A DNA stretch of 64,000 bases. Origin: Dendrobates tinctorius (lineage: Eukaryota). Numbering within the stretch: position 1 is the stretch's first letter; each line of letters starts with the position of its first letter. Shown here in pieces: positions 1-64,000 of this stretch. Below the pieces are notes generated by a model. It saw only the letters and a list, made by a program, of their open reading frames with translations. It was not told where the DNA came from and ran no database searches. The stretch is taken from NCBI RefSeq assembly GCF_039654945.1, contig NW_027361834.1, positions 3,968,001 through 4,032,000 on the forward strand, written 5' to 3'. The position numbers and the translations under genes are program-made.

Positions 1-825
1 CAATTTCAGTTGGAGCCAAGTAGTCTGCAGCTTAAGCAACATTTTCCCCCGTCAGAACCATCTTCAGAAACTATTAACTATCCCTCAACTATGACCCACT
101 AGCCGCCTGTATTATGCCTCCCTGTCCCTTGTATGGCTTCTGGGGTTGATTTCTCCCCTCACCACTAATGGCTTCAGTACAGAGTGCATATGCCGTGTCT
201 GACCTTCTGCCCAACTGCTACCTAGTTCTTTTAAATACTGGGTCACATTTATTATGATGCAGCATTGACTGTCTAGATTTACTTGGATTTCCATAGTAAC
301 TCGCTATCTTTTTACATTTTACCTTTATCTATGATGAAGGGAAATAAAGTCCTATTACAAAAATGGACACAAAACTAGTCAGCAAACTTTAAGGTATATT
401 TTTTTTATTACCCAGAACACACCATTAAATGTTCTAGTTTGATAATGCAGACCTACCTATGCACTTTCTAGACACTAATCAAAATGTAATCAATCAAAAT
501 ATGGTCCTGATATAAGGTAAAAACTATTATTTTTCCATTAATGCAAACTACTGTCTATGTAAAAATGTTTGAAGTTGTTGCAATGAAGCATTTCATCAGC
601 AGAGGGCAGTGTCTTCCTGCTGTGATATTTATACTGCTCAGAACTGAAGCTACAAATGTGCATTCATTATTTGCAGATGGACTAAATGCACATTCTGAAC
701 TACTTTTTTTTTCTTTTTAAATGTATTTTAAAATTTGCATTATGTCTTAGAACTGAGCAATTTAATATTTTCTTTAAAAGGGGTTGCCCACTTTCTGCAT
801 TTTTGCTGCAAAAGATTAAATATAT

Positions 826-864
826 TGGTGGCCCGACTCTAACGCATCGGGCATTCTAGAATAT
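826..864 (-). mobile_element. Short remnant of a Helitron-type 3' end (hairpin motif), same family as 54350-54402
   Basis: Reverse complement reads CATATTCTAGAATGCCCGATGCGTTAGAGTCGGGCCACCA and matches 54357-54397; it contains a CCCGA..TCGGG hairpin. Confidence 0.4.
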
Positions 865-963
865 GGCCAGCGGGAGACCGACGTTCAAAAGATGGTCCAA
901 GACAATCCACCACGATCGGCGATCTCACAGTGGGGGCCTGGTCGCTGCTGCGTGTCACACTAA

Positions 964-1790
964 GGCTAAGTACCCACTTTGCAGAAATGCTACAAAAATT
1001 TCCACAGCATTTCCGCAACTCCCGCCGCAGGAAAAACTCATGTGAATTCGCATGTGTTTTCCCCGGAAAACATGCGTTTTTCACGCGATTTTCGCGTGCG
1101 GAATTCAAGCGCATTCCAAGAGATTTGAAGCATCGCTTGGAATGTGATTGACAGGTTGGTCATACTTGTCAAGCATAGTGTTTGACAATTGTGATCAACT
1201 TTTTACTATTGATGCTGCCTATACAGCATCAGTAGTAAAAGATAAAATGTAAAAAATAATAAAAAATTTTTTAAAAAAAGGTTATTCTCACCTTTGACGG
1301 TCCCCGATCTCCTCTCCACGCTCCTGGCATCTTCCGGTCCCAGTAATGCTTGGCGCGAAGGACCGGAGATTACGTCACTCTCGCGAGAGCACAGCGTCAT
1401 CAGCGGTCTGGTGAGAGGAGGGAAAGAGTCCGGGGGCCGTCGGAAGGTAAGTATATCACTATTTTTTATTTTAATTCTATTGTTTACAGGTTTATGGTAC
1501 CCAGGGCCTGAAGGAGAGTCTCCGCTCCTCCGGACCCTGGGTACCGGCTAGCGCCAGTCATCTCCCGGCTACGTCGCCGCTGACCTCCGTGCGGCAGGAG
1601 ATGACCCACGGCAACCTTTGGGAGATCAGCGGCTAGCACCGCAGATCTCCCGACAGTAGCGGTGGCGTGCGTCGTTCAAATTCCGCACCAATTCGCGGTC
1701 GGACTGCGCCTGTCGCTGATTGATTGCGCCCTGCCGGCCGTCCGCGACAATCAGCGATGCGGGATTTCCGTTACAGACAGACAGAATTAG
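964..1790. mobile_element. Degenerate non-autonomous DNA transposon (PIF/Harbinger-type left end, internally palindromic)
   Basis: TAA followed by GGCTAAGTACCCAC end motif; internal inverted segments around 1290-1450; right end not resolved. Confidence 0.4.
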
Positions 1791-1815
1791 ACGATTATAT
1801 AGTAGGATATATACA

Positions 1816-2630
1816 CCGTATTTTCAGGCGTGTAAGATGACTTTTCAACCCCTGAAAATCTTCTCAAAAGTTCAGGGGTTGTCTTATACGCCGGGTGTCG
1901 TCTTATACAGCAGGTGCGGAGCTCTGGGGTCGCCGCATATGGAGCCGTCAGCGCCATTACTGGTGAGGATGGACAGTACAATTGCTAACTAGATACGAAC
2001 GTCAGGGTAGGAATCAATGTTTGTCACAGTTGCTGGCCGGAAGACTCCAGACTGCACCCTACTAACGAAGCTTCCTTGCCCTCCAGTTCCCAAACATGAT
2101 GGAGTGAGGCTGATAGTCACCTTGGCGATGGACACTTCCCTGGAAGAGTTCAGCGATCACTGAAGGGCAGAGCTCCACGGAGAAATTACATCCGCTGATG
2201 TTCTGCACCCCGCCCTGAGCCCGAATCACCCAGAGAGGAAGATGTGGCCTGGAGATGTCTCCCCGGGTCACTGCTTCCGGAGGTGAACGAAGTGGCGAAC
2301 TGATACCTGGACCAGCCGAGCGTCTACTGCAGGAGAAGCCTGCGGGTGCACAGCAACCAGGCTGCCGTCACCACACTCTGCACCCAGCCTGGTGGAGCAG
2401 CTCCTCAGCGAGGCGTGTTTCTCTAGATCCAGCGCCGCACTCTCTTTTCTCCATACCCCGGGCGTCACAGATGCCTGCAGCTTGACTCACACCTTCACAG
2501 AGCTCCACATCCGCCATATAAGACGACACCGGGCGTATAAGTTGACCCCCGACTTATACTGCAAGTATATCCCAAACTCTATATTTTATATGGAAAAGTT
2601 GGGGGTCATCTTGTATGCCAGAAAATACGG
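1816..2630. mobile_element. Tc1/mariner-pogo (Tigger-like) MITE
   Basis: TIRs CCGTATTTTCAGGCGTGTAAGATGAC / GTCATCTTGTATGCCAGAAAATACGG; TA on the right flank, CA on the left; subterminal GTCTTATACG repeats. Confidence 0.8.
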
Positions 2631-4639
2631 TAATATTTGGTATTGGCATGGTCACATCGAACTGCAGAATAAAGATATTATGCCAATTATACTGAATGTT
2701 GTTTGGTTAAGAAAAAATAGAATTGTTGGTTTTGTTTTGCTCTTTTTGCCTCTCAAAAAAAAAAAGAAATCAAAGTCACATGTACAACAAAATGCCACCA
2801 ATGAAAATTACAGCTTGTCCCACAAAAATCAAGATGTTCTACAACTGTGCTGATGGAAACCTGTGAGACTTATGGCTCGCAGAATATGGAGACCCTGAAA
2901 TAAATGAATACTTTTCAAAGAGCGTAATATTTAGACAAAAGTAGAAGAAAAATATATGAAACTATGTACATTTGGTATTGCCCTATTCGTTCTGACTCAC
3001 AGAATAAAGGTAACACTTTATGTATGCAGCATGGCGAATAGCGCAAAATTGTTAACGCAAAAACAAAAAATCAGTTGCAGAAGTACTGTTTTGTTTATAA
3101 AGAGTTAATAAAAGTTTGTTAATAAGTCCTATGAATCCCAAAATGATTCCACTGAGAAATGTAATTCGTCGAAAAAAAAACATGCTCCTGGGTGTACATA
3201 AGATTCTTTATTTTTCATGCCATTTTTTGGAGGCAAGACAAGCAATTCTGCAAGGATTTTCAAATATTTTTGTATGACTTTCACCATGTGGGTGAAATAA
3301 AATGTTGTACCGTTACAGATATGTGGAAACCTATTATGTGAATTTCACATTCTTTTCCACTTTTTTTAGTCCCACTAAGGGACTTGAACCTATTGGGCTA
3401 AGTTCCCATGGTGTTTTTTTAATGCTGTGGATTTCTGGCAGCAGTTCGATACCAATTAGCCAATTTAGGTTGCTATCATTTTTATTGCTCTTGACCTGGG
3501 AAGGGTATGTTATCTAATCCAAAAAGACCTAAAGGGCGCAAAACTCCATTAGAAATTACCCCTCTCTAGCAAGTCAATAAAAATAAGATTTTATTCCATT
3601 AAAATAGATATTTTATGGGGTAATTTGTTAAAATGACAATCCTAAATTGCCATAAATAGACTAGATTAAGTTGGCCTGTGACTTTGTTCAAGTTTTTAAT
3701 TTTGGGGCTGTGTGTATTTGAGTTTGACAGTCCTGAATCTACACCAAATTGGGAAGGAGCTCAGTGCCGAACCATCACACTTGTTGTTCCCCTCTGCTCC
3801 CCTGTTATTTCCAGCTTACTCTTCCTACAGTTGTTGAAGGGTGTGACATTGCTGCTATAACGTGGGAACCAAAGCAATGAGGATAAAGATATGTATTGCC
3901 GGATTAAGTGAGTATAATCCTCAAGGAAGGTTCCCCCTACAGTGTCTGTACATTGCTATGCACACCCCATAGGTGCAGCTATTGTGGTACCTGAATTGCC
4001 CCTTTTTGCTAACAGCATAGCCTATTCCAACACAGGCAACCACATTACTTCCTTCCAAAAGGTGATGGGGCAACAAACATGGTTCTGGAGAAAACTGCTA
4101 TAGTCTCTTCAATAGGCTGAGTAATTTTGGTATGTGATTTACCCTTTATTACTGTCAGCGTAACCGACCCAAGCAGTAAGGTTGGTCAGCAGTAGAGGGT
4201 TTTCATCAGGACACTAGCAGCAAGCTTAGTGAGCCATCATCAGAACACAAATCCTCCGCCACTTTACTCTAGAGTCTTTATGATTATGATAATCTCTCCC
4301 TCCACTCTGGGTCTTAGGAGTGGCCCATGCCCACGATTACCATTTAAATTTTTAGTTAACGTTGGGTGTGCCACACAAATTAGGTGCATCTGTGATTATA
4401 TATATATATATTTTTTTTGTTTGTTTTTACTTTCATCTTTGAGGAAATCCAGCTCTCACGTGGCTGACAGTTTTGGTTACCATTGACTTTGACACATCAT
4501 TTTGTTTTAATTGAATAACAATTTATATTAAATATTTTCAACTTTAATCTTTTTTTCCATCGAATTTTGATGTGTGATTAAAGTTATACTTTAATTTTTT
4601 GGAGCAATGTATTTATGGCGCTTTCCTTTTCTGACTATT

Positions 4640-5527
4640 TGTTTTTATTACATTTATTCCATGGCGCTTTACATGTGAGGAGGGGTATACATAATAAAAA
4701 CAAGTACAGTAATCTTAAACAATACAAGTCTCGACTGGTACAGGAGGACAGAGGATCCTGCCCGCGAGGGCTCACAATCTACAAGGGATGGGTGAGGATA
4801 CAGTAGGCAAGGGTAGAGCTGGTCGTGCAGCGGTTTGATGGATCGGTGGTTACTGCAGGTTGTAGGCTTGTCGGAAGAGGTAGGTCTTCAGGTTCTTTTT
4901 GAAGGTTTCCATGGTAGGCGAGAATCTGATATGCTATGGCAGACAGTTCTTTGGGTAGTGGGGAGTCAGTGCACGGATTCACAGAGGGGAGGGGCCGGGG
5001 AATAGCGGGGGGACAGGTGGATTAGTCAGGCAGCATAGTTTAGAATAGATTGGAGGGGTGCAAGAGTGTTAGGGGGGAGGCCACAGAGCAGGAGGTGGTA
5101 GTAGACCAGGCAGGGGAAGATGAGGGCATGGACTAAGGCTTTTCATATTCTTTGTTGAGGAATGTACGGATCCGTGAAATATTTTTGAGTTGAAGTCGGC
5201 AGGAAGTGGAAAGGGCTTGGATATTTGGATATGTGGTTTGAAGGATAGATCAGTGTCAAGGATTACCCCGAGGCTGCGAGCTTGTGGGACTGGGGAAAGC
5301 GAGCAGCCATTTACTTTAATGGATAGGTCTGTTGGGGGTCGAGTGAGATGGGGGAAAGATGATGAATTCTGTTTTGTCCATATTAAGTTTTTCAAGTCTA
5401 GCGGGGAAGGATAAAATAGCAGACAGACATAGTGGGATTCTGGTTAGTAGGGAGATGATATCTGGTCCAGAGATGTAGCTCTGTGTGTCATCAGCATAGA
5501 TGTGATACTGGAAGCCATGAGATTCTA
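4640..5527 (-). mobile_element. L2-clade LINE, 5'-truncated 3' end
   Basis: Minus strand encodes HGFQYHIYADDTQ (RT motif) near 5480-5520 and ARSLGVILDTDLSFKPHI; 3' tail reads AAAGCGCCATGGAATAAA. Confidence 0.85.
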
Positions 5528-5801
5528 TTGATTATGTACAAACTGATTAGCAGAGTGCCACTTCCTACTGGCAGCACCTACACTTATTGGGGTCTCTATG
5601 TCCCCCAATGATCAAGACAACAAATGGATTTTACAGTAAGTTAAAAAAAAATCCAATTTTTGTTATAAGGGTCCGCTTCGTTTGGTGAAAACAGGGCTTC
5701 CTTCTGCTGGTACTCCTCATGATCAACTGTGATTTGTTTGATAAAAGAAATGAAATATTGCATAGTACAAATGGACTGTCCATTCAAGTTACATGCCGGG
5801 A

Positions 5802-6074
5802 CTAGTGATGAGAAAACGTTCTCTAATAACTTCTTATTCGAGCATCTGGGAGTGCTTGTATATTATGTGTGAGTCCCTGCGGCTGTTAGACAGACACAAC
5901 ACATGCAGAGATTGCCTGTTTGTTAGGGAATCCCCACGTGTGCAGGCTGTCTGACAGTTGCAAATCATGCAGCTGCAGGGGACTTGAACATAATATACAA
6001 GCACTCCTACATGCTTGGATAACACCTGAACATTCTTGGATAAGACATTATCTGAGCACATTCGCTCATTCTAG
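5802..6074. mobile_element. MITE with TAGTGATGAG..CTCATTCTA ends (hAT-like); same family as the MITEs in the kinase repeat introns
   Basis: Terminal inverted repeats; internal AAATCATGCAGCTGC..GGGACT shared with 57102-57301 and related copies. Confidence 0.65.
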
Positions 6075-6443
6075 TCTGGACCTTCTTTGTAGTTATGTTA
6101 TCTGAGAGCATTAGAGTGTAGGAGCACAGTCTCTGGTTACAGATATGTGTCACTTACTAGGCTGTGTTTTGTCATTTCAATACAATCAAGTTTTTTATCA
6201 ACAGGAGATTATCAGTACAGGACAACTGGCCTTTGCAGGGTAGCCCAACCATGCCCTCACCACTGATTAGCGGTTCTCAACAACTGAGCTCTGCTAGATC
6301 CGCAGCAGAGAAAATTTTTTATATCAACTGCTGCAACCAGTAAGTGATACATTATTGTAGTCAGGGGTTCTACCTCATGCTGCTGTCAGATTAAGTAGCA
6401 AAATCCTGCCAACAGATCTCTTTAGCTTAAAATTATCCATTAA

Positions 6444-6835
6444 GGCCAGTTTCACATTTGCGGTTGAGTCCGCAGCGTTTGATGCGCATACATTCGTATG
6501 CGTCCTGCGTACCTATCTTTAATATGGGGTACGCAGGGACATGCATTTGTATGCGTTTGCGTCGTTTCACGGTATGTGGCAGGGCGTGGCAAACGCATTG
6601 TGTTGCATTTTTTCTTGCAGCGTCAAATATCCGCAGCCATCCGCACTATAGTAATGCCAGCGTACGCAATAATTTACATAAGACAAACCCATTGGGCGTG
6701 GCTTGTGTAAATTCAAAATTTGCCGGGAAATAGCATTTGCCTATCGTCCGCAAACACATGCATGCGTTTGCAAGCATTTTTGCATGCGGTTGCGGACGAT
6801 ACACTGCTGACTTAACTGAATATGTGAACCTAGCC
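6444..6835. mobile_element. PIF/Harbinger-type MITE
   Basis: TAA|GGCCAGTTTCACAT ... ATGTGAACCTAGCC; GCAT-rich interior similar to 21005-21474. Confidence 0.7.
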
Positions 6836-7859
6836 TTGTTTAGCCAGAACATGCTGTTATCTTAAAAAATCACATTTGCCTGCAGTTATCCCACTCTGCC
6901 CTATGCCAAACACAAAGGAATTCACGAAGCTGAGATCTGGGGAAGCTTTTGTTCCCCACTTTGCCTGCCTGAAATACAGAGAGATTATTGTGGTCATGGG
7001 TAATTTACTTTCCCTCAACCATTTTTTGTTAATTTATGTATTTGTTTGCTAATAGTATAATGCACCGTTACCAAAACGTTCCCCATGTCCTACTGCCAAT
7101 CATTTTCCTATAATCAATAAACCCCTTTTCTCTTTGCACTTTTAAATACCCCTCAGTTTTCTTGAATATAATTCAGTAAAAAGTACAGAATCCATTAATG
7201 TTTGAGACTTTAGTGGAGCAATAGACAAGGCAGCCTAGACTTTTCACAAGTAGTTCAAAGGTTCACTGTATCCTGTAATTTGCATTGCTGCTCTACTATT
7301 ATGCATCTCCACAATGCCTGCCCAAAATTAGCCTACCAGTAATTACATCTTCTGATCCTAATTTCAGCCCCTCCTCCAGTTACGCATTCGAGCTTTAACC
7401 CTTTCATGCCAGAACCTGTTTTCACCTTCATGACCAGACCATTTTTTTCAATTCTGACCAGTGTCACTTTATGAGGTAATAATTCTGAAACGCTTCAATG
7501 GATCCCACTGGTTCTGAGAATGTTTTCTCAGCATAGAGTGCAGGATAAATGTGAGCCGAGTCTAAGGACTCCTTCACACATCCTGGTGATTCCTGTATTG
7601 GTGAGATCCATGGTCTGTGTGTCATCTGCATGTACGTATGTGACATCCTTGTATCCATTTACTATTCGTGTGGCACCCGTGTGCCGTCTGTATGTCCATG
7701 TGACACTGGCACCTGAGAAAAGCAATAATTAGCTGTTCCCAGGAGCCGTGTGTTGAAGACAGCTCTCTTCATTGTTGCCCAGTCTCCCTGAGATTAGCGC
7801 GTCCAGGCAATAATGATAGGACTTGTATTCAGCACCCGCTGTGTACATCCGTTGTAAAA

Positions 7860-8860
7860 TTAAGAATTAAATTTTTTAAAAAAATGGCGTGGGCTCCCAC
7901 GTAATTTTCATAACCAGTAGAGGGAAAGCCCATGTTTGGGAGCCTAATGTTAATTATCTGGGAAAGAGGACTATATCCCAAATGTTTCCAAGGCTATTAA
8001 TAACAGCTCACAGCTGTTTGCTTAGCCTTTTCTGGTGAAAAAGATGTAGTGTCTCCCTTGGAGCACAGCTTCAGTGACCTGCAGTGACGTCATAGAGGTT
8101 ACCGAAGCTCAATGAAGCTGCGGTTCCCACTCTGTTTGCTGGGAGCGGCACGATTAACTGCAGTGGCCTCAATGAGATCACCGCTAGTGCTAGCGGTGGT
8201 GACTTAATGACGGTTACCACAGTTCATCGGGTGGCTCATAGTGAACTGAGCCTGGGAACTGCAGCATCAGTGACCAGTGGTAACCTCTATCACATTACCG
8301 CTCGTCTCTGAAGCTGCACCCCAAGCTCAGCTCAGTGTCTCCTGGATGTCAGGGTGAACGGTCGCATCATGTCACCGTTCATCAAGACATCCAGATGCAG
8401 CAGAGATGGATTACGGTGTGGGTCAAATAGATTATCTTCTCGTCGGACAGGTGAGGAAAATGGTGTTTTATTATTTTTGTTTTTTTTACAGGTGACATTG
8501 GCATCAATGGATTATCTTCTCGTCAGACAGGTGAAGAATATATAAATTACCTCAGTTGCCATTACCAGAGAGCAAGTGAGAAGAGCGAAGCTAAGCGCCA
8601 GATTTGGCGCATCTTCTGGATGCGCCATTTCTGGGGCGGCTGAGCGATAATGTTGGTAGCTGGGGAGGCAATATCTCTGGCTCCTTCCCAGGCTATTAAT
8701 ATTAACCCACAGCTGTCTGTTTAGTCTTGCTGGTTTTAATTTATAGGAGTCATTTTTTGGGGGGTCCCCTGTAAACTCACCAGTAAAGGTTAAGCAAACA
8801 GCTGTGAGCTGTTATTAATAGCCTGAGAACCTTTTGGGATATTGTTCCTTTTCCCAAATT
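7860..8860. mobile_element. Internally palindromic non-autonomous DNA element remnant
   Basis: GGCTATTAATAACAGCTCACAGCTGTTTGCTTA at ~7992 is inverted at ~8790-8823; central hairpin CACCGCTAGTGCTAGCGGTG at ~8180-8198. Confidence 0.55.
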
Positions 8861-8865
8861 ATTAA

Positions 8866-9795
8866 CCCATTTCCGATATTGGGCGTACATTTACGTTTAT
8901 ATCAGACTCCCTCCCTTTGATGTGGGCTCCGGCGGTGGGCCCACATCTTTCTCGGGACTTGGCAGCTGTTTTGAACAGCTGACATGTGCCCGGAATAGCC
9001 CCGGGTGGAATCGCGATGCCCCCGCGGCTATTATCTCGTTAAATGCCGCTGTCAAACGCTGACAGCGGCATTTAACAAGCGCTTCCGGCAATCGCGCTGG
9101 AAATCCGCCCACTGGTGACCCACATCACGTGATCACGGGTCACGAGTGGGTTGGCATGACAACCGGAGGTCTCCTGGAGACCTCTATGGTTGTCACTGCT
9201 GGCTTGCTGTGAGCGCCACCCAGTGGTCGGCGCTCATAGCAAGTGAGTAATTCTAATAGAGGCAAACTGATCATCGCCTCTATGTAGCAGAGCCAATAGG
9301 GTATTGGGAGCTTTTAGTCTCCCATGTTGACTATGAAAGCATGCCAAAAGTAAAAAAAATAGTTTTTAAAAATATAAAAAAATATAAAAGTTCAAATCAC
9401 CCCCTTTGCCCCATTCAAAATAAAACAATAAAAAAATCAAACATACACGTATTTGGTAACACCGCATTCAGAATCGCCCAATCTATCAATAGTAAAAAAA
9501 GATTAACCTGATCGCTAAACTACGTAGCAAGAAAAAAAGTAAAAACGCCAGAATTGAGTTTTTTTGGTCGCTGCGACATTGCATTAAAATGCAATAATGG
9601 GCGATCAAAAGAACGTATCTGCACCAAAATAGTATCATTAGAAACGTCAGATCGGCATGCAAAAAAATAAACCCTCACCCAACCCAAGATCACGAAAAAT
9701 GGAGATGCTACGTGTATCGGAAAATGGTGCAATTTTTTTCGTCTAAAAAAGTTTGGAATTTTTTTTCATCACTTAGATAAAAAAGAACCTAGACC
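8866..9795 (+). mobile_element. piggyBac-type non-autonomous element, left part
   Basis: TTAA|CCC terminus; 9200-9795 is clearly homologous to 59930-60520, whose copy ends GGGG|TTAA at 60848. Confidence 0.6.
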
Positions 9796-9984
9796 ACGTA
9801 TCTCTATGGGGCAACTAGGGGGGTTGGAGGAGGGAGCGAGGAATGGTTAAAAAGGGCTATAATTCCTAATTTCACTGACCAAGAGCTGGAGTTTCTCAAT
9901 GCCAAGATTACAGAGGATGAGGTTAAATCGGCTATCAAGGACTTTGGTAATGGAAAGGCTCCGGGACCAGATGGTTTTGGGGTG

Positions 9985-9988
<4 letters not shown>

Positions 9989-10044
<56 letters not shown>

Positions 10045-10962
10045 TTTGGGTCCTTCATTGACCTCATTGTAGTTATAAGTTGGTTTAGCATTGGTACTCA
10101 TGTGTGTCATTAACAATTGGCATTAAAAAGCAGTATCTGTTGCAGCAGTTTTTTGAACTCAGTCTGCATGCTTAGAAGCCACTTCCATTTTATACAAGTG
10201 GTTAATGATGGGGTTATAACTTCTTTTGGGCAATATCATTCAGTATTTTTTGTGACATTTGAAATGTGGCATTGTCGGTCTTTTTGTTGCTATTGGAAAG
10301 AGTGTGAACATACACTGCATGCTTAGAAAACACTGATTTAACCAACATTAGGTTTTTCCTACAGTGAGCACATCTGAGTTGGCTCTAATAGTTTTCTGAG
10401 CACCATTTTTTCATCTATACCAACTATTAGTTGGCGGTGTAAGCAGTATCTAATTTCTGTAGCAACTTTTGAAATTTAGTCTGCATGTTAAGAGACTATA
10501 GTCTATTTTGGCAAATCAAGGGCCCAAACCCCTGGAGTATTATTATCCTTTGACCACGTTGTGAAATTATGTCAATCGTCACCAACTGCCTATTGTGTTC
10601 TTTTTGTTTTTAATTGGGGTCTAGGGTCCTCTTAGATATAGGATCGTCTATGTCTATTGATAGGGGTTCCTTTAGGACATCGGGTAGAAGGGTTCCCCTA
10701 GCGGCTGTAGGGTGATACAGGGCTCCCAGGGTCAGCCATTGTGGAGCGGGGGCGCCACAACGTTCCCCCCTAGGGTGCCAACCTCCGCAGCCAGGAAGGT
10801 GACAGCGTAGTTGACGTAAGAGGGACTTCTAGCTTACCCATTTTATTGGTAATTTTGGAACACGTTTGTTTTTGTTTGTGCACGTTTTTTTTTGGTGTGA
10901 ACCATTGTATATGGTTTTTTAATCAATAAAGATAATTTTTAGGGATATATATGATTTAACAG
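9989..10962 (+). mobile_element. Probable Penelope-like pseudo-LTR fragment (PLE-A), continuing at 18785-18814; starts with (AT)n
   Basis: The whole insert 9989-18814 is flanked by GTGAATT (9982-9988 and 18815-18821) inside L1-A; shares a ~100 nt motif with the PLE-B pLTR; no ORF or ribozyme seen. Confidence 0.55.
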
Positions 10963-11162
10963 ACTAATTAAATAGAAAAAGGAATAACATAATTTTTGTG
11001 AACATGTATTCCCATTAAAATTAGATTTTAATGATGAATTTAAAAGCACCTATTCCCGTGAGCAAATGATAAAGAAGACAAATAATTGTATACAAAAAAG
11101 CCCTATTAAAGGCTACAATGGACTATCTGTACCCTTCCTTGCCGTGGAGGTTGGCACCCTAA

Positions 11163-12469
11163 GGCTGGAGTCACACACAACCATTAAAAAAACGGTCCCA
11201 TTTTAACGGTCCGAAATTGCACAAAGGTATCTTAACCATTGATCCATTTTTGATGCGATTTTTCTTCATTGATGCGATTTAAATCTCATGTAAGGATCCG
11301 TTTGACATCCGACTGGCGAGATTTTCTCGCAGGGTAGCTAAATGGACATATAATGGAGCCCAATGACAGGTTTCCCCACACAAAGAATGAATAAATCTAG
11401 ACACTGTGATAAAACACTCCGGGATCGCCTTTGCTGGGGTCAAAGGTCACGTGCGTTCAGCATGAAACTCAGGCGCAGAGCTGGGATTCGGGTGTAACTG
11501 ACCCTGAGTCAGGTTTATTAACGGTGAAAGCAATGCAAAAAGGAAATAAAACACAAAACAAATCCTTGCCTGTCCGGCACTAACTAAACAATGGACAACC
11601 TAACTACCAACTGGTGGGCTTCTCCCGTCCAGCCAAACCACAGTTGCAGTGGGCACTGCTTCCACTCACGTGTGTCTCTCACACAGACAGGCTCTCTGTG
11701 TTCCCAGGCTGAGACACTCACACAACCACCTGGCATCCTTTTATATCCACCTCCCATTATTCATTAGCAAGCAGGTGCGATACTGACCAGGCTAGGCCAC
11801 ATAGGAAAGGAATCTGGGCGAGATATACCTGCCCTCATCCACTATTCCCACATGATTCTCACAACACATATATATATATATATATATATCTATATATATT
11901 TTATACATGTCTTAGAGACTCATTAATATATATATTACAAATTCATACAGTTCATCATAGCAGAATAGCCGCAGAAACATTTGCCAGCTTTTGTATAATT
12001 ATTCTCCTGCCCGACATGAAATGACACATGGTTTACATATAGTTAACCATTTCATTTCATGTTTTTTTTGTTATGTCTATCACTATTAATTAGATGAGGG
12101 TTTGTGGGTAAAATTTTGGACTTGTAGGGGTTAATTTAAGGGGTTAATTCGTTGTATGAAATTACGGGGACTCCCTGCAGCCTCAGTGACGTCAGCGGGA
12201 GTCCCAGCAATTTCATACAACGAATTAACCCCTTAAATTAACCCCTACAAGTCCAAAATTTTACCCACAAACCCTCATCTAATTAATAGTGATAGACATA
12301 ACAAAAAAAACATGAAATGAAATGGTTAACTATATGTAAACCATGTGTCATTTCATGTCAGGCAGGAGAATAATTATACAAAAGCCGGCAAATGTTTCTG
12401 CGCCTATTCTGCTATGATGAACTGTATGAATTTGTAATATATATATTAATGAGTCTCTATGACATGTAT

Positions 12470-12508
<39 letters not shown>

Positions 12509-12851
12509 CTAGATCTATTCATTCTTTATTTAACCGGTCTCTGTGATTTTACTGTATTGGAAGAATTGCCGGCTTTTGCTAAAGGACACCGGGTGCGATT
12601 GTATCGCAAGTCACACATCTAGTCCGTTTTTAGTCCCATTTTTTCTCGCCCCATAGACTTGTATTGTCGAATCCGATCCGAAAATCGGTGACAATCGCAG
12701 CATGCTGCGATTGTCTCGGTCCGAGGATCGGATCTGATCAAAATCGCATGATGGGAGCTGCCCCATAGAATAACATTGGGACGAATGCAATGTGATTTTG
12801 TTTTTTATTGCATTGCATTCGTCCGATTTAATCGCCAGTGTGACCCCGGCC
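11163..12851. mobile_element. PIF/Harbinger-type foldback MITE inserted in the PLE-B 3' pLTR
   Basis: TIRs GGCTGGAGTCACAC / GTGTGACCCCGGCC, TAA TSD; the empty site CACCCTAATAGATA is seen at 16849-16862; long internal palindrome centred near 12188. Confidence 0.9.
11405..11863 (-). mobile_element. Solo LTR (459 bp)
   Basis: TG...CA ends, ACAC TSD, absent from the mirror arm of the MITE (12500-12527); minus-strand TATAAAA near 11740 and AATAAA at 11514-11519. Confidence 0.8.
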
Positions 12852-13169
12852 TAATAGATACCATTGTTTGGCGCCCCCGCTCAACGTCGACTGACCCTGT
12901 CTCCCCTATCTCACCGTAGTAACTCAGGTGGGAAAACAATGTCAAATAGAAAAGAAATGAAGGAAGGGAATAAAAAGGAAAACCTTTCTAAAATAGAAAC
13001 ATAAATAGTCCGACAAATAGAATATAGCAGTATATGGCGGATAGTCGCCTCTGATAATTAGAATAACCACAGGTGGTGCAATAGGATAGACATGATATTA
13101 AATTGTCCCATAACAGACACATAGATGAAAACATAAATCAAACACCACCTAGTGGTTTTACTTATCATT

Positions 13170-13228
13170 TAAAGTCGCCCCGACGCGTTTCCCCGGTGTA
13201 ACGGTTCATCAGGAGGCCGCAGACTTTA
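13170..13228 (-). ncRNA. Type I hammerhead ribozyme in the PLE-B pLTR
   Basis: Exact reverse complement of 18044-18102. Confidence 0.85.
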
Positions 13229-14111
13229 GTACCACTGATACTGGATATACTCCATGATGCCCCAGATAACAAGATGTAAAAAGGCATGGCGGCGGTCTCA
13301 AGAGATAGGGTTAAATACCCCCGCTATCATGTACCAATAAAGCCAATTGGGCACACGGTCACACAGGATACAGATCATTCATTTAACCTAGCCAATCGCT
13401 ACGTGTTTTACATTTCCTCACCCTGCTGCGTTCCAAAACAAAGCCAGCGTGCGTGTCAAGTCAAGTGCGCATTACCGGAAATGATGTACCGGAAATGATG
13501 TACTCAGAAAAAATCAAAGCTTGTTACCTCGCAACCAGCAGTAACATCCGGGCGAGTACAAAGATCAGGAAGTGCCAGCATATATAAAAACAATATCCAG
13601 ACTATACCGCACTATCGCACAGACCCACAAACATCCGGACTTTATTACATAACCGGAAGTATCAGCATATATAGATAGAATAGATAGGAACAATGTCCAG
13701 GTTCTACCGCAATATCGCGCAGACGCATAATCATCCGGGCAAAAACCCGGAAGTGTCAGTATATATAATAAAATAAGTAGAAACGATGTCCAGGTCAAAA
13801 CGCACTATCGCGCAAGCGCACATAAAAATGGCACATATATCGATTTCAATTTGAACAACTATATCCATAGCTGAGCTATTAAAATTAAATGTAAGCGTCT
13901 CCAACAACAGGGATGTATTAATGCAATAACACTAGGAAAAATGAATTTATAATAATATGCTTAAATAATGATAAATAAAAACATCATATTTATTTATAAT
14001 AAACAAACTCATAATAGAGTTAGTGTGAAAATTACGCACTACTTACAAAAGGACTAGCTACACATTTTCAAAATAATGAAAAATTTATAAGGGCCAAAGC
14101 AATCATGACTC

Positions 14112-16788
14112 TTAGAGGAAACATGTGAATGACAGGCACTCATTCAGACCTTTTGGGGAAAGGGATTGGAGTCTAAATATCCATTCTGCCTCTCTTCTTT
14201 GTATAATTTTATCAAGGTCTCCCCCCCGGGGTTTGGGTCTGACCAACTCAATCATACAAAAAGTTATATCCTTCAGGGATTCACCATGAACCTCATTCAT
14301 ATGTCGGGCAATAGATGTATCTATTTTATTTCTGATGTCATTCAGATGCTCACCTGCTCTTATCCTAATAGTTTTGCCAACATAATCCAGAGGGCAGGTG
14401 CATGTTGTTTTATTGACCATACCAGAAGATCTGCAATTACCAAAATCCCTAATATGGTATATCTTCCCATCTACCGAACTACAGAATGTTTTACATTGTA
14501 ACATAACACCACACCTCGAGCAGTTCCCACATTTGAAAAAACCTTGTGGTTTCCGATCAAGCCAAGTACCTTCTTTTTTTGGTCTCTGATAAAAACTATG
14601 CACCAAACGGTCCCCAAGGGACCTACCCTTCCTGTAGGTAATACTAGGCTTTGGCGTAATAATGCCCTTCAAATCAGGGTCTGCCAAAAGAATACCCCAG
14701 TGCTTTCTAAAGATGTGGTATACCCTTTCCGCTTGGCCATCAAAAGTGCCTATCATCCTAACCATCTTCCCATCATTCCTCTTTTCTTTAACCCCCAAAA
14801 GTGAGGATCTATCAGCCGATAGCGCCTCATAATATGATTTTCTCAGAATATGTTCTGGATAGCCTCTCGTTTGAAACCTATGATGCAAATCATCAGCCTG
14901 GTTTCTAAAGGTAACCAAATCAGAGCAGTTCCTCCTGATACGGAGGAACTGTCCCTTTGGTATACCTCTTTTTAAAGGGGTTGGATGATGACTTGTCCAT
15001 TTAAGGAGATTATTTGTAGATGTCGGTTTCCGATATGTAAGAGTCTCAATGTTGCCATCCTGTTTTTTAATAATAGTCAAATCCAAAAAATTGATACTAT
15101 TGTTGTGACACTCAGACGTAAAACGTAACCCTATATTATTGATGTTAATACCTTCCATAAACCGGTGGAACTCACTTTCGGGGCCAGACCAAAATATCAG
15201 GATGTCATCTATATATCTGGCCCATAATGTAATATAGGAGTTCCACCACATGTCCTCACCACTAAAGATGAGTGTTTCGTCCCACCAGCCCAAGAATACA
15301 TTAGCATAAGTGGGGGAACAAGGGCTCCCCATTGCTGTACCCCTGAGCTGGTGGAAGTACTTACCATCAAAAAGAAAGTAGTTATGTGTAAGGGTAAATA
15401 AAAGAAGCTCCTCTATCAATAAATTATGATCTCCACATTCAACCGCTCTGGATTGAAGGAAATGATTCACCGCTTTCATTCCACAATCATGTGGAATGCT
15501 GCTGTAGAGTGCCACTACATCAATAGAGGCTAGGATTGTATTCTCATCAATAGAAATTCCTTCCATCAAATTTAACAAATGCGATGTATCTCGAATGAAA
15601 GATGGGAGAGATGTTGCAAATTGTCTTATCAACTTAAATACCAACATTCTGTGTTAACGATTCTATGCCTGCCACAATTGGTCTACCTTTTAAAGGTGCA
15701 AGACCCTTATGTATCTTTGGCAGAGCATAGAATGTTGGTATTACTGGTTGAACAGGTAACATAAACTTGAATTCATTCAAAGAAATAAGTCCCATCCCTC
15801 TTGTATTTGTCAAAATCTCAGTTAAAGCAGAATGATACTTTTTTGTGGGATCCCCACATAGCACCTCGTAGGTGCCATGCTCATACAGCACAGAATGACA
15901 CATGTGAAGGTATTTTTTATGATCAAGGATGACCAAATTCCCACCCTTATCTGAAGATTTTATAACTATCTCATTATTTTTTTCTACTGCCACTAGGGAT
16001 TCCCTTTCACCCTCAGGGAGATTATAGGTATTTTTGATGCGATCATTCTTGATTTTACACAAATCAGATTCCACCATCCTCATAAAGATATCAACACTAG
16101 TGCTACTCGTCATAGGTGGCATACGAGTACTCCTATTCCTTAAATCAGTGAAAGGGCCCTTGCCACGTGATTGATTGTTTTCTTCTAGAAGAGATGTCAA
16201 AATTTGGACACTATCATAATCCTCCTCAGATATACCCAACCTTTTGCATTCATCTCTGTTATGTTGCTGAAGGAAAAGCTTCCATTTCAAATTACATCTG
16301 AACAAATTCAAATCCTTTACCCACCTAAAACAATCAAAAGAAAAGGTAGGCACAAAATTGAAACTCTTCTGCAACAATAGATAATCATTACCAGATAGCT
16401 CACAAGATGATAGATTGATAATCTGTCTCTGATTTATACTTGTCTTCTCCTCAGATCGTAGCCCATTATGGGGCCTCTGTCTAAAAAAAGACTGTGGTAC
16501 TGATGAGGAAGATGCAGGTGATGCACCAGGAGAGTTTTTCAAATCCCTCACATTTCCCCGTTGCCTGTACTGACCTCTTGGCATGCGCCATTTGCCCCGA
16601 TTTTGTTTACCTCTCCCCCGATGACTATAATAATCAGAATGCTCTGTGTCTGAAGTATCCAAATCAGATGAAGATACCTCCGCAACAGTTTTAACTTGAT
16701 ATTCGTAGGCTTTATCTTTAAATTCAGCAAAATCACGCACAAACTGTGCGTGTTTTCTGTCTTTTAATCTAGTTTGGAACTTTTCCAC
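14112..16788 (-). pseudogene. PLE reverse transcriptase / GIY-YIG endonuclease polyprotein (frameshift near 15640, 5'-truncated)
   Basis: PTFYALPKIHK..GRPIV, GTAMGSP, RYIDD, CGNCSRC linker, YVGKT..EH..REAEWIFRL..PKGLN. Confidence 0.92.
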
Positions 16789-18043
16789 TGAGGTCTGTAT
16801 TAAAGGCTACAATGGACTATCTGTACCCTTCCTTGCCGTGGAGGTTGGCACCCTAATAGATACGATTGTTTGGTGCCCCCACTCAACGTCGACTGACCCC
16901 AAATGTGGGAACTGCTCGAGGTGTGGTGTTATGTTACAATCTAAAACATTCTGTAGTTCGGTAGATGGGAAGATATACCATATTAGGGATTTTGGTAATT
17001 GCAGATCTTCTGGTATGGTCTATAAAGCAACATGCACCTGCCCTCTGGATTATGTTGGCAAAACTATTAGGGAGCTTAGGATAAGAGCAGGTGAGCATCT
17101 GAATGACATTAGAAATAAAAGAGATACATCTATTGCCCGACATATGAATGAGGTTCATGGTGGATCCCTGAAGGATTTAATTTTTTGTATGATTGAGTTG
17201 GTCAGACCCAAACCCCGGGGGGGGAGACCTTGATAAAATTATACAAAGAAGAGAGGCAGAATGGATATTTAGACTCCAATCCCTTTCCCCAAAAGGTCTG
17301 AATGAGTGCCTGTCATTCACATGTTTCCTCTAAGAGTCATGATTGCTTTGGCCCTTATAAATTTTTCATTATTTTGAAAATGTGTAGCTAGTCCTTTTGT
17401 AAGTAGTGCGTAATTTTCGCACTAACTCTATTATGAGTTTGTTTATTATAAATAAATATGATATGTTTTTATTTATTATTATTTAAGCATATTATTATAA
17501 ATTCATTTTTCCTAGTGTTATTGCATTAATACATCCCTGTTGTTGGAGACGCTTACATTTAATTTTAATAGCTCAGCTATGGATATATTATTGTTGTTCA
17601 AATTGAAATTGATATATGTGCCATTTTTATGTGCGCTTGCGCGATAGTGCGTTTTGACCTAGACATCGTTTCTACTTATTTTATTATATATGCTGACACT
17701 TCCTGATCTTTTTACTCGCCCGGATGTTACTGCTGGTTGCGAGGTAACGTGCTTTGATTTTTTTCTGAGTACATCATTTCCGGTACATCATTTCCGGTCA
17801 TGCGCACTTCACTTGACACGCACGCTGGCTTTGTTTTGGAACGCAGCAGGGTGAGGAAATGTAAAACACGTAGCGATTGGCTAGGTTAAATGAATGATTT
17901 GTATCCTGTGTGACCGTGCGCCCAATTGGCTTTGTTGGTACATGATAGCGGGGGTATTTAACCCTATCTCTTGAGACCGCCGCCATGCCTTTTTACATCT
18001 TGTTTTCTGGGGCATCATGGAGTATATCCAGTATCAGTGGTAC

Positions 18044-18102
18044 TAAAGTCTGCGGCCTCCTGATGAACCGTTACACCGGGGAAACGCGTCGGGGCGACTT
18101 TA
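18044..18102 (+). ncRNA. Type I hammerhead ribozyme (inverted pLTR copy)
   Basis: TAAAGTC-tgcg-GCCTC CTGATGA a-CCG ttacac CGG-g GAAA CGCG TC GGGGC GACTTTA; core boxes at 18060-18066 and 18081-18084, palindromic stem III ACGCGT, predicted cleavage after 18090. Confidence 0.85.
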
Positions 18103-19081
18103 AATGATAAGTAAAACCACTAGGTGGTGTTTGATTTATGTTTTCATCTATGTGTCTGTTATGGGACAATTTAATATCATGTCTATTCTATTGCACCACC
18201 TGTGGTTATTCTAATTATCAGAGGCGACTATCCGCCATATACTGCTATATTCTATTTGTCGGACTATTTATGTCCTTGGTGCATGTATATTCTGTGAAAC
18301 ATGCTCTGAGCAATGTATGGTGTTTTTTTGGCCCATTGTTCTATAGTAGGCAATAATTAATTGTTTTTGACATTTCCATGTTTGTGAGGTTAAATGTCAG
18401 TGGTCAGCCCTATTATAATCTAGGTTTGGGCATACCTTTTTATTGTGGCTATTTTTTCTATTTTAGAAAGGTTTTCCTTTTTATTCCCTTCCTTCATTTC
18501 TTTTCTATTTGACATTGTTTTCCCACCTGTGTTACTAGGGTGAGATAGGGGAGACAGGGTCAGTCGATGTTGAGTGGGGGCGCCAAACAATCGTATCTAT
18601 TAGGGTGCCAACCTCCACGGCAAGGAAGGGTACAGATAGTCCATTGTAGCCTTTAATAGGGCTTTTTTGTATACAATTTGTCTTCTTTATCATTTGCTCA
18701 CGGGAATAGGTGTTTTTATATTTATCATTAAAATCTAATTTTAATGGGAATACATGTTCACAAAAAATATATATGATTTAACAGTTGATACCCTTTTTGG
18801 ATCAATTTTTGATAGTGAATTTTGTAAAGTCTTAAAAGATCAGGTCTCACGGACGCTAACTGATATGTTTAACATTTGGATAGGGGGAGGGGAAATACCC
18901 AGCCATGCTAATACGGTTTATATAAAACTACTGCCTAAGGGTTATAAGAATTTGGGGGACCCTTCCCATTACCGGCCAATTTCATTTATCCACCAGGATT
19001 TCAAGCTGATTTCCAAAATTTTGGCAGATCGACTGGTAGCGATTTCGCCTAGAATTATCATGTCACACCAATCAGGTCTTA

Positions 19082-19572
19082 CAGTTGTGGCCAAAAGTAT
19101 TGACACCCCTGCAATTCTTTCAGATAATACTCAGTTTCTTCCTGAAAATGATTGCAAACACAAATTCTTTGGTATTATTATCTTCATTGAATTTGTCTTA
19201 AATGTAAAAACACAAAAAGAATTGTCCTAAAGCCAATTTGGATATAATTCCACACCAAACATAAAAAGCAGGGTGGACAAAAGTATTGGCACTGTTTGAA
19301 AAATCATGTGTTGCTTCTCTAATTTGTGTAATTAACAGCACCTGTAACTTACCTGTGGCACCTAACAGGTGTTGGCAATAACTAAATCACACTTGCAGCC
19401 AGTTGACATGGATTAAAGTTGACTCAACCTCTGTCCTGTGTCCTTGTGTGTACCACATTGAGCATGGAGAAAAGAAAGAAGACCAAAGAACTGTCTGAGG
19501 ACTTGAGAAACCAAATTGTGAGGAAGCATGAGCAATCTCAAGGCTACAAGTCCATCTCCAAAGACCTGAATG
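19082..19572 (+). mobile_element. Tc1-family transposon left end (IR/DR type) with transposase N-terminus
   Basis: TA|CAGTTGTGGCCAAAAGTATTGACACC; inner repeat GTGGACAAAAGTATTGGCAC near 19273; ATG at 19464 gives MEKRKKTKELSEDLRNQIVRKHEQSQGYKSISKDLN (paired-like HTH); the rest is deleted. Confidence 0.88.
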
Positions 19573-21004
19573 GGTTTATTCGGTGGAATGAGAAGATATA
19601 TACAGACACTCTACTCGAACCCCCAGTGTATACACCTGGATTTTTATGAGCTGTATTTCCATTATAAAAGGGCACACACCCAGGGCTGCCCATTGTCGCC
19701 CTTACTGTTTAATATGGCCATCGAATCCCTGTTGAGGGTCCTTAATAGCGGAGAAAGCCACGAGGGGATGAAAATAGGGAATGAGATGTTCCGATCTGCT
19801 TTGTTTACTGTTTGCATAGTGTTATATATGTTTGATCCATACAAAGATCTTATGCGAAGGTTGAAGCTCATAGAGAAGTTTGGGGAATTCTCAGGTTTTA
19901 AAGTTAACAAAAACAAATGTGAGTTATTATTTTTGCGAGGAGGGGATGGGACAAGAAACGTTAGTGAACTCACCGATAACGGGGGGGATCAGGGTAGCAA
20001 AACCCTCGGTCAAATACCTGGGTGTTCACTTGGGCCGCACGGCGGATTCAGTCTATGCCCTAAATTATCCGTTGTTTTTGAAAATATAAGCACAGCTGAG
20101 AGGTTGGAGGGGTCTGCCTTTGTCACTTTAGGCCAGAGGACACCTGATTAAAATGATGAGCTTTCTGAGACTGCTGTACCCTCTTCAGACGATTCCCCTG
20201 TTACTTAAACGAGGAGATATATCTAGATTGAATGGAGCGTTCACAAGGTTTCTTTGGAGAGGGAAGAGGCCTATAATAGGTTTGAGTACTCTTTTATGTC
20301 CCCTGTGGAGGAAGGAGGGATTGAAATCCCCAATATTAGGGGGTATAATCTGGCATGTTTGGCTAGGCACGTGATTGATTGGTTGCACAGAACGAGTCGT
20401 CATTCGGATGTGTATTTGGAGAATGAATTTTGTAAGCCTTGGGACTTGGCCTCAGTTCTACACTCCCCCCCGTCCTGTCTTGGTTCGACAGTGAGGACCT
20501 CGATGATATGTAGGGACATAATAGTATCCTGGAAGGCGGTAAGAAAAAAAATTGGGAATACCGTGGAAGTTATCCAAATATCTCAATCCATGGGCCCATC
20601 CAAATTTTCAATTAGGAAGGGAGAACAGATTATTTAAAGAATGGCGAGAGAAGGGTGAACTGAGAATGAAAGATTTGATGCATGTAGATGAAAGGAGATG
20701 GATGACTGAAGCAGAGGTGACTGAGAAGTTTGCACTTAACAAGTATCATGGTATGCAATATTCACAAATACATCACTTTGTTTTGCGTGATCTGCGTGAT
20801 GTTTCTAAAGAATTACTTAAAAACGAATTTGATATCCTGATTGAGTGTGATCTCCCCAGTTATCAAGAATATACGGGGTCCTGAGGGATTGGTTAACTCG
20901 GGGAAACAGACTTGCGCAAATGCGTGGATAAAGCAGTTGGGAGACATGGACATTATGGACAAGATTACTCAGGGGTTGTGTATATTAAGGAAAAATATCA
21001 CTAA

Positions 21005-21474
21005 GGCTAATTTCACATTAGCGTTTTTTTCCGCAGTGCATCGTGCGCAATAGAAACTCATGCAAAAAACGCATCATGCGTTTATGCATGCATTTGCATT
21101 TTTATGTGCATTCGTTCTCTAGGGGTAAAAACCAGTATCTACACATTTTTATGCCAAAAATTCATACGCGCGAAAATGCAGACAAACGCATACCCATGCG
21201 CACGCCTGTGGTCCCATAGACTGTAATGCATTATTTTGTCGCATTCTGCGCGCAAGCATGCGCATGCATTTTTTTGATGCCTTTCGGCGGACCCAAAAAT
21301 GCAACAGGTTGCGTCTGGCGCACCTAGGCGAACACCTTGAAAAATGCATGTGCATGAAAACGCATACAAACGCGTGCAAACGCAAGACCATGCGCACGCC
21401 ATATTAAACATAGGTACGCATACACATGGACGCACATGATGTGTTGTGCAAAAAACGCTAATGTGAAACGAGCC
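21005..21474. mobile_element. PIF/Harbinger-type MITE inserted in L1-A
   Basis: TIRs GGCTAATTTCACATTAGCG / CGCTAATGTGAAACGAGCC, TAA TSD on both sides. Confidence 0.88.
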
Positions 21475-21688
21475 TAATGAAAATTGGGGTGACACCTTGT
21501 TCAGAATTATTCATGGGGCCATATATGGTTTTAGTATCCCAATGCAATCAGATGTTATTCAGATGCGGGTCAGAACGCACGGATATGTATCACGGTTTGT
21601 GGGGATGTATAGTGATACAAAAGTTCTGTTCATCAGTTCCAGAGTTTAGCAAGGGGATGGGGGGAAAGACTGGGATCTCAATCCAATA

Positions 21689-24600
21689 TGTTATGATTGG
21701 GTCACCGAGGAGGAAAGCAAAGACCAAGCTAAGCCACAGAAAACCAGAGAGGTTGGTAACTAAGCGGATTGCAGACCCCTAATCCTATCCACACAACTAG
21801 CAGTAGCCGTGGAGCGTACCTACGATGATTCTAGACGCCTCAACACAGCCGAAGAACTAAATAAGCCTTAAGCAAGAAAGGGGAAATCTAAACTGCCCCA
21901 GAGCAGACCCCAAAGGAATAGATAGCCCCCAAACATATATTGTCAGTGAGACAAGATGAAAACACAAACGCAGATAGGAAAATAGGCTGAGCAAACGATG
22001 GGGCCCAAACTAACTAGACAGGACAGGAAAGGAAAGACGCTGTCCGCAATCACTCAAAAAACCCTGCAAAAAAATGCCCAACACGTCTGATAGAAAAAAT
22101 ACTGAAGTCACTAGACTTTGCCCACTATATCAGCACTCTGGTATATTCTGAAAACAGAACAAAGAGAGGCCAATCTAATAAGGGACAAAAACAAACTGGC
22201 ACAAACAGTAACATAGATGGAAATTCAGCACAGCCCCAGACGGGGCTGGCTGACCACAAAAAACTGAAATAGACAAAACCAAATCAAATGTGAACATTAG
22301 CAAAAGAACACTTAGCTTGAACAAGCAGGGACTGAGCTGGAAACTAAGACCTCATGAGGCAGGAAAAAATTTAGATAGAGGGAGTCGGCTGTCTTAAATC
22401 CAGTCAGAAACTCCCAATGTCCAATCGTCCTCATTATCAGGTGGCAGGCCTCTGTTAATTAGATCAGCTCCATTACCTCCTGTAACCACCAGCGGGAGCC
22501 CGGAAAGAGAACTCGTGACCCCTCTGTCAATACAACCATCTCCACTACCTTCACCAGCAACCAGAGGTAGGCCAGAAAGTGAATTCACAACAGTACCCCC
22601 CCTTGAGGAGGGGTCACCAAACCCTCATCCACGCCACCAGGCCGATCAGGATGGGCCCGGTGAAAAGCACAAACCAATCTATCGGCATGAATGTCAGAAG
22701 CAGAGACCCAAGAATTATCCTCCTGGCCATAACCCTTCCATTTGACCAAGTACTGGAGTCTCCGTCTAGCCAAATGAGAATCCAATATTTTCTCTACCTC
22801 ATATTACACATTGCCTTTAACCAATACAGGGTCAGGAGGTGCTGCCATAGGAACTACTGGCTCCACAAACCTCTTCAACAGAGATTTATGAAACACGTTA
22901 TGGATCTTAAACGTAACTGGAAGAGCCAATCGAAAAGAAACAGGATTAAGAATCTCCAAAATCTTATAAGGTCCAATGAATCTTGGCTTGAACTTTGGAG
23001 ACGCAACCTTAATGGGAATATTCTTTGACGACAACCAAACCATATCACCCACTTTAAACCGGGGACCAATGGTCCTATGCCGGTTGGAAAACCGTTGGGC
23101 TTTTTCCTGAGAGAGGGACAACATATCCACCACTTGGTCCCAAATCTGCTGCATTCTCTCTACCACAGTGTCCAGACTTGGGCAGGTCGAAGATTCCACT
23201 TGCCCTGAAGATAATCGAGGATGAAACCCAAAGTTACAGAAAAAGGGCGACATCAAAGTGGCAGAACTAGCTCTATTGTTTAGCGTAAATTCGGCCAAGG
23301 GCAAAAATGAGACCCAGTCATCCTGGTCAGCAGATATAAAACATCTCAAATAGGACTCCAAAGTCTGGTTTGTTCTCTGTCTGCCCATTGGTCTGAGGAT
23401 GAAACGCAGAGGAGAAAGATAACTGAACTCCCAGATTGGAACAAAAAGTTCTCCAAAATCTGGAAACAAACTGGACTCCTCTGTCCGACACAATGTTCTC
23501 AGGAATCCCATGCAACCGAACCACCTGTTGTAAAAACAAGGGCACCAACTCTGAAGAAGATGACAACTTTGGGAGTGGTACAAGATGGATCATCTTAGAA
23601 AATCTATCACAAATCACCCAGATAAGTCATTCTCTGAGAGACAGGAAGATCAGAAATAAAATCCATTGAGATATGGGTCCATGGCATCTTGGGCACCGGC
23701 AGGGGCATCAACAACCCACTAGAACGAGAACAGGGTTTAGACCGAGAACAAGCCCCACAGGACTGCACAAAATTCCTGACATCACGAGATAAGGCAGGCG
23801 ACCAAAAAGACCGACTCACCAAATCTCTGGTACCAAAAATACCGGGATGACCAGCCAACACGGAGCAATGAATTTCAGACATTACTCTCTTCCTCCACTA
23901 GTCATGAACATACAATTTTCCCATAGGGCAATGCTCAGGTTTATCCTCCTGAAATTCCTCCAAGGCACATCTTAAATCGGGCGAGATGGCGGAAAGAACT
24001 ACCCCCTCACCTAGAATGGCAGTAGGCTCGGTCAGAATAAGAGAATCCGCAAAGAATCTCCTAGAAAGGGCGTCCGCCTTAACATTCTTAGTGCCCGGAA
24101 GAAAAGAGACCACAAAATTAAAACGCGTGAAAAACAAGGCCCTCCTAGCCTGTCTAGGATTCAAGCGTTTGGCTGATTCAAGATAAATCAAATTCTTTTG
24201 GTCGGTGAGGACCACAACTTGATGTCTAGCTCCCTCCAACCAATGTCTCCACTCTTCAAATGCCCATTTCATGGCCAACAATTCCCGATTCCCCACATCA
24301 TAATTACGTTCAGATGGGGAGAATTTTCTAGAAAAGAAGGCACAGGGATTCATTTTAGAAGTCACCGGATCTTTTTGGGACAAAACAGCTCCTGCACCAA
24401 TCTCAGAAGCATCTACCTGAAATGGAAGTGAGACATCAGGTTGCCGTAAAACCGGAGCAGAAGTGAATCTCCGCTTAAGCTCCTGAAATGCCGAGACTGC
24501 CTCTGGAGACCAATTCACCACATCAACACCCTTTTTGGTCAGATCAGTCAGTGGTTTGACAATACCAGAAAAATTACATATAAATTTACTATAGAAATTA

Positions 24601-27539
24601 ACAAAACCCAAAAACTTCTGGAGAGCCTTCAAAGAAGTGGGCTGAACCCAATCATAAATGGCCTGTACCTTGGCCACGTCCATTTCAATAGCCGACGGAG
24701 ACAAAATAAATCCCAAAAATGAAATCCTCTGTACACCAAAGAGGCATTTCGATCCCTTAACATACAGGTAATTTTCCCTCAAAATCCGGAACACAGTCCG
24801 GACATGTTCCACATGAGAATCCCAATCACTGGAAAAGATCGAAATATCATCGAGATAAATGATCAAAAACGTATCCACAAAGTCCCGGAAAATATCGTTC
24901 ATAAAAGATTGGAAGACAGAAGGGGCATTAGTGAGCCCAAAAGGCATTACCAAGTACTCAAAATGTCCCTCCGTATTAAACGCCGTCTTTCATTCATCCC
25001 CGTGCTTGATGCGAATAAGATTATACGCCCCCTGAGGTCAAGCTTGGTAAACCAGCAGGCACTTTTAACTCTGGAAAATAAATCAGAAATCAGGGGTAAC
25101 GGGTACTGATATTTAACAGTGATTTTGTTAAGGGAACGACAGTTAATACAAGGCCTTAATGAACCATCTTTCTTGGTCACAAAAAACCCCAGCACCTAAG
25201 GGTGAAGAGGATGGTCTAATATGACCCTTCTCCAACGACTCCTTGATATAAGATCGCATAGCATCATGTTCAGGTACCGATAAGTTGAAAAGCCGACCCT
25301 TGGGAAATTTACACCCTGACATCAACTCAGTTGCACAGTCAGAACTTCTATGAGGAGGCAAAGATGCAGACTTACTCTCACTGAATACATCAGAAAAATC
25401 AGCCAAATAATCAGGAATATCATGAGACTGGGGAGAGGTGGAGAAAACAGGAGTGTCACTAAGACCACACTGACAACCCCAACTCACCACAGACACAGAT
25501 TTCCAATCCAAAACAGGATTATGAGTTGCAGCCAGGGAAAACCCAGAACAATAGTATCATGCAAATTGTGCAGCACCAAAAATTTACAATTTTCTTGTTG
25601 GTCTGGGGCAACCGCATTATCACCTGGGTCCAAAACTGGGGTTTATTCTCCGCCAAAGGAGTAGCATCAATACCCTCAAAGGGATAGGAGTCCGCAGGGG
25701 TATCATGGGAAAACCACAACGTTTAGCAAAGTCCAAATCCATCAGATTCAAAGCTGCTCCTGAATCCACAAAAGCCTTAGAGGAAAATGTAGATAAGGAG
25801 CAGATCAGAGTAATTGCCAAAAGGAACTTAGGTTGTACACTGCCCACAGCAAATGTGTGCGCAAAACGTTTCTTTAGTTTAGGGCAGACAGAAATAGTAT
25901 GAGAGGCGTCTCCACAAAAAAAACACAGCTTATTACGCCTTCTAAACTCCTGACATTGCGCCCTAGACAAAACCCTATCACATTGCATGGGTTCAGACGT
26001 TTGTTCAAAAGGCGGCAACGCCTCTCGTGTAGTTTTACGTTCATGTAGACGCCGATCAATTTGAATGGCTAATGACATACTGGAGAATCATCAAGACCAG
26101 AGGGAACAGGAAATCCCACCATAACATCTTTTACGGTTTCTGATAAACCCTTCCGAAAGAGAGCTGCTAAGGCACCGTCATTCCATATAGTAAGGGCCGC
26201 CCACTTTCGGAATTTGTGACAGTATAGCTCTGCAGAATCCTGACCCTGGTTCAATGCCAATAGGGTTTTCTCAGCTTGATCAATAGCATTAGGTTCATCA
26301 TACAACAACCCCAAGGCTTGAAAAAATGCATCCACATTAGTCAGAATAGGATTTCCAGGTGTCAGAGAAAAGCCCAATCCTGGGGATCGCCGCGCAGCAA
26401 GGAGATGACAATTATAACCTGCTGCACAGAGCTCCCCGATGAGTTAGGCTTCAAGGCAAGAAATAGTTTACAATTATTCTTAAAATTCAAAAATTTAGAC
26501 CGATCCCCAGAAAACACATCCGGAGTAGGGATCTTTGGTTCAACAGCAGGTGATTGAGCGAGATAGGCGGAAATTCCCCGCACTTCAGCAGCGAGCTGCT
26601 CAACACGATCAGACAAATGCTTAATCTCCATCAAAGAAAAAATCCTATGGCCCAAGAGAAAAAGAGGAAAAAATATATATTAAAAAAACAATTTCTGACA
26701 CTTTTTTTTTACAATTCTCTCCTGCTTTTTAGTACCCTAGAATCTGCGGTTTAGGCTGGTGATTCTGTTATGATTGGGTCACCGAGGAGGAAAGCAAGAC
26801 CAAGCTAAGCCATAGAAAACCAGAGAGGTTGGTAACTAAGCGGATTGCAGACCCCTAATCCTATCCACACAACTAGCAGTAGCCGTGGAGCGTACCTATT
26901 ATGATTCTAGATGCCTCGACACAGCCGGAGAACTAAATAAGCCTAAAGCAAGAAAGGTGAAATCTAAACTGCCCCAGAGCAGACCCCAAAGGAATAGATA
27001 GCCCCCAAACATATTGTCGGTGAGACAAGATGAAAACACAAACGCAGATAGGAAAATAGGCTGAGCAAACAATGGGGCCCAAACTAACTAGACAGGACAG
27101 GAAAGGAAAGACGCTGTCTGCAATCACGCAAAAAACTCTGCAAAAAAATGCGCAACACGTCTGATAGAAAAATTACTGAAGTCACTAGACTTCGCCCACT
27201 ATATCAGCACTCTGTTATATTCTGAAAACAGAGCAAAGAGAGGCCAATCTAATAAGGGACTAAAACAAACTGGCACAAACAGTAACATAGATGGAAATTC
27301 AGCACAGCCCCAGCCGGGATAGAGGGAGTCGGCCGTCTTAAATCCAGTCAGAAACACCCAATGTCCAATCGTCTTCCTCATTATCAGGTGGCAGGCCTCT
27401 GTTAATTAGATCAGCTCCATTACCTCCTGTAACCACAAGAGGGAGCCCGGAAAGAGAACTCGCGACCCCTCTGTCAATACAACGATCTCCACTACCTTCA
27501 CCAGCAACCAGAGGTAGGCCTGAAAGTGAATTCACAACA
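21689..27539 (-). mobile_element. Ty3/Gypsy chromovirus (sushi-like) LTR retrotransposon, decayed full-length
   Basis: LTRs 21689-22592 and 26766-27539 (TG..CA); PPT next to 22593; gag CFFCGDASHTISVC, protease VDSGA, RT YLDD, RNase H NVKADALSR, integrase HISMDF/SDRG/GPY, chromodomain [10 protein letters not shown]. Confidence 0.95.
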
Positions 27540-27705
27540 CCGATGCTTTGGATTTTCCATTATGACTTGGACATGTAAATGGGAGGGGGGAGGAAGTCGG
27601 TATTGCATGATCTAGCAAAGAAATGCATCCTGAGGTGATGGCTTATGAGCGAGAGCCCAACTTTATTCTTTGGGTCGGTGCAATTACAGCGATACCAGAT
27701 TTATG

Positions 27706-30700
27706 CTGAATCTGTTTTATTGAAAACAATTAGACATAACATAACATATAAGACAGCAACAAGAATTGTACACCAAACCGCACTAGGTTACAGTATAATC
27801 AGTCCCCTGTAAAGGTAAGATGTCTTCCGGCTCATATATTCGTATGCCTCGAACGAGCGGAGGTAGGCGCATATTCCTCAAAATTATCTTATGTAAGAGA
27901 ATAAACAAGAATTTGTCTTCATATCTTAATAAACTCAACTGTATGAACATTCTTCATACCATAGCTACTCGTATATAATAAAACAAAATGTAAAAAGCGT
28001 CATTATGCTCTGTGTGTCCTCCAGTACATTATCAGCATCCCTAATCAAATATAAGGAGATAATAATTGCGAGCATACATAACGGCATCTTTACTTGTAAC
28101 CAATGGGAGTGCACTTCTAAGACAAAGAGAGAAAGAAATTAAGAAGGGGAAAAGAAAACTCACAGGAGAGGAAGTGGGGAAAGAGGAAAGAAAGAGAGAG
28201 GGGAAGGGGAGGGGGTGAGGAAAAGCGGGCCTCGGATTTCCGAACCGACCATTAAGGAGCTTCCTCGAGTAATCGAGGGAGTTCAGAAGTTTACTTGAAT
28301 AAGATCCAAGGCTGCCACGCTTGGACCAACCGAGTGTTATCACCTTCCATTTCAGCCAATAATTCCTCCATACGGAAAAAATGTCTGCAAATTCCGCCAA
28401 CCATTCTGCCATAGTTGGTGGTGTTGTCGTGTGCCAGTGGCGTGGGATTACCATCCGCGCCGCGGTAATGCAAAACCTAAGAAGGCTCTTCTTCTGAGTG
28501 GATATAGAACCCGGAAGAATTGATAGGATGGCAATCTGTGGGGAGGGGGGAACATATTTCCCGGTAATCTTTTGATAAGCCCGAAACACCTTTTCCCAGA
28601 AGGATCGTACAGCAGGGCACTGCCACCAAATATGGAGCAGTGTACCCCTTTCGGTCCAACAACGCCAGCAGACATCGTCTACTGACGGGAAAATAGATTT
28701 TAGTCTGACGGGGGACAGATACCACCTGGTCAGTATCTTAAAGTTTTTCTCTTGTGCGCCCCCAGCCAGAGACATTTTGTGCGTGAAGAGGTATGCTTTG
28801 TCAAGGTCTTCACCTGAAAATTTACATCCTATCTCATCCTCCCACGCTCGTATATAGCTCAGAGCCCTGTCCGAGTCTCCTGTGTGGAATTCCTGATATA
28901 AAAGAGAAATCAGATGAAAGGGAGGGCTCTGTTGTTGTAGTAAAGTTTCCAGCCGTGTCATGGGGGGAACAGAAGAACGATCGACCAAACGTCCCCGAAA
29001 AAACGATCTCAATTGATTGTATTCCATCCAGGAGAGATCCCCATCGGGAAACTTCTCTCGTAAGGCATCCCAGGACGGAACACTCCCCCCCCCACTAGAA
29101 CCCGTCCTAGTCTTAAGTCAGAACTACTATGCCAACCCAGAAATTGGTCTCTGTGACATCCTGGGGGAAAATCCGGATTACCAAATATTGGTGTCAGTGG
29201 ATTTAGGGTGCTAATACATTTATTTTTATTTTTAAAACGATTCCATATCTGTAGGACTTCTCGAGTCAAGAAGCCAGTGGATTCATCAGATTCGTTTGCA
29301 CCCAAATCATAATGTCGGATCCATGGAAGATGGCGCAATGGGATACTAAAAGATGTTTGCTCCAATTGAACCCATTGTTTAGAGCGGTAGTTGAATTGCC
29401 AGTCAAATAAACGTGCAAGTAAGGAGGCCCTATGGTAAAGTTCCAGGTCAGGGAGACCCGCACCACCTCTGGATTTTGGAGCAGTTAAGATAGAATATTT
29501 TAAACGGGGTCTAGAAGCCTGCCAGATAAAGTGGATTATCGCAAATCTGATGGTCTGGAAGAATGTCTTCGGCGGTACAACTGGAACCGCCTAGAACAGG
29601 TATAAAAACCTGGGAAGAATGTCCATCTTAAATGAATTCATCCTACCAAACCATGAGATAGATTTCCGTCCGTATTCCCTCAGACGTTTCAGACTCGATT
29701 CTAAGAGGGGCACGTAGTTTAATTTGTATAGGTCAGTCATGTCAGTAGGAATTTGAACACCCAAATATTGAATGGCCCCAGTTTTCCATCGAAAGGGGAA
29801 GTTTCCCATTATGCTTGTAAGTTCTGCCTGTCCTAAGGAAATGTTGAGGGCTTCAGTTTTCTGAAAATTGATTTTAAAGTTACTGACTGCTCCATATTTT
29901 CGAAACTCCTCCATTAGTGATGGGAGAGTGATGTGTGGTTGGGATATATACAGTAAGAGATCATCTGCATAAAGAGGGGCCTTATAATGAACGCGGTCCA
30001 CCCAGAGACCGTGCACACTGGAGTTCTTCCTAATCGCCACCGCCAAATGTTCCATAACTATCGCGTATAAGAGGGGCGACAGGGGGCAACCTTGTCGGGT
30101 TCCGTTCCCAATGGAAATAGGGTCTGATAAAGCACCGTTAACCCTAACCCTCGCTGAAGGGTCAGAGTATAGGGCTGCGATTCTGTGTAGGAAACGATTT
30201 CCCAGGCCCAGCTGTTTTAGGGCCGAGAACATAAAGCCCCAGTGTACACGGTCAAAGGCCTTCTCCGCGTCAATCGATAACAAAGCCAGTGGCTTACATT
30301 TTAATTTAGCATGTGCAGTCAATATGAGAGTTTTACCTATGCCGTCTCTCGCTTCTCTCCATCGCACAAATCCCACCTGGTCCGAATGTACTACTAAAGG
30401 TAAAAGAGGAGTCAGTCGATTTGCCAAGATTTTAGCCTATAATTTTACATCGATATTGATGAGAGATATTGGGCGGTAATTAGTTACTACTTTAGGATCT
30501 TTCCCTGGTTTCGGTATGACTGTGATAAAAGCCTCTAAGGATTGTGGGACAAACGGGGTGTCGATTGCAATGGTATTGAACACCGACGTCATGATGGGGT
30601 TAAGTTGTTCACGAAACATCTTATAAAAATGAGGGGAAAAACCGTCCGGTCCTGGACTTTTACCAGTTGGGGTATTTCGAATGACGTCGTCAATCTCCTC

Positions 30701-33530
30701 TGGCGTAAAATCAGTGTCTAATGGCATTGTCAGGTCTGTGGCCAATGTCGGAAGGGCCGTGTCCCGTATATAAGACTCTATATGTGATTGGGGGTCCAAA
30801 GGCGATTGAGGGGGGTAATCTCCATTAATATTATACAATGTATGGTAATACCGCCGCATTATATCCAAAATTTCTGTCGGGTTCGATGTCGTCTGACCTC
30901 TATGTCGTTGGAGAGATGGAATGTATGTGGTTTGATTGCGTGGGTGTAGAAATCTAGCTAACAAACGCCCACATTTATTGGCCTGACCGTATAATATACT
31001 CTTAAAACGATTTCTATGGTGTCGGTATTTCTCATTTAGTAGTGACTTCAAATCGTCTCTGCATTTAATCAGGTCAGTCATTGTCTCCGCCTCCTTAGTC
31101 ATCTTATGTTTCATCTCCAACATCAAAATTTTTTCCGTCAGGTCTATAATTTCCCTACTTTTTATTTGTTTTAAGCGAGATCCATGTTTGATAAATACCC
31201 CTCTGAGTACGCATTTGAGGGCTTCCCATTTGATAGGCATAGCAGTAGTGTCGTGTGCATGGTCTTGTAGGAATTCTGCTATGGTAGTCTTAATATCAGC
31301 CACACAAGTAGCGTCCTTTAAAAGGTTATCGTTCAATCTCCACGTCCACTGTCGTACCCCTGAATCGGGAGGACTAATGTCTAGAAAGACTGGAGCATGA
31401 TCCGACCATAAAAAAACTGCCGATGGATGGTTTCGGATCCCAGGCCAGTGCGCAATGACTGAGGAGGAAGAAATCTATTCTGCCATAGGAGTTATGTGGC
31501 GTGGAGAAGAACGTATAATCTTTCCCGTTAGGGTTAAGTAGTCTCCAGACATTGTGTAGGTCTTTTTTCAAAGAGGACAGTTGACGAAGAGATAGATAAG
31601 ATTTTGCGGTTGTGGAGTCCAACGTCGGGTTAAGAGTCAAATTAAAGTCACCCCCTAGTATAACAACCCCTTCTGCAAAGTCAGCCATTGTCTTCAAGAA
31701 GGATCTAGCTGTCCGTATTTGGTCTCGGCTGGGGGCGTACCATCCTGCTATAGTGTATATTGTTGAAAAAATCTGAATTTTCAAAATTACGTATCTGCCC
31801 TCCGCTTTATGGAGCGCTATAGATACACCTCGGGATCGGGAGCTCAGGTTGGTACTATGAAACCAGGTTGTGTAATAACGATCGTGTATATTAGGAACAT
31901 GCCCAGTTTTAAAATGTGTTTCTTGTAAAAGCAACACATTTACTCTTTTCTTATGCATGCCATATAAGATATGTGACCGTTTCTGCGGAATGTTAAAGCC
32001 TCTAGTATTTAAGGAGCCCAATATGATCTTCTGCGTGGCAGTCTTACCCGGCATTGTGGATGTAGTCCGGGGTCAAGGATGTAAATTTCACCTGCAGGGA
32101 TGAGTCGGCTTCGGGGTCCAATGCCCGCTACTGAGAAGGGAGAGAAAGGCTAGGAAGAGGGGGGTGGATGCAGCAAAAGGAAAAGTAAATAAAGTTAACA
32201 CAGGACAAAGAATAGAAGAAATTAACAATACGAGTGCGGATAGTCACACTCCAATAGAAAATTTAACCAAGTGGAGGAAAACGTTAATGGCTGCGTGCCT
32301 CAATGGCAAAGCAGCGTCTCCAGGGGGCACGTGTACGACAAAAGAGGAGTCGGAGATACCACCTCCCTCGATACCCGACCCCGTAATGATATAACAGTCA
32401 TGTTCCTTGCAAATCAAAAATGTAACGGGTAAAGACCATATGCATCCTATCATAACTATAGCACGTATGATACTCGTAACGACTCGTGATTAGCTTCAAT
32501 ATCGTTGAGATGAACAGTATATAAAGATACCCCATCCTGTAACTCTGAACTAGTGTAAGTTTTAGAATCCACTTCTTTTTTCAAAAACAGGACATCCTAG
32601 ACTAATAATCCAATGAAGGACAAAGGACATTGCTAATTTAAGAAATATGAGCTATTTAAGAATATGAGGGGGAAACAAGGGAAGGGAGGGGAGGTAGAAA
32701 GGAAAAAAAAGGGGGGGGGAAGGAAAAAATAGAAGAGGAGAGTCGGTTAATAGCATGAACATACATGAACATTAATTCGGTATTACTTATAGAAGTAACC
32801 CCTAAGATTTATCCTCTTCAAAAAAAGGGGAAAGGGAGAAAAAGGCCCGAAAAATACAGGATAATCAGTTAGCTTCTCCTTCTTCCGAGTGTATGCGTCC
32901 CTGTCCATTAGGCCATCTTCCGTGACGGCGCTGTTGTTGAGGATCCAGGCCTCTGCGGGGGTCCTCCATTCGATAAAATGATGGTAAGGATGGCCAATCA
33001 GGAATGTCCACCTCAGGTATGTCGAGGGCAGCTGAAAAAGCTGGGATACCACTAGGGTGACTCAATCGATGCACTCTGCCTCTCTTCTGAACTCGAAGAC
33101 AAAATGGAAATCCCCAGGTATAAAGAAGGTCACGCTGCCGCAGTTCATTCAAAAGGGGGCGAAGAGCTCTACGTCTCTGTAAGGTCCATCTGGACAGATC
33201 TGGAAAAAGCTGTATGCGAGAATCCAAATGGTGTATGGGCTTTGCTCTTCTGGCTGCTCCCATGACCGCATCTTTAAGTTGGTACTTGTGCACCCGGCAT
33301 ATCACATCTCTCGGTGGGTCTTGTTCTCCGGGACGTGGGCCTAGAGCCCTATGTGCACTGTCTATTTCCAATGGGGTGTCTTGAGGCCTATCTAATACCG
33401 TGTTGAAAATGCCTCTCAGAGTGGTATTCAGCTCCTGGGGAGGTATAGATTCAGGTAACCCCCGTATTCTTATATTATTCCTGCGTCCCCTGTTCTCGGA
33501 GTCATCCAGCATTTCTGCTATGGTCTGTAG
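27706..33530 (-). mobile_element. L1-clade LINE (L1-B), near full ORF2 and partial ORF1
   Basis: ORF1 32865-33512 (RRNNIRIRGLPE, LFPDLS); ORF2 from 32054 with EN (LQETH, GGDFN, RIDFF), RT (QGCPLSP, YADD) and CCHC (CWRC..H..C); stops and frameshifts; AATAAA near 27716-27721. Confidence 0.95.
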
Positions 33531-34620
33531 TTAAGTACAAATATATCCCAAATACTGGAAAAAATCTTCAAAAGCTCAACTCACTGAAAATACAATAGCA
33601 AAAAAATCTCATAAATGAGCTATTAAGCATCACAAGAGATCAAAATTGGAGTTTTTCAAGCTAAATAATTTATTTAGAATAATTAACAGAGCATAAATGC
33701 TAAGTGCAAGTTACAGCAGACATAAACACAATATAATTAGACCAGCACCTTGACAGTTAATAAAGTTTTTATCTGTATAAAACATGTAGTTTCTTTGCTT
33801 TCCTTTCACAAATAGAATGCATGATAAACAGAAAACTCCCCATTTACATAATATGTATGCCCAGATAAGGTTTTGCATACAATAAGTGCCCAGAGTAAAA
33901 TGCTGAATATAAAGTGCATAAGTGCCTTGTATCAATAAGCCTGGTAGGCGTTAAGTGTACACAGAGTAAAGACTGTCTATACAAATTCCAGAGTGGGATA
34001 CAAGGGCTGCATTAGAAAGTAACACTTACATGTGCTGTGTATGTCGCTGTTAGACCTGCCGCCCCACGCGCGTTACGCCGCAGCTTCCTCAGGAGGCGTG
34101 GTTTACATGTGCCCCGGATCTAGTTTATATAGTGCGGTCAGCCAATGAACCGCTTTCCCTAATAAAGCTTGTAAAATTTAGGACCTGCGCTGTAGCATCC
34201 ACGGTGACGTCAATAGTATCCAGTTCTAAACGTCCACAGCATTACAGCGCATGCGCTGTTGAGTCCCCACTATAAACAGGGAGTCTATCATCAGCGCTCA
34301 TCATCAGCATGAAAGTGGCTCGAGCTGCGAAGCAGCCAGAGACAGCCACATACCAGACTGAGCACGTCAGAAGGCTCCTAGGGAGGACAGAACTGGGCAT
34401 GCGCTCATGTGAGTACATGAAAATAAAATAATTATGAAGAATAATAATCACTATTTTAAGTGATAACAAGTGTTGAAAGTGAGGGGATAAAACATAATGA
34501 TGCTGAAATAATTATAGCGGTGTGTATGAACCATAAAAGTGAATATGCCTGACATAGGCACACTATGCAAGCAAAACAAAAAATCCAGTCCAGTCCTGTC
34601 ACACATACAATATAGTTGCA
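33531..34620 (-). mobile_element. Probable Penelope-like pLTR remnant (PLE-D) with degenerate hammerhead at 34061-34100
   Basis: Minus strand shows ATTGG, TATATAAA, CACG-CCTC-CTGAGGA-AGCTGCGGC-GTAA-CGCGCG-T-GGGGC, then GTAAGT; same layout as PLE-C. Confidence 0.6.
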
Positions 34621-37227
34621 CTAAAAAGCTTAATCTGGTCCGATTTTTTGGCTAGTAGTCCGCAGTCTTTTATGCCAAGGGCTCAATCACATTTGCTTAT
34701 TTTAGATTCGTTTTCATTTTTTTTAAATTTGGCAGTAGATGTTCATGATTTAATTTACATGTCACTTGCAAAAAGAGAAGAAAAAGTGACCTGTAAATAT
34801 ATATTTTACTTTTTCTTTATTTTAATTTTTTTCTAAAATGCCCAGCATGTGGCAACAGCTCGGTATTGGTACCATTTTTACCACATAGACGTTTATTTAA
34901 GAAAAAAACAAAAAAAAGATTAATTAGTTTAAGCATGCATTTTTTTTTGTTTTTTTTTCATTTGCTTTTCTGCAAAATTGGTTAATGCTTTAACCAAAAA
35001 CAAAACTACTAGATAAAAAATGGACAACGCTGAGCAAAAGGGTTACAATATGGGGAGAAATGTGGGGGGGGGAAATACTGCATTCGACAACACATGCCTG
35101 ATCCATATTGTCAAGTGTGAGAGTAAAGCCTCAAGACATAGACAGTAGTCCCTTTGGGTGCGTCTTGCTTAGCCATTGTGCCGCCATATGGTGCTCTATA
35201 AATGGAATCCAAAAAAAATATGGATGCCATGAAAAAATCCTCCATATGAGACCTAGAGGTGCAGAATTGGCTCTAGTTTGGCTATGATTATACAACGCTT
35301 TGCTTGTATGGAGCCATAATACAGTCATGTGCACAACACCGTACTATCTAATATATAAAGCTCAATGTGGGAGTGTATGTACTGTATGTATGTATGTCCG
35401 GGATTGGCATCCGCACCGTCGCAGCTACAGCCATAAAATTTGGCACATTCAAGCAAAAAAGGAAGCACACTGTAGCGCCAAACCATGCAAACATGAAAAA
35501 TGAATAATGAATTGCATTACTGCATTAGAAATATGAAAAATTGCTAAAGTTTAGTGCATAAAATGGCCAAGTTTATGCGCTAAACTTTCTCAATTTTAAC
35601 CCCACGTGTTCCAATTCACCAAACAATTTTACCCCTATCTACAAAATGGGGAAAAAGTGTATGTATGTATTGGCATCTGCACCGTCGTAGCTACAGCCAT
35701 AAAATTTAGCACAGTCACACGCCTGGGCACAGAGAGTGTCATAGGCTATGTTGTGAGGCAAAATTTTAACTCCGCACATTCCAATTCACCAAACAATTTT
35801 GCCCCTATCTACATAATGGGGAAATAGTGAAAGGAAAAGTGTTGGAGGCAAATTGACAGCTGCCAGATGTGAACAAGGGGGACTTAAAGAATGAAAGCGA
35901 TGGCGCCAAACAGTATATACCGTACAGTTGCTAAGGAGGGGCCCTGACATGGGATACTCACCACACACCGGGATATGAACACACACACAAAATGCGCCAC
36001 ACACTACCACGTGCTTCAACACATATACCACCCTCAGCACACATTTCACCACACATAAACCAACCTCGCCACATAAAAGTCCAAACACAAAAGTCGAGAG
36101 AGCAGCCAGAAAGACAGCGGGGGACGAGAGAGCAGCCAAAGAGAGAGCGGGGGACGAGAGAGCAGCCAAAGAGAGGTATGGAGCGTATGGAGAGAGAGAA
36201 GGGGAGGGGGAGAGAGAGAGATGCGTGCCGGGCACTTGTGGGGTTAAAACTCACAGTGCCCGGGCATGTGCTGTTGAAAAAGCCGGTCCGGCGCTGCAAA
36301 AAAAGTCGCAGCCTTACGGCGCATGTTTGCCGTATCCGGCAAAACCCGGAGGCCGCCGCATGTCTATCCGGCACGATGCGGCGATCATTACATTCTATGT
36401 GAAAAAACCGTATCCAATTCCGGATCCGGTTTTCACAATTTTTGGCGCATCGTGCCGGATTTAAAAAAACGGATGTGTGAAAGTAGCCTAAGCAATACTT
36501 TATTCCCACATCAGACTTGGGGGCACAACAGCAACATGGATAGTGAGCCGGGACTAGGAAGCAAGAAGTTCCCGAAGCAGGCTACAGCTGTCTGCCGTAC
36601 AAGGAAAGTTCATAATAACATCGGACAGGAGGAACTCCAGTGTAACTCAGTACTGGGAGTACTTCATTTATAGGCGTTATAAGAGGAGACGTTCAGAAAG
36701 GCACATGTTGGCGGAGTGTTGGAAAGCAGTATTCCACCTGGCCTGGAGGTTGACTGAGTCCCTGACCTGGAGGACACGGCACGGAGGCAGGCACCTCTTT
36801 GCACAACAGACTGTAAGTAAAGCTTTGGAACTACATGCCCTGGTGTCCTCCACTTATTCCGGCGCCAACACACCCGACACTGCTACATCTTGGTGCCCAA
36901 CACCGACTGACCTACATCTCCCCTTGACCTCCACATCTACACTGCCCTGGGACTACAGCTTCAACTGTGGGGAGCTTTTATATCTTTGCTACACTATACC
37001 ATCAGTCCCAGAGGATCTGCATGCAGCGTCGGCTTAACACCTCCCTTGCCGAACACCGCAGGTGGTGTCACGAACTATTCATTTAATCAACTACAATCCA
37101 CCATTCAATCTCCTTTTTACTTGGGCGCGCAGGGCCATGGACCGGGTCACCGCTGCTGTGACACCTTTCCCCCTGAGTGACCGGCTTGGTACCGAGTACC
37201 CCACAGCCCTGGGAGGGCGACCCAACT

Positions 37228-37245
37228 TGGCGTCACGAACAGGAT
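37228..37245 (+). promoter_or_regulatory. Primer binding site, complementary to the 3' end of tRNA-Ser(CGA)
   Basis: TGGCGTCACGAACAGGAT begins 3 nt after the LTR and is complementary to ATCCTGTTCGTGACG-CCA; tRNA identity is recalled, not searched. Confidence 0.8.
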
Positions 37246-39090
37246 GACGAGACCCGATGCCATCGGGTTCTGTGTGCCTAAGACTCAAAGTTTTTGAAAA
37301 TGTGCAGAAGACCCAATTTAATAGACTGTAAAATGAATGCTAAAAATGGCCGCTGGCGCGGTGAAGAAGAGCGTGACAACATGGGAGGTCCTAAGAAAAG
37401 ACCGGGAACTGTCCTGGGCCTCCCCTGCCTGAATTACTATGCGACAGCGACATGGCCCACCCCCCGAGGGGTTCGTATACTGGCCTGGTATGGAGGAGTT
37501 GGAAGAAGACGCCGCCCCCAGAAGGAGGAGCGGAAGCCAGTGGCGGAAAAAGAGCCCAGACAGGAAGAAGAACGCCAGAACGCCATATTGGAAGGAGAGG
37601 GGAGGAGACGGGAGGAGGCCTGCGGATTTCGAGGAGTTTAAGCTGAATCTCCTCGGCGCCATGGCTGAAGACTCCAAGCCAGTTTCCGAGATGAACCGCC
37701 AGCAGCTGGAGGACGAAATAGCCCAGCTGACGCGCCATCTGCAACTGAGGCAGGAGGCGCTATGGACTTTGAACCTGCAGTGCGCCCAGGAGGGGGTCTA
37801 CACCTGCGGTACCCGCTACACCGGTACCCGTCGCTGCTGCACCGGATCTCATCCAGGCAGACTCTGGAGCCTGCGACCGCTGCCATACCACCGGCAGCCT
37901 CCATTGTCCCCTCTCTGCCGTCACCACGGGAGGAGTTGTACGAGGCCTTGGGAGCCGAAGCGGAGGAAGAAGAGCTCCCGCCTGGACCTGACGCGGCCGC
38001 GCAGGTCCCGCCGGAGCCCCCCGTGGATCGGGAGTCGCCATCTGCTACCACTACTGCCACCGGGAGCCGCACCATGCCTGTACCGGACCCGAGACTACAC
38101 CACCAGGATGTACCAGGTATATATCCCGGCCCTCCTAACGGGTTAGCCCCTGAATTCACATTGTCAGAGGCTGGCTTGCTGGAGCTCGAAATGGGGATGT
38201 TGGATGAGTCATCCGGGGGCACTAGGCTGTCGGAGATGGGGAGGTGGAAGAGGTCCCTACTGAGGAGGGTACGGCTGGAACAGGCACGCATGATTCGGCG
38301 CCTTGAGGGCTGGGACGAGTCTAGGTCACTTTGGGATAGTGAAAGGCGCCATGAGATCCCTTGGCTACTGAATCCCTGTGTAGCCGCCTACCAACGCCAA
38401 CAGGCCGCAGCCTCCCCAGATGTCAGGCCATGCACCAGAGCAGCAGGACCACCCGCCAATGAGGAACAGCATCCATTGGTACCAGTTGCTACTCCTGCTG
38501 AATCACTGGTAGCCGAAACATCACCAGCAACCACTGCTATACCACCCCTGCTGTACCTCAGGCAGCAGCCATGCCAGATGAATACTGGCAATTCACCAAC
38601 CTGTCAGGACACCCAGAGTATCTCCCCTGGAAGCAGCCCAAGCAACCAGCTTCCAGAACCCAGGAGGGGATAACTAGCTCTAATGTTGATTCAAACTAAC
38701 TCTCGCTACCCAGGAGGGTATTAACCAAGTTTTCTATTTTTTTTCTATTGTTCAATTTTTCTATTTTGATTATGTTTACCCAGTTGTTGCCTAGTTCCAT
38801 TGGCAGCCTTTACACTTGAACTGTGGAGATCATGGACGCTGAGTGATCCAGAACTGTTATGTAAATAGTTTGCACCTCTTTAGGTGCTCTCTCTTGGTTT
38901 TACATAGGAACCTCTCTTTGAAAAAAAAGGGAACTACCTCATTATAGGGACATTTCAAGACATGATGGCCGGACCAGTGTCTACAATTGCACTTATTGAA
39001 AACCAGCTGAATAGCCCGGCGTTGCCTGGGCATATTAACCAACTGTGGTTAGTTATAACAAATTATAATGATTATATTGCACATAAAAAC

Positions 39091-39447
39091 CGTGCATCTA
39101 ATCCTATACTGTGTGATACTGACTGCTGAGCCGTGTATCTAATCCTATTCTGTGTGATACTGTCTGCTGAGCCGTGTATCTAATCCTATCCTGTGATACT
39201 GACTGCTGAGCTGTGTATCTAATCCTTTCCTGTGTGATACTGCCTGCTGAGCCATGTGTCTAATCCTCTCCTGTGTGATACTGACTGCTGAACTGTGTAT
39301 CTAATCCTATCCTGTTTGATACTGACTGCTGAGCCGTGTATCAAATCCTATCCTGTGTGATACTGACTGCTGAGCAGTGTATCTAATCCTATCCTGTGTG
39401 ATACTGACTGCTGAGCCGTGTATCTAATCCTATCCTGTGTGATACTG
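39091..39447. repeat. 41-bp minisatellite (~8.5 copies) inside the Helitron
   Basis: Unit GACTGCTGAGCCGTGTATCTAATCCTATCCTGTGTGATACT; about two inverted copies at 44941-45030. Confidence 0.95.
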
Positions 39448-39557
39448 GGCTCCCCCTGCAGTCTGTGTCAGAGGGTGGTTTGTGTTGGCACGGTAATAAA
39501 TTGTGTTATTTCCAGCTTTTCAGAAGGACGATAACACCATAGAAATGATAAGAATAA

Positions 39558-42309
39558 CACAGGTCTGCAAAAAAAAATTTTTCAAGAGCTGTTTTGGTTA
39601 TTCCACGTAATTTTTATGTTTTTGAGTGCGCTGAATCCGATAATGACCTCCGTTTTGTCATAGGGCATCACGTTTTCTGACAATTTAAGTAACTATGTTA
39701 AATAAGACAATACCTCAAAATAAATGAAAATAGACTCATAAAATTAATTTTTTATTACAAGAGTTTCATGAAAATCATTTTTTTAACTGCAATGAGCTCA
39801 CTAACACACACTTCTTCCCTGTGAGGCTTCTCTTGGTACATTTACACTTGTGAGTAGCATCTGTAATGTCTCTCTGAAGCGTCCAACAGTAGTCTGCCAT
39901 CATTGTAATGCTCCATCTTCCCTGGTATCTTCTTTCCATCTCTTTAAAGTCCCGGTGGAATCGTTCACCTTGCTCTTCACTCACAGCTCCCAAATTTTCA
40001 GGAAAGTTGTCAAGGTGGGAATGGAGGAAATGCACTTTCAAACTCATCAGGCAACCTAAAGCTTGAAATGCTTTCAGCATTCGTCTGATGATTTTTTTGT
40101 AGTCAGAGTCTATGCTACTGCCTAAAAATTTCTCTACGACCTCTTTAAATGCAATCCACCCTTCTTTTTGATGATGCGTCATGGTATTGATAAACTCTTG
40201 ATCAGCTATAAGCCTTCTAATGTCTGGTCCGACGAACACACCTTCCTTCAATTTTGCCTCCGAGAGGCTTGGAAACTTGGTGACCAAGTATTTCAAGCAT
40301 TCTCCATCTTTTGGAAGTGATTTTCCGAATTGCTTCATCAATCCCAATTTGATGTGAAGAGGTGGTAGAAGAGCTTTATGGGGAGGAACCAAAGTTTCTC
40401 AGAGGACATTTTTTTCACCAACTGTGAGCACCATCGGCTGCCAATTCTTCTTGGTCCAGTGGTTTTGTCAGTCTCGACTGCCCCATAGACACAGAAAACA
40501 AGGGTATTTAGTATACCCAGCTTGTTGCCCGAGCAGCATGCACAAGACTTTCAAATCCCCGCACACTTGCCAACCGTGGTCTTCATAGTTAAGTTTACGA
40601 AGAACCAATTCTCGTAGGTTTCCTTGAGTTGTACGGAATGACCTACAGGGATGGAAGCATAAAAAACCGCCGTTGTGGAGTAAAACTGCTTTGAGACTTC
40701 TTTTTGAAGAATCTATAAAAAGACGCCATTGCGCTGAATCATATTGGATTTTGAATTGACCCATCAAACCTTCGACATCAATGCAATAAACCAACTTTTC
40801 TTCCTGGGCAAAGTAAGGAATGAACTCGTCTTCACGATGTCTGAACCATGAGAAAGACACTCCTGGCAACAATAAATTCTTGCTTTTGAGCCTCGATCTG
40901 AGTAACTTAGTGGCATCTTTGGGAAGATTCAAGTCTCTTACCAAATCATTCATCTCCTCCTGGGAAAACAATTTTGTTCTTGTATCATCTTCAAAGTCAG
41001 AACTTGATTCATCATCTGGTTCAGGTATGACTCCACCTTCATCGGAGCTAGTTATCTCTTCCAAGGTAGCAGGGGCCTTGGGTACTGGTATATCTGTGCC
41101 ATGGGGGATGGGATGAATTGCTGAGTGAATATTGGGGTATGAAATGGAATGCTTCCATTTTGAATTATACCCTTTCACATCGCATGAACAAAAGTAGCAA
41201 TCGTCACTATGGTTCTTTTGCTCTCGCCATACCATAGGAATCCCATAACGGAAAGCTTTTTTCTTAGGCCTGTTTCACACTTCCGTTTGTGACCATCAGT
41301 CAAGATCCGCCGATTTGGAAAAAAAACATATCCGCCATTTTTCTTGGCAGATCCTTTTTTTCCTCATAGGCGTGCATTATCGGTGGATCTTGACGAATGG
41401 TCGTCCGTTTGATCCATTTTTGTACGGATCCGCCAAGATTTTGGCATCCGCTCAGCGGCCCGAACGGAGCATGTAACTTTTTTTTGTGTCCGGATCCGCT
41501 ATTTGCAGATTTAACCCACGTTTCTGTCTGGCTGCTGGAGAAAATTCTCTCTCTCTCTCTCCTTTTCCCCAGGCGCGGTTCCTTTAAATTTTTACCTTCG
41601 GCGGATCCGTTCATCCGCCGATCCGCTGACCCCCGTTTCAGTCAGTCCGCCTGCGGATCCGTTTTCCGCTATTTTGGCGGATTTTAGCTGACAGAAAAAA
41701 CTGAAGATGCCCAAGCTTTATCTTGATCTCCAAGCTTTAGTCCGAAATATGCGAAGTATATTTTTTTCACAAAGTCTGTAATATTCAGCTGTTGCTTCAA
41801 CACTGTATATTCACCACAAATGTAACAGAAACTGTCAGGCGAATTAATACACTTCCGCTGAGTCATAATGCTAATTTTGGGAAACACGGTTGAATGTGAC
41901 GAGCTAACACGAACTGAGATTAAAAAGTGTGAACAGGCGAGAAGCAAGATAAAACAATTGAAACAAGCCGGGGCATGTCAGAGCCCGCTCGTTCAGCTTG
42001 CAACATGTTGATGCTGGTTTAATTAGCTCACTCTGCAAGTTCTTTTCTTTGAAAGTTATATTTTTTTGGCATTGTATATCTTCAATGCATTGATGTGAAT
42101 TAATTAATAGTAATTTTGACTTTTTCAAAACCCTAAGATAAAAAAAAACCAAAAATTGAGAAAAATTTACTAAATTTGAAGAGAATTTTGCATTTTGTGG
42201 CAATCCTGACGTCCAGGATTTTTTTCAATATTTCTTTTGTTTTCAGCACACCAAAATACATGGAAATTAGATGAAAATAATCAAACAGCTTTTTAGTCGC
42301 AGACCTGTG
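39558..42309 (-). mobile_element. Chapaev3-like (CMC superfamily) DNA transposon with disrupted transposase
   Basis: TIR CACAGGTCTGC / GCAGACCTGTG, TAA TSD; ORF pieces CYICG, WREQKNHSDDCYFC, WRLFIDSS, GDLKV, LPPLHIKLGLMK, LKVHFLHSH, SEEQGERFH. Confidence 0.85.
41267..41706. mobile_element. PIF/Harbinger-type MITE (right end lost) interrupting the Chapaev3 transposase
   Basis: TTA|GGCCTGTTTCACAC left TIR, CGGATCCG-rich interior; transposase frame on both sides. Confidence 0.7.
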
Positions 42310-45300
42310 TAATAGGTCTCAGTTACCACAACTGTCTACAAAGAAAACTGTTGCTGATAGCAACCAATCACAGCTCACTTTTCATCTTTTAAACAGCTCT
42401 GGGACAGCGTGGCGAGTTTTGAGTGGCGACTTTTGTGTTTGGACTTTTATATGGTGAGATTGGTGTATGTGTGGTGAAATGTGTGCTGAGGGTGGTATAT
42501 GTGTTGGAGCACGTGGTAGTGTGTGGCGCATTTTGTGTGTGTGTTTATATCCCCGTGTGTGGTGAGTATACCATGTCAGGGCCCCACCTTAGCAACTGTA
42601 CGGTATATACTCTTTGGCGCCATCGCTCTCATTCTTTAAGTCCCCCTTGTTCACATCTGGCAGCTGTCAATTTGCCTCCAACACTTTTCCTTTCACTTTT
42701 TCCCCATTATGTAGATAGGGGCAAAATTGTTTGGTGAATTGGAACACGCAAGGTTAAAATTTCACCCCACAACATAGCCTATGACGCTCTCGGGGTCCAG
42801 ATGTGTGACTGTGCAAAATTTTGTGGCTGTAGCTACGACGGTGCAGATGCCAATACATACACTTTTTCCCCATTATGTAGATAGGGGCAAAATTGTTTGG
42901 TGAATTGGAACGCGCAGGGTTAAAATTTTGCCTCACAACATAGCCTATGACGCTCTCGGGGTTCAGATGTGTGACTGTGCCAAATTTTGTGGCTGTAGCT
43001 GCGACGGTGTGGATGCCATTCCTGGACATACACACATACATACATACATACATACATACATACATACATACATACACGCCCACATTTAGCTTTATATATT
43101 AGATGTTTGATATTTTTGAACAAAAAGCTATAAAGTGATAGTGTGTAGTGAAAGTACTAATGACAGATTTTATAAGGTTTAATTGAGGAAGAAATACAGT
43201 GAATGTTTTACAAAGTTTGAATAAAGATGTGAGAATGGAATAAAAATGTGGAGAAGATGAACCAGGCAATAGCGTTTGTCACTCAGTAAAGAAGAAAGTA
43301 GCAAATGTGAGAGATGGCAGAAAAAGAAATGTGTTGCTAGCAAATGTGATACTCAAGTTAATAGTGAATTTGTTGCCATAGCACTTTGAATTAGGTAGCA
43401 TAACTTTAAATATAGATAGGCAGTTAAATTGTTTGTAACATTCAAGAAACTGTGCCTCCCACATTGGGAAGTTTAGTATAAGAAATGTTCATTATGCAAT
43501 ATAAAATTTTTGTATGTTCCTGTATTGTCAACTTTGTTTAACTTGCAGCCTGCGAACGTGCTGTGTTTAACGGGGGGTATGTGGCGCCCCTGAAGCTCGG
43601 TCGCCACAGAGGTACTGCACCTCCTCCTGAGGTGTGGTGCCCCACCATCCAGGTAAGGTGGGAAGCTCCTGACCACACTCCAACACCTGCACCCGACACC
43701 ACAAAGTAGTGTAGCAAAGCACCTTCGGCGGCTCCCTGCTTGGAGTATAGCAAAGCACCCATTGGTGGCTCCCTGCTTGGAACACGAAACGTGCTGGGAG
43801 GTGGGTGGAGTTGAGTTTACATTAAAAGAGCGGGAAGAGTTTATGATTCAGCAGTTACTAGTCAGTTATTCAGTCATAGTCATTCAGTCAGTCACTGAGA
43901 GTGAGTGAGGATGCAGAAGGACAGAGAGTAAGACAGAGAGGATCCCCGGGAGAGGGATGGATGAAGTAAGTGCTGCAGCAGGCCACAGTGACCTGGGTCT
44001 GCTAGCACAAGAAAGAGACATAGAAAGGACACCTGATAGTTCCATAGAAAAAAAGGATTAGTGCGGAACGTGAGGAGTAAAAGAGAGAACATGATGTGGG
44101 TTAGAGAAGAACCCTGCCTAGGATTTCTAAGCGCAAGGCCGGGGCCCGGTCCCCGAGGTTGTATGGATACTAATGATCCTGCAGCAGACACCGGAGGAAT
44201 AGAAGTTAGCAATACTTTATTCCCACGTCAGACTAGGGGGCACAACAGCAACATTGATAGTGAGCCGGGACTAAGAAGCAAGAAGTCCCGAAGCAGGCTA
44301 CAACTATCTGCCGTACAAGGAAAGTTCATAAGAACATCGGACAGGAGGAACTCCAGTGTAACTCAGTACTGGGAGTACTTCATTTATAGGCGTTATAAGA
44401 GGAGACGTTCAGAAAGGCACATGTTGGCGGAGTGTTGGAAAGCAGTATTCCACCTGGCCTGGAGGTTGACTGAGTCCCTGACCTGGAGGACACGGCACGG
44501 AGGCAGGCACCTCTTTGCACAACAGACTGTAAGTAAAGCTTTGGAACTACATGCCCTGGTGTCCTCCACTTATTCCTGCGCCAACACACCCGGCACTGCT
44601 ACATCTTGGTGCCCAACACCGCCTGACCTACATCTCCCCTTGGCCTCCACATCTACACTGCCCTGGGACTACAGCTTCACGTGTGGGGAGCTTTTACATC
44701 TTTGCTGCACCATACCATCAGTCCCAGAGGATCTGCATGCAGTGTCGGCTTAACACCTCCCTTGCCAAACAACACAGGTGGCATCACAATCTATTAATTT
44801 AATCAACTACAATCCACCATTCAATCTTCCTTTTACTTGGGCGCTCAGGGCCAAGGACCGGGTCACCGCTGCTGTGACACCTTTCCCCCTGAGTGACCGG
44901 CTTGGTACCGAGTACCCCACAGCCCTGGGAGGGCGACCCAGATACACGGCTCAGCAGTCAGTATCACACAGGATAGGATTAGATACATGGCTCAGCAGTC
45001 AATATCACACAGGATAGGATTAGATGCACGGTTTTTATGTGCAATATAATCATTATAATTTGTTATAACTAACCACAGTTGGTTACTATGCCCAGGCACC
45101 GCCGGGCTCTTCAGCTAGTATAATATAAACACCAGCAAATCTAATAAATGGATAATTAGATACTCGTGTCCATGGGATTAGCTCAGTATTGTAGCTTCAT
45201 TGATGTAAAATGGGATAAGCTGCAATAAAAAGTGCCGTCCTATGAACAGTGTCTCGGTTTCTTCACACCGATTGCTGTTTTGCACATCGGCAGCAAATAA

Positions 45301-45329
45301 AATGTTCTTACCACCGACATTTGGTTTAA

Positions 45330-45443
45330 GTCCGGGATCACACATGCGAGAAACTCGGACGAATCTCGCATGTTAATACCCGGCATTGCTGCCTGCACTC
45401 GGGAGCGGAGCGTGCGGCTGCATAGCAATGTGTGATCCTGGCC
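45330..45443. mobile_element. Minimal PIF/Harbinger-type MITE (114 bp)
   Basis: TAA|GTCCGGGATCACACAT ... ATGTGTGATCCTGGCC|TAA. Confidence 0.75.
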
Positions 45444-46151
45444 TAATTTGAAAACTCCCACATCAGGTGTCTGACAGGTTCACTGCCAAGAGGGTTTCTG
45501 GGGATTCAAATCAGCAATAATTTCTTTAATGGGAAAAATAGGTATGCATTTATTTTTTGTATTTCTGAATACTCCATTTATTATCAACATTGTGAAGGTT
45601 TCTTTGTTTTTTTTTTTGTTGTTTGTGAAGTTGCCTTTTTCATATTTTACTTTATAAATAAAAATGACAGACCACAAGGCTGAAACAGTATAACATCATA
45701 TATTACATGTGGGTGCAGATGAAAAGAAAACCAACACAATCAGCCCATGGAAAATCAGTGTAGGACACACTGTAATCAATAAGAAGCCGCAAAAGGAAAT
45801 CAGTGCATAGATGTCCAAGGTATGATAAAATCACAAATCTTTATTAGATAACACAGGTAGAAAAGCACAAACAATGACAAACAAAGGGTGACACAAACAG
45901 AAGCAGAGCAAGAGGGCATACAGTGTCAAAAACCTCACTCTGACCCTTATCGTGAGTAAACACCTGGTGGTAAAGATAAATAAGTATCTAAGTATAAACA
46001 CCCAATATATAGCAGGCAGACCAGTGAAAAGCAGTAAGGGGTAAAATCCCCAGCTGGACAGCCATATAATCAGGGGTGAAGATACAAAGACACAAAAGCA
46101 AGGTACATACCAGGAGGGGAGAGGTGAGAGACACTGAATCCAAAGCTCAGC

Positions 46152-46203
46152 TGACCCCGACGTACGTTTCGGAAATGATCTTCCTTCCTCAGGGGGCGTG
46201 TCA
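46152..46203 (-). ncRNA. Type I hammerhead ribozyme in the PLE-C pLTR
   Basis: Reverse complement of 47795-47846. Confidence 0.85.
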
Positions 46204-47794
46204 ATAGGGTGTTAATTGCGGGTTAAATAGGGGAAGTAAAAACAAGCACCAATCATGAGGGGTGACGCTGACCAATCCCCCCACATCCCCCATCACTGCC
46301 TTAGCTGGCGCTGATCAGCACGGGGCCCCATGACGTCAGACGCCAGACCACAGGCAGACGGGGGCGGGACAGGAAGCGTGTCCACCCACACATGTACAGG
46401 AACAGGAAAGACGGCCGCCACCATCTTGGATATGGGCAAAAGGCAGGAAATCTGCCAGAACTGTGAAGGGGAATAGTGAACGTCCCTGAAAAGACCTTAC
46501 AAGATAGAAGCGGGCTGAATAGCGCTACAACTAATTTAGTACCCTAATATAACAATGTAGTAATGCATCACCAATGATATACAAATTAATTAATATATAG
46601 GGGAGCGCAAATAGGGCATTAGCAAGAAATGGAAATGTAAACTAAGTGTATAAATTACACCTAGGCAGCAAGAATAATCGGTAAGATGAGAGGCAGAGCA
46701 CATAATATTACAGAGTTAATAACAATAACCAGTGTTCAGTGCCCATACCTATCATATATAATCGAATACATGATTTTAAATACATAAAGCTCCACAAAAG
46801 CTGTATACGTGTCAATATATACATCAGTATACACATCCATAATATTGAGCCATAAAATACACCTATATATGGATACAGCAACATCATTAGTCCAGCATTC
46901 ATAATAATGAGATGGAGAAAAAAAAAAAAAGGACTAGGGCACCACCATATTCTCCATGAAAATGTGCCATAAATTAAACTTGCACATAAATACAGAGACA
47001 TTATTAAACCAACATTCATAGTATTGTGATGAAAAAAAGATGATGAGGCCTTGAAACCGCCAAATTCTCCATTCAAAATGTGCCATAGAGTAAACTGGCA
47101 CATAAATACAGAGGCATTATTAGTCCAGCATTCATAGTATTGCGATGAGGGAAAAATGAGGCCTTGAAACCGCCATATTCTCCATACAACAATGGAGGAG
47201 TAGATGTATCTTCATCTTCCCAAGTAGGATATCCATCCAACCCAGCAAGGAAAGCCACAAGAAAACCATCAGACAGGTGCCTGCAATTAAAACTAAAATA
47301 AAAACAAATGTTAAAACCAAAGACACAAAGAGTCACCCAACTGGCAGCAGCAGAAAAGGGGATAGAGAGGATAATCATAAAAATGGAGCAAATGACAGAC
47401 ACTCATTAAGACACCTCGGATGAACCGTTTGCAACTTCCAGATCCACCTGGTTTCCAATTGACCCAGCCTTTTAGATAGGCCCCCACCTCTGATATCTTT
47501 TCTCAGAGCCTCGATGCCACGCACTTTAAATAAAGATGCGTCACATTTATGATGATCTTTGAAGTGCTTGGGAATAGTTCTCAGGGTGGAGTCATCCATG
47601 TGGTCCCGTGCCGCCTGGATCCCCAACACATGCTCCCGCACACGGACCTTTAGTTGGCGTGTTGTAAGGCCAACATAAATAAGATCAGCGCCAGCTAAGG
47701 CAGTGATGGGGATGTGGGGGGATTGGTCAGCGTCACCCCTCATGATTGGTGCTTGTTTTTACTTCCCCTATTTAAACCGCAATTAACACCCTAT

Positions 47795-47846
47795 TGACAC
47801 GCCCCCTGAGGAAGGAAGATCATTTCCGAAACGTACGTCGGGGTCA
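47795..47846 (+). ncRNA. Type I hammerhead ribozyme (inverted pLTR copy)
   Basis: TGA-cacg-CCCC CTGAGGA a-GGAAG atca TTTCC GAAA CGTACG TC GGGG TCA; palindromic stem III ACGTACGT; predicted cleavage after 47839. Confidence 0.85.
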
Positions 47847-50800
47847 GCTGAGCTTTGGATTCAGTGTCTCTCCCCTCTCCCCTCCTGGTATGTACCTTGC
47901 TTTTGTGTCTTTGTATCTTCACCCCTGATTATATGGCTGTCCAGCTGGGGATTTTACCCCTTACTGCTTTTCATTGGTCTGCCTGCTATATATTGGGTGT
48001 TTATACTTGGATACTTATTTATCTTTACCACCAGGTGTTTACTCACGATATGGGTCAGAGTGAGGTTTTTGACACTGTATACCCTTTTGCTCTGTTTCTG
48101 TTTGTGTCACCCTTTGTTTGTCATTGTTTGTGCTTTTCTACCTGTGTTATCTAATAAAGATTTGTGATTTTATCATACCTTGGACATCTATGCACTGATT
48201 TCCTTTTGCGGCTTCATATTTTACTTTATGCAAATAAATTTTGGTTTGAATTCTTGCTGCAAGATGGTTTGTATTCTTGTGTTACCTGGCATTAAAATTC
48301 TGGTAATGTCTATTATAAAAATGTATCCCTATCGTATAGCTATCAATGTAGTGTTGGGAGTAAGCAATGCCACAGGAGATAGGGGTTGTGACAAGAGTTG
48401 AGCGAATTTTGCAAAATTTGGTTCGGATTACGATCGCCGGCGAATATTGTATTTACAGTATTCACCAAACGTCAATGGGTCTAGAGTTGAGCGAATATGT
48501 TCGGGACTGATCGTCAAACATAAATTCTGCACGAATAGAGTACAAAAAAGCCATGAATATGGCAAACTCGGATTTGAGGATGGTTTCATATTCTCCAGTT
48601 GTAAGGCTACACGAGATGGAAAAAGCTGACCATACACATTGGGTAGCCGTGTGCTGAATGTTCGGCCAAAGGCTATCACTCCCGACTCCACATACTTGTG
48701 AGTGCTGGGGATTTTGAGATTATCTCCCCTGAGAACAAAAGTATCAGACATTGCCGCTCCACCTGCCCGGTCCTTCTCTCTCCTATCGGGGAAGAGCCGG
48801 GAGGTGCCCCTACACATCAGATGGCCGAGCGATCCTCCCAAAATCTGTGGCTTTGACCGGCTTTCAACTAACATGTATTGGGGCTGTTATTCTGACTGTC
48901 CCAAAAAAGGTAATGGTAAACTGTACCTCCCTTCTAATGGGATGTTGTCCCTTTACCTCTATGTAGTCCACCTGTAATTGGCAAGTAACAGTTCGGTGCT
49001 CATATTCTGCTACATGTGTAAGCTATTAAAATGAGCCTTTATTAGATTTTAATAACTTCATTATTCACTATTTTGAAGTCTTTTGGGTCCTGATTTATTA
49101 AGCTGATTTCAGCAGAATTCTGGTGAAGTTGCGCAAAAATATTGCAACATTTGGAGTTTACTTTACAAGCCAGCTATGCCAATATGGACAGGGCATGGCT
49201 GCACCCACCTGCATAAAGAGTCTGACTGGGGTACATTGACGGCACCTGAATTGGGTGCACTCCAGCAATCCTCTTCTTAAACTGGCCTGCACAGCACAGT
49301 CTTAATGAATCGTGCCTTCTATTTCATTATTAAAAAAAAAAATTGTATATAATTATTTTTTTTTCCCCAAGCCAAATCTAACCACTATTATTTCAGTTGC
49401 CAATACTTGCAGCAGGTCTTTGAAACCAAAATCGGCCAAGATATAAAAGTACATGCGAATAATTGCACTATGCTGGACTATGGATACACAAACACTGTAT
49501 TTTTCCAGTTAATGATCTTCACTTGTAGGCTTTCCGTGAATGCTTTATATGTGTATCAATTTTTTTTATTAAAGTTGTGGATCATTTGAATCTTTTGTTT
49601 GTTGCAATGTAGCAACAAAACTGTTTGGGTATGACACTTGCGCACCGCAAATACTGCAGCCATAGGAGACTAGAGACGCACAGACCACAATCTCCTATAT
49701 TGTGTCTGCCTCAGCTGTGGACTGTGTATTCCCCATGGGGTGTCCAGTTCAACGCTGCGGGGGAGTCAGGTGCCATTTTATTGTAGTCCAGAACTGTGCT
49801 CTTCGCTACAATTTACACCCCAATATCAACAGTTCACGTAGCTGTCGGTGACAGGAGGTCTGCGCAGTGGTTGTGAGATGTGGTGAGCACAGATCAGGAG
49901 CCTGACGCTGTACTAATATCAGGCTATTGAGCAGCTCGGTGGCCTGGGATTAGTCGTACAATGTCAGCCTGCCGACCTGTACTCACTTCAGTATTCAGAG
50001 TTCATCATCACGTTGCTGTGCTCTGAACACTGACTCATCTCTGCTCAGTCAGTGTAAAGCCTCATTCAGATGTCCCTACATGATACATCTGAGTGAGGCT
50101 TTACACTGAGCACAGCCATGTATCTAGTCCCATCATGTGTGACGGTCTGCTGAGCCATGTATCTCATGCGGTCACTGAAACGGTGAGCAGCGCAGCTTCA
50201 ACTAACAGAATCGGTGCTAACGACCGACCTCTGTGTCACTGTCCACTTGTCAATATCACTTTGCCGCCACTAACAAAATGGCTCCTATGCTTCATCCTGC
50301 CTTATCCTTTGGCAAACATCTAGAAGGCGAGGAGTGACGTCTCACACATGGAGCAGATCCCACCAATGTGTACTGCAGTTGCACTATCTCACATTACATT
50401 AAATTTTTATGGCAAATATCAGCAGTTGCCCCCCACTCCCTCCAGTTTTTCAAGTTGAAAATATGAACAAAAATTGCTATTTTATACCATTAAAAAATAT
50501 ACGTTTTTACATTTTTTTTCCAATTGTTGAGAAAAAAATGGGCACATTCCCTTTAAATCTGCCAGATCCATTTATCATGTACTGTAGATTATAAAGGGAA
50601 TGTTGCTGATTAAATGTAGCCATTAAAATGAACTGTTATGCTCTGACTGGAACTAATTGTTCTGGCTCTGACCGCCGTGAAGCCTAAATGCCTGTAGGTC
50701 CACTCTGATTGTCACTCGGGATCAGGAAAAAACTTTATTTTTTTAATAAAGCCAATCGGTTCATGTTTTGTACTCCGTTAAGTGAATAAGGTAAAGCAAA

Positions 50801-50891
50801 GTTCTATGATCAACCTCCGACCCTTCCTTCTGATGTCTGCTCCTTCTGACATGGATATATTCTCAAGGTCCATACAAGAAGATGTCATAAC

Positions 50892-53800
50892 TAGTGTTGA
50901 GCATTCCGATACCGCAAGTATCGGGTATCGGCCGATACTTGCTGTATCGGAATTCCGATACCGACTTCCGATATTTTTTCAATATCGGAATTCGGCATCG
51001 GAATCGGAAGTTCAAAGTTGATTGACAGACTGACGTCATCATGATGCGCGGTGTGTGCGCATCATGATGCTCCGTCATTTCGGGCCTTCCGGGGGTCTCT
51101 GCCGGCCTGCCGGGGGGCTGTGCCGGCCTGCCGGGGGGCTGTGTGGACTGCCCGGGGTCTGTACCGGCCTGCCGGGGGGCTGTGCCGGCCTGCCGGTGGT
51201 CTGTGCACCCTGTGGGGGTCTGTACCGGCCTGCCGGGGGGCTGTGCCGGCCTGCCGGTGGTCTGTGCACCCTGTGGGGGTCTGTACCGGCCTGCCGGGGG
51301 GCTGTGCCGGCCTGCCGGGGGGCTGTGCTGATGTCCGGGGGTCTGTGCAAGCATTGTCCGATGGGACTACAAGTCCCATCGGGCGATGCCTGCTACCATG
51401 ACAGTGATTGACACATTAGCCAATGATGGGACAGTAGTAGTCCCATCATCCGGCTAATGTGTTAAATGTTAAAAAAAAAAAAAAATACTACATACATACT
51501 ACATACATACTACATGCTACATACATACTACATATATACTACATACATGCTACATACATGCTACATACATACTGCATGCTACATACATACTACATACATA
51601 CTACATACATACTACATGCATGCTACATACATACTACATGCATGCTACATACATACTACATGCATGCTACATGCATGCTACATACATACTACATGCTACA
51701 TACATACCACATACATACTACATACATACTACATACTACATATATACTACATGCATGCTACATACATACTACATGCTACATACATACCACATACATACTA
51801 CATACATGCTACATACTACATACATACTACATACATACTACATACATACTACATGCATGCTACATACATACTACATGCATGCTACATACATACTACATGC
51901 ATGCTACATACATACTACATGCTACATACATACCACATACATACTACATACATACTACATGCTACATACATACTACATATATACTACATGCATGCTACAT
52001 ACATACTACATGCTACATACATACCACATACATACTACATACATGCTACATACATACTACATATATACTACATGCATGCTACATACATACTACATATATA
52101 CTACATGCATGCTACATACATACTACATGCTACATGCATGCTACATACATACTACATACATACTACATGCTACATACATACCACATATATACTACATACA
52201 TACAATACATTCATACAATACATACATAGACATACAGTACATATAACATAGAGTAACATACTTACCAATACTTGTCACATTGTTCCCCGAAGCCATTGTC
52301 TTTTCCGGAATAAATATTAACATAACAAACCACAAAAATACTCACCCACGATCCGAAGCAGTCCACGAGTGTGTCCCACGACGATCTTGGGTAGAGAACT
52401 GCAGCATCAGATGATGCTGCCGTTCTCTACGGGCTGCAGGAATCCAATGACGGAAGGTAGGTATCCTTCCGCACTGTATTCCTCCGCCACTTGAAAAAAA
52501 AAAGTCCCTAGTCTCACTTTATGCCATTGCTGCGTGGGAAATTCCCACACAGCAATGGCATAAAGTGAGAATAGGGACTTTTTTTTTTTTTAAGTGGCGG
52601 AGGAATACAGTGCGGAAGGATACCTACCTTCCGTCATTGGATTCCTGCAGCCCGTAGAGAACGGCAGCATCAGCTGATGCTGCCGTTCTCTACCCAAGAT
52701 CGTCGTGGGACACACTCGTGGACTGCTTCGGATCGTGGGTGAGTATTTTTGTGGTTTGTTATGTTAATATTTATTCCGGAAAAGACAATGGCTTCGGGGA
52801 ACAATGTGACAAGTATTGGTAAGTATGTTACTCTATGTTATATGTACTGTATGTCTATGTATGTATTGTATGAATGTATTGTATGTATGTAGTATATATG
52901 TGGTATGTATGTAGCATGTAGTATGTATGTAGTATGTATGTAGCATGCATGTAGCATGTAGTATGTATGTAGCATGCATGTAGTATATATGTAGTATGTA
53001 TGTAGCATGCATGTAGTATATATGTAGTATGTATGTAGCATGTATGTAGTATGTATGTGGTATGTATGTAGCATGTAGTATGTATGTAGCATGCATGTAG
53101 TATATATGTAGTATGTATGTAGCATGTAGTATGTATGTAGTATGTATGTGGTATGTATGTAGCATGTAGTATGTATGTAGCATGCATGTAGTATGTATGT
53201 AGCATGCATGTAGTATGTATGTAGCATGCATGTAGTATGTATGTAGTATGTATGTAGTATGTAGCATGTATGTAGTATGTATGTGGTATGTATGTAGCAT
53301 GTAGTATGTATGTAGCATGCATGTAGTATATATGTAGTATGTAGCATGTAGTATGTATGTAGCATGCATGTAGTATATATGTAGTATGTAGCATGTAGTA
53401 TGTATGTAGCATGCATGTAGTATGTATGTAGCATGCATGTAGTATGTATGTGGTATGTATGTAGCATGTAGTATGTATGTAGCATGCATGTAGTATATAT
53501 GTGTTATGTATGTAGCATGTAGCATGCATGTAGCATGCATGTAGTATATATGTGTTATGTATGTAGCATGTAGCATGCATGTAGCATGCATGTAGTATGT
53601 ATGTAGTATGTATGTAGTATATATGTGGTATGTATGTAGCATGTAGTATGTATGTAGCATGCAGTATGTATGTAGCATGTAGTATATATGTAGCATGCAG
53701 CATGTATGTAGCATGCATGTAGTATATATGTAGTATGTATGTAGTATATATGTAGTATGTATGTTGCATGTAGTATTTATGTAGTATGAATGTAGCATGT

Positions 53801-53902
53801 ATGTAGTATGTAGTATGAATGTAGCATGTATGTAGCATGTATGTAGTATGTAGTATGAATGTAGCATGTATGTAGTATGCATGTTGTATGTATGTAGCAT
53901 GT

Positions 53903-53935
<33 letters not shown>

Positions 53936-54270
53936 TTTAACACATTAGCCGGATGATGGGACTACTACTGTCCCATCATTGGCTAATGTGTCAATCACTG
54001 TCATGGTAGCAGGCATCGCCCGATGGGACTTGTAGTCCCATCGGACGATGCCTGCACAGACCCCCGAAGCCTGCACAGCCCCCCGGCAGGCCGGCACAGC
54101 CCCCCGGCAGGCCGGCACAGCCCCCCGGAGCCTGCACAGCCCCCCGGCAGGCCGGCACTGCCCCCCGGCAGGCCGGCACAGCCCCCCGGCAGGCCGGCAC
54201 AGCCCACCAGAGCCTGCACAGACCACCGGCAGGCCGGCACAGCCCCCCGGCAGGCCGGCACAGACCACCT
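50892..54270. mobile_element. Foldback non-autonomous DNA element: ~3.1 kb palindrome with 21-bp GC-rich and TACA/TGTA satellites
   Basis: Left end TAGTGTTGAGCATTCCGATAC; arms mirror around GGGAAATTCCC at 52541; right TIR missing. Confidence 0.85.
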
Positions 54271-54349
54271 GAGTATTACAGAATACTGTAGATAAGCCCC
54301 TGATTGCGGTGGCCCCTGCTTATGGGGTGACAGATTCCCTTTAAATAAA

Positions 54350-54402
54350 CTACATACATATTCTAGAATACCCGATGCGTTAGAATCGGGCCACCATCTT
54401 GT
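54350..54402 (+). mobile_element. Helitron-type 3' end remnant
   Basis: CCCGATGCGTTAGAATCGGG hairpin followed by CCACCATCTTG|T (degenerate CTRR). Confidence 0.45.
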
Positions 54403-55418
54403 TGATTATAATGATGTAGATGGAGTCATTGTGTGCTCTATAGGTCATAATTTTTGGCCTCGTATGCCTTTTTGAGGCAGACACCAAGATGGCGTCTTGG
54501 TGCCTGCCTCAAATAGGCATATAATAATGCTAACATAGAACACTGACTCTGCCTGCATCATTATATTCAATGTTCCTGTTGGTGCGAACATCTGAATCCC
54601 ATTCTATGGGGCTTCAGACACAAATACCGACAGGGCCACTGATCATAGTCCAACGTGAACAGTCTGAGAGGCACGGCACCGTATAGGGAATGTGTGTCTG
54701 ACTGCAGAGCCCCCATAGATAGGTTAAGCTATAAAGGAACTTTGGGCAGTGCTTCCCCCCTCCCACTACTTCTCAGGTGATGCCATATATTAGAACGCCC
54801 ACTGACCAACGGGAGAAAGGGGAAGGGGCGTCCGGCCACACCCTCAGGGGTTAAATTCTTGTGCTGGGCCGGATAATTCCTCTTCCTCCCCTGGCTGACC
54901 ATTCGAAGTTTTGTCCCACCCTCCCTCCCTTATAAATTCGCAATTGTGCTGTGCGGCTATTGTATATAATGTTTATTTAAAAAAAAAAAAATTTTGGACT
55001 ATGTTTTCATTACTTACATGATTTTGTTGTATCCAATGTCACAGCGGTAGTATGGGGGGGCAAAGGTTCGTAACCTCTCATCAGCTTCCTTACCCACTGT
55101 CAGTTATGGGGGGTTTTCGGCTCTGAGTCTGTTGAGAATTTGTATTTGCCTCTCTCGGTTTAGAATTCAATAAACTTTGACCGACCTGTTCAACCCATCC
55201 AGGCCTTTTTGTTGTTTCGTTATTATGGGATTGGTGGGAGGCGGGGAGGCACCGTTTACGTCATACGGGTCTCTGCAGTCTAAGCAGGACTGTCTTAGGA
55301 TGCCCAAGTCCTACTAGTTAATGAATGTCTCTAGAACCTTTTATAAGGGAATAATTGTCATGGCTAGATGATGACAAGGTCACAACATCTCCCACATCGG
55401 CAAGTATGTAGTCAGTAA

Positions 55419-55553
55419 AGGGAAACCTGTCACCTCGTTTTTCAGCTATAAGCTGCGGCCACTGCCTTTCTACTGCATTCTAGAATGCTGTCGATAAGCC
55501 CTGAAAGGCAGTGGCCGCAGCTTATAGCTGAAAAACGAGGTAACAGGTTGCCT
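55419..55553. mobile_element. T2/Kolobok-type MITE
   Basis: AGGGAAACCTGTCACC..GGTAACAGGTTGCCT with ~50-bp near-perfect arms and degenerate TTAA flanks. Confidence 0.7.
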
Positions 55554-55689
55554 TTATCAATGTAAGCCTATGGAGCATCAGAACAAGGCCCCATAGGCTA
55601 GTATAATAGAAGAGACTTCTCGCTCACACCGAGAGCATAGAGTGAGCCGAAGAGTCTGGAGAGCGATGAAAGGCGATTCCGACAGCTAA

Positions 55690-55921
55690 ATAGGAAAGGG
55701 TTATTTACAGTTAGAGCAGTCACACTCTGGAATGCCGACCACAAGAACTAGTAATAGCAGACACTACAACAGCTTTTAAAAAGGGCTGGATGATTTCTTC
55801 AATACACATAACATTGTGGGTTATATTTAATTTAGTGACAAAATGGACAATTGGTGGAGAAAGGTTAAACTTGATGGACCTAAGTCTTTTTTCAACCTTT
55901 GTATGTAACTATGTATCTATG
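55690..55921 (+). mobile_element. CR1-type LINE 3' end
   Basis: Encodes F-T-V-R-A-V-T-L-W-N and F-K-K-G-L-D; ends with a (CTATG)-like tail. Confidence 0.7.
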
Positions 55922-56154
55922 ACATCACATAAAAGTGGAGCTGGACAGAGCTTGATCTCAGAGAAGACAGCAGTTGGGAAGTATATTACCCTACCACACT
56001 ACAGTACATACACGTTTAGTGAAAAAAACAAAACTTCATGAGGATTCTTCAAACATGTACGACGTACAATATTGGTATGCCATATATTTCAGAAATATTC
56101 TATTACAAAGGAATATTAATTAATTCAGAATTTTTATTTCATTTTTTTAAATTA

Positions 56155-56333
56155 GGAATTCCCTATCAGTATGTCTTTGGAGTGTGGGAGGAAACCGGAG
56201 TACCCGGAGGAAACCCACGCAAACACGGGGAGAACATACAAACTCCTTGCAGATGTTTTCCTTAGTGACATTTAAACCCAGGATCCCAGTGCTGCAAAAC
56301 AACAGTGCTAACCACTGAGCCCCCGTGCTGCCC
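56155..56333 (-). mobile_element. V-SINE (tRNA-derived head plus V domain) in the kinase 3' UTR
   Basis: Minus strand GGGCAGCACGGGGGCTCAGTGGTTAGCAC...GGAGTTTGTATGTTCTCCCCGTGTTTGCGTGGGTTTCCTCCGGGTACTCCGGTTTCCTCCCAC. Confidence 0.85.
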
Positions 56334-56381
56334 AAGTACAGCTTTGATGATGGACTTGCTGTAATAGATGTATATGGTGCC

Positions 56382-59300
56382 CTAAAGACAAATTGGACAA
56401 ATGCATCTTCTGATGCTGCGAGCGGCCCTGGATAATCCACGCCGACAGGATGATATAATCCGGCGGAAGATGGATCCTAGGAGAAGAGATATAAAACTAA
56501 TTTAAGTAATGGGACTCCGTATTAGAGGATACTGCTTTGGTGTCATTGTGGCAGGACGGTAGAGAAATCTTATCCGTGCAGAGGAACAGGATCATTGTCA
56601 CTCATCATACATGTGACAATCCCACCACTGACAGAAAACATCTCCACATGAATTATTCTCACTGGCCAACATCAAACAACATAGACCTTATTATCACACT
56701 TACGTCTTCTAGGTTCTCGCTCTTCTACTATTTTGGCATTTTGCTCTTCTACCAGTTTTATTGCAGAGTTATTTTTCTTCTCAACTAGAAATTCATATAA
56801 AAAGTGAAAAAACAAGTCAATGATCATTGTCAGTCATCATACATGTGACAATCGTACCCACTGGGAGTTAACATCTCCTCCTCGTGACTAATTCTTAATC
56901 GGCGACATCAGACAACATAGACCTTATTGTCACACTTACCACTGCTAGGTTCTGTCTCTGGGACTATTTCTGGGTCTTGATCTTCTCCCAGTCTTAGTGC
57001 AGATGTATTTATTGTCTCAACTGGAAATTCATGTAAAAAAGTAAGAAAAACAAGTCAATGATCATTGTTAGTCATAGATGTGAAAATCCCACCACTGACA
57101 TATAGCGATGAGCGAGTGTGCTCGTTACTGGAGTTTTCCGAGCATGCTCGGGTGTTCTCCACATGTATTCAGGTTCTCTAGCAGTCTCAAATCATGCAGC
57201 TGCGGGGACTAAAAGTTGATTTCCGAGCACGCCCAAACTACTCAGAGAACACCCGAGCATGTTCGGAAAACTCGAGTAAAGAGCACACTCACTTATCACT
57301 ACATATAATATATCCTCCTCATGAATTATTCTCAGTTGCCGACATCATACAACATAGACCTTATTGTCACACTTACCTCTGCTAGGCTCTGTCTCTGCAA
57401 CTATTTCTGGGTCTTGTTCTTCTCCCAGTTTTAATGCAGATGTATTATTGGCCTCAACTGGAAATTCATATATAAAAGTAAGAAAAACAAGTCAATGATT
57501 ATTGTCAGTCATAGATGTGAAAATCCCACCATTGACATATAGTGATGAGCGAGTGTGTTCGTTACTCGAGTTCTCCGAGCATTTTGAGGGTGCTCATGAA
57601 TTAAGTTTTAGTCCCCGCAGCTGCATGATTTGCAGCTTCTAGACAGCCTGAATACATGTGCGGATTGCCCGTTTTTTTGGAAATCCTCACATGAATTCAG
57701 GTTCTCTAGCAGTCTCAAATCATGCAGCTGCGGGGACTAAAGCTTGATTTCCGAGCACGCCGAAACTACTCAGAGAACACCCAAGCACGTTCAGAAAACT
57801 CGAGTAAAGAGCACATTCGCTTATCACTACATATAATATCTCCTCCTTGTGAATTATTCTCAATCGCCGACATCAGACCACATAGACCTTATTGTCACAC
57901 TTACGTCTGCTAGGCTCTGTCTCTGCCACTATTTCTGGGTCTTGCTCTTCTCCCAGTTTTAATGCAGATGTATTTTTTGCCTCAACTGGAAAATTATATA
58001 AAAAAGTAAGAAAAACAAGTCAATGATAATTGTCAGTCATAGATGTGAAAATCCCACCACTGACATATATAGCGATGAGCGAGTGTGCTCGTTACTGGAG
58101 TTTTCCGAGCATGCTCGGGTGTTCTCCACATGTATTCAGGTTCTCTAGCAGTCTCAAATCATGCAGCTGCGGGGACTAAAAGTTGATTTCCGAGCACGCC
58201 CAAACTACTCAGAGAACACACGAGCATGTTCGGAAAACTCGAGTAAAGAGCACACTCACTTATCACTACATATAATATATCCTCCTCATGAATTATTCTC
58301 AGTTGCCGACATCAGACAACATAGACCTTATTGTCACACTTACCTCTGCTAGGCTCTGTCTCTGCAACTATTTCTGGGTCTTGTTCTCCCAGTTTTAATG
58401 CAGATGTATTATTGGCCTCAACTGGAAATTCATATATAAAAGTAAGAAAAACAAGTCAATGATTATTGTCAGTCATAGATGTGAAAATCCCACCATTGAC
58501 ATATAGTGATGAGCGAGTGTGTTCGTTACTCGAGTTTTCCGAGCATTTTGAGGGTGCTCATGAATTAAGTTTTAGTCCCCGCAGCTGCATGATTTGCAGC
58601 TTCTAGGCAGCCTGAATAAATGTGGGGATTGCCCGTTTTTTTGGAAATCCTCACATAAATTCAGGTTCTCTAGCAGTCTCAAATCATGCAGCTGCGGGGA
58701 CTAAAGCTTGATTTCTGAGCACGCCGAAACTACTCAGAGAACACCCAAGCATGTTCAGAAAACTCGAGTAAAGAGCACATTCACTTATCACTACATATAA
58801 TATCTTCTCCTTGTGAATTATTCTCAATCGCCGACATCAGACCACATAGACCTTATTGTCACACTTACGTCTGCTAGGCTCTGTCTCTGCCACTATTTCT
58901 GGGTCTTGCTCTTCTCCCAGTTTTAATGCAGATGTATTTTTTGCCTCAACTGGAAAATTATATAAAAAAGTAAGAAAAACAAGTCAATGATAATTGTCAG
59001 TCATAGATGTGAAAATCCCACATTGACATATAATATATCCTCCTCCTCAATTATTCTCAGTCTCCGACATCAGACCACATAGACCTTATTGTCACACTTA
59101 CCTCTGCTAGGCTCTGTCTCTGCGACTATTTCTGGGTCTTGATCTTCTCCCAGTTTTAATGCAGAGGTATTTTTTGTCTCATCTTGAAATTCAGATAAAA
59201 AAGTAAGAAAAACAAGTCAGTGATCATTGTCAGTCATAGATGTGAAAATCCCACCATTGACATATAATATATCCTCCTCCTCAATTATTCTGTCTCCGAC

Positions 59301-62300
59301 ATTAGACAACATAGACCTTATTGTCACACTTACCTCTGCTAGGCTCTGTCTCTGCGACTATTTCAGGGTCTTGATCTTCTCCCAGTTTTAATGCAGAGGT
59401 ATTTTTTGTCTCATCTTGAAATTCATACAAAATAAGTAAGAAAAACAAGTCAGTGATCATTGTCAGTCATAGATGTGAAAATCCCACCATTGACATATAA
59501 TATATCCTGCTCGTGAATTATTCTGTCGCCGACATCAGACATCAAAAACCTTATTGTCACACTTACCTCTGCTCGGTTCTGTCTCTGGGACTATTTTTGG
59601 GTCTTCATCTTCTCCCAGTTTTAATGCAGATGTATTTATTGTCTCAACTGGAAATTCATGTAAAAAAGTAACATATAATATATCCTCCTTGTGAATTATT
59701 CTCAGTCGCTGACATCAGACCACATAGACATTATTGTCACACTTACCTCTGCTAGGTTCTGTCTTTACTACTATTTCTGGTTTTTGCTCTTCCAGTTTTA
59801 GTGCAGATGTATTTTTCATATGAACTGGAAAATCATACATAAAATGAAGAAAAACAGGTCAATGATAAACTCCTATAAGATTAGAGTCTTATCTTTATGG
59901 TTGCTGCTGCCGGATTGCTATGAGCGCAACCCTGTGGTCGGCGTTCATAGCACACCTATAATTCTGCTACATAGAGGTGATCTATGCATCTCTTCTATGT
60001 AGCAGAGACGATCGATTTATGGCAGTTTCTAGCCTCCCACGGAGGCTATTGAAGCATGCCAAAATAAAAAAATTGTTTTAAAAATATTAAAAAATGTAAA
60101 AAAACAAAAGTTTAAATCACCCCTCTTTCGCCCCATTCAAAATTAAACAATAAAAAAATCAAACCTACACATATTTGGTATTGCAGTGTTCAGAATCACC
60201 CGATCTATCAATAAAAAAAGGATTAACCCTATTGCTAAACGGCTGAGCGAGAGAACAAATCGAAACGCCATAATTAAGTTTTTTTTGCCACCGCAATATT
60301 GCATTAATATGAAATAACAAGCGATCAAAAGAACGCATCTGCATAAAAGTGTTATCATTAAAAACGTCAGCTCGGCGCGCAAAAACTAAATCCTCGCCCA
60401 ACCAGAGATCCCAAAAAGTGGAGACGCTACGGGTCTCAGAAAAGGGCGCAATTTATTTTTTTTTTTTTGCAAAGTCTGGAATTTTTTTTCACCACTTAGA
60501 TAAAAAAGAACCTAGACATGTTTGGTGTCTATGAACTCGTAATGACTTGTAGAATCAAAGTCACAGGTCAGTTTTAGCATTTAGTGAACCTAGCAAAAAA
60601 GCCAATCAAAAATTAAGTGTGGGATTGCATTTATTTTGCAATTTTACTGCACTTGGAATTTTTTATCCTGTTTTCTGTTACATGACATGGTAAAACCAAA
60701 GATATTGTTCAAAAGTACAACTCGTCCCACAAAAAATAAGCCCTCATACGGCAATATTGACCTAAAAATAAAAAACTTATGGCTCTGGAAAGAAGGGGAA
60801 AGAAAAACGAAAACGCAAAATCGAAAAAAAGATTCGGGCGTTAAGGGGTTAAAACATCTGTGGCACATTAAGGGTATATATAGGGTTAGTTTGGGGCCTG
60901 ATTGAGCCATGGGCAGAGTATTCGTGATCAGTATCAGGCACCAGACTGTATGGCCCCTTATACCTTTTAATGCGCAGCACATAAGAGTGAGAATTTTATA
61001 CAGTAAAGTGTTGGATTGTTGATTATTTTAAAGGCACAAAAAAGCAGTGATTTTCTGAGCCCTCATGTAACATTTACATTACACCTTATGATCAGTGGCG
61101 ACAACAAGATGTCCTATAGACCTGCACATACCTGGCAATATGGGAGAGGGTGACTTGTTGTTTTCAGTAGTGAAGCACTGATTATCACCATCATTTCCAG
61201 TTGGAGAAGATTCTTTCTGCCTGTTTAGTAGAAAAAAAAAATAAATTACATGTGAAAGCAATGAAAAATAAAAAGACTCCTTTTTTATGGGCAATTAGGA
61301 CACTTGGACAAAATGAAGGGTATACCTTGCACAGGACTGCCTTCTGTCAGCAAGAATGAAGAATAACTAGTAATAAAGGGCTTTAATGAAATGGAAATGA
61401 AAGGCTGGTCATAATGATCAACTGTTATCACCAGCGTTATCACAAGCCAGACATTACAGTGATGATCAATCATGGGGGCGGTGAGTTCTGGATTTAGTAT
61501 TGTGTCATATGCGTCTTGTATTTGGTATTCTGAAGATATGTCAGTACTATACCCTGTAATAATCTACTCACACGTCTGAGTGTTTTGTGCTGGTCTCTAG
61601 AGAGCTATCTGGAGATGCCTCATGATGTTCATCTCTCATCATCATGGTATTGGGGTCATATAGCTAAAATACACAGAGTAAAATTAATTATATATATATA
61701 GTATTTTCATACTATTATAGTTATAGTTTTGTGGATTTGCTGATCATATACATACCTTAGAAAGTCTTTGAGAAGATGATACATAGTTTAGACTTTCTGG
61801 CCAATCACTGACCTCCTCACTTGTGTCATCCTCATCTGAATCCATATGTTTGGGTCTCTCAATGCCAGCTACAAAGTACAAGTATTATCAAAGATTATTA
61901 ATATAATCACAGACAGTCACCAAGTTATTACTAATAATGATGGGAACATATTGTCACATAAAATGAAAGACAAGACAAATGGCAACTTTAACCAGATGAC
62001 GTCTCATTCTACTTACTGAGAAAGTAGCGGGTGTCCTCCTCTGACGTAATATCTGGCCTTAACGTTGGCATATTTTGAAGGTTCTCAAAGTCTAACTCAC
62101 TCAGGAATGGATGACTCTTGATTTCATTTGCTCCTCCTGGAAACGGAAGACAAGAAAAAAGTGATCCAGACAATGTTAGGAAGACTGTACATTTTAAGTT
62201 AATCTAAACTGAAGATATAGAAGATCCAAAATATACTGTAAGTCATGGCATGAAGAATGGGGAATGGACAAGACGATAACGCAGAGACCTCAGTGTTTAT

Positions 62301-63317
62301 CCTCATGGAAATGATCTATTTGTCAGGTCACAGAGGAGCTATAAGTCATTATTAATACTACTATATATATTACCTGTCCCGAGTCTATGTGTTGGATCTT
62401 TTATGAGTAGCTGAGTAATGATGCTTTGAGCTTTGGGATGAATAGCATGCTTTTTAAATTTCAAAGTGATGTCATCTGTTATGTAAAAAGTAAATATTAC
62501 AGAAAAGAAAGTCTCTACATTTACTATCATTTAAAAAAACTCATCAAAAGCAACAAGTAACTAAATCAAAGAATGAACATAGCAACTGAACCAAATTACT
62601 GTGGCATCACACAGCATCAGAATATTTTACTTACCTGTGGTGATACTGTTAAAAATAATACTTTTGTATCTTCCTTTAAATGGCACATCACCAGTAAGAA
62701 ATTTATACATGATGATCCCTAGTGACCACCAGTCAATAGGCCTTCCGTAGCGCTCCCCTAAGATGACTTCTGGGGCTATATAATGCAAGGTGCCAATCTT
62801 CTGAAAACCAACAGAACAATAAGAAGATGATCAATGAAAATAACTGTGACAAATAATATCAGTGGAAAAGTTTTCTATGTGAGAAAATATCAGAGAAGCA
62901 GAAATAGATCAGATCTGTAAAGAATAAGTTTTTTATGTATAGCTAACCCCATCATCAGGAAACTCTCTGGTGATGTCTTCAGTTTGAGCCTTGTAAATGT
63001 CTGATGTTGGTCTCATGAGTCCGAGTTTTGAAAGCCCAAAATCGGTGACTTTGATATGTCCAGTTGATGATATCATGAGGCTGTAAAAGAAAAGATATTG
63101 TCAGCCCTAAGTAATAACCCATAGACTGTATACCAAACTATAACTGTCTCCCTTTATTATACTGCAGCGTTCACTTACTTTCCAGGCTTCAGGTCTCGGT
63201 GAACCACACCATAGCTGTGCAGATATTCCACAGCAACAACCGTTTCTGCAAGGTACCTGCGGGCCCAGGCGAGGGATAAATGACCATATAACTTTAAGAG
63301 ACTGCCACAGTCTCCTC
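56382..63317 (-). CDS. Divergent MAST-family (AGC) Ser/Thr kinase, 3' portion of 19 exons; N-lobe lies beyond the window
   Basis: Exons 63179-63317 (HRDLKPGN), 62948-63080 (DFG), 62635-62800 (APE, DWWSLG), 62374-62475, 62017-62136 (EEDTRYF), 61756-61868, 61572-61663, 61132-61220, ten repeat exons in 56704-59824, last exon 56382-56476 ending TAG. All are AG/GT bounded, phase-compatible and stop-free (~617 codons). Kinase exon junctions match the MAST pattern as recalled. Confidence 0.88.
56600..59870 (-). repeat. Tandem array of ten exon+intron units (basic unit ~235 bp; four units enlarged by a MITE)
   Basis: Recurrent CACACTTAC-[78-81 nt]-CTG/CTT/CTA; higher-order ~965-bp duplication of 57021-57985 and 57986-58949. 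Confidence 0.95.
59880..60848 (+). mobile_element. piggyBac-type non-autonomous element, right part, in a kinase intron
   Basis: Ends TTAAGGGG|TTAA; homologous to 9200-9795. Confidence 0.65.
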
Positions 63318-64000
63318 CTAGAGCAGAAAGCAAATATGACAGGTGAGGGTTTGTTACAATGTAAGTTACACATGATGAGTGTGAATGAGAAATAAGCTGA
63401 GACATTGGGGCAGGGAGTCAATCATAGAGATACACTGTGTACTGTAGAGCGTATACTGTATACTGCAGAGTAATCCTATACAAAAAGAGAGCTGAGATCT
63501 GCCCCCTGCTGGTAAACTCTTACATTGCACTGTCAATCTCTGACAGCGGCATTTACAGCAGGTGACCTGGAGGCGAGCTGCTCTAAGCTCTCATCGCTCC
63601 CATTCCATGTCAGTGGTTTGCTATGGCTGCTGAGTGTCTGCGGAAGACTACTATCCTTGCCACTATGGTACTTCTGTGAAGGTCAGTGTGTAGCTTGGCT
63701 TCATAGTGGACCAAGATTTTTACCATATTCTGCAATGCCCATATTGCAGTACATAGTAATTACGATTATATAATCGCAAGTTCAGGTCCCTTATGGAGAC
63801 TAAAAAATAAAATAACAAAAATATTTGGGGAAAGAAAATTTTATATAAACATCACTTTTTCTCCATTCAAAATAAATAATAAAAAAACAAACTCAGATGG
63901 AATTGCAGTGTTTTTGTTGCCCCAACATCAGAAAAAAATGCAATAAGAAGCAATGAAAATTATTATCTGTCAGAAAGATGTAACCTTCCTAATCTGTTCT

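Follow-up and report, generated by a model that had tools for sequence, protein, structure and literature searches.

A predicted tandem array of ten cassette exons encoding the acidic tail of a MAST-derived kinase in a poison frog

Described exon-repeat systems, MAST kinases and the frog gene

The length of the PEVK segment of titin is tuned by differential exon inclusion. PEVK is built from many short repetitive exons that encode a disordered, charged segment and are hard to annotate; it expands and contracts by tandem exon duplication, and transposable elements have been implicated in its remodelling (PMC6469411). Phase-symmetric exons encoding intrinsic disorder act as evolutionary modules (PMC3632108), and the general trends of tandem exon duplication have been described, mostly for mutually exclusive pairs (PMC9013439). 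We analysed a window of 64,000 nucleotides from Dendrobates tinctorius in which a satellite-like array lies within a minus-strand kinase gene. The array resembles titin PEVK in its short repetitive exons, its charged product of predicted disorder and its tandem exon duplication, but titin is a giant structural protein and not a kinase, its repeats differ in sequence, and it has an established mechanical function. With the systems in the other two studies the array shares 1-1 symmetry, predicted disorder and tandem duplication, which together open a way to frame-safe modular change. It departs from their trends in being additive, with up to 18 near-identical cassette exons. The canonical vertebrate kinases MAST1-4 have in common with the frog family an AGC kinase domain, an acidic segment after the C-tail (DSDEDDTSE...SSSQRLSK) and, in full-length family members, the N-terminal DUF1908 domain. 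Unlike MAST1-4, the frog proteins are without the PDZ domain and the long C-terminal region, and carry instead the acidic exon-repeat array and a basic, Cys-rich end of 31 aa. We found no paper describing poison-frog MAST kinases or this array architecture.

The N-lobe and N-terminus of the gene lie beyond position 64000, and the window contains only the kinase C-lobe, followed by the linker exons:

63179-63317, minus strand: kinase exon with the catalytic loop (GGDCGS...HRDLKPG), Pkinase match; the gene's first exon within the window
62948-63080, minus strand: kinase exon with the DFG motif (spliced reconstruction)
62635-62800, minus strand: kinase exon with the APE motif (Pkinase match, 8e-13; spliced reconstruction)
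62374-62475, minus strand: kinase exon DITLKFKK...HRLGTG (spliced reconstruction)
62017-62136, minus strand: exon of the AGC C-terminal extension (...EEDTRYF), 100% identity to D. tinctorius paralogues
61756-61868, minus strand: linker exon (...SSSQRLSK), the acidic segment of MAST type that follows the kinase (family proteins, spliced reconstruction)
61572-61663, minus strand: linker exon (...KHSDV) (family proteins, spliced reconstruction)
61132-61220, minus strand: linker exon ending in phase 1 and joining the array in frame, 89-97% identity to family proteins

All of these exons are intact, and the spliced kinase plus linker is 96% identical to the D. tinctorius protein P0042. HRDLKPGN, DFG and APE can all be read in the spliced reconstruction, and exons in the window match Pkinase. 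The C-lobe of this AGC-type Ser/Thr kinase thus has an intact catalytic loop, DFG and APE. Full-length family members combine DUF1908 with a kinase domain: DUF1908 (PF08926) scores 45-51 bits in P0001, P0013 and P0022, above the Pfam cut-off, and a PDZ domain gave no match in P0013, P0001, P0042 or P0022. The part of the window gene that would encode DUF1908 falls beyond position 64000. From the kinase to the stop, the ORF in the window consists of linker exons, ten repeats and a terminal exon only, and the PDZ domain typical of MAST is absent from it. Membership in MASTL/Greatwall was rejected, as the gap between DFG and APE is only ~35 residues and the kinase domain is not split. In the PDB, Greatwall is one among many AGC matches.

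Anatomy and growth of the repeat array

The array and the 3′ end of the gene contain the following features:

59747-59824, minus strand: repeat exon 1, 78 nt, divergent edge unit, 92% to unit 1 of D. tinctorius P0042/P0019
59567-59647, minus strand: repeat exon 2, 81 nt, 96% identity to P0019 unit 2
59334-59414, minus strand: repeat exon 3, 81 nt, with an AAG acceptor and a first codon of D type, 100% to P0019 unit 3
59102-59182, minus strand: repeat exon 4, 81 nt, recent copy of exon 3, one synonymous change apart
58869-58949, minus strand: repeat exon 5, 81 nt, consensus type, opening copy A of the higher-order repeat, 100% to P0019 unit 5
58344-58421, minus strand: repeat exon 6, 78 nt, lacking one Glu codon (window alignment)
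57905-57985, minus strand: repeat exon 7, 81 nt, same sequence as exon 5, opening copy B (window comparison)
57377-57457, minus strand: repeat exon 8, 81 nt, equal to exon 6 plus 3 nt (window comparison)
56940-57020, minus strand: repeat exon 9, 81 nt, 93% identity to P0019 unit 6
56704-56784, minus strand: repeat exon 10, 81 nt, divergent last unit, 100% to the last unit of P0019
57021-58949, minus strand: higher-order repeat, a two-unit block present twice (964/965 bp, 97.8% identity)
58506-58792, unstranded: MITE-like insertion in intron 5, 287 bp, terminal inverted repeats of ~35 bp, TATATGT on both flanks
58072-58267, unstranded: 196-bp internally deleted derivative of the 287-bp MITE, in intron 6
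56382-56476, minus strand: terminal coding exon, 31 aa plus stop, 90-100% conserved in family proteins
56133-56138, minus strand: candidate poly(A) signal AATAAA, 244 nt past the stop codon (pattern only)

The ten minus-strand units span 56704-59824, and each is bounded by an AG acceptor and a GTAAGT donor. Units 1 and 6 are 78 nt long and the other eight 81 nt, both length changes being 3-nt gaps at one shared alignment column. The acceptor triplet is CAG in seven units, AAG in units 3 and 4 and TAG in unit 10; polypyrimidine tracts are present at every unit, and GTAAGTGT lies directly 3′ of all ten. One frame of each unit is stop-free, and the other two contain conserved stops. The introns between the units measure 99, 152, 151, 152, 447, 358, 447, 356 and 155 nt, with a tandem period of 233-236 bp (TRF); the first of them, upstream of repeat exon 2, is only 99 nt long because of a 53-bp deletion. 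Splicing 61220-61132 to the ten units and then to 56476-56382 yields one ORF with its sole stop at the end, to which the array contributes 268 aa with a net charge of -35. The consensus unit is acidic, 26/27 aa long, with a variable (E/D) position near the middle. Phase 1-1 is uniform, lengths are divisible by 3, splice signals are kept and both flanks join in frame. The window holds 19 coding exons, all of them open and separated by GT-AG introns. The initial annotation had proposed these ten exon intervals with their lengths, AG/GTAAGT borders, phase and open frame, length changes by 3-nt gaps, and an in-frame join to 61132-61220 and the last exon adding 268 aa; the window sequence bears out each of these points. 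With phase 1-1 and a length divisible by 3 throughout, units can be gained, lost or skipped without breaking the frame, and the length of the tail can thus be changed both genetically and by splicing.

Proteins of D. tinctorius and R. variabilis share the 26-aa variant seen in repeat exon 6. Repeat exon 10 is 96% identical to the last units of Ranitomeya proteins and resembles the single unit of the Anomaloglossus protein P0067, and the divergent last unit holds the same position across genera. The terminal exon encodes nine basic residues, no acidic ones and four Cys. An Rfam scan of 55000-60050 matched no RNA family.

Each block of the higher-order repeat is composed of an exon, a MITE-bearing intron, an exon and an intron with the deleted MITE. 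The second copy of the 287-bp MITE lies at 57542-57828 in intron 7 and that of the 196-bp derivative at 57105-57300 in intron 8. The two-unit, MITE-carrying duplication is recent. Ancestrally there was probably a single exon of this type, as in Anomaloglossus, and unequal crossing-over, with exon plus intron (233 bp) as its unit, would have enlarged it into the array. Most recently, units 3 and 4 would have arisen by a one-unit duplication, and a two-unit duplication would have copied units 5-6 to 7-8, taking the MITE along. Variation by unequal crossover, as suggested in the initial annotation, is borne out by the family range of 1-18 units and with the 97.8%-identical two-unit duplication in the window.

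Relatives, selection and transcription

A profile of the unit was searched against 1.84 billion proteins and found clear relatives only in dendrobatid frogs, namely Ranitomeya variabilis, R. imitator and D. tinctorius. The match spans positions 3-29 of the profile, corresponding to the exon part alone, and includes no intron-derived flank codons. The matched proteins are RefSeq/GenBank records named "MAST 1/3/4-like", all of them automatic gene models, and come from two annotation sources, NCBI RefSeq and the GenBank submission for R. imitator. In 26 family proteins from the three species one 26/27-aa unit meets the next exactly where the exon borders are predicted, and the shared terminal exon comes after the last, which corroborates the earlier reading of the units as exons. 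Copy-number comparison across paralogues and species, which had been recommended with that reading, gives 1-18 units per protein, the upper figure coming from R. variabilis models. Among RefSeq isoforms of one gene, length changes in steps of whole units (769 vs 715 aa, for instance, is two units), mirroring the proposed length variation by exon skipping. The Anomaloglossus protein P0067 has one unit at the position of the array. XP_073421252.1 and XP_073421247.1 (D. tinctorius) and XP_077127997.1 and LOC143781772 (R. variabilis) share the linker exons, unit borders, divergent last unit and basic Cys-rich terminal exon of the window locus, and XP_073421252.1 is 96% identical to it in the kinase and linker region. 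The units in the window are colinear with the seven units of the D. tinctorius paralogue P0019, barring the extra duplications. The closest D. tinctorius relatives have 5-7 units and the window locus ten, owing to its extra one-unit and two-unit duplications. The architecture had been presented as hidden, but NCBI automatic annotation already models the repeat tail in paralogues.

We weighed several readings of the locus. Judged from sequence and homologous gene models, it is likely that the array comprises ten tandemly duplicated, phase-symmetric cassette exons in a minus-strand gene of a Dendrobatoidea MAST-derived AGC kinase family, grown by unequal crossing-over. That the array is instead a non-coding satellite in the 3′ part of the gene, with its exon-like appearance and the database models being gene-prediction artefacts, is highly improbable. 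In its favour, conservation covers the whole 233-bp unit, introns included, and the homologues are automatic models; against it, three species and two annotation sources agree on unit borders, phase and terminal exon, the isoforms of a series are whole units apart, the single unit of an outgroup protein sits at the same position, and the units show both a codon-position bias and a contrast between exons and introns.

The contrast comes from the three youngest duplicate pairs, which differ by 1 substitution in 240 exon positions, a synonymous one, vs 24 in 953 intron positions (Fisher P=0.025). Among the inner units pN/pS is 0.15-0.6, and the third codon position varies most. Averaged across all units, exon divergence is about equal to intron divergence, and the absence of stops within the window alone is not significant (P about 0.12-0.27); stop-freeness in the window was rejected on that ground as sole proof of selection. 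The exons carry a modest signal of purifying selection. The earlier claim of selection on the reading frame finds some support in the youngest pairs, but neither stop-freeness nor overall exon vs intron divergence upholds it, and it is weaker than had been stated. These last two observations would also fit a silent or decaying paralogue, a young pseudogene in a large tandem gene family that looks intact only through recent duplication. The family is indeed large, and its models, spread over several scaffolds, are in many cases partial or truncated, and no protein matching that of the exact window locus was found in protein databases. Against such decay are the 19 open coding exons with GT-AG introns, the smaller number of exon than intron changes in the youngest duplicates, and probable RNA runs that contain words of a 6-kb stretch of the window, and we regard it as decidedly unlikely. 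In 19 such runs 5-16% of the sampled words of the stretch are found, and exons make up ~22% of the stretch itself; as a hint of transcription this is only suggestive.

A more serious alternative, plausible though short of an even chance, accepts the family exons as real and holds that most transcripts at the window locus carry a subset of units or end inside the array by intron read-through, making the 268-aa tail a maximum. RefSeq isoforms of paralogous genes do skip units, and seven paralogue models terminate in read-through of a repeat intron (GKCDNKV.VV, then stop); these endings could reflect incomplete splicing or truncated models. At the window locus, the AAG acceptors of units 3 and 4 and the 53-bp loss in the intron before unit 2 mean that some units are perhaps poorly spliced. 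On the other hand, GTAAGT donors, polypyrimidine tracts and open frames are perfect in all ten units, and R. variabilis models include up to 18. A search for short transcript-derived fragments with the 48-aa stop-free read-through of one unit produced no candidates, and a search with the P0019 tail in the range of 140-446 aa returned three NCBI proteins only and none from Logan/transcript sources.

Predicted disorder, proposed function and significance of the tail

In an AlphaFold2 prediction for a paralogue model the repeats have pLDDT values of 33-46 and no secondary structure, and the terminal exon is helical. The composition of the repeats places them on the disordered side of the Uversky boundary. 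Both results support the disorder of the repeat tail proposed earlier. On the ten-exon reading, the spliced array would place 268 aa of predicted disorder between the C-terminal linker of the kinase and the conserved 31-aa basic, Cys-rich terminal helix. If the window locus is transcribed with all ten units included, the tail may serve as a length-tunable acidic spacer or as an electrostatic partner, presumably of a basic C-terminus that might bind membranes or be palmitoylated.

The architecture is already recorded by automatic annotation of related frogs and paralogues, and the underlying mechanism is familiar. As the general mechanism is well known and related loci have been annotated automatically, the advance is descriptive and not conceptual. 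A satellite-like sequence turns out, most likely, to be coding, and the array documents how a disordered tail can grow by unequal crossing-over of phase-symmetric exons, through dated steps of MITE insertion, internal deletion and two-unit duplication. The finding also suggests that MAST-derived kinases have undergone an undescribed expansion specific to dendrobatoids, in which the PDZ region has been exchanged for an acidic repeat and a basic Cys-rich end. Such PDZ-less, repeat-tailed kinases could serve as a model for linkers of tunable length in signalling proteins. A bolder proposal, speculative and on balance unlikely, is that poison frogs have a lineage-specific, strongly expanded and fast-evolving PDZ-less MAST-derived family in which selection acts on, and can tune, how many acidic 27-aa cassette exons a gene carries (from 1 up to 18 or more). 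A palmitoylatable polybasic C-terminal helix would then have its reach, or its electrostatic auto-inhibition, determined by unit number. Adjustment of that number would come from unequal crossing-over, whether among paralogues or among alleles, together with regulated skipping. If true, these kinases would have their own version of the length ruler of titin PEVK.

The array and its gene

The minus strand of window positions 56500–60000 was read and ten intervals were tested as exons. The relevant features of this MAST-like kinase gene are:

61220–61132, minus strand, linker exon upstream of the array
59824–56704, minus strand, array of ten repeat exons (units 1–10)
56476–56382, minus strand, terminal coding exon

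The initial annotation had read an apparent satellite as ten symmetric exons, and these intervals are borne out. Units 1 and 6 measure 78 nt and the other eight 81 nt. All ten are directly preceded by AG (units 3 and 4 have AAG, unit 10 has TAG and the other seven have CAG), with a pyrimidine-rich tract upstream, and directly followed by GTAAGTGT. One reading frame is open while the other two contain conserved stops, and the phase is 1-1, with the first two bases of a unit ending a codon and the last base beginning one. The array has a period of 233–236 bp according to TRF, and its introns measure, in order, 99, 152, 151, 152, 447, 358, 447, 356 and 155 nt. The proposed in-frame joins to both flanking exons also hold, as concatenation of the linker exon, the ten units and the terminal exon gives one ORF with its sole stop at the end. 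To this ORF the array contributes the predicted 268 aa, including 67 acidic and 32 basic residues, and the last exon 31 aa with nine Arg/Lys, four Cys and no acidic residue. The array is, with high probability, real and coding.

Intron 1 (59648–59746) owes its 99 nt, compared to the usual ~152 nt, to a 53-bp deletion that removed a conserved 'ggtgggattttcacatctatgactgacaat' segment containing a branch-point-like CTGAC motif, which is kept upstream of the acceptor in all other units. A T-rich intronic stretch lies at 60059–60095.

Eight more exons upstream on the same strand, separated by GT-AG introns, encode an AGC kinase C-lobe with the motifs HRDLKPGN, DFG and APE, its C-terminal extension and an acidic linker. 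The N-lobe and the N-terminus are encoded past coordinate 64000, outside the window. The spliced reconstruction is identical to the D. tinctorius RefSeq protein XP_073421252.1 (P0042) at 306 of 318 positions, and the gene in the window is therefore a paralogue or an allele of the P0042 gene; none of the database proteins is an exact match to the window's protein. Full-length family members contain DUF1908 and Pkinase but no PDZ, so the family is MAST-derived and canonical MAST1-4 identity is ruled out. MASTL is likewise ruled out, as it has a split kinase domain that the dendrobatid family lacks. In the 3' UTR, a minus-strand SINE-like fragment (…ggtttcctcccacactccaaagacatactgatagg…; 56150–56340), which resembles a common anuran interspersed repeat, lies between the stop codon and AATAAA at 56138–56133.

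Related proteins in frogs

A profile of the ten aligned units, with 2–3 intron-derived codons on each side, was searched against 1.84 billion representative proteins. Two dendrobatid proteins match strongly (E 1e-57 and 2e-52), and a third, P0004, matches with E 1e-10; all other matches, to an E of about 1e-3, are repeat proteins unrelated to these. The dendrobatid matches span profile positions 3–29, which is exactly the exon part, and their units abut directly (…EPSR joined to VE.KNTSALK…) before the same terminal exon as in the window. This joining at exon borders supports the earlier structural interpretation of a modular acidic repeat tail on a MAST-like kinase. The matched proteins are gene models deposited in RefSeq or GenBank for Ranitomeya variabilis, R. 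imitator and D. tinctorius and named MAST 1/3/4-like, and the architecture is already represented in paralogues by automatic annotation; we found no paper on dendrobatid MAST-like kinases.

A tail-restricted search gave 26 clusters at 90% identity, with 1 to 18 units per protein when counted with a unit HMM. One R. variabilis gene has isoforms of 6, 4 and 4 units that lack different units, and in another cluster the unit numbers run through 5, 6, 9, 10, 11, 13, 16, 17 and 18. In a protein of Anomaloglossus baeobatrachus (Aromobatidae), a single, more divergent unit precedes the same terminal motif, which suggests a single such exon in the ancestral gene.

Irregularities occur among the D. tinctorius and R. 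variabilis models, including P0019, P0034 and P0042. Several RefSeq paralogue models carry residues derived from introns where units meet (…EPSRGKF…, …EPSRDEFPV…), others read through into a repeat intron and end there (GKCDNKV.VV, then stop), and the P0019 model (XP_073421247.1) starts at an ATG inside the intron corresponding to about 63405 in the window. Such features appear to be compromises of annotation or signs of retained introns. The R. imitator model P0002 (CAJ0964372.1) combines a Tc3-type transposase HTH, a MAST-like kinase carrying four repeat units and a segment of reverse transcriptase/RNase H, probably through an annotation merge with neighboring transposons.

The homologous-protein searches returned no transcript-derived protein fragments. 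Within the sampled 6-kb stretch, of which exons make up about 22%, 19 probable RNA runs each hold 5–16% of sampled words; this is compatible with expression, without deciding it.

History of the array and signs of constraint on its units

The window units run colinear with those of P0019, which has seven, and the window carries extra copies: units 1, 2, 3, 9 and 10 are the counterparts of P0019 units 1, 2, 3, 6 and 7, and units 5–8 of P0019 units 4–5. A recent duplication of one unit gave rise to units 3 and 4, and units 5–6 and 7–8 with their introns form two copies of a 964/965-bp block with 97.8% identity. A 287-bp MITE-like element with ~35-bp inverted ends and TATATGT flanks occupies the same intron position in units 5–8; introns 5 and 7 have it in full length, and introns 6 and 8 have a 196-bp form derived from it by deletion. 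It follows that the element inserted first, a unit was then duplicated, the internal deletion came next and the two-unit duplication last. Divergence is greatest in the first and last units, and the last keeps 96–100% identity across genera, as expected if unequal crossing-over homogenizes the interior.

Elsewhere in the window (51000–54300), a large near-palindrome of short tandem repeats, with arms at 51701–52503 and 52581–53383 (95% complementary, 77 nt apart), gives rise to long spurious ORFs (TYILH...). It is flanked by G+C-rich proline/arginine-like repeats at about 50860–51410 and 53945–54295.

The initial argument for selection, made from the window alone, is weaker than it was stated to be. 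Mean divergence of the exons is about equal to that of the introns, and the chance of a stop-free frame given roughly 30–42 substitutions is 0.12–0.27. Both 3-nt length changes are present, but they fall in one shared, slippage-prone GAA/GAG column, which weakens them as evidence; the 26-aa variant is old, since it is shared with Ranitomeya. Other signals in the sequences nevertheless point to constraint: pN/pS among inner units is 0.15–0.6, minimal changes number 19 at third codon positions compared to 11–12 at each other position, and the three youngest duplicate pairs differ by one (synonymous) substitution in 240 exon nt versus 24 in 953 intron nt (one-sided Fisher P=0.025). In these pairs the exon indel is 3 nt, and the gaps in the introns cover 3 and 2 columns of the alignment.

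A proposed modular tail

The tail of paralogue P0012 was modeled with AlphaFold2 from a family alignment of 16 sequences. In this model the repeats have pLDDT 33–46 and no secondary structure, and the terminal exon is predicted as a helix (residues 239–265, pLDDT 52–61). The window's array falls on the disordered side of the charge-hydropathy boundary. As the alignment is shallow, these results favor disorder in the repeats but stop short of proof.

In functional terms the closest analogue is the PEVK region of titin, where many short repetitive exons expanded by tandem duplication with the involvement of transposons and are hard to annotate (PMC6469411). That phase-symmetric exons encoding disorder act as evolutionary modules is an established general principle (PMC3632108, PMC9013439). 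In the dendrobatid kinases, the array is best read as a modular, frame-safe tail, an acidic disordered segment that would separate the kinase from a basic, Cys-rich helix. With all units in phase 1-1 and divisible by three in length, only the length of this segment would change when units are duplicated, lost or skipped. The segment may serve as a spacer, or it may interact electrostatically with an end that binds membranes or is palmitoylated.

What the first reader, a model, noticed from the sequence alone, without database searches (positions are those of the whole stretch)
62635..63317. Charge reversal at substrate-specificity residues of an otherwise intact kinase
Seen: HRD, K, N, DFG, APE and DWW are intact, but the sequence reads [22 protein letters not shown] and FKGRYKSII. 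Established (recalled): MAST kinases have KPDN, GTPEY, YEFL and FGDTPEEL, and the acidic residues equivalent to PKA E170, E203 and E230 select basic substrates in AGC kinases. All three are replaced here (G, H, K). Inference: specificity has shifted away from basic motifs, possibly toward acidic sites such as the Ser/Thr in its own repeat tail.
Basis: partly seen in the sequence, partly recalled or inferred. Interest (0 to 1): 0.7.

Follow-up and report, generated by a model that had tools for sequence, protein, structure and literature searches.

The report
Frog MAST-like kinase, recharged substrate groove
This poison-frog gene is one copy of a large, fast-diversifying, frog-only family of MAST-type protein kinases that keep their catalytic residues but keep changing the residues that grip the substrate, so the charge reversal is real but is a trait of the whole family, not of this gene alone.

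Summary
Three minus-strand exons (63317-63179, 63080-62948, 62800-62635) encode HRDLKPG|[21 protein letters not shown] and FKGRYKSII, with canonical splice sites.

Fifteen canonical MASTs invariably have D, E, E and D at the PKA E170, E203, E230 and D241 positions. The window has G, H, K and R. The P-3 determinant (E127 equivalent, Asp) is retained.

The gene is not a lone oddity. It belongs to a hyloid-frog expansion of short MAST-like kinases (DUF1908 plus kinase, no PDZ), with 138 surveyed gene models. Catalytic residues are near-invariant in these, while peptide-contact positions are hypervariable.

Among seven close paralogues:
- nonsynonymous divergence of the C-lobe exons is about twice intron divergence;
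- seven contact codons chosen in advance show 21.5 nonsynonymous versus 0.5 synonymous changes.

The window copy has the most basic groove seen (+5; canonical -4). Its N-lobe exon lies just beyond the window end. The closest copies, which share the G/H/K groove, have intact Gly-loop, Lys and Glu exons.

The "basophilic to acidophilic, own tail as substrate" reading is not supported: MASTs are not shown to be basophilic, and a groove-tail charge correlation vanishes in sister pairs.

An earlier scan note covers the repeat tail of this same gene in this window.

The parts
63179..63317 (-). Exon A: helix D, helix E and the catalytic loop (GGDC...HRDLKPG plus two bases of the Asn codon). The E127-equivalent Asp codon is 63312-63310; the G170 codon is 63183-63181.
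   Evidence: acceptor tttctgctctag, donor gtaagtga; Pfam Pkinase E=6.5e-8; best PDB match Greatwall
62948..63080 (-). Exon B: completes Asn171, then strands 7-8, DFG, and the MAST-type activation-loop insertion ([28 protein letters not shown]), which has no phospho-acceptor before GT.
   Evidence: the insertion and its TREF motif compared with Mast2 (PMC12732324) and KIN-4 (PMC11961639)
62635..62800 (-). Exon C: P+1 loop, APE, helix F and the F-G loop ([11 protein letters not shown]...DWW...MYKFL...[10 protein letters not shown]). Codons: K198 62800-62798, L202 62788-62786, H203 62785-62783, K230 62704-62702; FKGRYKSII spans 62680-62654.
   Evidence: (Pkinase E=1.9e-14)
62374..62475 (-). Exon D: end of helix G, the G-H loop and helix H ([34 protein letters not shown]). 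It holds the invariant R280-equivalent Arg. It has the highest pooled dN/dS of the six exons (1.99).
62017..62136 (-). Exon E: helix I and the start of the AGC tail with the turn-motif region ([12 protein letters not shown]...SEEDTRYF).
61756..61868 (-). Exon F: acidic stretch and the MAST hydrophobic-like motif ([17 protein letters not shown]).
56385..61663 (-). Remaining downstream exons of the same gene: a Ser/Pro-rich linker, ten acidic repeat exons ([23 protein letters not shown]) and a basic Cys-rich terminal exon ([30 protein letters not shown]). All are open. There is no PDZ domain.
   Evidence: matches the tails of P0173, P0172 and P0060; earlier notes s1-389100 and s1-389356
63318..64000 (-). 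Intron upstream of exon A; no exon lies in these 683 bases. The N-lobe exon (strand 3 Lys, helix C Glu) is expected about 95-310 bases beyond position 64000. An intronic ATG ORF (63405-63175) is the start used by RefSeq models of two paralogues.

Best explanation
The finding is the C-lobe of one recent copy of a hyloid-frog-specific, much expanded family of short MAST-derived AGC kinases: a DUF1908 helical domain, a kinase with the MAST-type phosphorylation-independent activation loop, an AGC tail, no PDZ, and here an acidic repeat tail with a basic Cys-rich end. The family keeps the catalytic machinery under purifying selection. Its peptide-binding face diversifies quickly among paralogues, faster than introns. 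That face comprises helix D, residue 170 of the catalytic loop, the distal activation loop and P+1 pocket, residue 230 of helix F, the F-G loop and helix G. The window copy carries one extreme state of this variable groove: G170, K198, L202, H203, I205, K230, K239, R241, K243. G170, H203 and K230 are shared with at least three sister copies and were not acquired on the window's own branch. Inferred mechanism, by homology with PKA: the enzyme is most likely an active Ser/Thr kinase. Its pockets for the P-2 and P-6 substrate residues no longer attract Arg and should repel it. Its P+1 pocket is remodelled. The P-3/ribose contact (Asp127 equivalent) is kept. The actual preferred motif is unknown. 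Shown: sequence, splice structure, family membership, conservation pattern, exon-versus-intron divergence. Inferred: catalytic activity, direction of the specificity change, adaptive cause.
For: Exons and motifs. Family: more than 130 RefSeq-type models named 'MAST1/2/3/4-like' in Ranitomeya variabilis, R. imitator, Dendrobates tinctorius, Phyllobates terribilis, Anomaloglossus, Engystomops and Rhinoderma. Pfam gives DUF1908 plus Pkinase without PDZ, whereas a canonical MAST has PDZ. In a tree the canonical MASTs form one tight clade and the frog genes form deep, long-branched clades; the window sits in a starred 4-row D. tinctorius clade. Conservation across 138 paralogues: G52, G55, K72, E91, HRD, K168, N171, DFG, APE, D220, W222 and R280 are each kept in at least 123 of the 138 models, and most departures are alignment gaps in partial models. 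The equivalents of E170, P202, E203, E230, F239, D241, Q242 and P243 carry 7-16 residue types, yet are invariant in 15 canonical MASTs; E203 ranks 3rd of 369 columns by entropy. The seven PKA contact sites taken from PMC1783638 are more variable than other kinase sites (p=0.004-0.006 in 7 paralogues, p=0.003 in 138). By element, the F-G loop with helix G and the G-H loop have entropy 2.2, against 0.4-0.8 for core elements. Selection: in 19 of 21 pairs, nonsynonymous divergence of exons A-D exceeds intron divergence at p<0.05, with p down to 1e-10, and dN/dS is 1.2-2.0 in most pairs. Intron and coding trees have the same topology, with coding branches about twice as long. Tree-based counts: exons C-D omega 1.5 (p=0.04); contact codons 21.5 nonsynonymous to 0.5 synonymous (p=0.014). 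Intactness: all nine loci examined have open exons A-F with canonical splice sites and complete upstream DUF1908, Gly-loop and N-lobe exons. The copies closest to the window (L008/L009/L010, 97% identical) share G/H/K and have ISSGGFG, AMKK and ERD. Expression hints: a 2.1-kb intronless Logan contig encodes family member P0113; run X1 holds 0.82 of the exon C words but only 0.19 of the exon-plus-intron stretch.
Against: The window's own N-lobe is outside the window and was not seen. No protein identical to the window's translation was among the hits listed by the protein searches, so this copy may be unannotated or treated as a pseudogene. On the window's terminal branch the changes are 14 nonsynonymous to 4 synonymous, which is what neutrality predicts. 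Versus its nearest copies, exon and intron divergence do not differ. Overall omega for exons A-F is 1.1 and not significantly above 1. The contact-codon test rests on 7 codons and 7 sequences. Exon dS also exceeds intron divergence, which is unexplained and could reflect intron homogenisation by gene conversion rather than faster exon change. No formal site model, recombination test, read mapping or enzyme assay could be run.
Confidence: 0.55

Rival explanations
1. Relaxed constraint only. After duplication the paralogues lost the canonical MAST substrates. The groove then drifts neutrally, while the catalytic core stays constrained for some generic or scaffolding role. The charge reversal has no adaptive or directional meaning.
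For: Overall omega is near 1 (1.11 for exons A-F; 1.16 for non-contact kinase codons). Groove charge across the family is spread symmetrically around 0 (mean -0.4, sd 2.2), as drift would give. The window's terminal branch looks neutral.
Against: Neutral drift cannot push nonsynonymous divergence of whole exons, invariant motifs included, to about twice the intron divergence. It also does not predict 21.5 nonsynonymous to 0.5 synonymous changes at pre-specified contact codons.
Confidence: 0.2
2. This particular copy is a decaying or non-functional duplicate (a young pseudogene, or a copy lacking its N-lobe). The unusual residues would then be early decay.
For: The N-lobe is not visible in the window. 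No identical protein was among the hits listed by the protein searches. The terminal branch has 14 nonsynonymous to 4 synonymous changes. RefSeq models of two sister copies start at an intronic ATG and lack the N-lobe.
Against: The frame is open through exons A-F and through the downstream open stretches that match the paralogues' tail exons, down to the stop; exons A-F have canonical splice sites. G170, H203 and K230 are shared with three sister copies that have complete upstream exons, so they predate this copy. The truncated RefSeq models are annotation choices, because the N-lobe exons are present upstream in those loci. A probable RNA run holds exon C but not the introns.
Confidence: 0.15
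3. One reading: a directed switch from basophilic to acidophilic specificity, with the kinase's own acidic repeat tail as substrate or pseudosubstrate.
For: The window has the most basic groove of 134 sequences (+5 against -4 in canonical MASTs), and the tail is acidic with Ser/Thr in ETEPS and NTS contexts. Across 74 paralogues the raw correlation between groove charge and tail charge density is rho -0.46.
Against: The correlation disappears in independent sister pairs (6 opposite sign, 7 same sign). MASTs are not demonstrably basophilic (PMC12732324; the DSG target). The E127-equivalent Asp is retained. Sister copies with the same tail have E170 and E230.
Confidence: 0.1

Closest known systems
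Canonical vertebrate MAST1-4 kinases
   Same: AGC kinase core with about 45-57% identity. The MAST-type activation-loop insertion with the TREF motif and no phospho-acceptor before GT. The SE(E/D)DT.YF turn-motif region and an SSS.R(L/F)SK hydrophobic-like motif. A DUF1908-type N-terminal region in paralogues.
   Different: No PDZ domain and no long C-terminal region. Short proteins of about 600-900 residues. Only the C-terminal part of DUF1908 is matched. The groove residues D170, P202, E203, E230, F239, D241, T242 and P243, invariant in the 15 bird and fish sequences tabulated, are hypervariable here. In the tree (which also includes a shark) the branches are 10-50 times longer than those of canonical MASTs. 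The family has dozens of copies per genome instead of four.
MASTL / Greatwall
   Same: A MAST-lineage kinase without PDZ. It is the closest solved structure by sequence (8v5h, 5loh; E=2.5e-54 with P0354).
   Different: [quoted passage not shown] It keeps KPDN, GTPDY and FEFL. It is a single-copy, conserved gene.
PKR, as an analogy only: a kinase whose substrate-docking surface evolves under positive selection
   Same: The catalytic core is conserved while substrate-contact surfaces change rapidly, and gene duplication occurs in some lineages (PMC11556786, PMC9683710).
   Different: PKR is an eIF2-alpha kinase, not an AGC kinase. Its driver (viral pseudosubstrates) is known, whereas no driver is known here. 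PKR has one to a few copies, not dozens.
PKA catalytic subunit, as the reference for residue roles
   Same: Same fold and the same numbering frame: E127 binds the P-3 Arg, E170 and E230 the P-2 Arg, E203 the P-6 Arg, and L198, P202 and L205 form the P+1 pocket (PMC1783638).
   Different: In the window, five of the seven positions differ in chemical character (G170, K198, L202, H203, K230). D127 and I205 are conservative replacements.

Membership tests
Eukaryotic protein kinase, AGC group | Catalytic loop HRDxKxxN, DFG, APE, DxW and the helix H-I Arg in the C-lobe | tested here: met
   HRDLKPGN, DFG, APE, DWW and HRLG are read directly. Pfam Pkinase matches exons A and C. The best PDB matches are all AGC kinases.
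Eukaryotic protein kinase, AGC group | Gly-rich loop, strand 3 Lys and helix C Glu in the N-lobe | not testable with these tools
   The exon lies beyond position 64000. By synteny with L002, window position 64000 equals L002 9405 and the N-lobe exon is at L002 9096-9311. All nine paralogue loci, including the three closest with the same groove, have G.G..G, AMKK/AIKK and ERD.
Eukaryotic protein kinase, AGC group | C-terminal AGC tail with a turn motif and a hydrophobic-type motif | tested here: met
   HPFL...SEEDTRYF...[11 protein letters not shown] aligns with the MAST tail SEDDTSYF...FSSCS.RFSKV and with the Greatwall tail.
MAST subfamily (MAST1-4) | Activation-loop insertion of about 15 residues with the (D/E)xxREF motif and no phospho-acceptor at APE-9 | tested here: met
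   [32 protein letters not shown] aligns with SK(I/V)GLMSLTTNLYEGHIEKD(A/T)REFLDKQVCGT. The feature is described in PMC12732324 and PMC11961639.
MAST subfamily (MAST1-4) | N-terminal DUF1908 domain | not testable with these tools
   Outside the window. Present in paralogues: Pfam PF08926 in P0159 (E=9.6e-13, partial) and first exons in all nine loci.
MAST subfamily (MAST1-4) | PDZ domain C-terminal to the kinase | tested here: not met
   The downstream exons in the window encode a linker, acidic repeats and a basic end. The frog paralogues have no PDZ Pfam hit, whereas the canonical P0244 does.
MAST subfamily (MAST1-4) | Invariant acidic groove residues (KPDN, GTPEY, YEFL, FFGD) | tested here: not met
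   The window has KPGN, GTLHY, YKFL and FKGR. All 15 canonical sequences have D, E, E and D.
MASTL / Greatwall | Insertion of several hundred residues between DFG and APE | tested here: not met
   There are 39 residues between DFG and APE, the same length as in MAST1-4.
Pseudokinase | Loss of one or more of the catalytic Lys, HRD Asp, Asn171 or DFG Asp | tested here: inconclusive
   The C-lobe residues are all present. The Lys is outside the window, although it is present in all nine paralogue loci examined.

The most novel reading that the evidence does not exclude
The frog MAST-like genes would be a vertebrate repertoire of active kinases whose substrate groove is under diversifying selection. 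The driver could be a genetic conflict, for example pathogen pseudosubstrates or germline/ampliconic conflict. It could also be balancing selection, if some 2-3% divergent copies such as the window and L002 are haplotypes rather than paralogues. Different copies would then phosphorylate different motifs. The window copy, with the most basic groove, would be the acid-preferring extreme.
Probability: 0.25. Interest if true: 0.85.

Novelty: new variant of a known kind. Interest (0 to 1): 0.62.

Why it matters
MAST kinases are among the most conserved and least understood AGC kinases. Their substrates and specificity determinants are largely unknown (PMC12732324, PMC12024977).

This family is a natural experiment. 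Dozens of copies per frog genome hold the catalytic core and the MAST-specific activation loop fixed. They vary exactly the positions that read P-2, P-6 and P+1 in PKA, together with helix D and helix G.

If the copies are active, comparing a handful of them (for example the G/H/K type against the E/H/E type, which are 90% identical) would give a direct map from groove residues to peptide preference in the MAST lineage.

It would also be a rare vertebrate case of an expanded kinase family evolving faster in exons than in introns. I found no paper describing the expansion; it exists only as automatic 'MAST3/4-like' annotation.

Tried and rejected
Those places were masked in my scripts and were not sent to any search tool afterwards.
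2. A representatives search with exon C alone was dominated by multi-kinase-domain proteins. The useful hits had to be picked by identity.
3. Three encoding-contig look-ups (P0060, P0155, P0153) failed because only the longest isoform is on record. The codon set was therefore limited to 7 sequences, later 9 loci.
4. The only PKA-like protein in hand (P0092) is a gene model with duplicated segments. Index-based PKA numbering failed; the equivalences were read from the alignment blocks instead.
5. Groove charge versus tail acidity: the raw correlation was rejected after the sister-pair control.
6. The text of the kinome atlas (PMC9876800) does not mention MAST or MASTL.
7. Literature searches for the frog expansion and for run SRR5149392 found nothing.
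8. Logan proteins P0241, P0298 and P0254, first taken as family transcripts, are canonical MASTs. Only the P0113 cluster belongs to the frog family.
9. Structure prediction and electrostatics were not run. The tools return no coordinates, and no full-length protein with the window's groove was available by reference.
10. A human MAST protein (P0321) appeared among the hits and was not used.

Full report
**What is at the coordinates**

The interval 62635-63317 spans three coding exons of a minus-strand gene, with canonical AG acceptors, polypyrimidine tracts and GT donors.
- Exon A (63317-63179) ends in HRDLKPG plus two bases of a codon.
- Exon B (63080-62948) completes that codon as Asn and carries DFG.
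- Exon C (62800-62635) reads [55 protein letters not shown].

Three more exons (D 62475-62374, E 62136-62017, F 61868-61756) continue the frame through helices G to I and an AGC tail. Together the six exons give an uninterrupted 257-residue fragment. Downstream open stretches encode a linker, ten acidic repeats and a basic Cys-rich end. These are the subject of earlier notes on this window.

**Equivalence to PKA and MAST**

Alignment with a PKA-like sequence, two canonical MASTs and two frog relatives, and HMMER alignments to PKC theta and Greatwall chains, give these equivalences:
- window G = PKA E170
- window H = PKA E203
- window K (in YKF) = PKA E230
- window R (in FKGR) = PKA D241

In PKA, E127 binds the P-3 Arg, E170 and E230 bind the P-2 Arg, and E203 binds the P-6 Arg. 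L198, P202 and L205 form the P+1 pocket (PMC1783638).

Two points were missed. The E127-equivalent Asp is retained in the window, and in 123 of the 132 paralogues that have a residue there. The P+1 pocket positions are also changed (K198, L202, I205).

**What the gene is**

A search with exon C found proteins of 60-71% identity. They proved to be frog proteins with the same acidic repeat tail and the same basic C-terminal motif.

Searches with three of them listed well over a hundred distinct 90%-identity clusters. These are named automatically 'microtubule-associated serine/threonine-protein kinase 1/2/3/4-like'. They come from Ranitomeya variabilis, R. imitator, Dendrobates tinctorius, Phyllobates terribilis, Anomaloglossus baeobatrachus, Engystomops pustulosus and Rhinoderma darwinii. 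Real MASTs of other vertebrates appear only further down the lists.

Pfam finds a partial DUF1908 and Pkinase, with no PDZ, in a full-length member. A canonical MAST has DUF1908, Pkinase and PDZ. The closest solved structure by sequence is Greatwall.

In a maximum-likelihood tree:
- canonical MASTs, from shark to mammals, form one tight clade with tiny branches;
- the frog genes form several deep clades with branches of 0.1-0.5;
- the window sits in a well-supported four-member D. tinctorius clade.

That agrees with the best matches. I found no paper on this expansion.

**Is the kinase otherwise intact?**

The window ends 683 bases upstream of exon A, and there is no exon in that stretch. The locus of the paralogue P0173 (L002) aligns with the window over 5 kb. 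Window position 64000 corresponds to L002 position 9405, and the N-lobe exon lies at L002 9096-9311. The window's own N-lobe exon should therefore start about 95 bases past the window end.

All nine paralogue loci examined have the full set of upstream exons: the DUF1908 exon, linker exons, the Gly-loop exon, and the N-lobe exon with AMKK/AIKK and ERD.

The copies closest to the window are L008/L009 and L010. They are 97% identical in protein and 97.2% in DNA, and they share G170, H203 and K230. They carry ISSGGFG, AMKK and ERD.

Two RefSeq models (P0173, P0172) begin at an intronic ATG. That ATG is also present in the window (63405-63175). These models drop the N-lobe although its exons exist upstream, so this is an annotation artefact, not a truncation.

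No protein identical to the window's translation was among the hits listed.

**Family-wide pattern**

I aligned 138 frog paralogues and 15 canonical MASTs.
- G52, G55, K72, E91, H164, R165, D166, K168, N171, D184, G186, G200, T201, Y204, APE, D220, W222 and R280 are essentially invariant. Most departures are alignment gaps in partial gene models.
- The E170 equivalent carries 13 residue types (E 57, D 30, G 11, Q 11, K 6 and others).
- E203 carries 16 types (H 35, S 24, Y 22 and others).
- E230 carries 7 types (E 66, K 33, Q 19 and others).
- F239, D241 and P243 carry 11-15 types.

By entropy, E203 ranks 3rd, F239 9th, D241 10th and E170 39th of 369 columns.

The seven PKA contact sites, chosen from the literature before looking, are more variable than the other kinase sites:
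- among seven close paralogues: 2.0 versus 0.70 minimal changes per site, permutation p=0.006;
- among the 138: mean entropy 2.29 versus 1.10, p=0.003.

By structural element, the F-G loop with helix G and the G-H loop are the most variable (entropy 2.2). Helix D (1.56) and the distal activation loop with the P+1 loop (1.44) follow. Helix E, the catalytic loop, DFG and helix F are at 0.4-0.8.

**Selection**

I extracted exons A-F and their short introns from six paralogue loci and the window. All are open, with conserved splice sites.

Pairwise comparisons:
- In 19 of 21 pairs, the nonsynonymous divergence of exons A-D (0.06-0.18) exceeds intron divergence (0.02-0.08) at p<0.05, about twofold. 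Fisher p values go down to 1e-10.
- dN/dS is 1.2-2.0 in most pairs.

Pooled by exon, omega is 1.99 for D, 1.38 for C, 1.12 for A, 0.76 for B, 1.13 for E, 0.51 for F and 0.67 for the N-lobe exon.

Intron and coding trees have the same topology, with coding branches about twice as long.

Counting changes on that tree:
- exons A-F: omega 1.11 (not significant);
- exons C-D: omega 1.5 (p=0.04);
- the seven contact codons: 21.5 nonsynonymous versus 0.5 synonymous changes (p=0.014);
- the remaining kinase codons: omega 1.16.

The contact codons also show repeated E/G and K/E toggling. This fits diversifying selection on the groove better than plain relaxation.

Caveats:
- Exon dS also exceeds intron divergence.
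- Gene conversion was not modelled.
- The data set is small.
- The window's own terminal branch (14 nonsynonymous, 4 synonymous) is as neutrality predicts.
- The window's nearest copies differ from it by 1.7-1.9% in exons and 1.4% in introns, which is not a significant difference.

**The charge argument**

I summed charges over eleven groove positions (170, 198, 199, 202, 203, 205, 230, 239, 241, 242, 243).
- Canonical MASTs are all -4.
- The frog family ranges from -5 to +4, with mean -0.4.
- The window is +5, the most basic of all.

The extra unit comes from K198, a change on the window's own branch.

In 13 informative sister pairs the signs are 6 against 7, so the correlation reflects shared ancestry.

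The premise that MASTs are basophilic is also not established. [quoted passage not shown] MAST and Greatwall kinases phosphorylate the DSG motif of ENSA/ARPP19 (PMC11961639).

**Expression**

Those places were masked in scripts and not sent to any search tool afterwards. Only indirect hints remain.
- A cluster of intronless Logan contigs encodes family member P0113, closest to a Rhinoderma gene.
- Run X1 is a small contig set, guessed to be RNA. It holds 0.82 of the sampled words of exon C but only 0.19 of the exon-plus-intron stretch 61700-63330. This suggests transcripts of this copy or a near-identical one.

**Verdict**

The interesting unit is the family, not this copy. It is a large frog-specific expansion in which the catalytic core is fixed and the peptide-binding face is the fastest-changing part of the gene. 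The window copy is the basic extreme of that continuum. Catalytic activity, the actual motif and the cause of the diversification remain inferences.

Noticed in passing
window 51459-53943: ORFs of 200-360 codons on both strands (HTTYILH-type peptides) are produced by a tandem repeat arranged as an inverted duplication. The same region matches paralogue locus L004 in both orientations. It is almost certainly non-coding satellite downstream of the kinase gene, and it is conserved next to paralogues.
   Followed up: partly
window 63175-63405; L002 and L003 near 10001: RefSeq models P0173 and P0172 start at an intronic ATG ([11 protein letters not shown]...). This yields N-lobe-less 'kinases' although the N-lobe exons lie about 780 bases upstream. 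The same intronic ORF exists in the window.
   Followed up: yes
L002 4523-4759 and 6069-6263; also L003, L004, L006, L008, L010: The first (DUF1908) coding exon is present as two tandem copies about 1.5 kb apart in most paralogue loci. In L002, my 76-codon extraction that extends the proximal copy 42 bases upstream of its match contains two stop codons.
   Followed up: no
window 44208-64000 versus L002 9405-25817: Homology between the window and the P0173 locus extends at least 20 kb beyond the gene, at 95-98% identity and interrupted by insertions. The duplication unit is therefore large, or the two are divergent haplotypes. L002, L009 and L010 lie on one 603-kb contig carrying consecutive gene models, which indicates a tandem array.
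   Followed up: partly
exons A-F versus introns, seven loci: Synonymous divergence in the exons (about 0.09-0.14) is higher than intron divergence (about 0.05-0.08) in most pairs. This is unexplained. One possibility is that introns are homogenised by gene conversion while exon diversity is retained, as described for MHC genes.
   Followed up: no
window 14112-16788, 22804-26078, 28041-33512, 39775-41235: Long ORFs of transposable elements: reverse transcriptase/endonuclease-type, Ty3-like pol, LINE-like ORF2, and a transposase-like protein. They fill most of the window outside the kinase gene.
   Followed up: no
P0046 (Ranitomeya imitator): This gene model fuses a transposase-like N-terminus, a family kinase C-lobe with repeat tail, and retrotransposon pol pieces. 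It is a chimeric annotation.
   Followed up: no
same genome, other windows: Earlier notes list ampliconic arrays of SBK1-like kinases and a frog-specific PKC-like kinase in this genome. The MAST-like expansion may be one of several kinase amplifications in this frog.
   Followed up: no
They lie in an intron between tail exons.
   Followed up: no
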